Program-made: the position numbers and the translations under genes | NCBI GenBank assembly: GCA_038222225.1 | Contig: JBBRHV010000006.1 | Span: 1,626 to 65,625, forward strand | Origin: Candidatus Omnitrophota bacterium | GTDB taxonomy: Bacteria > Omnitrophota > Gorgyraeia > Zapsychrales > JANLHA01 | Reading direction: 5' to 3' | DNA length: 64,000 nucleotides | In this document: positions 1 through 64,000 of the stretch, piece after piece | Layout of the letters: each line of letters starts with the position of its first letter | Position numbering within the stretch: the first letter of the stretch is position 1 | Notes under the pieces: model-generated | The model's database searches: none | What the model was told of the DNA's origin: nothing | What the model saw: the letters and a program-made list of their open reading frames with translations, nothing else

Positions 1-2
1 AG

Positions 3-3000
3 TCTGATCAAAGGCCCAATTCTTCAGAGCCACTAGAAAACAATAAAGCGGTTGTTTCCAAGCTTCTGGCCGGGGTTGTGGTTCTGGTGAGCTTGGTATG
101 GCCGCTTGTTTTGTCCAAGGCCTTTGTATCAAAATATCTGGCGTTCACGCTTTGGGGCACATTGGGAGAAGGATATGTTTGGCAGCTCCTCACGTACAGT
201 TTTCTCCATACGAATCCTTTGCATTTGACCTTCAATGTGATCGCGTTTGTTTTCTTCGCGAATTTCATAGAGAGGGCAGTGGGGGTCAAAAGATTTTTGA
301 CTCTCTTTATCGGAGCAAGTGTTGCCGGAGCAGTCTTCCAGGTGCTGGCAATGGCCGCAAACAGTTTCACCTCGCCGGAATTAGCGGAGGCACTGGATAT
401 CACTCCTCTCATCGGACTCTCAGCAGTAGTAGCCGGGCTGATCGGAGCCTTCGGCGTTGTGCTGCGTGATCAGAAAGTGACATTCTTACTGTTGTTCATT
501 ATTCCGTTCCGCATCAAGGCGCAGCGGTTGGCGCAGATGTTGGTCACCGTCAGCATTGCGGCGATCATTTTCAATATAGTTCGCGGGGCCCAGGGCGGGA
601 TCGCCCACGGGGCGCACCTCGGCGGGCTTATTTTTGGTTGGGTTTATACGGAATATTTGCGGCGTGCAGGAAAGATCGATACGTTCATTATTGAAGAGGA
701 GAAACCCAAGGATCCTTCCGGAACCAACGCGGCGGTATTATCCAACTCAGATCCGGAAGGGGGAGTTGTTTCTTATCCGGCCCGTTCCAGCATCAGCGCT
801 GAAGAAAGGGAAGCAGCAAAACAGGGTACGGGCCCGGAAAATCTCAAGGGCTATGTCGTCAATTCACGGAAGATTCTGGGCGTTCCGGTTGAAGGTCTTG
901 AGATCAGTTATTCGGACCGCAGCGGACAAACAGTTGCTGAATATAAGCCGGGCCGTGTTGCCATTGATCTTTTGGGCCTTGGAGCCCGGGCGCCGCCGAT
1001 CGATCTCGAGCATTCTGCAAAATCCCGTCGCTTCCAGAGCATTATTCATGATGTTGTACGACAAATTATATTAGCTTCTCATTATTATGCCCTTTCAGAG
1101 AAAGATGTCCGTCAGGTTTCAGCCCGGCACTTTATCGGCCGGCAGCAAAAAGTTCAGAATTTTCTGGATCAGGAATTTAATCTTCGCGAATTCGGTCTGG
1201 TGTTTGATCCTGCCTATCTTGAGCTTTTAAGAAATTACCAGAGAATTGATCCTCAAATCGAAAGAATTAAAGAGCAGCTTGATCTCTTCAAGGGCGGGGC
1301 TGTGTCGTTTGAAGAGCTGTGTGAAGCTCTGGATGCGCGCGTTATTCTGAATGTGGCATCGCGTGCCTTATTTGAAGTGGGGAACAGTCCGTACCTGGTT
1401 AAAATTTACCGCGGCGGAACGCTGACGGCGAAGGCGTATGCCGCCGAAAAACAATTTTATAGAGAATATAACCCAACGGTCCAGCCGGAGCTGGTTTATT
1501 GTGATGACAATCTGCAGGCCTTGGTTGTGACGGATTTGAACCAGCTGGGATTGGTGCGCATGTTTGATTTTATTCAAGGGCCGTTCATTACGGAAGAATT
1601 GTTGGGTTGTTCGATTTCTTCCATGGCCCATGCCTTGGCGCAGCTGCATAGCAGCGCTGACGTGGCCTCGCAAACCGGTGAGCGGAAATTTGCTGAACTC
1701 AGGCATGAAGTGGACCGGGCGGTGGAGGTCTTAAGAGCGGCCGGGTTCCAAGGCCTTCCCGATGGAAAGAGCCTGGAGGATTTTCTTGCGCGATTCCAAG
1801 ATTCAGTAGTCGGAGAAAATGAACGATTGGTTCACGGCGATTATCTGATGTGGAATATTTTTGTTGACCCGGCAAGCGGAGAGGTGCGGGCCCTCATTGA
1901 CGGTGAGATGAGCGGTCTTGATTCTGCCGCTAAAGAGATGGCGAACACGATCCTGGGATTGATCGATGCCCGCAAGAATCATCCGTTCTTAATCAGTCAA
2001 ACTGCGGAGATGTTACGGTCGTTTTGGAGAGAATATATCCGGGAGACGAAAGACATTACCGGGCAGGAGATTTCTCCGGCGTTTGAGACTCGGGTCCATT
2101 TTTATTGCGCGGTCCAGTTGCTGATTGGCGCCAGAGTTGCGCATGAGAAATGGGCTAAATGGGCCCATTTCAGAATTGAGATGGCCAGGTTTTTCCTTAA
2201 TCAGGAAGCATTTTCATTGGAAGCTTTCATTGAGTTTTTGAATCATAATATTGGCAAACAACCGATCGGTTGGGTCGGGAATTTTGATGTTGCGACTCAG
2301 CACGGGCAGAGGCCGGGCTCGGGCGTTGAGATAATGATTGATGAAACAGGTTGGGCTGATTTCTTTGCCGAGGTTTGGGTTCCAGGAAACATCGGGGATC
2401 CGATTTTTGCATTGGGTATCGGAGCGGAATTACGTGTGACAAACAGAGACACCGGCGTTGTTTCGATTTGGAGGCCAGTGGAATTTTGTCATTTTGCGGG
2501 GAATAATTATCAATTTAGAGGAAGCGTGTTTTATCTCCAGGCGGGATCGTATGATGTGGAACCATCCTTCTCAGCGGATATGGGAGAAACGTGGTTTATT
2601 CCGCAACTCCCTTATGGCCCGTGTCATCTGACAGTGACAAAAGCATTGTCTGGGGAAGCGCCTTCAGAAAAGATAGTGAGTGTGGTCTTTTCTGACCTTC
2701 ACGGTGAGTTGAATGGTTTCCGTTCAGCGCTTGTAAAGCTCGGTATGATTTTACCGCAAAATAACCCGATGGAAGATATTTGGATTTCTCAAGATGTGAC
2801 GGTGGTTGTGGATGGAGATATCATGGATCGTGGTTTGCGACAGAAAGAGTTATACCACTATATCTGCCATCTCATGTTGACCGCCGAAGAAAGCCGTAAT
2901 CGGGTCATCTTTATCTTAGGAAATCATGAGCTGCTTCATCTTCAGGGGACTCCGGATGATTGGACAGCTCATGCGCTTACAGAAGTGATTAGAGAAGGTA

Positions 3001-6000
3001 TTCTTCGAGGAGATATTGTGGCAGCCGCGTATCTAGGTGGGCGTCTGATAGTTCATGCGGGAATTTTACCTTTTATTACCATGGATTTGATAAAGACATT
3101 ACGCCCAGGATTTTTGACTGTCGTTGCCCATCGGTCAGGAAAGTTCGTAAAGGATCTTACCGCGGTTGAAGTTGCCATCGAATTGAATAAAACACATAGC
3201 GTTCTTTCTGCTGACTCTATCGTGAATGAATTCAATCGGAGATTGCGGTTGGCGGTTGAGAAAGGCGATTATTCTGACGTTATTTTCCAGAGAGGGAACG
3301 CTCATTTTGGCGAGAACAAAAGGCCTGGAGAGTCGGGATATATACCCGGAGGCATATTCTGGGCAGACTATGAAAACGAATTGCGGCTGGTTGACCCGCG
3401 TGCGCTTATAGCGCAGATCGGAGGACATAGGGAGGGGAATGCGCTCCGTTGGACAAAGGGAGCCAGGGCTGTGAACGTCAATCTTTGTTATAAAGAGGGA
3501 TTTGGACGCAGCTCCGGAGTCGCTGTGTTTGATGGACAAAACTGGAAAGCTGTTTATTTTGATGGCCGGCCCATGCAAATTATTCCTGCTGTTATGGAGC
3601 GTGCTGTAAAACGACAGACAACAAATTCGGCAGCAGGTCAAGGCGGAACCAACGCGGCTGTTCTTGAGGGTGCGCCTTTTGAAGAACCGGAAACGGGTCG
3701 GATGAGCAGGCGAAGCATGCTGAAAATGCTGGCGCTGGCAGGAGCAAGCTTGCCGTTCATGACAACGACTGCTTTTGCTGATGAACCGACGGTTGATGAA
3801 GTTTTGACGGAACTTTTGAGCACTCAAACAGCGCATGGCCTCATTAAGAGTTTCAAGGGCACAACCGATACCTTCATGCAGAATCAGGCCGTGACCTATG
3901 ATCAGGCAGCCGCCGGGATCGCAGCTCTTGCGGCCGGAAGGACGGCGGAAGCGGTCAGGATTTTTAATTTCTTTTATAACCAGCATAATGGAGGAGATCC
4001 TGTCTGGAACGGGTTTGTGAATATGTATGATGCGACCCGCGGGGTCAAGGGCAACGAGCGCACGATCCACACAGGCCCGAACATCTGGATGGCGATGTTC
4101 AGCCTTCATCTTTATATGGCAAGCAGCGGTCAACAGGCCACGAAGGCCTTGACCCTTGCCAAAGCGCTCATGCAGTGGGCCAGGGGTTTGAATCATCGCG
4201 ATGGAGCGGTTGCCCTTGGACCGGTCCCCAATAATAATATTTTCTCAACAGAACATAACCTTGATTATTTCGCCTTCCTTAAAGGAATACAGTCGTTTTT
4301 GTCCGCGGCAGAAGCGGCGATCGTTCAAGCAGAAATGGACGGGGTTGGAACATGGTTAAAGACACATGCTTATGACCCGGCCAGAAGATTGTTCAAACGC
4401 GGAGCATATGAAAACCCGGTTGTCTATGCTACAGATACGTCAAGCTTTGCATTTTTATTGGGATCGCAGGTTCTGGAAGATTGGGGCATTGTTCGCTCAA
4501 CATTCATCGGCCAGTCCGATGCTGCCTATCGTGTCGGGACACGCGGTTTTGATGTGGCGAGTGTCGAGAACGCCAATTGGACCCCGCGTTCACGTTATGT
4601 CTTCAGAGAGTTTACTCTTCAGATGGCGGTAGGATTTTTGGTGATGGCTGATGATGAACACGATCGAGGCAATTTCACGCTGGAAAAAACGTATCGTGAT
4701 AAGGCTCAGCTCTATGCTTCTCAATCTGGCATAGATGGTGATTATCAATATTGTGAACAGACCGGGGTTCAGCTCTTTTATGATATTCCGAGCTGGAAAA
4801 CAATTAATGGTCAGTCGGCTTCGGTCATGGCCTGGAAGATATTTGCACTTCTCGGTTTCAACCCGTTTGGATTTGTTACAAAGGTGCGGCTGTCCGTCAG
4901 GCGTCTGGCGGCAACTGGAAATATGGAGTTGACTTTGCGCAAGGAAAGTATGGCGTCGCTCACTGCCGAGATTCTTTATTCAGATGACCTGGGAGATCAG
5001 AAAGAATGGAAGAGCGCCGGTTCAGTGGATTTGAGCGGCCTAAGGGCGGTTTGGGTCGATAACGGTTCTCAGACCACAACACATCCGTCGCAAAGCTCAA
5101 GGAGATTCTACCGAGTCTCGGCTGTAAATTCGTCTGTCCAGGGATTGGGCGCAGTCCATCAGGAGTCTAACGGTTTAGTGCCAGAGACGGTATTAATTGG
5201 GTCAAGCGCAGAGTATGGTCAAGAGTTCAAAGATGCGAATGCAGCAGTTTTGCAGGGGAAATTTGTTCAGACAGTGAAGACCAAAGGATCTGGGCTTAAT
5301 CGCTTTGACCTCGGGCGTTGGGGACGCGGGGCACTGCATTCAGTTCTTGCGCTAACACTGCTCACATCCGGTTGTGAGAAAAAAGAGGATACCCAGGGAG
5401 ATGCGTTGTCGGGAGTCGCGGTTCAGCCTGTTGATAGGAGCGCATTGGAGAACAGGATCAAGGAAGAGGTCCGGAAACTAGAGTATTCTGACAAGAACGC
5501 GGAGGATTTTGTAACGATGCTACGTCAATGGAAGAATGCTCAAGGCCAACCGGTTCTTACTGCGTGGGAGCAGAGCATTCTTAATGCCCGGAAACAATAT
5601 GAGCAGGGAGCCATGACAGCCGATCAGTTGGCCGGGATCGAAGCCGGGGTTGTTGGAGAAGTTGCGATGAGGATCGCTGAAGAATTTTCCGCGAATAATA
5701 ATGCTTTTGAATTGACCGATCTGATTGAAAAGAAACAGTCACAGTGTGTCAGCAGGTCAATGGCGGTAGCTATCGTCGGGAATGTACTTGGATTTAAGGT
5801 TGACTTTCTTGATGTTGATGCCAAGGAGATCAGGGCGATTGACGTTCCATTGGCGGAAAGAACTGTGGCGCATGCGGCCACCCTTGTACATTTGACCGGC
5901 GGGACCGTGATCATCGCCGATTCAGCGCTACGGTTTGTAAGCCGGCCGTTTTTAATGGAAGAAACCTACGCCGCAGTCGGGAACTATTGGGAACTTAAGA

Positions 6001-9000
6001 ACAGGAACGAACCGTTGTTGCTGCATGGACGAATCAGGAAGGCGTCTCTTTTAGCAGAGATTTATAACAATCGAGGCAACGCCTATGGAAGAGCCGGTCG
6101 TTATGAGGAAGCCTTCGCGCTGATGGCGAAAGCGATGGAAATCGATCCGGCATTGGCTGCAGCTTATTACAATCGGGGAGTTCAATATCAGGATCTAGGC
6201 CGGGTAGCCGAGGCAGTGGCGGACTATACAAAAGCGATCGAGCTTGATCCAAGAGATGCTGCTCCATATTGCAATCGGGGGAATATTTACAATACCGCAG
6301 GACGGGATGCTGAGGCTGTTGCTGATTATACGAAGGCCATTGAGCTTGATCCGCAATTAGCAGTGGTGTATTTCAATCGGGGAAATATTTATGGCAGATC
6401 AGATCGGCCAGAGGAGGCGATTGCGGATTTGACGAAAGTGATCGGGCTGAATCCGGAAGATGCCCAGGCTTATTACAGGCGGGCAGTGATTTACGGAAGA
6501 GTCGGTCAGTTAGAGAGCGCCAAAGCAGATCTCTTAAAGGTGCTGAATTTAAGTTCGGATGAAAAGCAAAAAGAACAGATCAAAGCTGCTGTTCGCAAGA
6601 TTGATGACATGCTTAAAGAAATGCCTAAGAAGAGCGCATCATCCAGCCACTCTGTTAAAAACGCTGAAACCAACGCAGCGATCCTTTATCCGTCACGCTT
6701 GGTGCCTGGACAAACGCCGGACTGGGCAATAAAATTCAGAACGACGTTGCCTAGCGATTTTGTTGAGGCGGCCGAGTCAGAGGATGGAGAGCAGGGCGTT
6801 GACAAGGTCATGTCGCTGGGGATTTGCCAGGATTCGCCGGACGTCTCGGAGCTTTTATCAAGATTTTATCGAGGATTGATGGAGAATAGCAACCCATCCG
6901 AGGTCCGCAGTCATTTGATTTATGACACGTGGTTAAAACTTAAAGAGAAGAAGATGGATGAATGGAACGCGACATTGGCGGTGTGGTTTACGTATGTGGT
7001 CTTTCAAAAAGCTTTAAGCATAGAAGCAAAACGATTAGCACAAAAGAATGCTCCGGCGCCTTCTGTTGAGGCATCCACAGAAGTCGCTACAGAACCATCT
7101 TCAAAAGGGCAGGAAGAAGGGGCGTCTGCCCGGGAAGATGAGCGTTACTTGGGGATTGTGATCGAGGTGGAAGGGTTTGGCCAGGTCACACTGACCGAAC
7201 GCATCGCCCGAAACAGCCGGACGCTTCTTTTTAAGACGAATCACCCTGGGCTTTTGATCAAACTTTTTGATCTGAACCACACCAGCATCGCCGGAGCCTT
7301 TGATCCGGTGATCGTCCAGAATTTTGAATTGGAACGCAATAATTTTGTCGAGGTCGCGAAGATCGATGAGCTGAGGCCGTATATTCCGCATTATTATCAG
7401 AGCGGCATCATCAAAGAGAGCAAGTACGCTTTCATCGCCATGGAATACATTGAAGGCACGGACTTAAAGAGCTGGCGGGAACAGGTTATTAACGGACGCA
7501 GTGAAAAGACTTTGACCGCCATTGAGTTCTGGCAGATGATGTCCCAGGCGATGAGCATTTTAAGAATATTCCACAAGTATGACCTGATCTTTTCTGATTA
7601 TAAACTTGAGAATATTCTAAGGCTGGCAGACGGACGTCTGAGGTTCGTTGATCTGGGAAGTGTTTTCCTTATTCATGGCTCGATCAAACCGCAGGATTTT
7701 CCGTATTCAGCAACAATGGAGGATTCGGAAGTTTTTGAAAACGCTGTCACTTTGAAGAACGGAAAGCCGCTGGCGAAAATTTCCGATATCTTCTGTGTGG
7801 GTGTGAGCCTGTTTGAATTCGCCACAGGCCAGGACCGTTTGACGCTGAGTCGTGAATATGCGGATATGCTTTTGACTCATTTACGCGTTATCAACCCGCG
7901 GATGTCTGAAACCCGGCTGTATTTTAATTATTATCCTCATCTTAAGGGAAAATTACCGACGCTGGAAGATCAGCTGCGTGAAGGATACGTCTTTTTTGCT
8001 GATTTTTGGCATTTGCTGCACGAAGTTCTTAAATATACCCAAGACGGTTATGAAGACATGGGACAGGCTGAAAAGGATGTTGTCCTGTTGTCGGCGGGGA
8101 TCGATTTTATCCGTAAGCAGCTTGGGCCTCTGGGCTGGGTGGCAGAGCCTGTTGCCCGGGCGACAGTTCTTAGACGCGTCCGGGTTGACAGTATTCATGA
8201 TCTGCTTTTGACGTTCCACAGCCCCTTGGGAGCGGAGGTCGTTGATGACCTTCGCCGTCACAACTGTTTTGTTGGTTGTGCTGAATCACAGTTCGGACAG
8301 CAGGGTTTCGTGGAACAGATGAGCACTTGGGACGTGCGTCTGAATTCGCACACTCAGCATTGGGCGGTCCAGGCGCCGGTCGCATTCAGGCATGATACAC
8401 AAGAAGCCGGTGCGTTGTTCTTGCAGCAGACCTACACGGATGAGGATGGCCATCGGTATTATCACATCACAAGCATGGAGGAGGCGGATGAATTGCCGAA
8501 CGGGGAAAAATTGACCCTGGCGCATTTGGAGGATGATCCGTACGCTTGGCTGGGAGCTCCATCGCAGGAAGATAATCAGGGTGGAAACTCTAAGAAAAAG
8601 CCTGTTCCAGCTCCTGAGAAAGAAAAGATAGTCATTGCGGGTAACGAAAGTGAGAAGCAGAAGAAAAAAACCAAAAGAAAATCCAGGAGGCAAAAGCTTC
8701 CAAAACCGACGACACGAGAGGAGGCCATCGCGTTGCTGATCCAAGCGGCCGGACGTGTTCCTTCGAACATTGCAAAAACCCCGCATCTTGTGGCCGACTT
8801 TTCACGCGGAGAGTTGACCGCAGCCAAGATCAAGAGCATGGCAAGGCAATGGGGGATTACGGGATATGATGTGCCGATCTCGAATTTGCCTTTTAGAGCG
8901 TATTCACGGAATGCTTCTTCAGACGAGCAAACAAATTCCTCTGTTCTGAACGAAGATATTTCAAAAACCGGACCTCCGCAGGGCTTTATTCATGTGGATG

Positions 9001-12000
9001 TCCATCCGGAAATTTGTTCGTTTAACGCCCTTGCTGAAGTTCAGCATCAATTTGGGGAGCTCACCACCATTGTTGTTGTTTATAGACGAGCCGCCGCTCT
9101 TCTTCAAAGGAAGCCGGTTTATGCCTCGCGTGAAAATGATATCATCATTCATTCCGACGGGATTATTTCTCAGGATCAGCTTATTTCGAAAATAAAAGGC
9201 CCTATCGCGCGCCTGTTGGTAACCGGCAATGAATTTGAAAGCTGTGTTGCCCGGGCTGTTTTTTCCATCAGAGAATTTATGCGGGATCAATATTCTGCCG
9301 GGTTTGTCTTGGATGTTCATTTTCCGATGGATTTGATCGTTGCCAATCGTCATGACTATCGCGATGGGGGATATCAAAAGATGATCGCGAATATAAAAGG
9401 CGGGGACTTTTTCTACAGCTATAAATTTCAAGCCCGTCGGATTGCCTATGACATCTATGATGGAACCGAACTGATCTGCCCTTGTGGGGAGGGAAGCGAA
9501 AATATTTCCAATCTTTATGTATGGCCATCTTTACAGAGCATGAAAGATGAATTAAGCCGAGGAACCGGCGGGACCAACGGGGCTGTTCTTGAATCAGGAG
9601 AGGGCGGCGCCTACAAGGAATTGATTTGTCGGTTTGACATGAAAGAAGATTATGAGGCGGATGATTGGAAGGAATCACGGGTTCTTAAGCGCGTGGCACT
9701 TATGAAACAGATCAGGTTGGGTTGGAAATATCCTCAGATGGGAGAACCGTCGGAACAATGGCTCAATGAGCTGAGAGAACTCGTTCTTCATCGTCTTTGG
9801 ACAAAGCTTCAAAAAGCACATCGTGGAGACATGTTTTTCCCTCAAGACATGGTTTCTCTCAATCGGTCGCTGAATCAGCCGTTTGTTTTTATCGTCGATG
9901 AACTTTTAAAGAACGCCCTTGATGCCCAGGCCTTGGCAGGGCAAAGCGGAAATGTCCATCTTGCGAGATCGTTGCAAGGCGGAACATTCGTGATGGCGGT
10001 TTCTGATAACGGAATCGGCGTCCGTCGCCCATTCTTAGGCTCAGAGCAGCTGGCTTGTATTGAGTCTTTGGCAGATCAGCAGAAGAGACGTAATACTCGT
10101 TTGGAAGCAAGTGATGGGGCTGGATTGATCTGGGTTCAGTATCTGGTCGCCATGCGGGGAGGTAAGCTTGAAGTCGAATCTCCCGGTCGCAATGAAGCCA
10201 GGACTACGGTTGTTGTGTCCTTGCCGGCGGATGCGTTAACGGTCATTGACAAGACGGGCTTAGGTTCTCAGACAAATGCTGCAGTCCTTCAAAAGAGAGA
10301 AGATGTCGCTACGCGGTTTATTTTTAGGTTAGCTGATCATTATGGTCTTTCTTCCACTTGTGATCCGCAGGAGATCCTTCAGGTTCTTCGTGCCAGGGGA
10401 ATCTTGAGTTCAGGGGAAGAAAGGGCGTTTGTCAGATATAGAAAAATTTTAAAACAGATGTATCCGGAGCTGAGCCTTGGGCAGGCTGAAGCACGCTGGA
10501 CGGAGGGCTACACATTTTTCGGGAATAATTCTTCTGAGGATTGGGAGCTTTCCGGACTGACGGAAGATTTTACGGTCATGGTTAAGAAACACATCGAAGG
10601 GATCCGGGCCGTTGAACACACCGATCATCCTGCGGATCAGGGCTGGTGGAAGGAAGATGGGCTGAAAATAAGAGTGATCCGGATTACGGATAGTCTTGAT
10701 TTAAAGGCGGCGTTACCGAACGAAAAAACAGAAAACCTGCCGCTGTCATCTGATGATGAAAACGGTTCACTGCACCTCTTTGAGTTTTTGTTCAAGAAGA
10801 TCTTTATTGAGCCAAAATATTTTGGCCTGGTAGCTTTCAAAGAAGGAAGGCCTGTTGGTGTATATGGGGTTTTTGTTTTAAATGATTGGAGAACGATCTC
10901 TGGGCGCGGATTATATGTCGTTCCATGGGAAAGGTATAAGAAAACAAATATCGGGTGGATGCTGGTCTCAAGGATGGCGGAATTGTTCGCGCTCAATGGC
11001 TATAAGTATCTTTATATCCCTGTGGCCAACCGTCCGTCGGCGCAGAAATTTTTTGAGAACGTGTCGGACAATACTGGACGCTTCCAGTTTTTCACAGAAA
11101 CAAAACGGAACGATGACGGAAAAATTCAAAAGGTTGCTGTGAAGCTGCAGGAAAGGTTCACTCCGGTTCAATGGGACATTGATCTTAAGCGTCAGATCGG
11201 CCAAGTCAACAGCGCGGTATTAAATACGAGCCTGTTGCAGCAGGTCCAAAATATGGAGGCAATGTTTAAAGCCTATGAATCGATTCTTAGTGACCATGGC
11301 CGACAGATACACGAGAGAGTTCGAGTGGTTTTAAGAGCAGCTTCTCAAGGCGTGATGAATGCAGAGCAGCAAAAAGAAGTTCGGGCGCTCGTGGCGTTGA
11401 TGCCTGATCCGCAGCATATTGATATTGAATCCGGCGGAGAAAAGAATTGGATCCGTTGGTTTGATTTAAGCCCGGAAAGACTGGGCGCATCTTTAGATCA
11501 AAGCATTGCCGATGGATGTGCGTGGCCGTGCCTGCATTGTGCGGCGTACAATGGCCATGCCAAAACAGTGATGGAGCCGCTTCCTGTTGTGATCGCAAAA
11601 ATTTTAAGCAGAACACAAACGGATATTATTTATCCATTCCAGTTCGATCTGATTTCTTGGCGGGATCTTTTCTTTGGAGTCGGCATTTCGGGATTAGCAG
11701 AGTTTATATCACGGTATAACCCGCAATATCAATTACGGTCATTGCCGACACGAGGTTGGGATAGCGATGATGCCTTTGTTCAGAACGAAGCCCTGCATCT
11801 TGCGCAGCTTAAAATCGCTAGTGGTATGTTCATTCTTTCATTCCATCTGTGCCATCAGCGGTATGACATCTTGCCGGCTATTGCGCAGGCGGTCAGGAAC
11901 GGAGACCGTGCAGAACTCGATGCACTGATCGATGTTTATGCAGCACGTTATGCGAATGTGATCGCTACGTTAAGTCCTGCGCTTGATCGGGTCAGCGTAT

Positions 12001-15000
12001 TTTTACCCGGAGATGTATACGCTCCCGTCTTTGAAGAGGCGACGATCCGGGCATTGAAAAAAGTGTTGAGCATCTTAAACGCTTCGCATGAAGAGATCAA
12101 GCCGCTTGTTGGTGAGATCAGTCATGGGGTCCTTGGGATCCGGGATATGAGATTTTTAAACATCGGCGGAAGGCAGATTTCGTTTATTTCTCGAACGATC
12201 CAACACGACGGCCGCGGGCGTGACTTTTTGGGACGATTGTGCATGGCTGAAAGCGGGGATTTGAACGGCAGGAAGGCGAATATGAATTTGCTTCGCATGG
12301 TCAAAGAACATGGCCGTCCGTATCCGGTTTCTGTCCTGTTTGCCTCTGGACGAACGATTGTCCAAACGCCGCAAGTCAACAGCGCGGTGCTTTTGACCGA
12401 ACCGCTGAGAAAAATGTTCCGCGCATTGAAACCGTGGCTGGTTATCGGCGCCGTTGCTGCCTGGGTGGGTTTTGAAAGAATGAATGCGAATCTCTTTTCT
12501 GGCCCTGAAGGGGGCGCGCATGAGAAATGGATCTTTCTCGACCTTGTTTTAGCCGCCGGTGTTATTGAAGAAATTCAATACAGGTTTGGCGTGTACAGGC
12601 ATGTCTTGAGGCCTTATTTCGGCGTTGTGCTGTCAGTCATCATCAGTTCTTTAGTTTTTGTGGCGGTCCATCTGATCTTTGCGGATGGGACCTTGATCGG
12701 TTTAATATATGTCCTGTTGTTTGGTGTAATTTCTGCCTTGATTTATGAAACCAGCGGCAAGCTGCGCTACGCTATTCTTCTGCACATGATCTCGAACTTG
12801 ATTTGGATCGGCATGAGCGCCGGTCCGTTTGCATATTTTATATTCACGGTCTCGCTTATGGCGCTGATGAAATTAAGCTTTGTTCTATTTATCTTCTATC
12901 ATACGGTCATCGCTGGCGTTAATGAGAGAGGAATCAAGGCCTTTGAACGTTTTGGAAAAACTGATTCGATTGATGAATGGTTAGGTCAAAAAGTTATCAG
13001 ACCGGCGGTGGCTGTGATTAAAAGCCGATGGGCAAAACTTGGCATGAATAAAATGTGGCGAGCAAAAAGCCCGGATGGAAAAGAACATCGCCGCATATAT
13101 GCTTTGGCATTCACAATCAGTGGATTGATCCTGACCTTGCAGTTTGCCGGAGACAGGATGTTCAGATTGTTCTATCCGGTCTCGCCAAGACCTTTGATCA
13201 CTCAAGAAGAGATGCGACAGAACATTCAGCGGGAGAGGGATAAGTTTGAAGCAGCAAAACGTGCCGCCCTCGCACAGACGCCAGGACTCACCACCAATGA
13301 TATTTTTGGTGTGATGTATTCTTACAAAGCGGATCTTTCATTGATCCGGGTTGTTTTATTCCATGACGGTCGCGCATACAGCGTGGAGGTGACATCGTCA
13401 GGTGAGACAATTGTCGATCCGGTAGCGTTATCATGCTACGAGGGCATTCTTACGCTGTTATTTTCCGACGGGCATATGGACAGACATCGTGAACTTCCTT
13501 TAAACGAACGGACTTGGAATGAAGTTGAAGCTTGGAAAAATAGATTGCCTCAAAAACCTGCACCTAAAGTACGGTCGAAACAGGGCGCGCAAAATTCATA
13601 TCATAAATTCAATACAGCGAGTTTGTACAAAGGGGTCAACAGCGCGGTGTTGTTGGGTTACTCGGATAAAGAAGCGTGGAACAAAGAGTCCGGGTTTTTG
13701 CTGGATACATTTTTTACATTTGAGCAGTATGTCGCGGCGGCTTTATATGATCCGGCCTGGGGATTTTATGGCAGTGGGAAGATCAAACTAGGGTTTGATT
13801 TCGGAACCATGCCGATCGCGCTGTCGCCGTTTTTCGGAGAGAAGGTCGCTGAGCGTGTGTACGAGATGTATATCGGCATGCTGAAAGCCGGTACCATCAG
13901 GCCGGATGAGCCGTTTTACATGATCGAGTTTGGGGCGGGAACCGGCGTGTTGGCAAGGGACGTACTGGCATTCTTTAGAGAACAAGCTAAACGCGGACGG
14001 GTTTATAAACGATTCTATGACAATTTGCATTATGTGATCAGCGACCGATCTAGCCCGCTGCTGGAAAAACAAAAGCAGAAGAATGCGGAGTTCTTGGAGG
14101 AAGGCAAGATCCAGTTTGTGATCGGCGATGCTCAAGAGCTTGAAACATTCTTGGAGAAAGAGCGTCCGATCAAGGGAGTTGTATTCTCCAATGAGCTTTT
14201 GGATGCCTTCCCGTCCCATAAAGTTTACATGGATGAACAGGGAGTGGCACATGCCATGGTCTCGATACCGGCTCTTGTCGATCAGCACAGTCCTGATCTC
14301 AGGCCTGGCAGCAGAGGCCGCCTATCGTCAACGATCAGCTTGTTGGCGCAAGTCGGAAAGGTGCTTAAGGCCCACGGGCTTTCGCTTGAAACATTAACTC
14401 AAAAAAGCCGTGAGTTCGCAGGGCGGTCGAATGTAGTCAAACAGATGGTGGATGATGGGGCCGTTGTTTTAAGTCGGGAGGATTTCTGCCGTATCCAGGA
14501 AATTTTCTCCGGTGAGAAAGTCAGTATGTATCGCGAGCTTATCCACAGGGTTATGGCGTTCTCTGAGATGACGGTTCCCGCGGCGCTGGTGCCCGGTTTA
14601 AAGGAATATTTAGATTTCCACAAAGATGAAATGAGGACGGCCCTTCAGGGAGAGTCAGGATGCGCAGTTGTCTCTTCCGGGTGGCTTTCGTTTGCAAAGC
14701 ATGTTTCCGGTTTGATCGATCAGGGATATGTCTTTACGATCGATTATGGAGAGACTACGGCGACATTGTTGAGCGCCAGGCGCAGAGAGAATTTTCCGAT
14801 TTCGATCTATCATCGACGTTTGGGAAGAGAGCGCAATCCTTATCTTCACCCTGGTGATGTGGACATATCGGTTGCGCCGGATTTCACGGTCTTTGCCCAG
14901 GCGGGGCTTGTTCATGGCTTGGTTCCGGTTTATCACGGGGAGCTCCGGTTCTTGCAGGCAGATTCAACCGAAAGGATTGACTCCGCGCAAACCGCTTCAC

Positions 15001-18000
15001 GGGTTAAGCGGCTGTTTACCCAGATGGCGATCGAGGCCAATATTGAAATTAATGCTCTTCGAGCACATGGATTTTCGGGTGATCAATCTCAGAGCATCGC
15101 TGCTGCGATGGAGCGTTATTTTAAAGAGGGTCGCCAGCCTGCGCCGGGAGAGCTTGACGCTAAAGCTCAGGCGGAATTTGACAGCCTTCTTCAATTCGGA
15201 CGTAACGATGCCGATGACAAATATCCTATCTGGGTTGAGCGTTTCTTGCATTCATCCGGGCATAAGATCTTGATCCAGCAAAAGGCGGGCACAGATCCAC
15301 ATTATTCGTTTGGCCAGCCGATCTTGCCGCTGTTTCAGGTGAAGCCCAAGACATCTTTGGCAGTTTCGAATGATTTTATCGGAACAAATTCATCCGTGAT
15401 CGACGATCAAAAGGTTGTTGTTGATATCCGCAGCCTGGCTGAAGATGCCTACGATGAAGCGTTTGCCACACGCCATTCGAATTATAGACGTCATGACTCC
15501 CATCGAGTCCATCATTGCGAGGTCAACACCAATATTTTGCAGGGATTCCTTCAGCTAAAAGGATACAGGGCTATTCAAGTTTTTCATACACCAAAAGGTG
15601 AACCGCAATATTTTGTTATGTTTATGGTTAACGGTGAGGTTTGGGTTGCTGAGCCAACTTGGCAGCTCATGATTCCTGAAGAGAATCGCACTGATGATCT
15701 TCCGCATTGTCTGGTTTTCAAAGAAGCGGATCTTGAGAAAATCATGCAACAATTCGGTATTGTTGAACATTGCCGCGTAAGTTGGCGCAAATCGGTGAGT
15801 GAGAATCGAGACAAACTATTTGAGACCGGGACAAGGGATTCTCTTGGGACGAACGGATCGGTTTTAAATTCAGGCATAACAGGTGTTAAAAAAGGAATAG
15901 GGTATGTGAGTTCGCTCTGGCAAAGGATGCGGCATGGGCGCGCAGACTCTTTTGATCTTCATCAGATGGAGGCTGCCTTCGGATTGCATGTTTTGGGACG
16001 GTTCCTTCGCCGTCGCCCAACGGTTCTGGTGATTCGCGGGAAGGGGCCGTTAAGCGGGCTGCAGGTTCTGGCAGAGGGCTTGGCCGCTCAAAAGTATAAT
16101 GTTGTTCTGTTCAATTATGATTACAGATTGCCGATCAGACAACTAAGCGCTTCGCTGATCGCAGCCTGGAGAGTATTCCAGAAGGCCCATCCACGGCGGA
16201 CGGAGTTTGGGGTGGTGGCGTATTCTTACGGGACAACAGTTCTTCGTTTGGCTGTGGTGAAATCGTTAGATGAGGTCTTCAGAGAGGGGCACATCATTGA
16301 GCTGGCACCGCTCTTGGGCGGATCTAGGAGCGCCTTGAGCGCATCGACGCCGGAGGGGATTGCCTTGGCGCGGTCTTCCGGCAAAGCGGATATGATCCAG
16401 ATAGGGAAGGCCTTGGATCCGAATGGTGAGTTCCAGGCGGAGTTGTTTAATGAAATCAATATTGGATTATATGAGGACCGGTTCAGCCGTGCTTCGCGTT
16501 TTGTGATTATCGCCGAAGGAGATGAACTTGCGCCGCGCCTGGACCGCCGGCCGGATCATTTCACGCGAAGGTATCAGGAGAATCTCGGAGAACATGTCGA
16601 AGTCCGTATTAAGCGGCAGCCGCATGATGCTTTGCCCTCAGAGCCTGCGGCGGTTACAAAAGTGATCGAGCGGTTGAACTCTCGACTTAGACCCGGTGTC
16701 GATACCGCTGAGAGAAAAGCAGACGGCCGTCAAGGGAGAGACATCAATAGCGCGGTGTTGTCCTCTGGGGCTGAGCCGGATTTTTCTTTCGACAAAACAA
16801 TTTCGCCCGATGTTCATCGTGCCAAGATTCGTTATGTAAGCCAAAAGAGAATCGCTCAGGATATGTCACGCACTAGCCATGACCGGGTTCGGGCTAAGGA
16901 AGCCTATTTGCTTGCAGTTCGCGATACGGCGATCAATTTAGCCCGGGCTAGGGATGAGCGGGTCGCTGCTGTACTGCGGAAAATATGTGATACGATCGTG
17001 GTTCGTGCCGGCCCTATGAAATATTTATTGGGGGCCTACCGTTCAAAAGAATTGTTCCTTGATGAATCTCTGCTTTCTGATCCTCAACAGTATTATGAAT
17101 TAATTCTCACATTATTGTATGAAGCGCGAGCGATTGCTTACCCGGCAGGTTTTAATGCGGAAAATGAGGGGTTTGCCCAAGATTGTTTGGTCAACGGGCT
17201 TATTCCAGAACGGATCCATCCGCGCACCGCCAAAGAGCGTCAAAAGATCGTGGAGGCGCTCAAGCTTTTACCAAAAATTCAATCCCCGGTGAATTATCTT
17301 TTAGTCGTGCCGATGTATAAGGAAATGTTCCGTTTGAGTCCTGAGGGCGAAGACGCGTTGCGGCGCAAGGTTTTGGCCATGGCTGTTCTGCATCGGTTGA
17401 ATCCGAATTTGAACGGCCGCATGCTTCTGGTTGATGACGGAACTCCATCCCTGGCATCTGAGGCGTGTGCCCGTGAGATTTGGCGTCAGATCCAAAAGGA
17501 ATTCCAGGCTCGCGGCGAGGTACTGGATCCGGAAGCCGTTACGTTTGCCCATGTCTCCGTTGAGGAAAAGAAAAGCAAGAAGAGCAGAAAAGGATGGGCG
17601 GTTCTGCGGGGGATGCGTTTGGCGCTGGAGCAGGGATGGGCAGATTATATTGGTTATACCGATACGGATATTTCAACAAATCTGCTTCAGATGCCGTTTA
17701 TTTTATGTCCCCTGATCGAGCGCACGGCTGACGTTGCGATCGGATCCCGTTGGGCCAGCGGCGGCAAACAGGAAGGTGTTTCGTTTAGACGGATGGTTTC
17801 AAGTAAAGTCTTTAATATGGCGGTTCATATGTTTCTGCCGGTTTTGTGGCGGATCAGGGATACTCAGCGGGCGTTTAAATTGTTTAACCGGTCAGTATTA
17901 AGAACCATTTTGCCGTATGCCAAGGAACCCGGCTTAGCGATTGATACAGAGCTATTAACACTTGTCCGTATCGCCGGACGGAAAATCATTGAAGTTCCTA

Positions 18001-21000
18001 TTGCATGGATTGATTCTGCCGAGGCAAGTACGATCGATCTGGGGAAGTCTGCCAAAGAAATGCTTTTGGCAATTATGCTGCAGTCGCGCCATATGTTCGA
18101 TCTCAGGCTGATTTTGAATCTTCGGCTTGCAGAGAGGCTGAACCCTGAAAGGAAAGGAACAGATCTCGAGGTTAATAGCGCTGTTCTGGATGCAGAGAGT
18201 TTAAGTTGGAGTGGCTTCATTGAATTTGAACATGCCGGAATGAAACTGCTGGCTATTCAACGCAAGACAGAAGGGCTTGCCGGACGCAGCCTGGCCCGCG
18301 CGAGTATCGAAATTTATCAGCTGATCAGAGGTGTTTCTGAGCCTGCGCTGACCGGATTTGTTGACGTCTGGTTCCGGGAAGACCGAACAGCGGCGGTCCA
18401 TAAAGAATTTTCTTGGAATGATTATTATGCCTTAGGTGTCTTGGGACATGCCCATGGGCCGTTGAAATTAGGTTATTCTTTAGACGGGTATGATACTGTC
18501 TGGAGCTATGGCGAACGCCGGTTTCTGGTTGGGGAAGACCATCCGGCCTTGTGGGTCCATGCGCAATCACGCAATCAGGGGTTAGGGAAGGTCCTGTTTG
18601 GGGCCGCAGCCGAACTGGCCCGCTTGCGCAATTGTCATCTGCTTCGTGTTGAAGAATGCCAGACAGGCGGGCGCAGTCTGTATAGACAGTTTGTTCCGGC
18701 GGATCAACAGCAAAATATTGACGGATCTTCGGTCGTGCTTCAGCTGCAAGGCCGTGATGCACAAAAGACGGGTGAATCTCAAAAGGAAACGAATGCGTCG
18801 ATTTCTGGCGTTGAGGCGGAGCATAACAGTTCGGCTGGGATGCAGGAAAGGTTGGCAAGACTTTGTGAGGAGGCCCTTCATCAAACAGTTTTCCCTGTTC
18901 GAGGCCAAAGCACGGAGGATGTGAAGCGGCTTCTTATCGAGGCGGATAAACAGACGCATAGTATTTTCAGATTCCATTTGGCAAGACTGGTTCTGGCAGA
19001 ATTAGGCCGTTGTTGTTCAGGGGCTAAAAAAGGATGGATCTTCGGTGATGTCGGGGAAGGAACACTTGATCGGATCGGTCCGTTGGGCGATATTGATCTC
19101 ATTATCGGAGTCGCGACCGAAGAAGATAAAGTTGGCGCGGCCCAAAATTTAGCGAGCATTAACGCGTATGTGACGTACTGGTTAAATAAGCTGCAGCATA
19201 CCAAAATAGAGGAGCTCATTGAAACAAGGAATGCGAAAAGAATTTTAACATTGGCAGAGATTGAGGGTAACCCGTTCTATATCCACAATGTCGACAGTCC
19301 TGCTTCGCTTCTTTTTGATGCCGAAACAATTTCAGATGTTCGACGCGCAAACGGATCTGAGTCTGCCGAGGCCAACAGCGCGATCCTGAATCGAGAGGAC
19401 GCGCTGGCCCGGCTTCGCAATCCGGATTATGTTGAGCCGCAAGAATTGACCAGCACCGATCTTTTGGGGACGTGTGAAAAAATCACGCGCTGCACAAATA
19501 CAAGAGTTCAATGCTCATTTGTTCCTCATCAGCAGCATGCTCCCGGAGGTGTCTATGTTGCGGCAGGCGTTGCGCAGACAGCAAGGATGACGGCAACGGG
19601 GCAGGTGCATACACAGACTCAATTTGAAATCACGATCAGGGCAGGTCAAAGAGAGGACATGAAACATGTTTTGCGCATGATCTTAGAGAAGCTGGTGCGT
19701 TTGAGGGATAAGGTGGCTCCGGAAGCATTGGACGCCTTTGATGTTCTGGCGCAAAGAAAGGCCGCCGACATTTCTCTTCATGCCGCAGAGGGAGAATCGG
19801 CGCTTAGGTGGTCACATATGATCGGGCTTAAGGTTGAGGCGGAGAAGCATTTTAATCATGTGCCGGTGAGCATTCAGGCAGATGTGATCTTGACTACGAT
19901 GCCCCGGAGGGAGGCGGCACAGCGTTTGGTTGTTAAATTAAGTCAGGAACAACGGTTTATGATATTGGCTCCGACCGGGTTAAGCCCGCGGGAGATTGTG
20001 GATCAGCTTCTTGCGAAAGAAACCGTTGAGGAGGCAATTAAAAATATCTTGAGGAAAGGGATCCTTCGCGGGATTCATGCCCATGATGATATCCGAAAAG
20101 CGTTTCAGGGCAGCGGGATTTTATGTGAAGCGCTCGTGTCGGATGCCAGGGTCAACCGGATCCATATTTTCAGCGTGCCCAAAAGGATCACGGTTTTAAA
20201 AAGTTATCACTCAACGCCGGAAGATGTGTGGGACGCTTTGCGCCGGGAGAAGGGGCTTAATAATCAGCTTCAGGCGGATTTTGCTGAAAGCGTTCATTCT
20301 CAGATTGCCGCTGATATAGTCATGCGGCGTTTAGGTTTGTGGCGTCTAAAAGAAAAGAAAGACGGGTCTCTGTTTAGAGTCTTAACCCGTTTATTCCGGT
20401 TGAGGCGTTCGTCTTACGGTTTGGCCCAGGCCAGGGAAGACGTGGCACACATCAATTCCCAAATGGCAGGATCTGTTGCAGACTCCCTGACGTGGGTTTC
20501 GGCACCAACATATTTCTTGAGTCTTTCTGATGAGGAACGCAAGGGCCTTGAGGAGGAGATCAAATTTCAACTTCGAAAATTTGGGCCGAAGGCTGTTGAC
20601 CAGGAAGAATTTCAATTGAAATTGAGAGAGTCGATCGCGCAGCGTTGGAGAATCCAGAAGGGGATGACGCCGGAAGAAGTTTTTGACCAATGCGCGCTGT
20701 ATTGGATCGTGGAAGTTGCAAATAACTTCATTCCGAAATTCAATGCCATGAGGTCACGCTCAGAGCGGTTTGAATTTTTGAAGGCCCAGCTTCCGCAGTG
20801 GTATCCGGCGTTGGTAGAGACGTTAGATTCTCTTCAGAGTTTATTAAATGACGGAAGTACATCTTTTGATGTTCGACAGCAGATAGGAACACTGGGCATC
20901 TCAGTTGCGGAACAGGACCTTTTATCAAAAGCATTTTTAGATGAATTTGGGTTTGTGCTGCTTTTGGGACAGTCCGCTCAGGGAACAAAGTCAGATTTAT

Positions 21001-24000
21001 CGACAAGCGCCAGTGTTCTAAATGGAGAAAGCCAGGAAAGTGCGGACTTTGGCGAGGATCAAGATTTATCTCAGATTCTGTTGATGGCCCAAAGGGACCT
21101 CCGGTCTGGGAACCTTTCGCGGTTTGCCGGGATCAATGCTGAAAATCATAAAGAGCGATTATCAGGATTTATTTCTGAGAGCATTCTTCAGAATGAGCGT
21201 TTTGCGCAGGTCATCGGCCTCTTGTCATTTATTTCTGATAATCAGGCTAGGTCTGCTTATGGCTATTCGCCGATTTGTGAACATATGAGTCAGGCGGTTG
21301 CGGTTGAGACGGCAATAAAAGAATTCCAGGTATTAGGCTTGGCGGGCTGGAAGGTCGATTCGAGAGTTTTGACCGGTGTCAAGGATTGGTGGCCCATCGG
21401 TTCTCATCATTCAGCCGCGATCGTTGTGATCGGGGATATTCGTTTCTTTGTCGATATGACATTTCCTGTTCTCATCGAAAGCAATTCAGATTATGCGGAT
21501 TTAAGCAAGCCTCATGGGCTTGTGATGATCCCTGAACAAGTTTTGATCGAACATCCTTCGTTCCTTCAGCTTTATCAGACAGGGATCGCCAGATCCATGG
21601 ATTGCGGATTTTCTGAAATCAAGGGCGTCCAAAGGGAGGATTTAAAATTGACCATGCGGCTCCTTTCTTTAGACGAATTTTCTGATGTGATCGAAACTAT
21701 TCCCGATGATTTTGTCGCTGAACGCTACTCCAAAGAAGAGAGAGCTGCTTTACCAGCCCAAATTGAGAGCCAGGCACTCAAGATCTATTGTTTCTATCTT
21801 CCTCGGGCGGTTTCTCAGGGAGTCCTGGCAAAAGGAGTCGGCATGGTTTTTGTCCGCCAGGAGGGAACGGGCCGTCGCGAGATCGATTTCTTTTTCTTGC
21901 GATGCAGCCTCACTTATATGGGATTTGGGCCGGAAATGATTAGGCGCGTTTTGAGAGAACTTCGCAAAGGAACATCAGGCGTGAAGGAAGTTGGAATAAG
22001 CTCCGGGTTCTTGAAGATGCTTCCGGAAGACAACGGGTCTTCAAAACGGGCAAGGCTTTCGAGAAAGTTCTTTTGCTATCTGGGATTTGAAGGTGATCCG
22101 TTGACGTTGCGTTTGCAAACTTCCGAGGAAAAAAACAAGGTCCCCTCCGCAGCGACAAATGCTTCGGTCATTTTGGATGGAAAAACCTTGAGCGAACAGA
22201 AACCGCTAACGGTTGAAGAATCGTGGCAGCTATTCGCCAGAAAGTTGGAGAAGGGGGCGCGTACGAATAGTCATTCTGGATTGGAAGACAATCCGGTCAT
22301 GTCGCATTTTAACGAGACGAAAAAAAGGAACGCGAATAATTCCTTTGAAACAAATGCGTCCATTCTTCTGGAATGGAGATTGAGGAAAATCATGCAGCCG
22401 TTTTTTGAAGGCGGATATTACGTCGAGAAGCAGGGGGATTCACGTCATGAAATGTTTCTGCGCGTGTGCCATCCGGAGCCAGAGAGACAGGGCGTGTTTC
22501 GTGGTGAAGACAAGACCCGCGCTTTCTGGGTTCAAGCGAGGGAAGATGAGTTTGAGGTCAACTGGGTCTTTCCGGATCTTCCGCCTGGCAAAGGTCTGGG
22601 GCGTGCTTTCATGGCCAGTGCACTTTTATTGCAGGATGGTTTTTGTGGAGGAAAGAAAAAGTTTATTATTGAAGACACAAAAATCTGGTTGTGCCGCAGC
22701 TTCAGAAAGCTTCCCGGATTCGGGATTTTTTATTGGGCGAAAACGTTTCAGTTTGTTGCGTTGCTGTTTTGGTTGGCGGGCCGCCGGGATGTTCTGAAAT
22801 ACAGGCTGACCGGGCGCGTACCCGAGGTTTCAGCGAAATTTAAAGCCTGGCTGCATGAAAGAAATGAACACAACAAGGGCAAGGCTGTAGGGACAGAGCT
22901 TCGAACGACCAATGCCGCGGTGTTGGGCCGTTGGGTGCATGCGTTCGAAGAGGGGTGGGGGCGTGCGGCGAAAACAACCTTGAGCAGGGTTGCTGATGAA
23001 TCGCTTGCATGGAAAAGAAAAATTAATGAGTGGGTCTCTTGGCTGAAAATTTGCCTGCACGTGACGGACCGCAGTGATCGAGTGGTTGCGGCACAGCAAC
23101 AGGATATCCAGATTATTGGAAACAATTTCGGTACGGAGCAACACCCAGCCCGCGTCGGATCGGTAGTTCATATGTCCAGTTCGCATGAACAGGACCCGGG
23201 ACTACCGGTCTGGCGCACATATTTCGAAGGAAAACTCAGCGGCGGGGTAAACGCGGCTGTGCTTGTCCCTGATCGCATGGGCAAGACGTCGGCGGACTAT
23301 TTTGATGAACTTGTCGCGCAGTTTAATGATCAAAACAATGAAGTTTGGCAGAGATTTCGTGCTTCTGTTGAAGCGAACCCCGATCAGTACGATTCAGTTT
23401 GGTTGAAAGTTTTGAAGCAGGCGCGTGCATTAGAGGTTGAAACACAGAAGCAGGTTCAAGAACCCGTGAAGATATTTTTATCGCTGGATTCCGTCTTGAT
23501 CGTTCCTGAAGATGGAAGCATGACCGGTCCTTTATTGCCGTTGGCGCCGGATTCGGAAGCAACGCATCATTTGCCTGCCCTGCCTGTGGTGCCGGAAGCA
23601 ATTCTTTTATTCATTTTCGTTTTGAGCCGCAAAAGACAAGGCCGCGGGGGGAAAGGCAGGGAGTACAGTTTAGCTGCATTCGTTGAGAGCATGCAGAGCC
23701 GATGGAAGGCCGTGAAACGTGCTGGTTTTACGGGCAAAGATTTCTTTGGAAAACGCCATGTCTATAATCTCACGTTGCGGTCTTCGTGTCGGAATTTTGC
23801 GTCAACAGGGTTGAGTGATCCGTCCGTAAAGTTTGCAGGAGAAAGTAACGCATCAGTTCTGAAGGATGCAAAGAATCGTGAGAAGCGTGACAGTTTCAGA
23901 AGTGGACGGCGGTCTCTTTCTGTCGTGTTCACCGTTCTTGGAGTTGCGATCGTTTTGTTTATCGCGCAGACAGCTTTGGCAGGATTGGAAAGGGCGGCCT

Positions 24001-27000
24001 TGGGGTCGGTTTTTGGAAAAACTTTTGAACTGTGGAAACAGTTCCATGGTCCAGACGTGGTTATTTCCATCTTGGCAACTGCAGTGATTTGGACTGTTTA
24101 TCGGGTCCTTGTTTCATTCAGGGCCATGCGGGCCCGGCTGGGTGAGCCGGCATTATTTTCAGGTTGGCCTGGAATTGCGCGTGTGATCATCGCAAAGGTT
24201 TTAAAGCGGATTGTCTATCCGCACAATAAAAATGCGAAATGCGCATCGGCGGCGGGTTTCCGTTCCTTTGCCCGGAGTTCTCGCCGGAAAGAGGTCCGTG
24301 AGGCCCTGATGCGCGCTTCAGCTCTGCTGCGCGAGTCCCAGCGGCCTCTTCTGGTTAAACACAATGATATAAGGAACGTCCTGTTTTTATTATTCCCGGG
24401 CCACATTCCAGCGGCGGTACGTTTGAAGGGCGAGATTATCTGGTCGCCATGGTGTCCGAGCAAGGAGGCCTTGATTTCACATTTGACCAGCGTGATGGGG
24501 ATTCGTCAGGAAGAGGCGCAGCTCACAGCCGATCTGGTTGAGATCTGCCTTTCCCAAGAGGAAAATGTCTGGCCTCATTGGCAGGCTGCCCGCCGGTATT
24601 TCAAGTCCATCCGTTTCAGGGTTCAGCAGGAAACTTGGCGGCTCATTGGACGTTCTTCAGATCGGCAATTAAAGGTTTACCGCAAGGCTGTCGAAGACCT
24701 CGTCCTTTTTAGGCTTGAGCCGGCCGGCGGGAAATCGGCTCCCATAGTATTTTCGAAGTTCCGGGAGAGGCTGGTTAAGTTCTTTGGTGAGCGGCCCGAA
24801 ACTGCGTATATCGCAGGCTTCGATGGTGAACTGATCGAATGGCTCTATGCCATATACGATGGCGGACTTGGAGAAACAGCGTTTATCCAGGAGGTGGTTC
24901 GCCTCATGGATGTTGCTAATAATGTGGATCATGCGATGTCCGACCATGTTGAGGGCGCATTGAAGGATGCCGGAATTGAGAACCTGAAACCAATGTCCGT
25001 TGTGTTTGCTTTTGATCCGCACAGCGGGACTGCGGCAGATATTCTCAACGGAAAACTCAGAATTAATTATTATCAGTACATGTCGAGTGTGGCTAAGGTA
25101 GAGGAATTGCTGGAGACCCTTCTGTATGATATTTACTTCCATATTATTTATGCGGATCAAATGCGCTCGAATGAATTTTGTGATCAGGCTTCGCGCTCTG
25201 AAGCGCCTGGCGTGGTCAAGGGAAGTTATTTGCGAGGAGAATCGTATCCGGTTTCAAGTTTGGAACAGGGGGACCGTATTCGTCTGCATGAACGATTGGC
25301 CAAGCTGACCGCAGAAAAGATCGCCGCACAATTGGTGTTTGGGAAGGATTCTCAGATCGCCGGTTTGAGGCGGCGCTTTGTGGCGACGTGTGCTAAGTTC
25401 AAGTCCGGAGCGTCAGTCGCAGAATTAGCACTGGAAGTCGCTTCGCGAAGAGCCGTCCTCCAGGTCGAAGGACATGCCGGAACCTTGACAGAATCCGCCC
25501 GACAGCTAACGGAGTATTTGAAGGCTGCGCTATCGGCTGATTTGCCGGAACAGAAGCAGGTTATGGATTATATTGAGATTCAGGCACAAGCCATGGCGGT
25601 ATTTTTTGAGAAGATTGAACTGACCTCCGATTTTCGCGTCAGGCTTATGTCCACAGCGGGCTTTTTTGGGGAAGGCGCGCATGATCGTCACGGCATAGCT
25701 GAGGTCGGCATGAATGGGATTGGGATCATTCCTGTCAATCGGCTTTCTTTTGATTTCTTATTTGAAATAAAGGCCCGCGTTGCGGCTGCGCTGACCGGAT
25801 TCCGTTACCGCAAGATGGTCAATGATCAGCAGGCTGTAGTTCATGGTCAGGCTAATTTGCTGTTGTCCAATCCGATGGCGCGCGAGCTTTTGATCAAGAC
25901 GTTCCGTTTAAACGGAAGCCGGGATCCAGAAAAACGCGCGGATGATGTCCTGGCCGGGCAGCATGATCTTTCCCGTTTTGAGGAGGAATTGAAGGCAATG
26001 CTGAGTGCGTTGGGATCCCGTTATGTGAAGGTTGGATGGGATGAACAGGGAAGAGTGATCTGTCCTTTGCTTGATCCAAGTCAGATGAAAGAGGAGATCC
26101 TTAAAACGCGCTTGCGCGGCAACGTGATCGTTTTTGCGATCCGCCCAACGGTCGGCGGCCGCGCTTTATTCTCGACCTGCCTTCCGGATGACGATGATAA
26201 TTTTATTTATTATCATCTTCGCGGAGCTATAGAATTTGATGAACAGGGAGAATGTAAGGGGATCATTCTCCAGGGAGGGGAACCGCGCGATCCTGACTTG
26301 TTCATGAAATATCATGGATATTTCGGCGTATATTCAGAAAAAGACCTGATGGCGATCCTGCGCAATGACATGATCCTGGCAGCCCGCCGGTTCATGAAGA
26401 GCGGCCTGTTTGATCCGCATACGGAGGTGGGGATTTTATATATTGATCAAAACGGAGTTGATCAGTCGGAGAAGGTCCGGCTTGTCGACCTTGCCCGTGA
26501 TGTTCTGTACCGTCAGCACGATGCTCCCCAGCAGAATCACCCGAGCTATGTTCCTCAGACCCGCATACTTGCCTTAGGAGAAATTCTGCTTTGGTACAAT
26601 TATTTCCATTTGAAAAACAGACTTGGGTTATTGCTGGATTCAGAAGCGAGAGAGTATCTCAGCGCCGTCAGATCGCTCCCTTGTTATGAGAGCCTTGTGC
26701 GTCATTTTCCGACGGTGGAAATTGCTGAGGTTGACGCGCTGCCCCTGGTGGACTCCTCAGGGGAAAAGACCGGTACCAGGGTCGGAGATTTAAGGATGTT
26801 CGGTTCATGGAAGCCGTTCCTGACAGCAGAAGATGCGCATTCGAATAAGACAATGTCTTGGGAACAGCGAGTCATGACGAATGCATCGGTCAACAGCGGA
26901 ACAGAAGACGATGAAGGACCTTTGAGGGAATCATTGATCAGGAAAGAGGCGGGTGAAAGTATAGCGGCGGAAGCTTGGTACATGGGACAGGAAAACGGGA

Positions 27001-30000
27001 AATATCGCGACTTTGGCAGTTATTTGGCAACCCATCCATGGGTGTATGATCTGAAAAAAGGAAAAGCCGACAGCGGGGCCAATTCATCCGTACTGGGACG
27101 CAGAGTTGAGCTAAAGGATTTAGTTTTTCAATTTGCTTTTGAGATGGAACGCCGCGGCCGCGTGATCCGCACCCGGGCAGGAAGGATCCTTGATATTGAA
27201 GAAGACACTGAACTTAAGCGTTCCAGGGTTATAAAAGAGGAGGGGATGAGCACGTACCTCTTGGCTGACCGTTATGAGAGAGGATCGTCCTTGATGGCCT
27301 GGGTTGCGCAGGGAGAGATCATTGGTTACGGCTCTTATGTTCTGTCAGAGAACGATTCAGCGTGGATCGGATTCTGCATTTTTGAAGAGTATCGTGGCCG
27401 TGGGTTTGGCAGCCGGGCCTATTCAAAGTTGATCAGCGTTACACAAAACATTGGCCTAAGGCCAGTTGTGCAGTGGAGATATCCGCCTATTACTGTTTTA
27501 AACAAGAAGCTTTATCCAGGTGCGCGCTGGGATCTTTTGCCGTTTTTGTTGAGAAAGGGATTCCGTCCGTGGTTTGCTGATATTTCAGAAGAACACATTG
27601 AGCGTATTGCCAGAGGGGAACATGTCGGTTCCCGTATTGTTCACCGGTTGGTCCAACAGCCGTTGGTCTTGACGGACCACGCGAATTCCGCTGTTTTGAC
27701 TTCAACAACAGTTGGTCACGAACCGTTCGCTTACCGTGTGTGGGTCAAAACACCTCCGGTGTTAGCCGAAGGTAAATTTGCGGAATTGAGTGTAAAGGGT
27801 GGCTTATTGAGCGCGGCCAGATGCGCCGAGCTTAACGCCGAGTTGGAAGGAGCGAAGAAAAAAATTCTAGCCGAAGGATTCTTTGATGAAAAAGATTTTG
27901 ATCTGGAAGTCCGCATTCTCCGACGTGCCTACCATAGTGAATCCTTCACGCGACAAGTTAAAAAGACAATTCTTTTCCTTGATGAGCGGACATTCCAACA
28001 TTCGTTTGCTCTTTATCTTGCCGTTAAACATGCCATAACAGATCTCTGGGTGGATAAAAATGCGGAAACGCTGATCGCGCATGATCAGTTCGGACATCTG
28101 AAAGATTATATTTCGGAATCTTCCAAAGGAAGATCTTTTAATCCGGCCTGGCGTGAGATTTTCACGATCTTAAACGTTAATGTTTTTGAGTTTTTGCTTT
28201 TGCGTGATCAAGCTCTCAAGAAAGCTGAAGAATTCATTCGTTCGATCGGAAAAGAGGCGGCCGTGCACGGGCTGTTTTGGCTTTATGTATTGATGCTGTC
28301 TGATAGAGAAAAAAAGACGCCCATAGAATGGATCGGCGTGGTTTTCGCCCTTGTCTCTTACAGCCCTGCTGTTTATCCGGCTATCCGAGCACGGGCGCAT
28401 GCTTTTGGTATGTATGAGAATCCGCAGAGGGCACAAGCTTTAGCGCGGAGTGTGGAAGGGGTTTTTGCAACCAAGGACTTGCAGATCGGGGCACAGGCTC
28501 AAGCCAGGCTTCAGGAGTTGCGCGGCTATCAAAAGCAAAGCGAGATTGACCGTTTGGCGGAAAGCATGAGAGCTCTGGTTTCTGCAGTGCAGCGCTTGAC
28601 GGATGAGGGATACAGGCCAGAACAGTTGACGTTGGCGTTTTTCAAAGACGTTCCTATTAATCCGGTTGATCGTAAATCGTGGTTTAAGCCGTTTAAAAAA
28701 TGTCAATGGGATGATCCGTTGCAGAGGAATTTGAGTCTCGGGCGGACATCGCGCGTGAGGAAATCTCCGGGATCTAACAGTGCGGTGCTTAATGGTTTTG
28801 AGCCGTCCGGGTCCTCTATAGGGCATCCGGGCCCAGCTGCTTCCAATAAGGTTTGGCTGATCGTTGCGTTTGTGCTGCCCATCGTTCATGGACTGAGCAT
28901 TGTGCTGGCGAAATATATTCTGGGCGTTCAGCTGGTGCATCCGATTGGGTATTTGTTTGCGTTTTTTGCTTGGACAAATATCTGGATGTTTTTGTTCCGG
29001 ATCGCACAGAGCTTCAGCAACGGCCAGCGTAATGAACAAACGCCATGGAGCTTGTTGCGCCATTGGAGTTTTACTCATCGGGAATGGACGGTGCTTGAGC
29101 AGTCGACCCGGGCAGAAAAGTGGATGATCCGCGTGAACGCGTTATTCAGCCAGTTTATTCTCACGCTGTTATTTATTTGGTCACTGAAAAGCGGCCTTTT
29201 AACAGCGGTTTATTCCATTTTGCAGACCTCCGGCTTTGTGTTCGGCCTGTTTCTTGGAGCGCTTGTTCTGGGAAAAATTCTAAATATTCACGCGGAAAAA
29301 TTACGGTTCCGTCATTTCGCCGGCATTGGTTTAGCTGTGACCGGGGTTGTGTGGGCTTTGGCAAGTGTGGGCATAAGTCAGGGCCGCGGGATCCGGGGCC
29401 TAATTGAAATGGTCATCAGCGGCTTAACCAGTTCGGGAGCAGGGTATGCCATCGGGTTGGCCGGGCTGGTCGGCTTTCAGGCCCTTCTGCAGAAGATCAT
29501 TATCAGTGTGATGAATAAGGGCAAGCCGTACCGGCAGAAACAATTGCCTTATGTTATGACAAAATACGGATACCGGTTTGGGATCACGACAGCGTTGTTA
29601 ACGCTTCTCGGATTAGCCATCATTTCTCCTGCCGTGGCTCCGTCGGTCGCTGAGATTGCAGCGTGTTTTTTCAATCCGTATTTGATCGCCTTGGCGGGAA
29701 TTTTTCCAATGATATGGATCACGACCTATACCTTGTACCGCAAACTTCCTTTATTGCAGCTGACCTTTTTCCGTGCAACCATTCCTTTCTGGGTCATGCT
29801 CGGGTCATTTGCCGCAATGCATACAGCGGTGACGTTCAGCCAGGTCATATCCGGGCTTTTTGTTCTATCGGCGGCGGTTGTGGCAGCGACGGGCACTCAG
29901 AATGGAAACAATCAAGACGCGGTGCCGGATTTTCAAGCAGAGAACGGCCAGGACAAAAGAGAAGTTGTCGTACGCTGCCATTCTTGGTTTAAGCCATGGG

Positions 30001-33000
30001 AAAAAAGGAAGAACCGGATCCATTTGCGTCCGGCCAGTAGAATTGTTTATGTTGCGAAGTACATCTGGGATCAATTGAACATTCGTATGATCGTTGAAAA
30101 GGAAGGAGATCAACAACAGGTGGATGCCCGAAGTATCAACGGCCTTGCACGTCTGGCAATCTTTGACGGGGAAAAAATTTCAATTCGAACAGAGGGCTTG
30201 GCAGATAGGCAGATCAAAGGCAAAGCGGTTGAACTTTTTGCTAGGATTTTGAGAGACCCGGGGGTTCTTCAGCACAAAACGATTTGGGACATTTTTTATT
30301 TCTTTGATGAAGGGCGGGGGATAGATCAATTGTCCTTGCGTAAATATAAGCGTGCGGTTGATTTGATCAAGCTGGATGCGGCGGAGTCGGACCGACCTGA
30401 TAGGGCGCAAGTCAATTCCTCAGTTCTATTCGGAGCATCTCTGGCGCAGATCGATGCCTCTATCGTTGGTGATGTGGTCGGAATGATCATGTTTGCTTTG
30501 GGGTCGGCGGTTACCTGCATTGCGGCCCTGTTGATATGGCTGGTTAGAACACAGCGGTTCCGTATTCATGGGTTCTGGGTTAGGAGCTATACACCGGAGG
30601 AGATGAAAATTCGCCGGAGCGTTCATGCGCGGATGATCGATTTTTGCATCGGAAGCAAGCATTCTCAGAGAATGGCAGCTCAACGCATGGCGGGCCGTTT
30701 TACGCATTCGGCACGCAAATCATACAGATATCTTGTTGATATCTATGGAAGAGAAAAAAGCAAAACGGAATTTTTAAAATTTTTGAGAGAAACAGAAAAG
30801 GATCGACTGGTTACTTTTTTAGTTTTCTTAGAAAAGAAGAAGATGCGGTTGATCGTCGCTCCGCGATTTGTGGAAGGCGGAAAAGAATTCCGTCATCTGG
30901 ACATGCAGCATGGGTTCGCTTTGGAGGGCGTTCTAAAAAATTATGTTTACGGATATTTTGAAGGGATTGACCCAACGGACGATCAAGGAAAGATCGTGCT
31001 GATGTATTTGGCGGGGGAGGAGGGGTTCAAACAGCTACAAGAGTTGGCATTTTTATTTATTACAGGCGGAATATCCATAGTGAAGCCAGTCGAGCTCTTT
31101 ATGGATTCGGGAACGATAGGTGAGATCAAGACTGTGCGTGATCTTTTGCGTGTTGAGTATTTCTATCAGATAAAAAAGCAGAAGCAAAAAGAGGCGTTAG
31201 AAAAACGCATTGCCGAGGATAGGGCCGCGCAAGACGGGACCAACGCGGCGGTTTTAGAGAACGGCACAGCGGATCATGAACAGGACGGTGGCGAAACAAA
31301 TGCCGCGGTGCTGGATTCCGAAAACGAAAGCAAAGGGGAATTTTTGGCCGGGACCCAGCAGGGGATTCGGCTTGGGCTTTTGACACTTGAGGAGGCGCGT
31401 CTTTGGGAGAGGGCGGCAAAGATTGTTGATGCTCCTGTCGGCATGGAGATAGAATTCAGTCATCCGGAAATTGCGACATTAGGTGATGATGAGTATGATC
31501 TTCCCTATTATATTAGCGAACATTATTCGGATCCTCATTTGGAATTTAATCTTGAGCCATCTTGGAATCTTGGCATTCAAAGATATTTGGTAAGGCATAT
31601 TTACCGCAGTATGGGGTTGTCTGAGGATGATGTGATCTCGGTCCAGTTAAACTGCGGTATCCGCAAGAAAGATTATGAGGGGCTTTCTCAAGCTTCCCGC
31701 GGATTATTTTTATCTATGGCGCATTATTTAATGCTTGCGGTTACGATCGTTTATGCATCAAATCAAAGGATCTTATCAAAGAAATCAGAAAAGGTGGCCG
31801 AAAAACGGGATTGCGCTGAACCGCTTGATGGAGAACCCTACATTCGGATCGAATACGGTTTTCTTGATACGATCGATGAGGGGTGGCTGGTTCTCTGGAT
31901 CTTGCATCAGGTTATTTGGAAAACTGCAAGGTTCAGCGACGATCAAAAAATTTCCGGCAAACTCATTCGTGAAGAGGAGCAGTTGCTAATCAAGATCGGG
32001 CAGGACATGGTTATTCAATTGCATGAACGTCTTCCAGGTATTAGAGGATTAAGTGCGAATGATATATTTGACCTGTCGGATGCTCGGACGTGGTTTAGGT
32101 TGGTTCCGTGGCGCCAGGAAAATCCTGCTACGGTGAAGGCCATTGACAATCTTCTCCAGAAAACTGTGCTTCAAGTTTTGTCCACTTTAGGAGGGTCAAA
32201 CCATACGCCAGAGAAGGAAGTGCCGGTTTGGATTTTACCGGCTGGAAATCGGGAGACATTTTTAAGATGGTTTGGTAATCGGGAGCAGGCGATTGCTCAT
32301 ATTCCTGAGCCTACAGGTGGACAGGACGAGGTAAGGGATGGCGGAGTTAATTCTGCCGTTTTGGATCAGAGAAACATTGTTGGTGTTGAAGTGCACTGTC
32401 CGGCAGGATCAGGATATTGGCTGAGAGATATTCTTTATGAAGGGATCCCGGTTCAAGGCGGGCTGGTGATCCGGTATTATGATCAGTCGCGGTGGTCGTC
32501 AGGAATTGCAGGGATACGGACGGTTCGCAGTGATCATGGATTTTTTACAGAAGTGGATATGTTAAGAATATTAAATGGAGAGGTCCCGACAGACATTTTC
32601 TACGTGGGGGCTTTTCATTTGGGATGTGTTCGGCATGCGTTTGAAAGCGCGCTTCAAATTCAAAAGACAGGCCTGTGGAACGGGTCTCAAGCAAATCATC
32701 ATTTCATTTCAAACCGCATTGCCTGTGATTGTGATGATTTCGATATTCGTGTCAGTGATGCTTTGCCGAGGCTGAATCTGAGGACTGCAACGCCGTTTGC
32801 CTGGCGCAGAAATTGGAGTGTCAAAGCAGCGGTTATTCGGGGAGATGAGGTTGTAAGTAACACACGATTTATCGATCAGCTTCAAGCGAGGCTTTATTAT
32901 TGGAACGATGTGCCGGAATTTAAGGAATGGATAAGCCGTGGGATTCAGCAGACAAACGCAGCGGTTTTGAACCAGAGAATGTTTGAGATCGTGGATACAC

Positions 33001-36000
33001 ATATGATCAGGCGCAGAGTAGCGCAGAATCTTCAGGCATTGGAAGGCCTGCTGCGACAAAATTTTTCAGATCAAATGCTGGCAGAGGCTGCGCAATATCT
33101 TGCGCCGTTCACCACAGAACCGATCCTGTTCCATGAGATTTCAGATCAGGAGCGTGGGGAGCTGACGGTCGTTGATTTAGGCAACCGGCCGGCGGGATCG
33201 TTTAAGCCATGGATCATTTATGGTGTGATCAAGGCTATTTTGGAAGGGAAGACAACGATCGTGACCGCCAGCACAGGAAATCAGGCTATTGCTGTTCAAA
33301 AGATCATTGAGCAGATCAATGCAACGCCGTCGTTGATCGGTATCAACGCCCAAAGGCTTGGAATAAAAGTTGTTCTATTTGTGGGCCGTCATACTCCGCT
33401 GGAAAAAATCGACCGCATCAAGCACGGTGACGGACTTGTTGAGATTGTCGGAGATCCGAGGGAGAACGGCAGGTTGTTTGAGAACTATGAGGGGGCCTAT
33501 CGCGCCGCACGAGTCTTTGCAGCCCAAGAGCCTTCTAAGAATTATTTTGTTGAACATGCCGGGCGGGAGGCCATTGCCGGGTATATTGTTTTGGCAAACA
33601 GGGTCTTTGATCAGTGGCTCGCTCAGGGGCGAGATCTTCATCAAATGACAATACGGGTTGGGGTTGGCGCCGGAGGTTTGGCCAGCGGGTTTGCGATCGC
33701 GGCATTTTTAAGGGGAGCGGGCGTACGGATCATTGGGGTTCAGACCGATCGGACTCGTCACGCCTTTGATTCTCTATTTCAGGGAAGGATTCTCCCCTTT
33801 GTTTCAGGGGATACGAGTGGTGAATTTGATGAGGATGGGATCGACACAAAGACGCTTGAACCGATGGCGTTTTGGGCATTATCACATTTCTTGGATGGAT
33901 TGGTTCTCGTTGATCATCAGGAAGTTCCTTCGGCGATAGATTCTTATACACAACATGGAGTTGCGGCTGAAGGCGCGGCAACGCTGCCGTTCATTTCTTT
34001 AGAAAGATCAGCCCGTTTGTTTGATGATGAAGGGTCCCGTCAGCAGATTTTGATCGCCACCGGAAGAAACCGCAGAATACAACCGGGCTTGAACAGTGAT
34101 CAAGAGGCTAATGCCGCGGTACTTGGCGTCATGACCCCGCATGATTTTGTACATGATGGACGAATTTTGAATGAAGTTCATGCGTCAGGATCGGTTGTGG
34201 GGATCGTCCGCGAGATCAAGCGCGGCGCATCGCGTGTGGCAAAAACACCGGATCATGTCCGGCAGTTGACGCAGAGTGGGCTGATCGTTTTGGTAGAAGC
34301 TAAAGCTGGCGAACGCAGCGGGTACAGTGATGATCAGTACCGGCAGGCTGGCGCGTTCATTGTCCTTTCGGCTCGTGAGGTTTGGGAGCGGTCGGATATC
34401 ATCGTCAAGGTGAAAGAACCTCTGCCGCAAGAATATCAATATTTCCGCCGGGGATTGATCTTGTTCACCTATTTCCACTTAGCAAATCCGGAAAACAAAA
34501 ATTTGACAGAGGAGTTGTTGCGCACCGGGGTGACAGCTATTGCCTATGAATCTGTTGTGAAGGATGGACGGACAGTTCTGTTGGAGCCTATGTCGCATAT
34601 TGCCGGATGGTCTGCGGCGATTCTTGGTTTGTTGTATTCCCGCGCGTCGCCGGATTACAAGTTCATGATCGAGCCCGATGGCCGTATAAAAGCGGAGTTA
34701 GCCGCTGATATTCAGCAGTCCGCTGAACCGCTGGCCGGGCAGATGCAAAAAGAATTCGACACTTTGCGCGAGTCGCGGTTCTGCATGGACGAACCCGGAT
34801 TAAGGATTTTGATAGAAAAATTTGGAGGGCTTGGTAATGTCGTGGTTCTGGGTGGAGGCAATGTTGGACGTCAGGCGGCCTATATGGCGATGTTATTACA
34901 ACCACGTTCGGTCACGGTTTCCCAGTTGCCACACTTGCAGGAGGCGTTGCGTGAAGATCTCAGACGGTATCAGGGTCAAACGGTATTTAAGATCGTCACG
35001 CCTGATTCGGCTGAACTCATGGAGGCTTTAGAGCAGGCGGATGTCATTATTAGCGGGATCTATGCGCGCACTGCTGAGGGCGCTACCCGCGCATTGAAAG
35101 TTATTGATGAAGGCCTTCTTGAGAAGATCAGCCGCGGCAAGAAAAAGGTCATTATCGATGTCGCCATTGATCAAGGAGGGAATATTGAGCCGGCATTTGA
35201 CCGGCAGGAAACGGATCCGTTTACCTATCTCGACCGCCCGGCTCGACTGGACAAATTTGGTAATTTGCGCATGGATATTCCTAACATGCCGGATGCGTTT
35301 GGTCCGGTCGCTTCTCCCTATTTGTCACATGCCACCCAACCGTTTCTTCTTTCGCTGGTCCGCATGTCAAACGCGCAGGATATCCGCGAGAGGGATCCAG
35401 TGCTTTGGACCGGGGTTGCCGTAATCGATGGGCAGTTACTGGATAGGGCTGTGGCACAGTCCCATGGGTTGAAACACGGTGGTCAGGGGACAAACAGCGC
35501 CGTGGTGATGAGTGATTCCTTCGGCAAAGAGAGTGACGATCGTGTCAGATTAAAAGGTTGTGGGTCAAGGTGGGCGCAGGTTAAGGCTGTTATCGGCCGC
35601 TCGAGTATCCGGGAAGAAGATTCCATTGAAGTCACTCTTCCGGGCAAAGATTTCCGCATGGATCTTAAGGCTCTTGCGCTGACGGGGTTGAAGGATATTG
35701 GATTGGCCAATTACCGCAGGGTTATGGAGGCTATGGAGCTTAAACACATTTGGAAACAGGTCTTTCTATCGGACATTCTTAAAGCCCTGGCCAGAGTGAA
35801 GTTTGTTCTAATCGATGATCCCCAGCGGAATGGGTCAGCGTCCCTGATCGCTGATGGATGGAGACGATTTATTGCTGCGGCCGTTTCCGTTGAAGCCCCT
35901 GGCCGGATCTATTTGTCACGGTCTCTTGTTAAGGACATAAAGAACAGAAAAGAATTCGATGCCCTGATCGGATTTGTCTGGAGTGCGGGTTTTTGGATAG

Positions 36001-39000
36001 CAGCGCAAGACAAGGGTCTTCTGAACAATGAGGACCTGAGGCGCGCAGCCGTGGCCATGGAAGGTTTGCCTGGCATTATTCTGGATGAGGGGTCGTATAT
36101 GCAAAGCGATTTAAAGAAAGCAAGCGAGTTTGATTTTGTGATGGCTGACCGTATGGTTGAAGAATTCCGGCTGAGATTGGGGAATCCCGGGGTAACCCTG
36201 GTGGCGGAATCGTTAAATTGTGACGAGGAGGATCCAGACCATCAGACGGGGTTGATCATCGCTGCTGTGATGGACCATCCTGCCATTACCAGGGTGCTGG
36301 ATTATAATTCGATGAGTCCTTTTGTAAGACATGGTGGATTCTTGATCACCGACGGACAACAGAGAAATTCGGTGCCGTTATTTGACGGTGTGCAGGAGAT
36401 TGTGTTGGTCGGCGGGAATTTAAGCGCGTGTCTTAAGACGCAGCTTTTTATATGGTTATTCGCCTTGCGGCATGAGTTTGAACAGGGGGTTGTATCGGGT
36501 AACTGGGTCTTTCATATTCCTTCGGGCGCAGTGTTTGATGTTAACGAACAGATGACGGGTAATGAATTTTTAAGGAGAACGGATGGCGTGCGGAAAACAT
36601 TTTTAAAAGAGTTTTCCATTTTAAACGAAGGGTTTGCGGCAGATCGTTTCGGGTTGATTCGCGTGTATAGACAAGAAAAGTTTTCAGTGACTTTAAGGCT
36701 GTGGAAAAATTTTGAAGATTTTATGAGGCGATTGGATTCTGTGAAGAGGATGGCCCGCTTGGGTACGTCTAACTCCTCCGTATTGAAGCCGATGGCCGTT
36801 GGGATTGGCGTGCATGACGGAAGCCACATGAGTGAGGCGGCGGCGAAACGTACATGGGCGGCGCTTGAAAACGGAGAGCGCGTGAAGTTTGCCGATATAA
36901 GGGATCATGTTTTACCGGGGATGATTGATCCGATTGCTCAAAGCCTTTTGCGGGATGAAAGGGTTTGGATCTTTGTTCCGGATGTTATGGCGGGAGAGCG
37001 CGGTCCGCCGGTGCTGTGGTTTGATTCTTCTGAATATTTTGTTGTTTCAGCTATTTTAAATCAGCAAATCATTATTCCTGTCGGGCTTTTGGACCATCCT
37101 TCCCTGATCGAAATTTTGCGTTTTGAAATGGTGAATGTTATTTCTGGTGAAGAAGACGTCGCGCAGGGAGCTCTTTTGGCACAAAGTGTTTTGCGGTCTG
37201 TTCTCATGGTGATCAATAAGGGAAAAGAAGTAAAAAATAAGTCGAAAAAAGACCATGCTGCTGAAGAGATCAATTCTGCCGTTTTGAGCGGAAAGGACAA
37301 AGAATACCGTGTGATTTTTGAAGGCAACAAAACAACGATCCGTGGTGAAGAGGGATATTGGGTCCATGTTCAAGTTTTGATTGATATGGGGGAGATTCCC
37401 GCCGAAGGCAAGACGATTCGCAACGGGGACCGCTGGCAGCAGGAAACGTCCGAAGAAGTCTTTGGACAGGGAAAAATTATTGCGGTTCAGGGTGATTATT
37501 TAAAGGCCGAATTTGGGACCAAAGGAATGCGGCAGTTCAATTGGAGGGTGGCGGATATTGAGATTTTTGTTTCATTGAAGAGCCTTTTGTTTAAAAAAAT
37601 CCGCGACTCCGAGGAGGAAAAAAATAGGGCTTTTGCCGAAATTCAGAGGGGCGAGCTAGCCGGGTTGATAGACTCGGCGCTGCGTTGCGGGTATCGATTG
37701 CAGGATTTAGCCCGGGAAGCGGTTATATCCCCCAGTTATATAACAGGTATCGTGAAGGGGAGGATGCAGCCATCGACAGACGTTATCCGTAGGCTTGTTG
37801 CTGCAACAAAGAAGGCCATGGCCCATCCAAAAATGATTGGGCGAAAAAAGGGCGGGATGTTGATTAGCGCAGAAGAACGCCAAAGGATAGTAGCTCGTCT
37901 GCAAGCGCTTATTCAAAGAGGGTTCTTGCCTGCCCGGATCGCGGAAGAAGCGAAAATTTCTTTAGCACTTCTTTCACGCGTGCTTAATAACGGATGGGGG
38001 TTGGGTACCCATGCTCATGAAAAAGTGATGAGTGCTGTTGAGAAGATGGAGAAACAAAAACCGAATCTTGATCAGATAAGGGATGTCTTAGTCAAGATTT
38101 TAAACAGCGGTTATTCATTTGTTGAAGTGGGAGAAGTGGTCGGAGTGAGTGACATAAAACTGAGGCGCATCTACAAAGGAGAAACCGGTTTTGCTGTTGA
38201 CGAAAAAGAACTGTTAAATAAACTTCGGATTTTGAGCGGGCAGCCACATCCGAATGCTGTTTTAGGGAAAGCATTGTACCGGTTAGCCGTCCTTTTGGGT
38301 TCGCAAAAACGTGTGGCACAAATCTGCGCAGAGAACACGTTTGTCATCAGCAAACTCATCCGCGGTTCAGGCGGGGTTAAAGCCGATAAACGGAAAAATT
38401 TATACGCCTGCATTGTGCGCGCGTTACCAAAGATCGCAACGTGTTTGACTCTGGAATTGTCCGGTAAAGGGCTTGGTTCTTTAGCTGGGTCCATGGCAGA
38501 GGTCTTGCGCAACAGATCAGGCGCCGTGCGCTTGTTTACCGATGTGGACTATTTGACCTTTAACGCAGCCCGGATCCACGAGTTCCTGGCGGTTGAGAAT
38601 GTTCTACTTGAGCTGACGCAAAACATTTTCCTCAAGAAAGCGCGCGAATGGATCGATGAACAAGGTGTACATGTCATTTATCATGTTGTCCCTCAAGATC
38701 AGGCTGACTTAAATGGAAGAAACAAACCGTTAACGTTATCGAAGGTCCAGGGTGAACGTGATTGGATTGGCGCGGAGTTTTTTGACGAGCGTTCAGGACA
38801 TGCCGTCAATTCCTCTGTTTTGAATGCCGTTCACTCAGATATGTGGGTCAGGGTGAAGAATACAGTCCCGGCTCTGGAGCAGATGAAGCAGATGTTTGAT
38901 GCAGATCAAGATTTGCTCACAGAAGAAGGAGTGAGAGTGGAGAGAGACGTCCGCGACACGTTGATGGCGTTGCGCTCTTCTTTGAGAAACGAATGGGCTT

Positions 39001-42000
39001 TGGCGTTCGCGGAAGATCTTGTTGCCCTCATGCCGGATCCTGAACACTTTGATGAAACGGGTGAGTGGATGACGTGGTTTAAGCCTCATGCATTTAATGG
39101 GAAATTCACCCTTGAAGCATGGGGTCTCGGGCAGGAGTTCATCGATCGGTTGAACAAGGTGCGCGGGGCAGACACGAGCAAAATCAACAGCGTCGGGGTT
39201 AATTCGTCTATTTTTGGTCATTTATTCGGGGCAAAGAAAGAAGCGGCAGACATTGATTCTACGGAGGTCAGACAGGAGATAACAGAGTGTGATTTTGATC
39301 AGGCCGTGCGCGGAGTTCGACGCCTGGTTAATGAAACGCCGACAAATGAAATTGCAAAAGTTCTTTACGGCCTGCTTCAGTATGAGGAGGACTATTTGTA
39401 TTATCAGATTGTTCGTTATGAGGCTGCCAAGAGAATAGCCAAGGCATCGGTGGAGGAATATGAAGATCTGAAACAGTTGATCAGCACATTGCGGATGCTC
39501 GGGAAGATGATTGAAGATCGCCAAAAATTGTTTGAGGAAACAGGGGAAACGAACGTTGACTTTTATTTATTAGCCCTTCGACAGTCTCGACAGAAGTTAG
39601 CAAGATTATTCCGTTTTCATATTCGGGGGTATGAGAATCTTGACCGGGTCGTTCAACGGTTGGACAGCGACACGGTGGAGTATTTATTTTCGTTCTTCAG
39701 CAGGGCATCAGTTCAAGAATTCACCAGCTTAGATGAGCTCATGCAGATCATGACATTTGTCCGGCGGCGCACTTCTTTGGTGGATGAAGATCTGTTGGCG
39801 CGCGCCAAAGAAAGCCTTGAACGGATCATGGTGGAATGGGTTTGTGAAGTCGGCGGAGAAAAGGATCCTGATCTAAGGAGCCAAGAAGTCAGGAATATTC
39901 TAGAATACATTACACAGCATGATCGGACATTCCGTCAGAAATTGAAAGAAGGCATCAAGAGGGCCATTGGTTTCTTAGCCCGTCAAATCAGAAAGAGTCA
40001 AGATGACGCAAGGGAGGCGCAAAACTTGGCAGATAAGAAGGCCGTTGAAGGACGGCAAAACACACTGATTGATTTAAGCGTGAGTTATTCGGCGCTGATG
40101 ACAGCAGTGGATGATGAGTCAGGAGACGGAAATCTTGATGGAAACAATTTATGGGAAAGCCAAGACAGCCAACAGACAGATAAAAAATCAAACAATGATT
40201 TGGGTGCAAATGCTTCTGTATTGATGGGAAGAGAAAATTACAGGCATCTTAAAAAAAGATTTGATGATACAAACGCGGCGCTATTGATTGGAAGAAGTGA
40301 CAGGTCACAGACAAACAAGGAAATAAGGGCGAAGAGGCTCATTCAGGGGTCGATTTTAAATGCGTTTCTCTTTTGTCTTCCTGCTTTGGTCATTGCGGTG
40401 ATCGCTGTTGTGACTTGGGGGCCAAGCTGGAAGATATTTGTGGCGGTCTGGGTTATTCTGGCGTTAACACGGTTTGCAATGTCCATGCGCCATATTCCCG
40501 ATATTTGGAGAACATTGCAGGGCTTAGGTACGCCAACGAAGGGCGGCATCATTGAATTGGCTAAGGCCACTAAGACCAAGATGGAAAGGAAAGCTGTGGC
40601 GCGTGAGCAAGCCCGCAAGAAAGCGATTCATCAGGCCAAGGCTGCTATGGGCAGGGTTTCTCCCAAGAGTTATGCCATACAAGAGGAGTATAGCACCGAG
40701 GTGGGCCGAAAGATCCCGGCGGAACTTAGAAACGACGAAGAAATTGTTGAGCAATATGAAAAATTGACAGCCCGTGCGGAAGAATTTTTTGCGCGCAAAG
40801 TACGTTCACAAAAACCGAAAGAGACTGCGCCGCAGCATATTCCTGAGGTGGCACCAATACCGATAGAGCCTGTCCAAAGACAGGAAGCGCCTGAGGCGCG
40901 CGAAATGGCCAGAAAACGGTTCATTCGTCGACAGCTGGCTGAGGCGCGCCGTTATATTGAAAAGCTGGACAGCCGCGGGTTTATGAGCGCGCATGAGTTT
41001 TTGAACGCCGCCGAAACGTTTAAACCGGAGTGCGTTAAAACATATCCGGATGATGCTCAGGTGAAGGATTTTCTGACGTGGTTTGATTGTGCAGTTCAGG
41101 CTGTGGCACAACAGGTCGCGGATAATGTTCGGCGCATGGAATTTGAGGAGCGCAAAAAGGAACTGCTGGCATCATGGCGAATGATGGTTGAGAAATTGGA
41201 AAGAGCCCGGCAACGGCTGGATCAGGCTATGGCGGCAAGGATTTCCAAAGACCGCGCTTCGTTGGCAGAGTTGCAGAGAAGGATGGATCAACAGGTCGCG
41301 GATAATGTTCGGCGTATGGAATTTGAGGAGTGCAAAAAGGAACTGCTGGCATCATGGCGAATGATGGCTGAGAGATTGGAAAGAGTTCGGCAGCGGCTGG
41401 ATCAGGCTATGGCGGCAAGGATTTCCAAAGACCGCTCTGCGTTAAGTGAGTTGCAGGTAAGGATGGATCATCTGGCAGCGACCATAGAACAGCTTCGTCA
41501 GGCAAAAGATGTTTTGCGCGCGTTGACTTTGCCATCCGCGACCGCCGGTGAGGATGATTTGCGATCCGCGATTTTACAGGTGCTTCCCGTTGAAGTCAGA
41601 GAAGACCCGCGCTTGGCGCTTTTTATCGAACAGGCCAGGTTGCGGTTGTATGAACACGCTGTGACGCGGGTTTTGGATATTTTGTCTCAGTCTTCAGTTG
41701 ACCCCAGAACTTTTGATGACAGCGAGGCCTTCCGCCAGGCATGGATTGCGAAAGTGCCGGTATGGATGCAGGAGGATCAACGTATCATTGCAGCCCTTGA
41801 AGAGCGTATTGATCAAGGCCTTTTGGTAATAACCGAACAGGAGAAAAAGTCTGCTCAAGTTAAAAGGGAACAGGCATTAGAAAAAAGAGCGACTATTGGG
41901 GAACTTTATACCGCCTTAGGAAAAAATGATTTTGGAACGGCACTGACGAAAGCCTTTAAGTTGCGCACATTGGTTGCTGATATGCCGGTAGAGGATTGGT

Positions 42001-45000
42001 TGGAATTTCTTGAGATGTTTGTTGTGCAGGCAGCTCAGAGAATCGAACAATTACGTCGGGAAAAAAGGCATAAAGAGGCCGAACATGCCATCCAAGGAAT
42101 GCGTAGGCTTTTGGACAAGACCCCGCTGGCGGAAACTTTCAAGCAAATGCTAGGAGACATTGACCGCCGTTTGCAAGAAACACAACATAGAACGCCGGTT
42201 TCCGAGCGTATCCAAGAAGGAGCAAATGGCAATGAAACAAATTCTGCTATCGCGCATGGGACTGACAATGCAGATAATACGGGCAATGTACCGGATGAGG
42301 TAGGAGCAAGGCTTAGTGCTGAGGTCTGGCTGGATGTGGCGCATTTGGATGCGGAGGCGGTCAATGGGGTTTTGAGATTTAAGGGGAACGATGGCTCTGG
42401 ATTGACGTCTTTGACTTTGACAGACCTTCCGGTGAGTGCCGCTCTGGATCAATTATGGTTTTTGTGGTTTAAATGGAAGAATGACAGAGAAGCATTTTAT
42501 CGTGATTGGCTTTCTCATCTCCGAAACATTCCTTTATCGTTTTCTCACTTAAAACAAGAAGACAATTTAAAACAAGCTGTGCTCAGTAAAGGGCGCATGG
42601 CTTTTGCGATTCATGTGGCTGCCAATATGCGTTCTGACCGTTGTTTGTACGAACGATTAGAGGCAGCCGCGAGATCAGGAGCGCATACGGTGCTTGTCGT
42701 TTCCGGCGGAGGCCTTTATCAGAAAATTTTACGAAGAGTACCGTTTGGACGGTATGTGTTCCGTGATGGATCTTTGAAATTGATTCACATGTGGGCCAGT
42801 TTGTCGCGTGAGGGAAAGGTCCCTCCGGGTGTGAGGATCGCCGTTGCGCTTAATTCGAATTATATCGGCTCGAAGGCAAAGCGCGAAGCGGTTCGTTTGG
42901 TAAAGAAAGTGAAGTTGGCTCAAGAATTGGGCATTCCGCTTTCTCAGATCGAAATTCATACCATGGCTCCTTTGACCGGGTTTGAGTGGGTTGACGGTAT
43001 CGGGCTTTGGAACTTGCGCCATGTGGATGCGATCGCGTTTTTCAGGGACATCTTATTACCAGTTTTAGCAAAAAATGGAATTGGTACTAAAGAGTTAACC
43101 GTTCGTTTTGGTGTGGCCCATGTGATGAATGCAACAAACTATGCATTTTGGGTGTATTTGGCTGGCCGATCCGTCGATGAAAAGAGTGCGGGCCGGGCGT
43201 ATGACACTTGGCGAAAGCATTCACGTGCTGATCAACTGGCAAAAGCATGGTGGAGAGTTCAGTATGAAGTCAATAAGCGGATTCAGGAGCAGGCGTCTTT
43301 TGGTCACGTCGCATTGATCTTTCAGCCGGCGGCAAAGAAGGCGGGGGATGCGGTTATCCGTTGCGCGTCTTTTGTGCAAAGTGTGAATAGCGCGGTTTTA
43401 AAGACAGCAAGACAAAACGGGCTTATCAGCGATTCAATCATTATTCAGGAATTAGGTTTTATGCGCAGGATGTTTACGGCCTATGAGGGAATATTAAGTG
43501 AACAAGGCCGCAGAGCCATACAGAATATCAGTGAATTCATGAGTAGTCTTCAAAGAGGCTCGGCGGGGGATGATGTTCGCCGGAAAGCCGTCGAGTGGAT
43601 CTATAAAATGCCGGAACCGTTGCAGTTGAATATGGAAGACGAATGGCTGACGTGGTTTGATCACAAGAAAATCCAGTTGTTCCCTTATGGTTTAGGGGGC
43701 GGGTGCACGGAGCCTTGCTTGCATTGTTTTTGGGGGAATCCTGTTCCAGTGGCGAATCTAAATCCTCTTCCTGCCGTATTTCTCGGCGCGAAAAACAGCA
43801 AACGAGAAGTTCTTACGTGCGGACATTTTGATGATCTGGAATGGTATGACCCCTTATTCGGAATTGGGCTAGACAGCATTGTGAAGTATTATTTGAATTC
43901 AAATCCACGGCAAAGGTTAAGTCTTTTGACTCGCGGTTGGGAAAAAGAACATGCAAGAAAACAACAGGTTGTTGAGAACATTGTTCGTATTGTATCCGGC
44001 GCTGATTATAACTTTGAATTTGGAGTTTCCTTTAATCTTGCTCAGTCTGGAAAATATGATCTCGCTAAGGCGATTCAAAGTGGAAGGCTGGAGTCTGTTT
44101 TAGAACTGTATGCTCAGCGTCATCAACACATTTTAAGGACGCTTCGAGGCTTGTCGAAGATCCGATACGTGGTTCGTCCGCTTCTGCAGGAGCGGGAGTT
44201 GGATCATCCCACAGAGAAATTGCTTGGCATGGTCTTGCGCAAAGCTGAGGTTGCGGCTGCGGACGTGAGAAGGGCGGAGGCGACCGTCATTGGAAGCAAT
44301 AGAAACAGCCGAATCCCCTGGGGCCCAGGAACGCTCACGATCGAATGTGATCAATGCATCAATGAGACCGGTTCCGGCGGTGAGTTTATTCGAAGCATTG
44401 ACTCGGCGATTCGCGGAGAAGATTTTGTGCGAAGTTCCTACGGGCACATATATAGAGAAGGCATGCCGTGCGCTCAAATACACGGTGCTACAAATGAGAT
44501 CGTTGTTGTTCTTCCCAGCGGAAAGCGGGTGATGCGAGGACCGATAAGCGATTTTCCGATGAGGACGGTAAGGCAAAAGGGCGCTGCTCAAGGTGGCAAC
44601 TCTGCAATTTTAGCTGAGAAATTCAGTGATTGCGTTGATATCGATTTTGAGAGGATGTTACAAGACCGGAAAAAGAAGTTCTCCTCCAGTTGGCCGCATC
44701 TTGATTTTACAAATCGCATTTTGATTCCGTTTCCTCTGCCAATGTTGCGGGTGTACGGAAAAGAACCATTTCATGACGAAGATATTCAGCGCGTTATTTA
44801 TGAGCTTTTAACCAATGCTCACGATGAGGCGCCGGCCGGGCTGATCAGAGTGAATTTTGAATTGGGAAGCATTGATTCGCAGAACGGCCTAAGTCTTTTT
44901 ACGATCCAGATCGAAAATGAGCGCACCGGAGAGATCCCGTTTGATCAGATGTTTCGGTTCCTGTTGGGACAGGCAATCACCGGGAATCTGTGGCGTAATA

Positions 45001-48000
45001 AGACGACGGATCAGCCGGTCATTGAACGGATCCAGAACCGTTGGGAAGTTGGGGAATTGGAAAACATGCCGGACATTTACGAGCGCGTACCTGACCGTCT
45101 TCAGGCCCTTGCGCTGGCCCACCGCTATGTTCGTCAATATGGGCTTAAGTCGATCCTCTTTCTTGAAGGAGTCGGTCGAAGAAAAAGTAGAGAGAGAAAC
45201 GAGATCGGCGGAGTGGGCGTGGGACTTTATAACAGCCGGTATACCATCAATCGATTAGGGGGAAAGATTGATCTTGATGATACGCGCTCGGGCCGGACCA
45301 CGTTCGCGATCGGATTTTTTGTCCGGGAATTTTCATTGAGGCAAAAAGGATCGGATGCGTTTGTTAGCGGTGCTAACTCTGCGGTTTTTAGGGGATCGAA
45401 GGATTCTTCTCTTGATTCTCTGCTTGAGAGCATCATGGCGTCCCACAAAGAGAGCGGGGTGCGATCAACGCCTTGGGCTGCAAGGATGGACAAGCCGCTT
45501 GACCGCACAGGATTCAACGGGCCGCACCTTTTCGCGAATATTGAATTAACGAACGAGCAGGTTCGGTTGTTCCTTATCCTTAAAGAGCATAAACAGGCGC
45601 TCCTCAATTTACTTGGTGAAAGCTTCAGAGCTGTATTTGGGAAAGCGGCAGGGATCCTTCTTAATCAAAATGTTTCTGGATTTAAGGCAACACAGGTCGA
45701 TGAACAGTATTTAACTTGTACCGTTGGTGATCTTTTTATTCCAGCCATCGAAAATGCTTTTGATGCCTATATGAAAAAGAGCGGCCAATCATCCGATGTT
45801 CCGTTGGTTCTTGAATTTTATATTTCCTTTGATGGCCGGGTGATGATTGCGGAGATGCGCACCAATGGTCTGTCGTATGATTCCGGTGAGACCGCGACCT
45901 CCGAAAAGAAAAAGGACTCGGATCAATTGGGTGGAAAAGGGCGCGGACTGAAAGCCATTGATGAATTTGCTGCATGCATCGGCGGGATCCAGTGGGATAT
46001 CCGAAACCGTAAAGATCTTTTTCCTGAGGATGCGGAAGGATCTGTTTTTTATGTATCTCTTCAACGGGATAAGCTTTCTCAAATCGTCAGTCATGCGGCG
46101 AAGTTTTTTGGTCTGGGTTCGTGCGCGACATGCCCAGAGGATAGCGTCAGAAGAAATGCCGACGCAACGAGCAAGAATAGTGGAGCGAATTCTGCAGTCT
46201 TGAACGGAAACACGGATGATTCGACGGGAAGTGATTCTCAAAAGAAGCGCTTGGAAGATTTCTTGAGCATGGCTAAAAATTCACAGTTGGAGGCGTTTTG
46301 GTTAATTCATGAATTAAAATTGGATCAAATTGAGCGGGCCGTTTCCGTTGGCAGCGGCGTGCTTGCGTTGGCGCCGTTTGAAATGATTTTAATCGAAAGC
46401 GGTGTTGTGGTTACGATTTTTGATCCCGATCCAAACGTTCAGGAAAATTGGGCGCAGTATAAAGCGCGAAGGCTTAATGGCCATTGTGTTGACCTTGTAC
46501 CGTTATCCAGATCAAAATTTGGAAGTTCAGCACAGCCGATCCAGGGTGCGCAGATGTATATTACGATGAATGTTTTTGGTCGTTCGGGCATTCCTATGAC
46601 AGAACGTGCACAAATGTTAGGCCTCTTAGCGAAAAGTTTTAAAAACGGGGACTTTCTTTTGAATGGATGGTGCAGTCCGCTGGCGTTTGAATTGATTGCA
46701 AATTCGCCGGCACCCCAAGAGGATGTCAGGGTCGAGACCGCGCTCAATCACGAGCATATGCTGGCCTTGGTGAATCTTTTGGAATCGCGGCATATGATGT
46801 TGGAGCCTGTCCGTTTCGGCAGGAAGGAGGACGTTCTTCATCAGAGGGACTTTTATCGAATTATTCCGCTCGGATCACCGGTGATGCCGGTAGCTGATAA
46901 AAATCGAAAAAAGAAGGGTGAGCGCCAGCCTGGAAAGAGGATGTCCGAAGATAAAGGCGCCAATGCTGCTGTTTCGCAAAATAATGAAGGCGTTCCGGCG
47001 GATGATCGAGGGATCGATTGGAAAGGATTAAGGGCAGGGCTTGAGCAGGGAAGTTCCTTGTCGTTCGGCAAGGTCAAGCAGCTGATCCGGGCAGGGAACA
47101 AGAAGGTGTTTGGTCTGCTGCAATCTGTCGTCGCCGGCCACAGCAAACAAGAGGCTGCGGTTTGGCATTTTATTTTGACGGTGGATCTTGATCGGGAATA
47201 TTCAGCCCATTTGGGTTCGAACATGAGAAATTTGAAAATGGCTGTTATCCGGGCCGCGCAAAAGGATCTTGAAAAAGGCGGTGTGCCCGGGTCCGATCTT
47301 CTGGAGCAGTCTGTGTCCTATGGTGATGAAGATTCTTTGAGCGCTCTTCAAAGGGTGGCCTTCGGTGTCAGCAAAGGGAAATTCCTTGCGATCAGAGTAA
47401 TCTTTGAGGCGCAAAAGGAAAAGAGTCCGGCGTCTCCGCAAATACGGGCTGTTTGCCGGGGATTTTTGAACACGATCGCCTATAAATTAGGCGAAGGGAT
47501 CGAGAGGGATCCAGAAACGGGGTTACTCATACTTGGAGCGCTTGTTTTTGAGATGCCTTGTGAACCGATAGGGGAAGGGGCCCGCGGGATATTAAAAAAT
47601 ATCGTCGATGGGAAGTGCCGGTTGACTAAAGAGAAAAGGATTGAGGCGTTGAATTCTTTGGTGGAATGCGTTCGTGACGGAGGCTCTGTCGATTTGCTGG
47701 AGTGGATTTTGAAGGGCGTGGCCGCGCTTGACGGCAAAGGCTTCCCGCGTCTCAATAGCTGGAGCGTTCAAGAGATGCTGGGTTCGCTTTTCCACAATGT
47801 TTCGGTGGCGCCAGTATTGCGCTTGTATGCTTATGGACTGATGCCATTGCCGGAAAACGAGACCGAAGCGCTTGTATTAGCTAAACGTGTGTTACATGAA
47901 AAGGCCCATTTGACCTCCTTGGAACTATTTTCAGACAGCGGTGTTTGGCACAATGAAGAGCTTAAGGTTTATATCTTGGCCGTGTATTTGATTATGGTTG

Positions 48001-51000
48001 CGAAAATAAAAAGAAGCAGTTCCTTTTTTTCACGATGCCAGAATCAGGAAGATGACATCGACAGCATTATGACCGGCACGATGCTGAAAGAAGATTACGG
48101 CGGGATTGGTAACAGCAAGCTGCAGTTCGGGCGCAAAGATCTTATCGAGGACCGCAATGAACCGAAGATGATGTTCGGTACCTGCGCCCACGAGTGGACG
48201 CATATTTTTAACCGTTGGATTATTGAAATTTATAGGATCGAAGAAGAGGATGGACAGGATGCGATCGATGAATTTTTGGCGGATCTGGGTGCGGAAATGT
48301 TTTTTGGAGAAATGGGCTGGCAGCAGGCAAAAGAGGTGCGCCGGAATAAATTTGTATTTCAGCACGCGAAAGTATTTGGGCGGAGTCCCCGGGCAGATCA
48401 GATCAGCCATGAGCAGCATGAGGCGGCCCGTGTCGCCTATAAGGAGATGCAGCGGTTTTTGGAAGCCAGGGAAAGGGAGACCGGTGAACGCGTTCCTCTT
48501 TCTGGAGAGATGCTGTTTTATCTTTGGGGTGCTTTGGGAGAGAGGAAAGCAGAGGAGATATCGTTTGTCATGTTGCAGGATTTGCTGCAGGTCCGGTATG
48601 GTTATGCGGAGTTTGTTCATCGGCGGAAAAACAAGTTCCAGTCCCGTCCCCTCGCGGATAGCGAGATGGAAGAAAAAGGAGTAACGCAACGTGAACCTGA
48701 TAAGGACATTGTTTATGTGATCAGATGTTGGCATGTAGAGGAAGAGGAGCGCGCCGAGCTGTTTGAAGGACCAAATGTTTTACGAATTGCTGTTTCATCC
48801 GGCACAGAACCGCAGGCCAGCGGATCCCAGGATATTCAGGTCATACAAGAGGCAACAAACCCGAAGGATGGAGAAGCGCCATCTTCTAACGCCAACTCTG
48901 CGGTTTTAAACTATTGCGTCGCGTGTTTTGCCGGCGTTGTCGCGTCTCCCTGGGTCGCATTGCCGGTTGACGTTGTCGCAAGCATTGCCATGATGTGGGG
49001 AATCATTGTTATGTCTGAGGGGATCGAGATGCGGCACTCTTTAATTTTTAGGGCTCTCACCTGGATCAAAGACCGTTATGAATCACGCAAGGTCACGATC
49101 GAATTTTTGAAAATGGTCTTGAGGTTTGCAAACATGGTTGGTTTGTATGCGCTTTTATCTTTTTCGTGGGGAACGCTCATTTTGCAATGGATCTCGTTAT
49201 TAAGCATAAAGCTGGATTGGCCTGAGTGGATGACTTTTATAGCAGCGCTCCTACCGGCAGCAGCCTTCATCAGCGGAGTAAGTATGGTGGTGGTCCCGGA
49301 GATCATCCGGGTGCATAAGGAATGGAAGAGATATCTTAAGAATATCCGGGGAGATCGTGCTCCGGAATGGATGGCCCAAAAATACAGCCATATCTCCGCG
49401 GAAGAATTGCTCCACCGTTCGGTGAGGATGAAGCGTATTGGGCGGGTCTTGTTAGCTGCTGTTTGGGGAATAGGTATCATTCTTTTGGCGATGTCGTTCC
49501 AGCATGCTCCGCACATGAAAGTTCTTAAAGGCATAAGCATTGTTGTTCTGTTTTTTTATTATCAGACATTGGTTGCAGCCCGGGAAATGAAGAAAATGGC
49601 AGAAGAATTGGAGCAGACAAAAATTCTAAGGGAGGCTTCTTTAAAAGCCAACCGATCCAGGGCAGGGCCGCCGGTCAGTTCTTATTCGGATTTTAAAGGT
49701 GGTATCAATTCAGCAGTATTGAGTGAACAGAGCGAACCGGATCATACGTCTCCCAATAAAGCAATTTTTGATTTTGTTCGACAGAGTCTCGGGGATGGAA
49801 CAACCCAAACAGTGAATGAGGTGGCGGAAGCGCAAAGACCCGTGATTCTGCAGGGTGGCAGAGATCAGGCGCTTAGAGCAGGTAATGATTCTTTGCCTGA
49901 TGATTTAAGAAAAGTCAATGCCGGTTATCAAGCGGACATTTATTTCTCGCCGAGTCGACGGATGTTTTATAAGGTCAGGAAATCCACGCTGTCTGCCTAC
50001 TATAGGTCATTACGGAATCATCTTCTTGATCGCGGGCTGTTCAGAACATCGGCGTATCTGTGGATTATGGACACGCTGCGGAAAAATTATCAAAGGTCCG
50101 CTGGAATGAAGACCGTGGAGGGTCAGCCTTTTTACGATATTCTTTCGCAGGCCGGTAAGGCCGGACGGCCGAACACCGGTGTTCTTGTCCGCATAACGAA
50201 GATGCTTAAGGCCTTCAGAGCGGTTGTTAGTTTTTGTATTGTTATGGCTGGCAGTATGTTTATTTTTTCAAAGACGGTCAGGGCTGAGAAGGCGCTTTTC
50301 CATGACAATTATTTCAAGGGTTATGAGGACATGCTTAAGTTTGGGTTTGTGCAGCAAGGATATGTGGCAGATTTTCGAGTGATCAGTGTCCCTGCGGAGG
50401 ATCGGAATGGAATTTTTAAATGGAGATGGTTGGAGCGGAACCGAAAGGTCATTGAACAGTCGGAAGTGGTTGAACTGATACAGGTGTTGCGGGAAATGAC
50501 GGATGCGCAGTTTTATGTAGCGGTCGAGCGTTACATTGAGATCCAGCATGCGTTTTGGCGCTGGGGATTTTTTAATCATGCTTTGGGATTTTTGGGAAAT
50601 TATGGATATGTCAAAGATAATGGTCAGACCAACGGACCACTGGTCCTTTTTGACCCGGGAGAGATCGTTAGTAATGGTGATAACGCCGAAGATAAAATTT
50701 TGGAGGTAGTCGAGCGCAAGAAGGAAGGGGCGTATAAGGACCTCAACGCATTGAATCCAGTTTGGGGGCAGTATTACAAGGTTAGAGTTGAGGCTGAACT
50801 AAACCGCTCCAAATTTTACGAGCTTTGGTGCAGTGAAGCCGGGTGCCGGATAGAGACAATCCAAAATTATTCCACTAACGCCGCGGTCGGTTCCAAATCC
50901 CGTTTCGTTAGCCGAAAAAGGGAAAGAGAAGATCGTCCCGCGATGGCCTTGCCGAGTTGGGAAGAGTTCAAGGACCCTCGACGGTCATGGCTGGTAAAAT

Positions 51001-54000
51001 TATATATTCTTTTGGTGCGTCAGCCGGTAAGAGAAGAATATAAACTTTTAGCCGAAATATGGAGTGTTGCGGGCTGGCTTGGGGAGCATGGCGTCAATGA
51101 GAGCAATATGCATGAGCGGTGGGTTCAGGAGCTTTTGGAGCTGCGTACGACGATTAATGCTTTTACCCGGTATCCGGTCCGGTGGTTCGGCCTCTTTGGT
51201 GCAGTACTGATGTACTGGCCTGCGGTGTTCATACATTTTGTTTATAATGCCCGATGGTTGGTGCGCAGGGTTATCCGGGAGGTTTTGTCAGGGGTGAAGG
51301 GTTCGACAGCAACTGTTTTTGTCGGCGAAGCTGCCATGGTCAGAGAAAAGAAAACATCCTCGGCATATCAAGTCATTGTTGAAGAGCTTTGGAATTTGAG
51401 GAGTTTTTATCCTGGGAAGATCTATCTGCGATCAAAGACTATCCTTTGGCTGATGGTGTTCGCTGCCCGATGGATTCTCCGGAAACAGTTATCCACCAGC
51501 TCGGTCGTGGTGCTCGAAAAGAGCAATAACCAGGGTGAAATAGGAAGTGGGCATTTACGGGTTTTCCGGGCATTTGTTTTTAGTTTTGGTTTGAAGTTGG
51601 AATTATTCAGGGCAGATGAGTTTTTGCTGATATCGACAGAAGAGCAGTTTCCAGCCCAATTCGACAAGTTGAAAAATTTATATGCGATGATGAAGCCTTC
51701 CCAGGCTTTTCCCTTAATGGGGGGATGGGCGGCCTCACCGGATCTCGCTATGATCATAGTTTCTTATATCATGAAATATCGTCCAAAAGTTGTTCTTGAT
51801 TTGGGCAGCGGAACTTCGACAATCATCATTGCTCAGGCTTTGAAAAATTTATCCTGCAGCCAGTCCCGCCGCACTTCTGCGGAACGGGCAGGATTCCGCC
51901 TAACGGGTGAAAAGATTTTGGGGGCTCCACAGACAGGGCATGTGTGGTCCATGGAGCAGGACGCAGCCTATGCAGGAAAGACGCGGCAAAATTTGGATGC
52001 CCATGGGCTTGGTACTTACGCGACGGTTATTCATGCTCCGATCAGAGAATATTCGAATCACAACGGCACGGGAAGATGGTATGACGTTTCCCGGCTAGAG
52101 GGTATCGGCCCGATTGATTTGGTGATTGTTGATGGGCCGCGTGGCTCAGGTCAAAGAGCTGGGGCCATGCCGATTCTTTTTGATCATTTAAGCGATGAGG
52201 TTGCGGTGATCATTGACGACACGAGCCGGGTGGCAGAACAGGAAATGGTTGAGAAATGGCTGAGAGATTTTGAAGGGTTCCGCGCGCAGGAAATTGACAC
52301 GGAAAAGGGGACGATTATTTTAAGAAAAACAAAAGCCGCCATGGATGGCGAAGAGGCAGAGCCTATTTCCTTAGAGTCTGAAATCAATGCCGCGGTGCTT
52401 GGAAATGAATCTTCGCCTAAAGAGGATGGGACAAATCACCAGGAAAAATGGTTTTTCCGAGATGCAAAATCCGGTGCGGTCGAAGTCCATGAAATTGCCG
52501 ATGATAATGGGGAAACAATTTGGCAAGTTCTCCAGGAACAGGAAGCGAGAGAGCAACCGGTTTCTGACAATAGCGGGAATAAGATCCAGGGAGCGACAAG
52601 CGCTGCGGTGCTGGGCAGTGGAAAAGTTGGCCGCAATGATCCTTGTCCCTGCGGCAGCGGGAAAAAATACAAGAAGTGTTGTGGGGGGGCTTCCGCTACT
52701 CAACCTTTCGCAGCGCCGGCATTGAACACAAGAAAGAGCGTCGGACGATCGTTCAGGTTTATTGCCATGGCTGATGGTCAGGTTCAAGATCTTTCTCCGC
52801 CGGCAGCGTGGGAATCAGGTTCCGTGGCCGTTTCTCCCCAGCCTGTCCATGGGCGCGCTGCTTTAACCGGGACGGTCATTCCGGCCAGACTTGAGCATGC
52901 TGAGCGCATACTCGCGCTATCCAAGAGGGTCTCCTCATCTACCCCTGTTTCGATGAATGTGATCATCAGATCCATACAGTCCATAGCTGAAGATTTCAAT
53001 GGTGAGCCGAGAATTTTTGTTTACATAGAGAAGAACGTGGTCTTAGGGTATACGTTCGCTTCCATTTATCCTTCAAGGAAACTGGTTTATATGGTTCAAA
53101 CATCCGTTGATCAACAGCATGAAGGCCGCGGGATCGGACGTTATCTGCATCAGTATTTGTTTGATGTTGTGCGAAGCCAGGGACACAAAAAAATCTTTTC
53201 AATATCGAATCCTCGTGCGGCGAGCATCCTTTGTAAGGATGGTTTTCAGGTTTTGACAGACGCCCGAAAACTTCCAGTGATCAGCATTGATCTGCGCGAT
53301 GATGAAAATGTCGTATCTTTGAATGCGACGTTGGAGGATGTTCTCTGCGTGGGGATTATGCGGGTTCTTCTGCCGACCAATCTGGTTGCCATTGATCAGG
53401 CGTTAATTCATGGGGATATGCCCGGGGTTCAGCATCTTGTCCGGACGAATTTTATTTTTGCCTGGCTGCGAGCCAGCGGCATTCTTCCTTCGGATGAATT
53501 CCGACGGAAGATCATTGCGGATTTTAACAGACGAGGGGCTGGTAGGGCTATGCAGCAGAATGAAGAGACGCTGGTTGTGGCCTGTGCGGTAGGGACTTCA
53601 CAACATCCGTCCTCGAGAGATGAAAAATTATGGCAAAGGGAGGGACGTACATTGCCGGCGTCTTTTGATCCGTTAGAAGATTTTGCGCAGCATTGTGTGG
53701 ATGTTGTTTTCCACCCCAAAGAATATGAACAGAGGTATCATTCGGCTGATGAAAAAGATCGACCTCGTTTATTGGCGCAGTATGCAGTTGTGAGGGATGT
53801 TCTTCAGCAGTCCCTTCCTGGCGCAAGAGATAGAGGACAGTCTTCTGGCGGAAGGGGACAGTCCCCCCGCGGGGACAATCCCCAATCGACCAACGCCGCG
53901 GTGCAGGTTTCTGATTCCATTCCGACGCCTTTGACTTCTGAATTTATTCGAACGTTGTCCGTTGGAAAGAGAAGTGTAACGTCATCCGAAAAACGCATCC

Positions 54001-56891: not shown

Positions 56892-56956
56892 CTGGCCGGG
56901 ATTTCTATAAAATGGTTTTGGTAAAAATAAAAAATTATATGAATTTTAGATTTTAT

Positions 56957-57009
56957 GTATAATAAGTGAACTTGCGGTTGTTTTATTAGGGATATTGAAG
57001 ACGAAGGAG
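56957..57009 (+). promoter_or_regulatory. Possible promoter -10 element and Shine-Dalgarno for the aldolase gene
   Basis: AT-rich 126-nt intergenic region. TATAAT at 56957-56962. AAGGAG at 57004-57009, 8 nt before ATG 57018. No convincing -35 found. Confidence 0.4.
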
Positions 57010-57017
57010 AGGAAAAA

Positions 57018-57968
57018 ATGTATAGACCGGAAATTCGGGTGTTTGACTGCACGATCCGCGATGGCGGGTTGATGAACAACCATTTATTTGATCACAGTTT
57101 TGTCAGAGATGTTTATAAAGGATTATCCGAGGCTGGGGTTGACTATATTGAGCTCGGATATAAAAATTCCAAAGATCTTTTTTCGCCGGAGGAATACGGC
57201 GCCTGGAAATTCTGTGAGGATGACGAAATCCGAAAAGTGACCGAAGGCATTGAATCCAATGCCAAGATCTCGGTGATGGTGGATATCGGCCGGGTGAATA
57301 TGGAAGATATAAAACCGGCTTCTGAGAGTCCCGTGCACATGGTCCGCGTGGCCAGTTATGTGAAGGATATTGATAAGGGGATCTCGATGGCCAATGAATT
57401 CCATGATAAGGGTTATGAAACCACCATTAATATCATGGCTATTTCCAAAGATCAGGGGCCGGACCTCGAAGCCGCTCTTTATCAGATCGAAAAGGAAAGC
57501 AAGGCGGATGTGGTGTATATTGTGGATAGTTTTGGGTATTTTTATCAGGAAAATATTGAGCATTTGACCAAGTTGTATAAGAGGATTTTAAAGACACGCG
57601 AGATTGGTTTTCATGGTCATAATAATCAGCAGTTGGCCTTCGGCAACACGATTGAAGCGATTATCCATGGGGCGAATTTTCTGGATGCAACAATTTTCGG
57701 GATCGGCCGGGCTGCCGGGAATTGTCCGATCGAGCTTTTGCTCGGGTTCTTAAAGAATCCGAAATTTGATATCCGTCCGGTTCTTGATCTGATCTCCCGG
57801 GATTTTGTCCCGTTGCGTGAAAAGATCGAATGGGGATATGTCATTCCTTACGCGATCGCCGGTATGCTCAATGAGCATCCTCGCGCTGCTTTGGCTTTGC
57901 GAAAGACGGAGAAGAAAGAGAATTACCGTGATTTTTATGAGAGTTTGACTAATACGGGGTTGGATTAA
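57018..57968 (+). CDS. HMGL-like (DRE-TIM) aldolase / pyruvate carboxyltransferase-domain protein
   Basis: 'VFDCTIRDGG' N-terminal motif and 'FHGHNNQQLAFGNTIEAI' (HxH metal site) typical of the HMGL/4-hydroxy-2-oxovalerate aldolase/isopropylmalate-synthase superfamily. Strong SD. 316 aa. Confidence 0.8.
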   Translation: MYRPEIRVFDCTIRDGGLMNNHLFDHSFVRDVYKGLSEAGVDYIELGYKNSKDLFSPEEYGAWKFCEDDEIRKVTEGIESNAKISVMVDIGRVNMEDIKPASESPVHMVRVASYVKDIDKGISMANEFHDKGYETTINIMAISKDQGPDLEAALYQIEKESKADVVYIVDSFGYFYQENIEHLTKLYKRILKTREIGFHGHNNQQLAFGNTIEAIIHGANFLDATIFGIGRAAGNCPIELLLGFLKNPKFDIRPVLDLISRDFVPLREKIEWGYVIPYAIAGMLNEHPRAALALRKTEKKENYRDFYESLTNTGLD

Positions 57969-57999
57969 AAGACAGCGTAAAGGGAAGCGGCAGGTGATA

Positions 58000-58130
58000 G
58001 AAATACAATTGAAATATAATGGAAATACATAGAAATAAGAAATTCGGAAAAAGAGAAAGCTTAATCAGAGCAAGTAATCGTTAGGGTTTTTTATTTCAAT
58101 GTATGTCTATATTTTTCCATGTATTTCAAT
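58000..58130. repeat. Phased GAAATA direct repeats and inverted ATTGAAATA copies in the aldolase-eda intergenic region
   Basis: GAAATA at 58000, 58011, 58022, 58032 (10-11 nt spacing), GAAATT at 58039. ATTGAAATA at 58008-58016, with its reverse complement TATTTCAAT at 58092-58100 and 58122-58130. Confidence 0.5.
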
Positions 58131-58147
58131 CTGTTTTTAATTTGAGT

Positions 58148-58777
58148 ATGAATATTTCCCAATTTAAAAAACTTCCTATTCTGGGCATCTTGCGCGGGAT
58201 CGAAAAGAAACAGGTTTATCCTCTGACCCGGGCCGTGATGGCCTCTGGTCTTAAGAGTATTGAGATCACCATGAATACGGCAGGCGCTGAAGACATGATC
58301 CGTGAGATGATCGCGGTTTCTGACGGTGAGCTGACCGTTGGGGCCGGAACAGTTTTAAATGCCGATGATATGGAGCGAGCGCTGAAGGCCGGAGCAGAAT
58401 TTATTGTGTCGCCTGTCTTTATTGAAGAGGTGGTCGCCTCCTGCAACGAACTTGATATTCCGGTTTTTCCCGGCGCGTTGACGCCTCAAGAAGTTTTTCA
58501 TGCGTGGAATGCCGGAGCCACCATGGTCAAGGTTTTTCCTACCAAACAATTAGGCCCCGGTTATATCAAAGAGCTGAAAGGGCCGCTTGATCAAATTGAA
58601 CTCATGCCCTGCGGCGGTGTGAGCAAGGACACAATCGCTGAATTTTTTAAGTGCGGAGCCTCAGCGGTTGGGTTTGGCGGAAGTATTTTCCGCAAAGAAT
58701 GGCTTCTGGCAGGTCAATATCAGCACATCACTGACGCTATTCGGGAGCTGATTTCAGCCTCTCAACAAGTGGCGTAA
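58148..58777 (+). CDS. eda: 2-dehydro-3-deoxyphosphogluconate (KDPG) / 4-hydroxy-2-oxoglutarate aldolase
   Basis: 'LPILGILRG', 'SIEITMNT', 'GAGTVLN', 'FIVSP', 'PGALTPQE', 'VKVFPT', 'MPCGGVS' match the KDPG aldolase family. I prefer ATG 58148 (209 aa) over the track start at 58103. Confidence 0.8.
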   Translation: MNISQFKKLPILGILRGIEKKQVYPLTRAVMASGLKSIEITMNTAGAEDMIREMIAVSDGELTVGAGTVLNADDMERALKAGAEFIVSPVFIEEVVASCNELDIPVFPGALTPQEVFHAWNAGATMVKVFPTKQLGPGYIKELKGPLDQIELMPCGGVSKDTIAEFFKCGASAVGFGGSIFRKEWLLAGQYQHITDAIRELISASQQVA

Positions 58778-58820
58778 TGTCTTGTGATGATAAGAGGCAT
58801 AGATATTGCAGGGTGATAAT

Positions 58821-60353
58821 ATGAAAACTAAAAATGTTCAGGGAAGCGCGAAAAGTTTTTTTTCGGCAAGACGGATATTTTTAGTTGCAATCGTGGGCTA
58901 TGGGATCGGCATTCGTTTGGGTGAGTATTTAGCGAATCGCTCACTCTGGTTTGATGAGGCCATGTTGGCTTTAAATATCATCCACAAATCCTCCTGGGAA
59001 CTTATTACTCAGCCGTTAGATTACAATCAAACCGCTCCGATCGGATTCTTGGCGCTCACCAAACAATTGGTTTTGATGTTTGGAAACGGTGAACTTGTTT
59101 TAAGAGCTGTTCCTTTCTTGTCCGGTATTATTTCAGTCCCTCTTTTTTATAATGTCATTAAAAAATTCAGCGCAAGAAAAACGGCTTTGATCGCCTTAGT
59201 TCTGTTTTCCTTTTCCTCTTCCTTGTTGTTCCATAACACAGAATTCAAACAATATTCTAGTGATGTTTTCTTCGCTCTCATTATTTCATTGCTAGGAGTG
59301 GTTTTTTTAACGAAAAAGTTGACCTTTCAAAGGGGCATTCTTTTGGGAATGGGCGGGGCGGCTATGATATGGTTTTCACACCCGGCCGTTTTTATGCTCG
59401 GCGGAATTGGGCTGACGCTGTTGGTTTTTTATTTTTCAAACAAGAGGTGGAGAGAGTGTGCGCTTTTGTGTGCCAGTTTTATTCTTTGGGGGTTGAGCCT
59501 TATCGTTTTGTATGGTCTTTCTTTAAAAGCAATGGGGAATAATGTGTTTCTTGAGAATGCTTGGCAGCGTAATTTTATGCCTTTTCCTCCGCAATCTATC
59601 CGTGACCTGGGATGGTTTGTTGACTCATTTATTCAATTGTTTTCCGATCCAGGCGCGATCCGGCAGACTTTTTTTGGGGCAGCAGCTTTTGTTTTGGGAA
59701 GTTATTCCATGTTTAAAAGAGACAAATATCTCTTTTGGATGGCGTTGATGCCGATCATTCTGGCTTTGGGGGTTTCCGGCATTGGTTACTATCCGTTTAC
59801 GGGAAGGCTGCTTTTATTTTATGTTCCTTTCTTGTATCTTTTTATTGCAGAAGGTTTGGTGTTTTTAATGGATAAGCGTTCATATGTTCTCCGGGGAGCA
59901 GGCGTTGTTATGTTGGCGATTATCGTATGGTCGCCGAGCATCACGGCCTACAGACAGGTAACTCAGCGGATGTTTTATTCGGAAGAGCTTAAGCCGGTCT
60001 TGGATTATTTAAGAGAACACAGGGAAAAAGAGGATTTTATTTATATATACTATGGAGCCGAATACGCCTTCCGTTATTACGCGGGGCAGTATGGGTTTGA
60101 TGAGGACAATTTCATAAAGGGAAGTAAGTCGCGGAAGGATTGGAAGAAATACTGTGACGATCTTGATCAGTTCGAAAGGGGCGGGCGAGTTTGGTTCATT
60201 TTTTCGCATGTTTATTTTCGGGAGCAAAGGTCGGAAGAGAAGTATATGGTTGATTATTTAGAATCTATTGGGGACAGGCTGGATACTATTCAGGCCACTA
60301 GCGCCTCCGCGTATCTTTATGAATTTGCTGCTATCAAGACGGAGGGGATGTGA
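58821..60353 (+). CDS. Multi-pass membrane protein, GT-C (ArnT/PMT-like) glycosyltransferase candidate
   Basis: More than 10 hydrophobic helices over ~400 aa followed by a soluble C-terminal domain. 'SLWFDEAMLA' acidic motif in the first loop, as in GT-C enzymes. ATG 58821 preferred over TTG 58806. Confidence 0.5.
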   Translation: MKTKNVQGSAKSFFSARRIFLVAIVGYGIGIRLGEYLANRSLWFDEAMLALNIIHKSSWELITQPLDYNQTAPIGFLALTKQLVLMFGNGELVLRAVPFLSGIISVPLFYNVIKKFSARKTALIALVLFSFSSSLLFHNTEFKQYSSDVFFALIISLLGVVFLTKKLTFQRGILLGMGGAAMIWFSHPAVFMLGGIGLTLLVFYFSNKRWRECALLCASFILWGLSLIVLYGLSLKAMGNNVFLENAWQRNFMPFPPQSIRDLGWFVDSFIQLFSDPGAIRQTFFGAAAFVLGSYSMFKRDKYLFWMALMPIILALGVSGIGYYPFTGRLLLFYVPFLYLFIAEGLVFLMDKRSYVLRGAGVVMLAIIVWSPSITAYRQVTQRMFYSEELKPVLDYLREHREKEDFIYIYYGAEYAFRYYAGQYGFDEDNFIKGSKSRKDWKKYCDDLDQFERGGRVWFIFSHVYFREQRSEEKYMVDYLESIGDRLDTIQATSASAYLYEFAAIKTEGM

Positions 60354-60377
60354 GAAAAATAAGCATTAGCTGGGTTT

Positions 60378-60396
60378 CCCGCTTGAGGAAAGCGGG
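60378..60396. terminator. Hairpin between convergent genes (possible bidirectional terminator)
   Basis: CCCGCTT (60378-60384) / loop GAGGA / AAGCGGG (60390-60396), a perfect 7-bp stem. It lies 25 nt after the + gene stop and 14 nt after the hydE-like stop. U-tract weak. Confidence 0.4.
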
Positions 60397-60409
60397 GAGG
60401 CCGGCGGTT

Positions 60410-61468
60410 TTAAGGAAGGATCTGCGGGACCGGAAAGTCTTTGTGAAAATGAGGGGAATCTCCCCACTGGTCGTATCCGATCCGTTCTCCGATCGAATCA
60501 ATGCGGTTTTCCAAACATCCCCGGCAGAGCACGGCATTTTCATCCAGGCAGGGCTTATTGTCATAGAGGCGGTAGCTTTTGCGGTATTTGGTCGGCGTCA
60601 TATTCGGCATGATGATATTGGCGCCGGCCTTAAGCCCCAGTTCACGGCCTTCGGGCGACAGGGATTGAAGGGCTGTGGTGGAGGCGATGTTGACATCTTT
60701 CAACAGGATTCGTGTTAAGGCGATCATTTTTAATCCTAATTCCAAATTGTGCGGTCCGTCAAAATTTTTGGCTTCAGACGCCAGCGGCGTATCTTCATGC
60801 ACAATGTAGGGTCCCATTCCGATCATATCCATATTCTGGTTTTTAAAAAACAAAATATCTTCCGCCAGGTCTTCAATGGTTTGAAAGGGCAGCCCGATCA
60901 TGACGCCAGTCCCAACCTGATAGCCGTTTTGGCGTAAAACCTTAAGACATTCAAGACGTTGCGCGAAGTCGTGGCCTTCAGGGTGGATTTTTTGATAAAG
61001 TTTTTCGTTGGAGGTCTCGATGCGCAAGAGATACCGGTGCGCTCCGGCGGTAAACCAACGGCGCAGGGTGTCTGGGGAGTGCTCTCCCAAAGACAAGGTG
61101 ATGCCCAGGCGTCCTTCGCTCACGCGTTTGATGCCGTGTATAACCCGTTCGATAAAGTTTGTAAAAGCATCATCCTGACGTTCGCCGGACTGAAGGACGA
61201 TGGATCCGTATTTCATCTGGTCCGCTAAATAGGCGGTTTGAACAATTTCATCTTCGGTCATCTGATAGCGTTCAACGCGCTTGTTGCCTTTGCGGATGCC
61301 GCAGTAGAGACAGTCTTTTTGGCAGAGGTTGCTAAGCTCAATGATGCCGCGAAAATACACGATCGGGCCGACGTGCTCACACTTGATCCGGTAGGCCTCT
61401 GCATAGAGTTCTTCCAAGCGGGAAGGGTCGGTTGTTTCAAGCCATTGGATCAGTTCAGTTTTGTTCAT
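60410..61468 (-). CDS. hydE: Radical SAM enzyme, [FeFe]-hydrogenase maturase HydE-like (BioB-related)
   Basis: 'VYFRGIIELSNLCQKDCLYCGIRKGN' (CxxxCxxC) and 'GSIVLQSGE'. Length of 352 aa and layout are typical of HydE; a BioB/PylB-like alternative is not excluded. Confidence 0.65.
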   Translation of the reverse strand: MNKTELIQWLETTDPSRLEELYAEAYRIKCEHVGPIVYFRGIIELSNLCQKDCLYCGIRKGNKRVERYQMTEDEIVQTAYLADQMKYGSIVLQSGERQDDAFTNFIERVIHGIKRVSEGRLGITLSLGEHSPDTLRRWFTAGAHRYLLRIETSNEKLYQKIHPEGHDFAQRLECLKVLRQNGYQVGTGVMIGLPFQTIEDLAEDILFFKNQNMDMIGMGPYIVHEDTPLASEAKNFDGPHNLELGLKMIALTRILLKDVNIASTTALQSLSPEGRELGLKAGANIIMPNMTPTKYRKSYRLYDNKPCLDENAVLCRGCLENRIDSIGERIGYDQWGDSPHFHKDFPVPQILP

Positions 61469-62559
61469 GGTTTGCCCCGGTCATTAGCTGTGACGAATAA
61501 GATGATGCCGCCACCGAGCAGTGTTCCGTCTTCGTCAAACAGAACAACGGATTGTCCTGGGGTGACGGCTTTTTGCGGTTCATCAAAAATAATTTTGGCC
61601 ATTTTTTTGGGAAGCATCTCAGCCCGGCAGGGCAATAAGTTTTTTCCGTAGCGGATTTTCGCAAACAATTTTTCGGGAAGAGGATCAGTGAAAAGGTTGA
61701 TGCTTCCGGCCAAAAGGGTCGTGGATCTCAGATCGGCCTCATCGCCGATCATCACGTCATGCGTATCGGCGTTTAAAGACACAACATATTGAGGTTTGCC
61801 AAGTGCAACTCCCAGTCCGTCGCGTTGTCCGATTGTAAAATGGATAATGCCGTTATGCTGTCCCAAGACAGTGCCTTTTGTATCAATAATATTTCCGGGC
61901 TCGACTGTTGGAACCCATTTTTTTACAAAGTCCGCGTATCCCTCGTCAGAAACAAAACAGATGTCCTGGCTTTGCGGTTTATTGGCCACCGGAAGACCGG
62001 CCGCGTGAGCGATTTTCCGCACTTCATCTTTGGTGTAGTCGGCCAGCGGAAAAAGGATGGAGTCTAAACTCTCCGGCGCAATACAGTAGAGAAAATACGA
62101 TTGATCTTTATTGGTGTCTTTGGCCGGCGTTAGAAAAAGCTGACCGTTGATGTCAGTCATTCTGGCGTAATGGCCGGTGGCCAGATAATCATAGCCGTTG
62201 TCTTTGGCGTATTTGAGAAGTTTTCCGAATTTTAGAAATCGGTTGCATTCCACGCAGGGATTGGGGGTGCGTCCTTGAGTATATTGTGTGACAAAATCCT
62301 TGATCACATGTTCCTGCATATCTTTGGAGAAATCCAGGACATAAAAAGGGATCTTGAGATGCTCGCAGACGGTTCTGGCATCGGCGATCGCGTCGCGCCC
62401 GCAGCAGCGCGTTTTGGGATTCTCCGGCCCGCCGTCAGGAAGGCCCAGACACATGGTGACCCCTTCGACGATATAGCCTTGTTCTTTCAGCAGATAGGCC
62501 GCTGTTGAAGAATCCACTCCGCCGCTCATGGCGACTAAGACGCGTTTAGGTTCGGACAT
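61465..62559 (-). CDS. mnmA: tRNA 2-thiouridine(34) synthase MnmA
   Basis: 'VLVAMSGGVDSS' PP-loop, 'TPNPCVECN', 'LATGHYAR', 'KDQSYFL'. 4-nt overlap (61465-61468) with the downstream hydE-like gene. Confidence 0.9.
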   Translation of the reverse strand: MSEPKRVLVAMSGGVDSSTAAYLLKEQGYIVEGVTMCLGLPDGGPENPKTRCCGRDAIADARTVCEHLKIPFYVLDFSKDMQEHVIKDFVTQYTQGRTPNPCVECNRFLKFGKLLKYAKDNGYDYLATGHYARMTDINGQLFLTPAKDTNKDQSYFLYCIAPESLDSILFPLADYTKDEVRKIAHAAGLPVANKPQSQDICFVSDEGYADFVKKWVPTVEPGNIIDTKGTVLGQHNGIIHFTIGQRDGLGVALGKPQYVVSLNADTHDVMIGDEADLRSTTLLAGSINLFTDPLPEKLFAKIRYGKNLLPCRAEMLPKKMAKIIFDEPQKAVTPGQSVVLFDEDGTLLGGGIILFVTANDRGKP

Positions 62560-62687
62560 GATCTTGTTTTCCAGGTTATTGATCGTTAAGCCAGGGGTTC
62601 TACCCGTGGGCGTTCATTATACAGATTTTGGGGGGAAATATCAACCCGTAAACCACCTGGGGTTTTCGGCTTTGGTCCGTGGTGGAG

Positions 62688-63023
62688 TCAGCGAAGGGGT
62701 TTATACTTGGGACGAAAAAGCCGTATGAAACAGTTAAGGATAAAGACAGTTCCAAATCCCCAGAGCAGACTGTTGGCAAGAAAGACAGCCCATTCCAGGA
62801 CATCCGGCACATTTCCACTCATCCATGTTGTCCAGATGAATCGCCCGGGAAGCGAGAGAATGCCGGAAAACATACTAAATGGATCAAAGGAGGCGAGAGA
62901 CAGTTCTCCTTTATCAAAACGGATCATTGATGAGCTAAACGAAACCAAGATGCTGCAAAATGCGGCACCGGCATGAATAGCGGAAAAAAGCGCACCTAAG
63001 AAAATAAAGGTTGTTTCGTTCAA
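62688..63023 (-). CDS. Hypothetical small membrane protein (111 aa)
   Basis: Three hydrophobic stretches. TTG start. No homology recognised; the ORF fills the gap between mutL and mnmA. Confidence 0.3.
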   Translation of the reverse strand: MNETTFIFLGALFSAIHAGAAFCSILVSFSSSMIRFDKGELSLASFDPFSMFSGILSLPGRFIWTTWMSGNVPDVLEWAVFLANSLLWGFGTVFILNCFIRLFRPKYKPLR

Positions 63024-63060
63024 AAGGGACCTCTCTTAATACGAGCGATACTGTTTATGG

Positions 63061-64000
63061 TCAGGACCTTAAGAATTGTTTGTCAAGAAAATCGAGCGTC
63101 ATTTCCACCACTGTCGGCCGGCCGTGCGGACAGGTGAACGGATCCCGGCAGGTTAAAAGTTGTTCCCGCTGGAATTCTGCCTGTTGGGGCCTTAACACAT
63201 CGCCGGTCATAACGGAAGAGCGGCAGGCACGTCGGGCAATGGTTTCATGGTCACAGCGGGCGGGGTTGTCCCCGGCCAGCAGTTCGCGTACCGCGGATTC
63301 CGGATCTTTCACCAGAGTGGGATGAGTATGGATAGCGATCGTTTGGTCATCAAATTGCGATGTGGAAAATCCGATTTGTTCTAAGGTCTCTTGGGCTTCT
63401 TCCCAGACATTCAATTCCTGGGGGGAACTTTTCAAAAGATAAGGGGACAAAAGGTTTTGGATCTCAATACGGCTTTCCTGCATTTGCAGGATGAACTGTT
63501 CGAACATGATCCGTTCTTGGGCCGCATGCTGATCGATCAGAAGAAGGGCGGAGGAGGCTTCAAACAGAAGATACTTGTTCAACAAGGGGCCGATAAAGCG
63601 GCTGTTCTCCAATTTGGTTTTAAGCGATCCTGCGGTTTGTTCAAACAACTGGCTGCCCCAGCCTGAGGAGGCGAGCTGTTGAGGAAAGGTGTATTGTTCG
63701 GTTGCGTGTTGTTCCGCGGAAGTAAAGGGTTCGATATCGAAACTTTTGTCGAGGACATTTTGAAGGTCTTCCCGCCGGCGCACGGCCTGATCAATCAGGG
63801 CACGGATATTGGCGCCTGCCGGGTTTTGGGACTCATTCGGCACAGGGCTCATGGCCTGCTTGGGTCCGCTGGCTTGCAAGAGGCCTGATTCACAGATTTT
63901 CCGCAAAGCAGAGCAGACCGCCTGTTCGTCTTTGATCTTCACCTCTCGCTTGGTGGGGTGAATATTGACGTCGAGCGTGTTGGCCGGAAGCGTGAGAAAG
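63061..64000 (-). CDS. mutL: DNA mismatch repair protein MutL (C-terminal ~310 codons; N-terminus beyond right edge)
   Basis: 'LIDQHAAQERIMFE', 'ACRSSVMTGD', 'FTCPHGRPT' C-terminal dimerisation/endonuclease motifs. The frame continues open past the track start to nt 64000, reading '...LDVNIHPTKREVKIKD'. Confidence 0.9.
   Translation of the reverse strand, partial: FLTLPANTLDVNIHPTKREVKIKDEQAVCSALRKICESGLLQASGPKQAMSPVPNESQNPAGANIRALIDQAVRRREDLQNVLDKSFDIEPFTSAEQHATEQYTFPQQLASSGWGSQLFEQTAGSLKTKLENSRFIGPLLNKYLLFEASSALLLIDQHAAQERIMFEQFILQMQESRIEIQNLLSPYLLKSSPQELNVWEEAQETLEQIGFSTSQFDDQTIAIHTHPTLVKDPESAVRELLAGDNPARCDHETIARRACRSSVMTGDVLRPQQAEFQREQLLTCRDPFTCPHGRPTVVEMTLDFLDKQFLRS

Follow-up and report, generated by a model that had tools for sequence, protein, structure and literature searches.

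What two junction motifs are doing side by side in one bacterial open reading frame (ORF), with only a few residues between them, is the question raised by this locus. The window (the whole stretch of DNA analysed, 64,000 nucleotides) carries an ORF of 18,937 aa (78-56891, + strand, as for all features below) with no stop codon of any kind. The initial annotation proposed that closely spaced copies of a TNAAVL-like motif either release short peptides, if cleaved, or mark remnants of deleted modules. The giant ORF strings together about 50 unrelated modules, among them rhomboid, APH, metallophosphatase, TPR, protein kinase, two HATPase_c, five GNAT, CPBP protease, methyltransferase, HPr, PALP enzyme, alanine dehydrogenase, HTH, and SEC-C modules. 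About 17 distinct Pfam families are present and no repeat dominates; a BLAST self-search of the ORF found no internal paralogy at E<1e-5, and one diverged paralogous module pair (22914-23849 and 56073-56888) was seen by other means. Differences from an ortholog, termed R, amount to 0.197, 0.139, and 0.433 at the three codon positions, so the giant ORF is real coding sequence.

With a length of at least 10,000 aa, many Pfam families, and an Omnitrophota origin as judged by its closest homologs, which are Candidatus Omnitrophota MAGs, the ORF belongs to the Omnitrophota giant multi-enzyme class. The Omnitrophota "multi-enzyme metabolic cluster" ORFs likewise exceed 10,000 aa and tile many Pfam families with none dominating, and they have HATPase_c, GNAT, and methyltransferase content and interspersed membrane segments in common with the giant ORF (bioRxiv 10.64898/2026.06.07.730766; West-Roberts et al., bioRxiv 10.1101/2023.11.21.568195). 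Neither description mentions this junction motif or its doublets, and both treat boundaries without the words motif, junction, or polyprotein. Whether such proteins remain one chain or are cut is a question raised in the giant-bacterial-protein literature; one account has the cleavage points as unknown, another finds protease motifs difficult to predict, and a boundary motif is described in none of the accounts consulted. Literature searches on the motif and on Omnitrophota polyproteins returned nothing relevant. The contig is also present in SRR19962012.

A junction consensus, x-N-[A/S/G]-[A/S]-[V/I]-L, occurs at nearly every module boundary of the giant ORF. The strict form N[AS][AS][VI]L is matched 37 times in the ORF frame (about 49 times with variants), compared to a mean of 0.17 and a maximum of 3 in 500 residue shuffles, 0-2 matches in the other five frames, and none in 2,070 aa of downstream genes. 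Further variant junctions are TNGAVL (9573-9590), TNGSVL (15849-15866), and TNSAVV (35490-35507). The motif is typically preceded by G or E and followed by polar residues, within a hydrophilic zone from about -13 to +16, and the junction linkers are probably disordered. None of 46 junctions falls inside a Pfam domain over 20 domain stretches (6.2 expected, P = 0.0012). The information content of the motif is about 19 bits.

The motif is selected as a peptide. First and second codon positions of its N, A/S, V, and L residues are fixed, serine is encoded by both TCN and AGY codons, and third codon positions are near-random, with an entropy of 1.45-1.83 bits at four- and six-fold codons and 0.99 bits at the two-fold Asn codon. 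A DNA- or RNA-level signal is ruled out by this free variation of synonymous sites. Several other identities were also rejected: an N-glycosylation sequon, since 31 of 40 motifs have Ala at the third position; Asn-lyase self-cleavage, since Ser replaces Asn in relatives; a double-glycine C39 site, since -2/-1 are not consistently GG; and 2A-like ribosome skipping, since NPGP is absent.

All coordinates of the three close pairs and the spacer lengths of 13, 15, and 31 aa given in the initial annotation were confirmed. Pair 1 consists of two TNAAVL copies (31239-31256 and 31296-31313) around a 13-aa acidic spacer, ENGTADHEQDGGE (31257-31295), and is the only one of the three that is canonical on both sides. 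Copy 1 forms the C-terminal boundary of an upstream module of about 270 aa with predicted membrane helices (30429-31238; 63% identity with R and 42% with the relative L005), and copy 2 the N-terminal boundary of a downstream module. In an AlphaFold model built on a 10-sequence alignment, the core of the downstream module (31332-32195, residues 50-337 of the model) is confidently folded, with block-mean pLDDT mostly 83-93 and short dips of 58-68; it bears a weak likeness to the glutamine-synthetase / carboxylate-amine-ligase fold, and the best Foldseek match in the PDB has E = 3e-3 and a TM of about 0.27. A confident fold across both motifs, which the initial annotation named as refuting evidence, was not predicted: the two copies and the spacer fall within residues 16-49, where pLDDT is below 50, with the spacer itself predicted as coil at 35-36. 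This segment adjoins a weakly predicted upstream C-terminal helix (pLDDT about 50) and the confident downstream fold, which begins 7 residues after copy 2. A single-sequence AlphaFold run over aa 10114-10758 was uninformative (mean pLDDT 37). Of the 18 nucleotides in each copy, 6 differ between the two, every change being synonymous, so pair 1 is not a recent DNA duplication.

In pair 2, ANASVL (40206-40223) and TNAALL (40269-40286) enclose the 15-aa spacer MGRENYRHLKKRFDD, and in pair 3, VNSSVQ (5124-5141) and ANAAVL (5235-5252) enclose 31 aa. TNAALL is non-canonical, with L at the V/I position, as is VNSSVQ, with Q for L. No homologs of the modules flanking pair 2 were found, and pairs 2 and 3 have no comparators. 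The mini-modules, annotated as 59-65 aa long, proved to be bounded as described, at 59 aa between TNASVI (22155-22172) and TNASIL (22155-22367 overall), 61 aa between TNASVN (26877-26894) and ANSSVL (26877-27095), and 65 aa between INAAVL and TSAAVL (52596-52613; 52383-52613 overall), the last followed directly by a SEC-C motif. Each of these boundary sets rests on one non-canonical motif (TNASVI, TNASVN, and TSAAVL). Neither the mini-modules nor the 31-aa spacer matched any Pfam family at E up to 10, and, together with the structure prediction for pair 1, this bears out the proposal that a junction can persist without a cargo domain.

Ortholog R is made up of L004 and L006, which are 100% identical in their overlap, and is stop-free over >9,844 aa. 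It was found by an alignment-based scan of genome contigs; R is the only close relative available and covers pair 1 and two mini-modules. R keeps 8 of 10 alignable junctions, with an identity of 0.82 in the motif and of 0.30 and 0.41 in the 8 aa on either side. Indels that separate the giant ORF from R begin and end exactly at junctions. The 59-aa mini-module and the preceding 384-aa module 15, for example, are jointly missing from R, with the indel edges exactly at junctions. Junctions are also gained in place: VNAAVL (23247-23264) arose by a 6-aa insertion inside an otherwise contiguous domain and is missing both from the 74%-identical ortholog (YFEGKLS------VAGAD) and from the giant ORF's own paralog near 56391 (YFEGKLSMAEAD). 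The motif type follows the lineage. One boundary reads VNSSVL in the giant ORF, VNSAVL in R, and VSSPII in L005; other boundaries have ASSAV in L003 and GSSSIH or ASSSLH in P0009, and more distant relatives have ASSAV or SSP[VA] variants.

At pair 1, both R and P0001 have VNSAVL in the copy-1 position, and L005 has ASSPV close by. The copy-2 position in R reads GMIASL, so that the second copy is missing, and the counterpart of the spacer is a low-complexity stretch, NSNGKNGNANGNGHEEEGLK. In distant homologs of the downstream module, a junction variant of their own (GSSSIH, VSSAIL, and ASSAVD) comes 0-10 aa ahead of the first conserved motif. R has its own doublet elsewhere: at the other end of the same module it reads VNSSVL-24 aa-VNSAVL, and the giant ORF has a single junction there. 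The sole close relative does not keep the pair-1 spacer within a doublet, an observation that speaks against a conserved bioactive peptide at pair 1.

How the close pairs arose can be weighed against these observations. It is very improbable that they are chance look-alikes beside real junctions: the loose pattern does match 2.5-7.3 times per shuffled ORF and pairs 2 and 3 each have one non-canonical partner, but pair 1 combines two perfect copies in typical context, within 40 aa of a strict junction the loose pattern should turn up by chance fewer than 0.4 times, and TNASVN at 26877 corresponds to a canonical TNASVL in R. An unlikely reading is that doublets are functional, two sites giving complete or ordered processing or trimming the linker, or the enclosed peptide docking a protease or signalling. 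In its favour, L003 repeats at least 6 times a linker cassette of roughly 50 aa that contains the motif two or three times; in L005, 4 of 21 gaps are 34 aa or less; and doublets or triplets of the local motif in both enclose a common spacer core, ETVS[KE][SP]IG[TK]V (ETVSKSIGxV for short), so a flanked micro-module can be conserved elsewhere. The preservation of both TNAAVL copies through six synonymous differences points the same way. However, the L003 cassettes diverge equally across codon positions (0.222 vs 0.229), a pattern more in keeping with repeats at the DNA level than with selection on the peptide, and the absence of copy 2 from R, with R's doublet at another boundary, also speaks against this reading. 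Doublets occupy only 3 of about 48 boundaries in the giant ORF, no more than chance: three gaps of 40 aa or less are observed against 4.2 expected for 46 uniformly placed junctions (P(>=3) = 0.81), and short gaps are slightly depleted if anything (CV of gaps 0.66). No sequence shared among the giant-ORF spacers, or between them and ETVSKSIGxV, was found.

Whether micro- and mini-modules are internal-deletion remnants of once full-size modules, as the initial annotation suggested for uncleaved junctions, is equally doubtful. It does find partial support in R: the suggestion that a related giant ORF might have full modules at these positions held at the 61-aa mini-module, where R has three (212, 224, and 206 aa; about 640 aa). 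A few residues inside the junctions of that site are alike (SGTEDD vs VSGFDD, ...KADSG vs ...TPGSE), yet Smith-Waterman comparison of the mini-modules with R's modules was no better than shuffled controls (z = -0.6 to +0.5), and spacers of 13-15 aa are too short for similarity testing. All four micro- and mini-modules in the R-comparable region coincide with synteny breaks, but nearly every boundary in that region is such a break, so the association carries little weight. The observed gain of a junction by insertion further means that deletion is not the sole route to a short interval. A less remote alternative, to which an appreciable minority of the probability belongs, is that the motif is a linker element such as a chaperone or docking site and that the protein stays intact; doublets would then be no more than linkers that carry two of these sites. 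No protease is linked to the motif, a short hydrophobic A-V-L patch in a polar linker would also fit a binding motif, and such proteins have been presented as membrane-anchored giants with cleavage unmentioned (bioRxiv 10.64898/2026.06.07.730766). On the other side, from one lineage to the next the motif changes at all boundaries together, modules have the size and limits of enzymes that stand alone (201 aa for GNAT, 385 aa for PALP, 460 aa for alanine dehydrogenase, and 217 aa for rhomboid), and soluble, cofactor-dependent enzymes lie in between polytopic membrane modules. Two small residues in a row and then an aliphatic one, as in this motif, are also typical of Ser-protease sites.

On balance, the probable account is that junctions belong to their neighbouring modules and that doublets are cargo-less by-products of module and junction turnover, with the redundant copy tending to decay. 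One lineage-specific partner would read the motif as a peptide, most plausibly a processing protease, and such a protease would make the giant ORF a polyprotein. Each junction would go with its adjacent module, as the differences between relatives are whole modules bounded by junctions, and small in-frame insertions also create new junctions. Module gain or loss, or junction insertion, could then place two junctions next to each other with nothing but linker in between, which would make the "micro-modules" of 13-31 aa cargo-less spacers; if cleaved, they would be released as inert spacer peptides. Because one site per boundary would suffice, the redundant copy would be free to decay, and this would account for the non-canonical partner seen in 5 of 6 close pairs. 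Degenerate motifs have another junction within 75 aa in 5 of 10 cases and canonical motifs in 7 of 39, a marginal difference (Fisher one-sided P = 0.05) that depends on a list of degenerate motifs that is partly a judgement call. Pair 1 runs against neutral redundancy: both copies are perfect despite the synonymous differences, and both may be under selection. Taken on their own, the micro-modules of the giant ORF look like neutral by-products. Junction cleavage, the protease responsible, and spacer neutrality are what we infer from these patterns.

Two candidate processing enzymes are encoded in cis, both recognised by their sequence motifs. An N-terminal rhomboid protease domain (171-662; Pfam E = 5e-23) has its catalytic Ser and His intact (HxxxxHxxxN, GLS115A, and AH180LGGLIFG), and a CPBP (Rce1-like) glutamic intramembrane protease domain (12528-12803; Pfam E = 4e-13) retains the EExxxR, FxxxH, and HxxxN motifs. 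The modules that contain them extend over 78-728 and about 12381-13640, respectively. Both are intramembrane enzymes, and most junctions do not lie beside a membrane helix. Pfam and NCBIfam profile searches of the giant ORF detected no S26, S24, C80, C39, or S8 domains. The junctions do not resemble signal-peptidase-I sites in that the upstream 13 aa are hydrophilic, though the -3/-1 rule fits the register x-N-[ASG]↓.

The lineage-specific boundary motif would give exact, testable cut-site predictions and a principled way to split giant ORFs for structure prediction. It also suggests a view of ORF evolution in which junction-bounded modules come and go, 18-nt insertions add junctions, and redundant copies decay. 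The doublets would be a sharp test, because cleavage would yield defined peptides of 19-37 aa; a cut within the motif itself would give lengths of 19, 21, and 37 aa rather than 13, 15, and 31. A bolder and quite unlikely reading holds that the junctions are true processing sites of a bacterial mega-polyprotein whose micro-modules are released as peptides with a role of their own, the ETVSKSIGxV spacer being the conserved archetype. Such peptides might time an ordered series of cuts, in the way of retroviral spacer peptides, or might serve to dock the protease, and the giant-ORF spacers would be diverged or newly formed members of the ETVSKSIGxV type.

Three known systems resemble the giant ORF and its junctions in part. 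A rhomboid substrate recognition motif was reportedly described by Strisovsky and colleagues in 2009, and the junctions are like it in the register T/V/I-N-A-A↓V-L, with a small P1 and hydrophobic P4 and P2'; the first module of the giant ORF is, by its sequence, a catalytically intact rhomboid. Rhomboid substrates are cut in or beside a membrane helix, whereas most giant-ORF junctions lie in polar linkers with no predicted helix nearby, according to a crude hydropathy scan that also calls a helix inside a module AlphaFold predicts as a soluble fold, and P2' in L003 is D, N, or K. MARTX toxins are giant bacterial proteins whose effector modules vary between strains by recombination and are freed by cuts in unstructured linkers after Leu and before a small residue. 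The giant ORF is likewise a giant bacterial protein with modules that differ between relatives, but its modules are not toxin effectors, its motif is longer and far more uniform, and Pfam and NCBIfam searches found neither the C80 cysteine protease domain nor the RTX repeats that are MARTX hallmarks. In viral polyproteins, close sites release peptides of 7-46 aa, as with HIV Gag SP1 and SP2, the birnavirus pVP2 C-terminal peptides, and coronavirus nsp11, and birnavirus VP4 cuts pVP2 at (T/A)-x-A↓A. The giant ORF differs in lying on a bacterial chromosome, being ten times longer, and joining unrelated metabolic and regulatory enzymes, and its spacers are not conserved in a close relative, its proteases are candidates, and its cleavage is putative. 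As in viral polyproteins, a conserved short motif separates independently functional units, one ORF would give many products with one short site per boundary, and the motif, read as T-N-A↓A, agrees with the preference of Ser-Lys peptidases for small residues at -3 and -1.

Modules of the giant ORF (78-56891, + strand; 18,937 aa; the sole giant ORF of the window) have the sizes of free-standing proteins, among them a rhomboid of 217 aa, a GNAT module of 201 aa, a PALP enzyme of 385 aa, and an alanine dehydrogenase of ~460 aa. A BLAST self-search detects no kinship among them (E<1e-5), and one diverged paralogous pair was found afterward. A 180-nt (60 aa) tandem duplication, 91% identical, lies at 41104-41463 within a 1,038-aa module without assigned function. 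Nearly every module boundary is marked by a six-residue junction, x-N-[A/S/G]-[A/S]-[V/I]-L. N[AS][AS][VI]L matches the ORF translation 37 times; residue shuffles average 0.17 matches and never exceed 3, the five remaining frames have 0-2, and six downstream genes (2,070 aa) have none. The total rises to ~49 junctions once G-variants and variants with one mismatch, set in the same polar context, are counted. Variants outside the initial pattern include TNGAVL (9573-9590), TNGSVL (15849-15866), and TNSAVV (35490-35507), the last dividing the alanine dehydrogenase part from 426 aa more. Around the motif, itself a small hydrophobic patch, the sequence is hydrophilic from about -13 to +16. Of 46 junctions, 6.2 would be expected to fall inside the 20 Pfam domain stretches, but none does (P = 0.0012). 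First and second codon positions of its N, V, and L are invariant, third positions are free (entropy 1.45-1.83 bits at four-/six-fold codons, 0.99 at the two-fold Asn codon), and Ser is encoded by both TCN and AGY; it is therefore the peptide that is under selection, rather than the DNA or RNA.

The closest homologs of the window ORF come from Candidatus Omnitrophota MAGs. An ENA metagenome contig (L004) and MAG RA.bin146 (L006, JAKLFA010000005.1) are 100% identical across 5,111 aa and were joined as R, an orthologous giant ORF known over 9,844 aa, with 25 copies of the same motif. Common modules share 48-75% identity and keep their order amid many gains and losses, and differences by codon position (0.197, 0.139, 0.433) make coding selection clear. 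Within R-alignable blocks, 8 of 10 window-ORF junctions are also motifs in R, and identity is 0.82 across the motif versus 0.30 and 0.41 across the eight flanking residues per side. R carries TNGAVL at the orthologous sites of window TNAAVL (aa 3399) and ANSAIL (aa 6432).

A sequence check confirms all of the closely spaced junctions and mini-modules named in the initial annotation. Only the TNAAVL pair (31239-31256 and 31296-31313, 13 aa apart) is canonical on both sides; the pairs ANASVL/TNAALL (40206-40286) and VNSSVQ/ANAAVL (5124-5252) and three mini-modules of 59, 61, and 65 aa each have one non-canonical copy (TNAALL, VNSSVQ, TNASVI, TNASVN, TSAAVL). Six of the 18 nucleotides differ between the TNAAVL copies, each change being synonymous, so the pair is not the product of a recent DNA duplication. 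Closeness of junction pairs is not beyond chance: three gaps of <=40 aa are observed, and 4.2 are expected for 46 junctions placed uniformly. Another junction is found within 75 aa of 5 of 10 degenerate motifs versus 7 of 39 canonical ones, a marginal test of decay (Fisher P = 0.05) in which degenerate motifs were chosen partly by judgement. This clustering is compatible with a redundant copy being under relaxed selection. The degenerate TNASVN of the window is canonical TNASVL in R.

Copy 1 of the TNAAVL pair is kept with its upstream module in R and the homologous protein P0001, and copy 2 lies 0-10 aa ahead of where the conserved motifs of the downstream module family begin, so each copy is owned by a different neighbor. 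Distant homologs of the downstream module have their own junction variant at the copy 2 place; R reads GMIASL there, and its next module is a different one, of 1,212 aa. On the opposite side of the upstream module, where the window ORF has a single junction, R carries a doublet of its own, VNSSVL-24 aa-VNSAVL. In an AlphaFold model of the downstream module (10-sequence alignment; pTM 0.70), block-mean pLDDT is mostly 83-93 over residues 50-337 and pLDDT is <50 over residues 16-49, which comprise both TNAAVL copies (19-24, 38-43) and the spacer, and over the linker toward the next junction. A confident fold spanning both motifs, which would have made them part of one domain, is thus not seen. 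The modeled fold (31332-32195) weakly resembles glutamine synthetase, YbdK, and Dop (E = 3e-3). The family of this module has conserved PIGLEIE, SVQVNVG, RIxxKKT, and RxEYGFxD motifs; its members are present in many giant proteins of Omnitrophota and Elusimicrobia, in one case (P0006) following a lipoprotein-like signal.

Indels between R and the window ORF have their edges exactly at junctions. R passes from the end of module 14 through one junction directly to module 17, where the window ORF has an additional 384-aa module, a junction, a 59-aa mini-module, and another junction; three full modules of R stand in place of the 61-aa mini-module (26895-27077). The junction VNAAVL (23247-23264) is an insertion of 6 aa, and the domain that it splits is contiguous in R and in the window ORF's own paralog within the last module (56304-56554; YFEGKLSMAEADRMGKT); by this sequence comparison, it is a directly observed junction gain. 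On the best-supported reading, a micro-module is a linker without cargo that joins two junctions, and each of these junctions is owned by the adjoining module; such linkers would arise through module turnover and junction gain. The proposal that a junction can persist without cargo is supported. Remnants of deleted modules, another suggestion of the initial annotation, represent one possible route. The mini-modules retain no similarity to R modules and match no Pfam family.

Homologous boundaries in more distant giants bear other motifs. The upstream boundary of the module preceding the TNAAVL pair reads VNSSVL in the window ORF, VNSAVL in R, and VSSPII in L005, a more distant Omnitrophota giant with 22 SSP[VAI] sites in 6,591 aa. 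Around homologs of the downstream module the flanking motifs are ASSAVL/ASSAVD (L003/P0008) or GSSSIH/ASSSLH (P0009), and VSSAIL stands in front of the P0019 homolog. Switching of this kind, concerted across a lineage, is the expected outcome if one cognate factor recognizes the motif. L003 (Omnitrophota MAG GCA_016208765.1) carries at least six occurrences of a ~50-aa linker cassette with two or three motif copies, arranged as ASSAVL-23 aa-ASSAV[DN] or ASSATE-8 aa-SSSAIK and exemplified by NSGDTIFNSDEG-ASSAVL-KEPSFPNNLETVSKSIGTVGKRG-ASSAV (e.g., 12944, 14060, 20611, 21229). The L003 ORF break at 8110 is a frameshift within a cassette, so four adjoining large ORFs probably make up a single giant gene. 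L005 has four doublets. The spacer core ETVS[KE][SP]IG[TK]V (L005 aa 147, 6189; P0008 aa 616, 997, 1369) is common to L005 and L003, flanked by the local junction motif, which differs between the two lineages (ASSP[VA] vs ASSAV, respectively); conservation of a micro-module between junctions is therefore possible from one lineage to another. No such spacer occurs in the window ORF or R. Divergence among the L003 cassettes is even across codon positions (0.222 vs 0.229), with nucleotide identity (65-87%) above amino-acid identity (52-79%), a pattern that fits DNA-level repeats or concerted evolution better than peptide selection.

Doublets are a minor and probably neutral trait within a far more interesting system. 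Omnitrophota are known to have giant ORFs, including a "multi-enzyme metabolic cluster" class (bioRxiv 10.64898/2026.06.07.730766), and available papers on giant proteins describe cleavage points and protease motifs as unknown. These papers make no mention of the boundary motif, and searches with motif strings returned nothing relevant; the motif makes the cleavage question in Omnitrophota giant proteins directly testable. Window positions 54530-59152 match a 4.6-kb Logan contig at 100%, and its sequencing run, SRR19962012, represents a sample where the organism could be studied. It is the anatomy of the ORF that suggests cleavage at junctions, and, if they are cut, spacers would be shed as inert peptides. 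The window ORF encodes a catalytically intact rhomboid (78-728, + strand; Ser115/His180) and a catalytically intact CPBP/Rce1-like intramembrane protease (12381-13640, + strand; EExxxR, FxxxH, HxxxN), the latter in a module block missing from R; no further protease domain was detected in this ORF. Both are intramembrane enzymes, and most junctions lie far from any predicted helix. The rhomboid motif fits the window-ORF register ...A-A|V-L, and the small -3/-1 rule of Ser-Lys peptidases fits the register x-N-[ASG]|[AS].

Follow-up and report, generated by a model that had tools for sequence, protein, structure and literature searches.

Three modules of a giant protein from an Omnitrophota bacterium, referred to here as m9, m37, and m42, resemble one another, and m9 and m42 carry a CX3CX2C motif. 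Are these modules radical S-adenosylmethionine (SAM) enzymes, and how are the three copies related? The original prediction described a radical-SAM-like module present twice in full and once in truncated form, regarded this as modules duplicating and decaying within the chain, and proposed pairwise alignment, radical SAM and SPASM profile searches, and structure prediction as checks. We analyzed the modules in a DNA stretch of 64,000 nt (the window) and in relatives from other genomes and metagenomes.

The giant ORF and its junction peptides

One ORF in the window encodes a multi-enzyme chain in which modules are set apart by an N-[S/A]-[A/S]-[V/I]-L peptide. Junction sites of this kind were observed 44 times in the ORF compared with 0.8 expected. 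In-frame Pfam domains (Rhomboid, APH, Metallophos, TPR, Pkinase, HATPase_c, GNAT, Rce1-like, methyltransferases, PALP, AlaDH, HTH, and SEC-C) were found along the entire ORF, many of them different and none forming a dominant repeat. All coordinates and motif strings of the original prediction were correct and in frame with this ORF. The ORF and the junctions that bound the three modules are as follows.

78-56891, + strand: giant ORF of 18,937 aa, from the ORF list, with all three modules inside
11208-11222 and 12378-12392, + strand: junctions of m9, both NSAVL
38808-38822, + strand: junction of m37, NSSVL
39201-39215, + strand: junction of m37, NSSIF
43386-43400, + strand: junction 5' of m42, NSAVL
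44598-44612, + strand: junction at the 3' end of m42, NSAIL, within a low-confidence disordered tail (model residues 395-404, pLDDT <50)

Conservation of the junctions at the DNA level, as a cloning site or mobile element would imply, was ruled out by synonymous codon variation, including AGC versus TCN for Ser. An antisense ORF at 44133-44591 had no Pfam match, and no Rfam match was obtained for positions 38000-46000 of the window. The HydE gene adjoins the giant gene, and the MnmA encoded in the window shares 81% identity with MnmA of an Omnitrophota MAG. The Omnitrophota host and the neighboring HydE gene are compatible with oxygen-sensitive Fe-S chemistry.

Two full copies, m42 and m9

The features of the two full copies are listed below.

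43401-44612, + strand: m42, full radical-SAM-like module, aa 14442-14845 (404 aa)
43428-43667, + strand: N-terminal helical bundle of m42, residues 10-89, with MF.AY..LS..G, MPEP, and W..WFD (model helices 11-27, 34-51, 57-68, and 81-85)
43683-44300, + strand: beta/alpha core of m42, module residues 95-300
43704-43727, + strand: CTEPCLHC of m42 (aa 14543-14550), CX3CX2C triad C102/C106/C109, proposed [4Fe-4S] ligands
43842-43862, + strand: W148-x-D150-P-L-F-G in the core of m42
43929-43940, + strand: TRGW in the core of m42
44028-44039, + strand: SFNL in the core of m42
44301-44582, + strand: C-terminal alpha/beta subdomain of m42, residues 301-394, with a G.G.(D/E)F..R(L/I) helix and without conserved Cys
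11223-12392, + strand: m9, second full copy, aa 3716-4105 (390 aa)
11517-11540, + strand: CAWPCLHC of m9 (aa 3814-3821)
11658-11678, + strand: WRDLFFG of m9
11748-11759, + strand: TRGW of m9
11838-11849, + strand: SFHL of m9
12210-12227, + strand: GRGRDF of m9

When m42 was searched against the whole ORF by BLASTP, it aligned collinearly with m9 at 25% identity over 414 aa (E 3e-30), and the match started 4 residues before the upstream junction and stopped just short of the downstream junction. The blocks W.WFD, W[RY]D..FG[VI]G, TRGW[DE], and ALMPDP/KMPEP were confirmed as shared by the modules. The pattern C...C..C occurs exactly twice in the 18,937 aa, once in m9 and once in m42. By comparison, shuffled versions of the ORF contained a mean of 0.0065 occurrences, and none of 2000 shuffles reached two. 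Two such motifs in paired paralogues thus exceed chance, and the proposal that m9 and m42 are collinear paralogues with a CxxxCxxC cluster was borne out.

The short copy, m37

Module m37 lacks the Cys triad and the entire beta/alpha core. Its features are as follows.

38823-39215, + strand: m37, short copy, aa 12916-13046 (131 aa)
38823-39089, + strand: retained N-terminal helical bundle, module residues 1-89 (AF2 pLDDT 86-98, helix pattern as in m42)
39123-39167, + strand: 'GLGQEFIDRLNKVRG', probable remnant of the C-terminal G.G.DF..RL helix of the family

The short copy matched m42 at 26% identity over 110 aa (E 1e-8) in the same BLASTP search, and its N-terminal part matched positions 16-99 of the family HMM (E 4.5e-17). 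Directly after this match, 'GLGQEFIDRLNKVRG' gave a weak match to HMM positions 318-342 (conditional E 0.004), and in a MAFFT alignment, F106 of m37 fell in the column of the family-invariant F329. A helix was modeled at residues 102-115, with pLDDT below 55. Judging from the HMM match and the F106/F329 alignment, m37 looks like an internal deletion, with ~220 core residues gone, rather than a C-terminal truncation. The predicted number of copies therefore stands, as does the N-terminal match, whereas the supposed truncation before the Cys cluster seems not to.

All conserved residues of the helical bundle are kept in m37, including the invariant L32, G36, W85, and F86 and the at least 90% conserved M24, P71, and W82. 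We also looked for similar short forms elsewhere. Metagenome contigs scanned with m37 gave no match; with an N-terminal alignment as the query, they yielded two loci, each a full-length module within a giant ORF, and none resembling the short form m37. Having no barrel, m37 cannot perform radical SAM chemistry; it is a relic or else a helical domain that has been kept.

A family of divergent relatives

Relatives of the modules formed 48 clusters, 23 of them below E 1e-30. In the 30-member family alignment (A3), C102, C106, C109, and D150 were invariant in all members at an overall identity of only 20-29%, and L32, G36, W85, and F86 were invariant in the N-terminal part. S210 is conserved at beta4, and H212 is nearly invariant, being replaced by Asn in m42 and other members. 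When columns with at least 8/30 Cys were counted in this alignment, only the Cys residues of the triad were conserved; the next columns were a C-terminal G-D-x-x-C-L (13/30) and position 214 (9/30), both without Cys in m9 and m42. The former was considered as a hydrogen-atom donor of the family and rejected, since it is found in 13/30 members and in neither copy in the window.

Family members with a named source were mainly from Omnitrophota, where most are cassettes within giant multi-enzyme proteins; one fragment was in a bin labeled Dehalococcoidales. The remaining members are stand-alone proteins of ~400 aa on metagenome contigs. The gene neighborhoods of five stand-alone homologues contained only housekeeping genes with no common partner, so that nothing there points to a substrate, and no precursor-peptide gene was recognized near them. 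No relative was found among genome contigs of GTDB representatives with family alignment A2. A word-indexed homologue search gave no match with m42 alone and retrieved only one cluster (P0032) with A3.

A sister clade (P0041-P0047) was homologous to the family over 268 columns (hhalign probability 99.8%, E 1.8e-27). In this clade, all three Cys residues of the triad are also invariant, beta1 looks canonical, and the sequences carry GCxxxCxFC, with Phe before Cys3, and a TNG-like LTNGW. PF04055, the radical SAM superfamily profile, was the only or top Pfam match in 6/6 members examined, with E values of 3.2e-5 to 0.013 and a profile start at 1-3, all below the gathering score of 29.5 bits.

Relationship of the three copies

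In a neighbor-joining tree, which is rough for such divergent sequences and in which m42 forms a long branch, m9 and m42 were sisters in only 4/100 bootstraps. The nearest sequences were P0003, P0005, and P0012 for m9 and P0022 for m42. The N-terminus of m37 was 38% identical to the foreign homologue P0029, 36% to m9, and 27% to m42. Because foreign homologues are closer to each full copy than the other copy is, the divergence seems to predate the split from other lineages. On these comparisons, m9 and m42 would be ancient paralogues or separately recruited cassettes, and not products of a recent duplication within the chain.

That the three copies are products of duplication within the chain, with m37 decaying, as originally predicted, is accordingly unlikely in spite of several observations that fit it. 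Three members of one rare family lie within a single ORF, all are bounded by the junction peptide of the chain itself, and other internal paralogue pairs exist in the ORF, such as aa 7548-7849 and 18609-18893 (45-49% identity). In m37, the core is gone and the tail is poorly predicted. Against these stand the foreign nearest relatives and low bootstrap value of m9 and m42, the equal closeness of m37 to P0029 and m9, and the conserved, confidently modeled bundle of m37, which does not suggest free decay. The paralogy itself holds. The full copies are not decaying, since 39/41 family-conserved positions are kept in m9 and 36/41 in m42, whose five deviations include H212N.

Evidence for a radical SAM fold

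The AF2 model of m42 was confident (pLDDT 88, pTM 0.88). In it, the triad comes after strand 99-101 and before helix 123-132, and the elements b2-a2-b3-a3-b4-a4-b5-a5 follow in this order; CX3CX2C is thus placed in the loop following beta1 of a partial beta/alpha barrel. The C-terminal subdomain was modeled with strand 302-316, helix 324-337, and strand 357-381. In sequence, the motif reads CTEPCLHC in m42 and CAWPCLHC in m9, with three invariant Cys residues and without a fourth conserved one, as in radical SAM enzymes, where the protein supplies three ligands. In m42, 41 aa separate Cys3 from the acidic residue (D150), compared with 40 aa in the HydE of the window (C56 to E96). Structural neighbors were mostly radical SAM enzymes, and the top Foldseek rows against PDB included MtaB, DesII, and OxsB; none reached E<=1e-3, and the best had E 0.07.

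In Pfam, m42 had no match at E<=10, m9 had only Ank_4 noise, and m37 had none. PF04055 was the sole Pfam family matched by more than one member of A3 (2/30, at E of at least 0.014). Among NCBIfam radical SAM models, none matched m42; below threshold, YfkAB matched two family members, and MiaB-like-B reached E 3e-4. No family member examined reached the threshold of a curated sequence model (PF04055 or NCBIfam radical SAM). Only chance matches came from sequence-profile searches of PDB with A2 and A3. When aligned with HydE by hhalign, the family (A3; probability 0.5%, E 0.12) and the sister clade (A6) each aligned at the Cys motif alone, without significance. The family is linked to PF04055 transitively, through the sister clade and its six sub-gathering-score matches.

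Could the triad instead serve another metal site? The modules might be TIM-barrel-like enzymes or binding domains whose triad, together with a fourth ligand (D150 or H212), coordinates zinc or an Fe-S cluster of structural or redox function, with no SAM radical chemistry. This would account for the sub-threshold profile scores, for the absence of literal GGE and GxIxGxxE, and for a residue before Cys3 that in many cases is not aromatic (Q, H, P, or I); the invariant Asp and nearly invariant His could supply the fourth ligand. We consider this quite doubtful, as the motif keeps its exact CX3CX2C spacing without variation and lies after beta1, the sister clade has Phe before Cys3, LTNGW, and PF04055 matches in 6/6 members, and Asn replaces H212 in m42 and others, so that His is not a universal ligand. 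That the modules are catalytically dead scaffolds serving as structural spacers is hardly credible: the neighborhoods of stand-alone homologues suggest no substrate or partner, the chain tolerates core loss in m37, and m42 departs at 5/41 conserved positions, but the triad and D150 are unchanged in 30/30 members at 20-29% identity, which points to an active site under purifying selection, and a spacer role makes no sense for stand-alone genes.

With the paralogy, the family, the invariant triad, the predicted fold, and the structural neighbors established, m42 and m9 are probably anciently diverged paralogues that belong to a highly divergent radical SAM family lacking annotation.

Proposed architecture and mechanism

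In the predicted fold, each module begins with a bundle of three helices, continues with a partial beta/alpha barrel that bears G-C-x-x-P-C-x-x-C in its beta1-alpha1 loop, and ends with a Cys-poor C-terminal alpha/beta subdomain. The three invariant Cys residues would hold a [4Fe-4S] cluster, the fourth iron of which would bind SAM. Upon reduction of the cluster, SAM would be cleaved to a 5'-deoxyadenosyl radical, which may take a hydrogen from a substrate enclosed by the barrel on one side and, on the other, by the N- and C-terminal parts specific to the family. At the end of beta2, the invariant Asp of W-x-D-P-F-F-G may stand in place of the GGE motif, and T-R-G-W (beta3) and S-F-H/N-L (beta4) are putative equivalents of the TNG motif and the ribose motif.

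A further reading is that this radical SAM clade is dedicated to Omnitrophota giant proteins, which would be polyproteins cut at lineage-specific junctions (NSAVL here; RTSP, SSSP, AAPAGR, or RRRSPSG in other lineages). The cassette would modify the polyprotein or its products and may epimerize or cross-link peptides, as its best structural neighbor, EpeE/YydG, does, with m37 as a helical docking domain that was kept and is not a relic. Literature searches on bacterial polyproteins gave nothing relevant, and we regard this reading as very improbable.

Through the assignment to the radical SAM superfamily, about 800 otherwise dark residues of an Omnitrophota giant protein receive a predicted fold and a probable chemistry. 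A family of ~48 clusters that curated profiles do not recognize is missed by current annotation. The family also provides an example of a portable cassette, a ~400-aa unit that is stand-alone or embedded in giant proteins of different lineages, each with its own junction peptide. This framing helps to set module boundaries in giant proteins and bears on the question of whether they are processed polyproteins. In terms of enzymology, the family would extend an already very large superfamily only incrementally, unless the giant protein itself turned out to be the substrate.

Comparison with known systems

Several known groups differ from the modules. The C-terminal Cys-rich auxiliary-cluster domain of the SPASM/twitch subfamily is not present in m9 and m42, which sets them apart from the peptide epimerase EpeE/YydG (PDB 8ai1). 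No sequence-level similarity was seen to EpeE/YydG or to spore photoproduct lyase (PDB 4fhc), and the extra, semi-conserved Cys is missing from both copies. Unlike the methylthiotransferases MiaB/RimO/MtaB, the modules have no N-terminal UPF0004 second-cluster domain, no TRAM, and no further conserved Cys, and they lack the N-terminal Rossmann-like B12-binding domain of class B cobalamin-dependent radical SAM enzymes. The N-terminal domain differs from the RRE of RiPP maturases in having neither strands nor a PqqD Pfam match. A zinc finger or ribbon does not fit only three conserved Cys residues set in a beta/alpha core of ~200 residues.

Giant genes have been treated by West-Roberts et al. 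(bioRxiv 10.1101/2023.11.21.568195), and the giant ORF fits the 'multi-enzyme metabolic cluster' giant proteins of Omnitrophota (bioRxiv 10.64898/2026.06.07.730766). A text search of both preprints gave no mention of junction or linker peptides or of this module family. The latter preprint reports canonical PF04055 in 90 long proteins, whereas the module described here escapes PF04055.

The radical SAM superfamily (PF04055) and the modules share CX3CX2C directly after beta1 in a beta/alpha core. An acidic residue ~41 aa past Cys3 at the end of beta2, and TxGW and SxHL at the ends of beta3 and beta4, are putative further correspondences. The modules differ in having W-x-D-P-F-F-G for GGE, Pro before Cys2, and a family-specific N-terminal three-helix bundle and C-terminal alpha/beta subdomain. 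They probably represent a new family within a known enzyme superfamily and not a new kind of system.

Paralogous modules in the giant ORF

The giant ORF strings together unlike modules, with N-[S/A]-[A/S]-V-L-type junction peptides between them; it encodes 18,937 residues without an internal stop and contains all the modules studied here. Every coordinate of the original prediction, which described a radical-SAM-like module in two full copies (m9 and m42) and one truncated copy (m37), is in frame with this ORF, and every sequence block it quoted as shared was found in the modules.

Features of the giant ORF and its surroundings (nucleotide positions)
78-56891, + strand: giant ORF
78-740 (aa 1-221), + strand: module 1, rhomboid intramembrane protease (Pfam, E 2e-23)
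11208-11222, 12378-12392, 43386-43400, 44598-44612, + strand: examples of junction sites (pattern match)
11517-11540, + strand: CAWPCLHC of m9, in frame
38823-39215, + strand: m37, in frame
43401-44612 (aa 14442-14845), + strand: m42, in frame
43704-43727, + strand: CTEPCLHC of m42, in frame
60410-61468, - strand: HydE ([FeFe]-hydrogenase maturase), canonical radical SAM gene adjoining the giant ORF (named from 60-67% identical homologues)

When the m42 region was compared with the whole ORF by BLASTP, m9 (aa 3707-4098; 25% identity over 414 residues, E 3e-30) and m37 (aa 12909-13018; 26% over 110 residues, E 1e-8) were recovered. C...C..C occurs exactly twice in the 18,937 residues, once each in m9 and m42, compared with a mean of 0.0065 in the shuffled ORF (none of 2000 shuffles reached two). 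These results bear out m9 and m42 as paralogues with a CxxxCxxC motif unique to the pair in the ORF. A tiled self-comparison showed that internal repeats are almost absent elsewhere. Another paralogue pair (aa 7548-7849 and 18609-18893, 45-49% identity) is separated by ~11,000 residues, and the chain also contains TPRs in tandem and a 60-aa sequence repeated in tandem with 83% identity (aa 1992-2158; aa 13678-13801).

An unannotated family

Searching all 1.84 billion cluster representatives with an m42+m9 profile in HMMER retrieved 48 proteins at E ≤ 1e-3, 23 of them at ≤ 1e-30. Some members are stand-alone (348-446 residues), and others are pieces (1,340 to 7,640 aa) of huge multi-module proteins, interrupted where their contigs end. 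Of the four giant fragments with a source name, three are labelled Candidatus Omnitrophota and one is in a bin labelled Dehalococcoidales. In the alignment of 30 sequences (20-29% identity to m42), L32, G36, W85, F86, C102, C106, C109, D150, and F329 were invariant, and the motifs were, in order, MFTAY..LS..G, LMPDP, NW..WFD, G-C-x-x-P-C-x-x-C, DPLPV, W.DPFFG, TRGW..D..Q, LSFHL, YA.RYAN.I.TLG, and G.G.DF..RL. The triad comprises the only conserved Cys; the next best Cys column (13/30) is missing from m9 and m42. Since m9 retained 39 and m42 36 of the 41 positions kept in at least 80% of members, both look like intact family members. That column corresponds to m42 residue 343 and belongs to a G-D-x-x-C-L motif in the C-terminal subdomain. 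The giant ORF spanning the entire 12.2-kb locus Ga0265297_10000350 (L089) contains a full module with CLAPCQFC, and CxxxCxxC also occurs ~1,100 and ~1,750 residues upstream (CRRGCRHC, CDLDCPKC), which may represent additional radical SAM modules of one giant protein.

The module was recognised by no curated resource searched: m42 matched no Pfam family even at E ≤ 10 and no NCBIfam model; m9 gave only Ank_4 noise in Pfam, and profile searches of PDB sequences gave chance matches only. Among the 5.8 billion proteins covered by a word-indexed search, none matched m42. Across the 30 aligned members, PF04055, the Pfam radical SAM profile, was the sole Pfam family with matches in more than one, and radical SAM models were overrepresented among the weak NCBIfam matches (YfkAB for two members, MiaB-like-B at 3e-4, GggB, and MiaB/RimO).

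The weakest matches of the representative search formed a sister clade (P0041, P0042, and P0044-P0047), whose alignment matched the family profile in hhalign with a probability of 99.8% (E 1.8e-27) over 268 columns including the N-terminal helices. These proteins look more canonical, with a hydrophobic beta1 followed by G-C-x-N-Q-C-x-F-C, LTNGW, and ISFNL. PF04055 was the only or top Pfam match in all six (E 3.2e-5 to 0.013), beginning at profile position 1-3, with all scores under the 29.5-bit gathering score. In P0046, the sister-clade sequence is combined with a kinase-like region. When the family or the sister clade was aligned with HydE homologues by hhalign, exactly the beta1/Cys-motif stretch was aligned, not significantly. 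In the HydE alignment, the GGE-type motif has its invariant Glu at +40 from Cys3; D150 of m42 is at +41 from C109.

Predicted fold and the proposed radical SAM assignment

AlphaFold2 with the family alignment gave a confident model of m42 (mean pLDDT 88, pTM 0.88), and the structure prediction proposed with the original prediction yielded a triad placed after b1 and an alternating beta/alpha core.

Elements of the m42 model (m42 residues; AlphaFold2)
11-27, 34-51, 57-68: three-helix bundle, with short helix 81-85
99-101: strand b1
102, 106, 109: Cys triad
123-132: helix a1
~143-148: strand b2, W148-x-D150 at its end
157-167: helix a2
173-177: strand b3 (LLTRGW)
185-198: helix a3
205-211: strand b4 (SFNL)
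221-247: helices a4
253-258: strand b5
265-281: helix a5
302-381: C-terminal alpha/beta part

No Foldseek match of this model was significant (best E 0.07); MtaB, DesII, and OxsB were among the top, nonsignificant rows. The triad is predicted to superpose on the radical SAM cluster loop from the order in which the strands and helices occur. Most probably the modules form a very divergent radical SAM family, a reading supported at the fold level and via transitive homology through the sister clade. The triad would bind a [4Fe-4S] cluster and the module would cleave SAM, with W.DPFFG, TRGW, and SFHL as putative equivalents of the GGE, TNG, and ribose motifs. Less probable is the main alternative, a barrel-like domain holding a zinc or non-SAM Fe-S site; against it speak the exact, invariant CX3CX2C spacing, the three-ligand pattern of conserved Cys, and the structural-neighbour ranking.

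The modules have family-specific N- and C-terminal parts, and no SPASM/twitch, B12, or RRE domain was found in them. The neighbourhoods of five stand-alone homologues contained unrelated housekeeping genes without a common neighbour, and m9 and m42 sit beside different modules in the chain.

The short copy and the history of the copies

m37 matched family HMM positions 16-99 (E 4.5e-17) and, immediately after, gave a weak match, GLGQEFIDRLNKVRG, to positions 318-342 (conditional E 0.004); its F106 falls in the invariant F329 column (MAFFT). Because of this jump, m37 looks like an internal deletion of ~220 residues, in which the Cys triad and barrel are gone and the helical bundle is joined to a C-terminal-helix remnant. 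The count of two full copies and a short one thus holds, but the short copy looks internally deleted rather than truncated.

The proposal that modules duplicate within the chain needs correction. In a neighbour-joining tree (379 columns, 100 bootstraps), which is rough and places m42 on a long branch, m9 and m42 were sisters in 4/100 bootstraps; P0003, P0005, and P0012 were nearest to m9, and P0022 to m42. The m37 bundle was 38% identical to P0029, 36% to m9, and 27% to m42. These results suggest that the three are old paralogues, or cassettes recruited separately, rather than recent in-chain duplicates.

Junction peptides and the giant protein

N[SAG][AS][VI][LFIV] occurs at 44 sites in the giant ORF against 0.8 expected, in the fuller form [G/E/Q]-[T/A/V/I]-N-[S/A]-[A/S]-[V/I]-L, and lies on both sides of each of m9, m37, and m42. 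Two sub-classes, G-T-N-A-A-V-L and x-[V/A/I]-N-S-A-V-L, indicate that the -1 and +1 residues co-vary. Junction codons vary synonymously, with both Ser codon families used, which points to selection on the peptide, not on the DNA. Both termini of the m42 model, including the NSAIL junction, had pLDDT <50, so this junction is predicted to lie in a disordered linker.

Elsewhere, the same module is framed by other recurring peptides: R-T-S-P-[VM] recurs 7 times in giant fragment P0014 and [SA]-S-S-P-x 11 times in P0021, and the module is framed by RRRSPSG in P0010 and by AAPAGR in P0005 and P0009. SSSP is another such flanking peptide among the giant fragments, which also include P0004. The cassette thus appears portable and the junction peptide lineage-specific. 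By eye, P0004, P0007, and P0014 contain motifs resembling chymotrypsin-type serine proteases (GDSGSP, GMSGSPV, and SGYSGGPV).

Rhomboids cleave after a small P1 residue, with hydrophobic P4 and P2'. The junction pattern, with a small residue ahead of [V/I]-L and T/V/A/I three positions upstream of it, would fit this rule, and module 1 carries HxxxxHxxxN (HTNPLHLTFN), the GLSA serine, and the AHLGG histidine; the chain could thus conceivably be cleaved by the rhomboid that it carries. Some 25 separate hydrophobic stretches as long as a TM helix are dispersed over the ORF (e.g., aa 4175-4358, 9590-9941, 16275-16500, and 18341-18643), several directly preceded by junctions, so the chain may be held in the membrane at many sites.

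Chromosomal housekeeping genes flank the giant ORF; the encoded MnmA shares 81% identity with its homologue in a Candidatus Omnitrophota MAG (next best match ≤52%), and HydE beside the giant ORF, whose exact protein sequence has also been recorded elsewhere, suggests an anaerobic host. The modules are a new, unannotated family within a very well-known superfamily; more unusual is the junction-peptide architecture of their host protein. Searching the text of the two Omnitrophota giant-gene preprints for the junction peptide gave no match (bioRxiv 10.64898/2026.06.07.730766; 10.1101/2023.11.21.568195). In-frame Pfam matches comprise the N-terminal Rhomboid, APH, Metallophos, TPR, Pkinase, HATPase_c, several GNAT, Rce1-like protease, methyltransferases, PALP, AlaDH, HTH, and SEC-C. 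The giant ORF fits the "multi-enzyme metabolic cluster" class described among Omnitrophota giant proteins (bioRxiv 10.64898/2026.06.07.730766).
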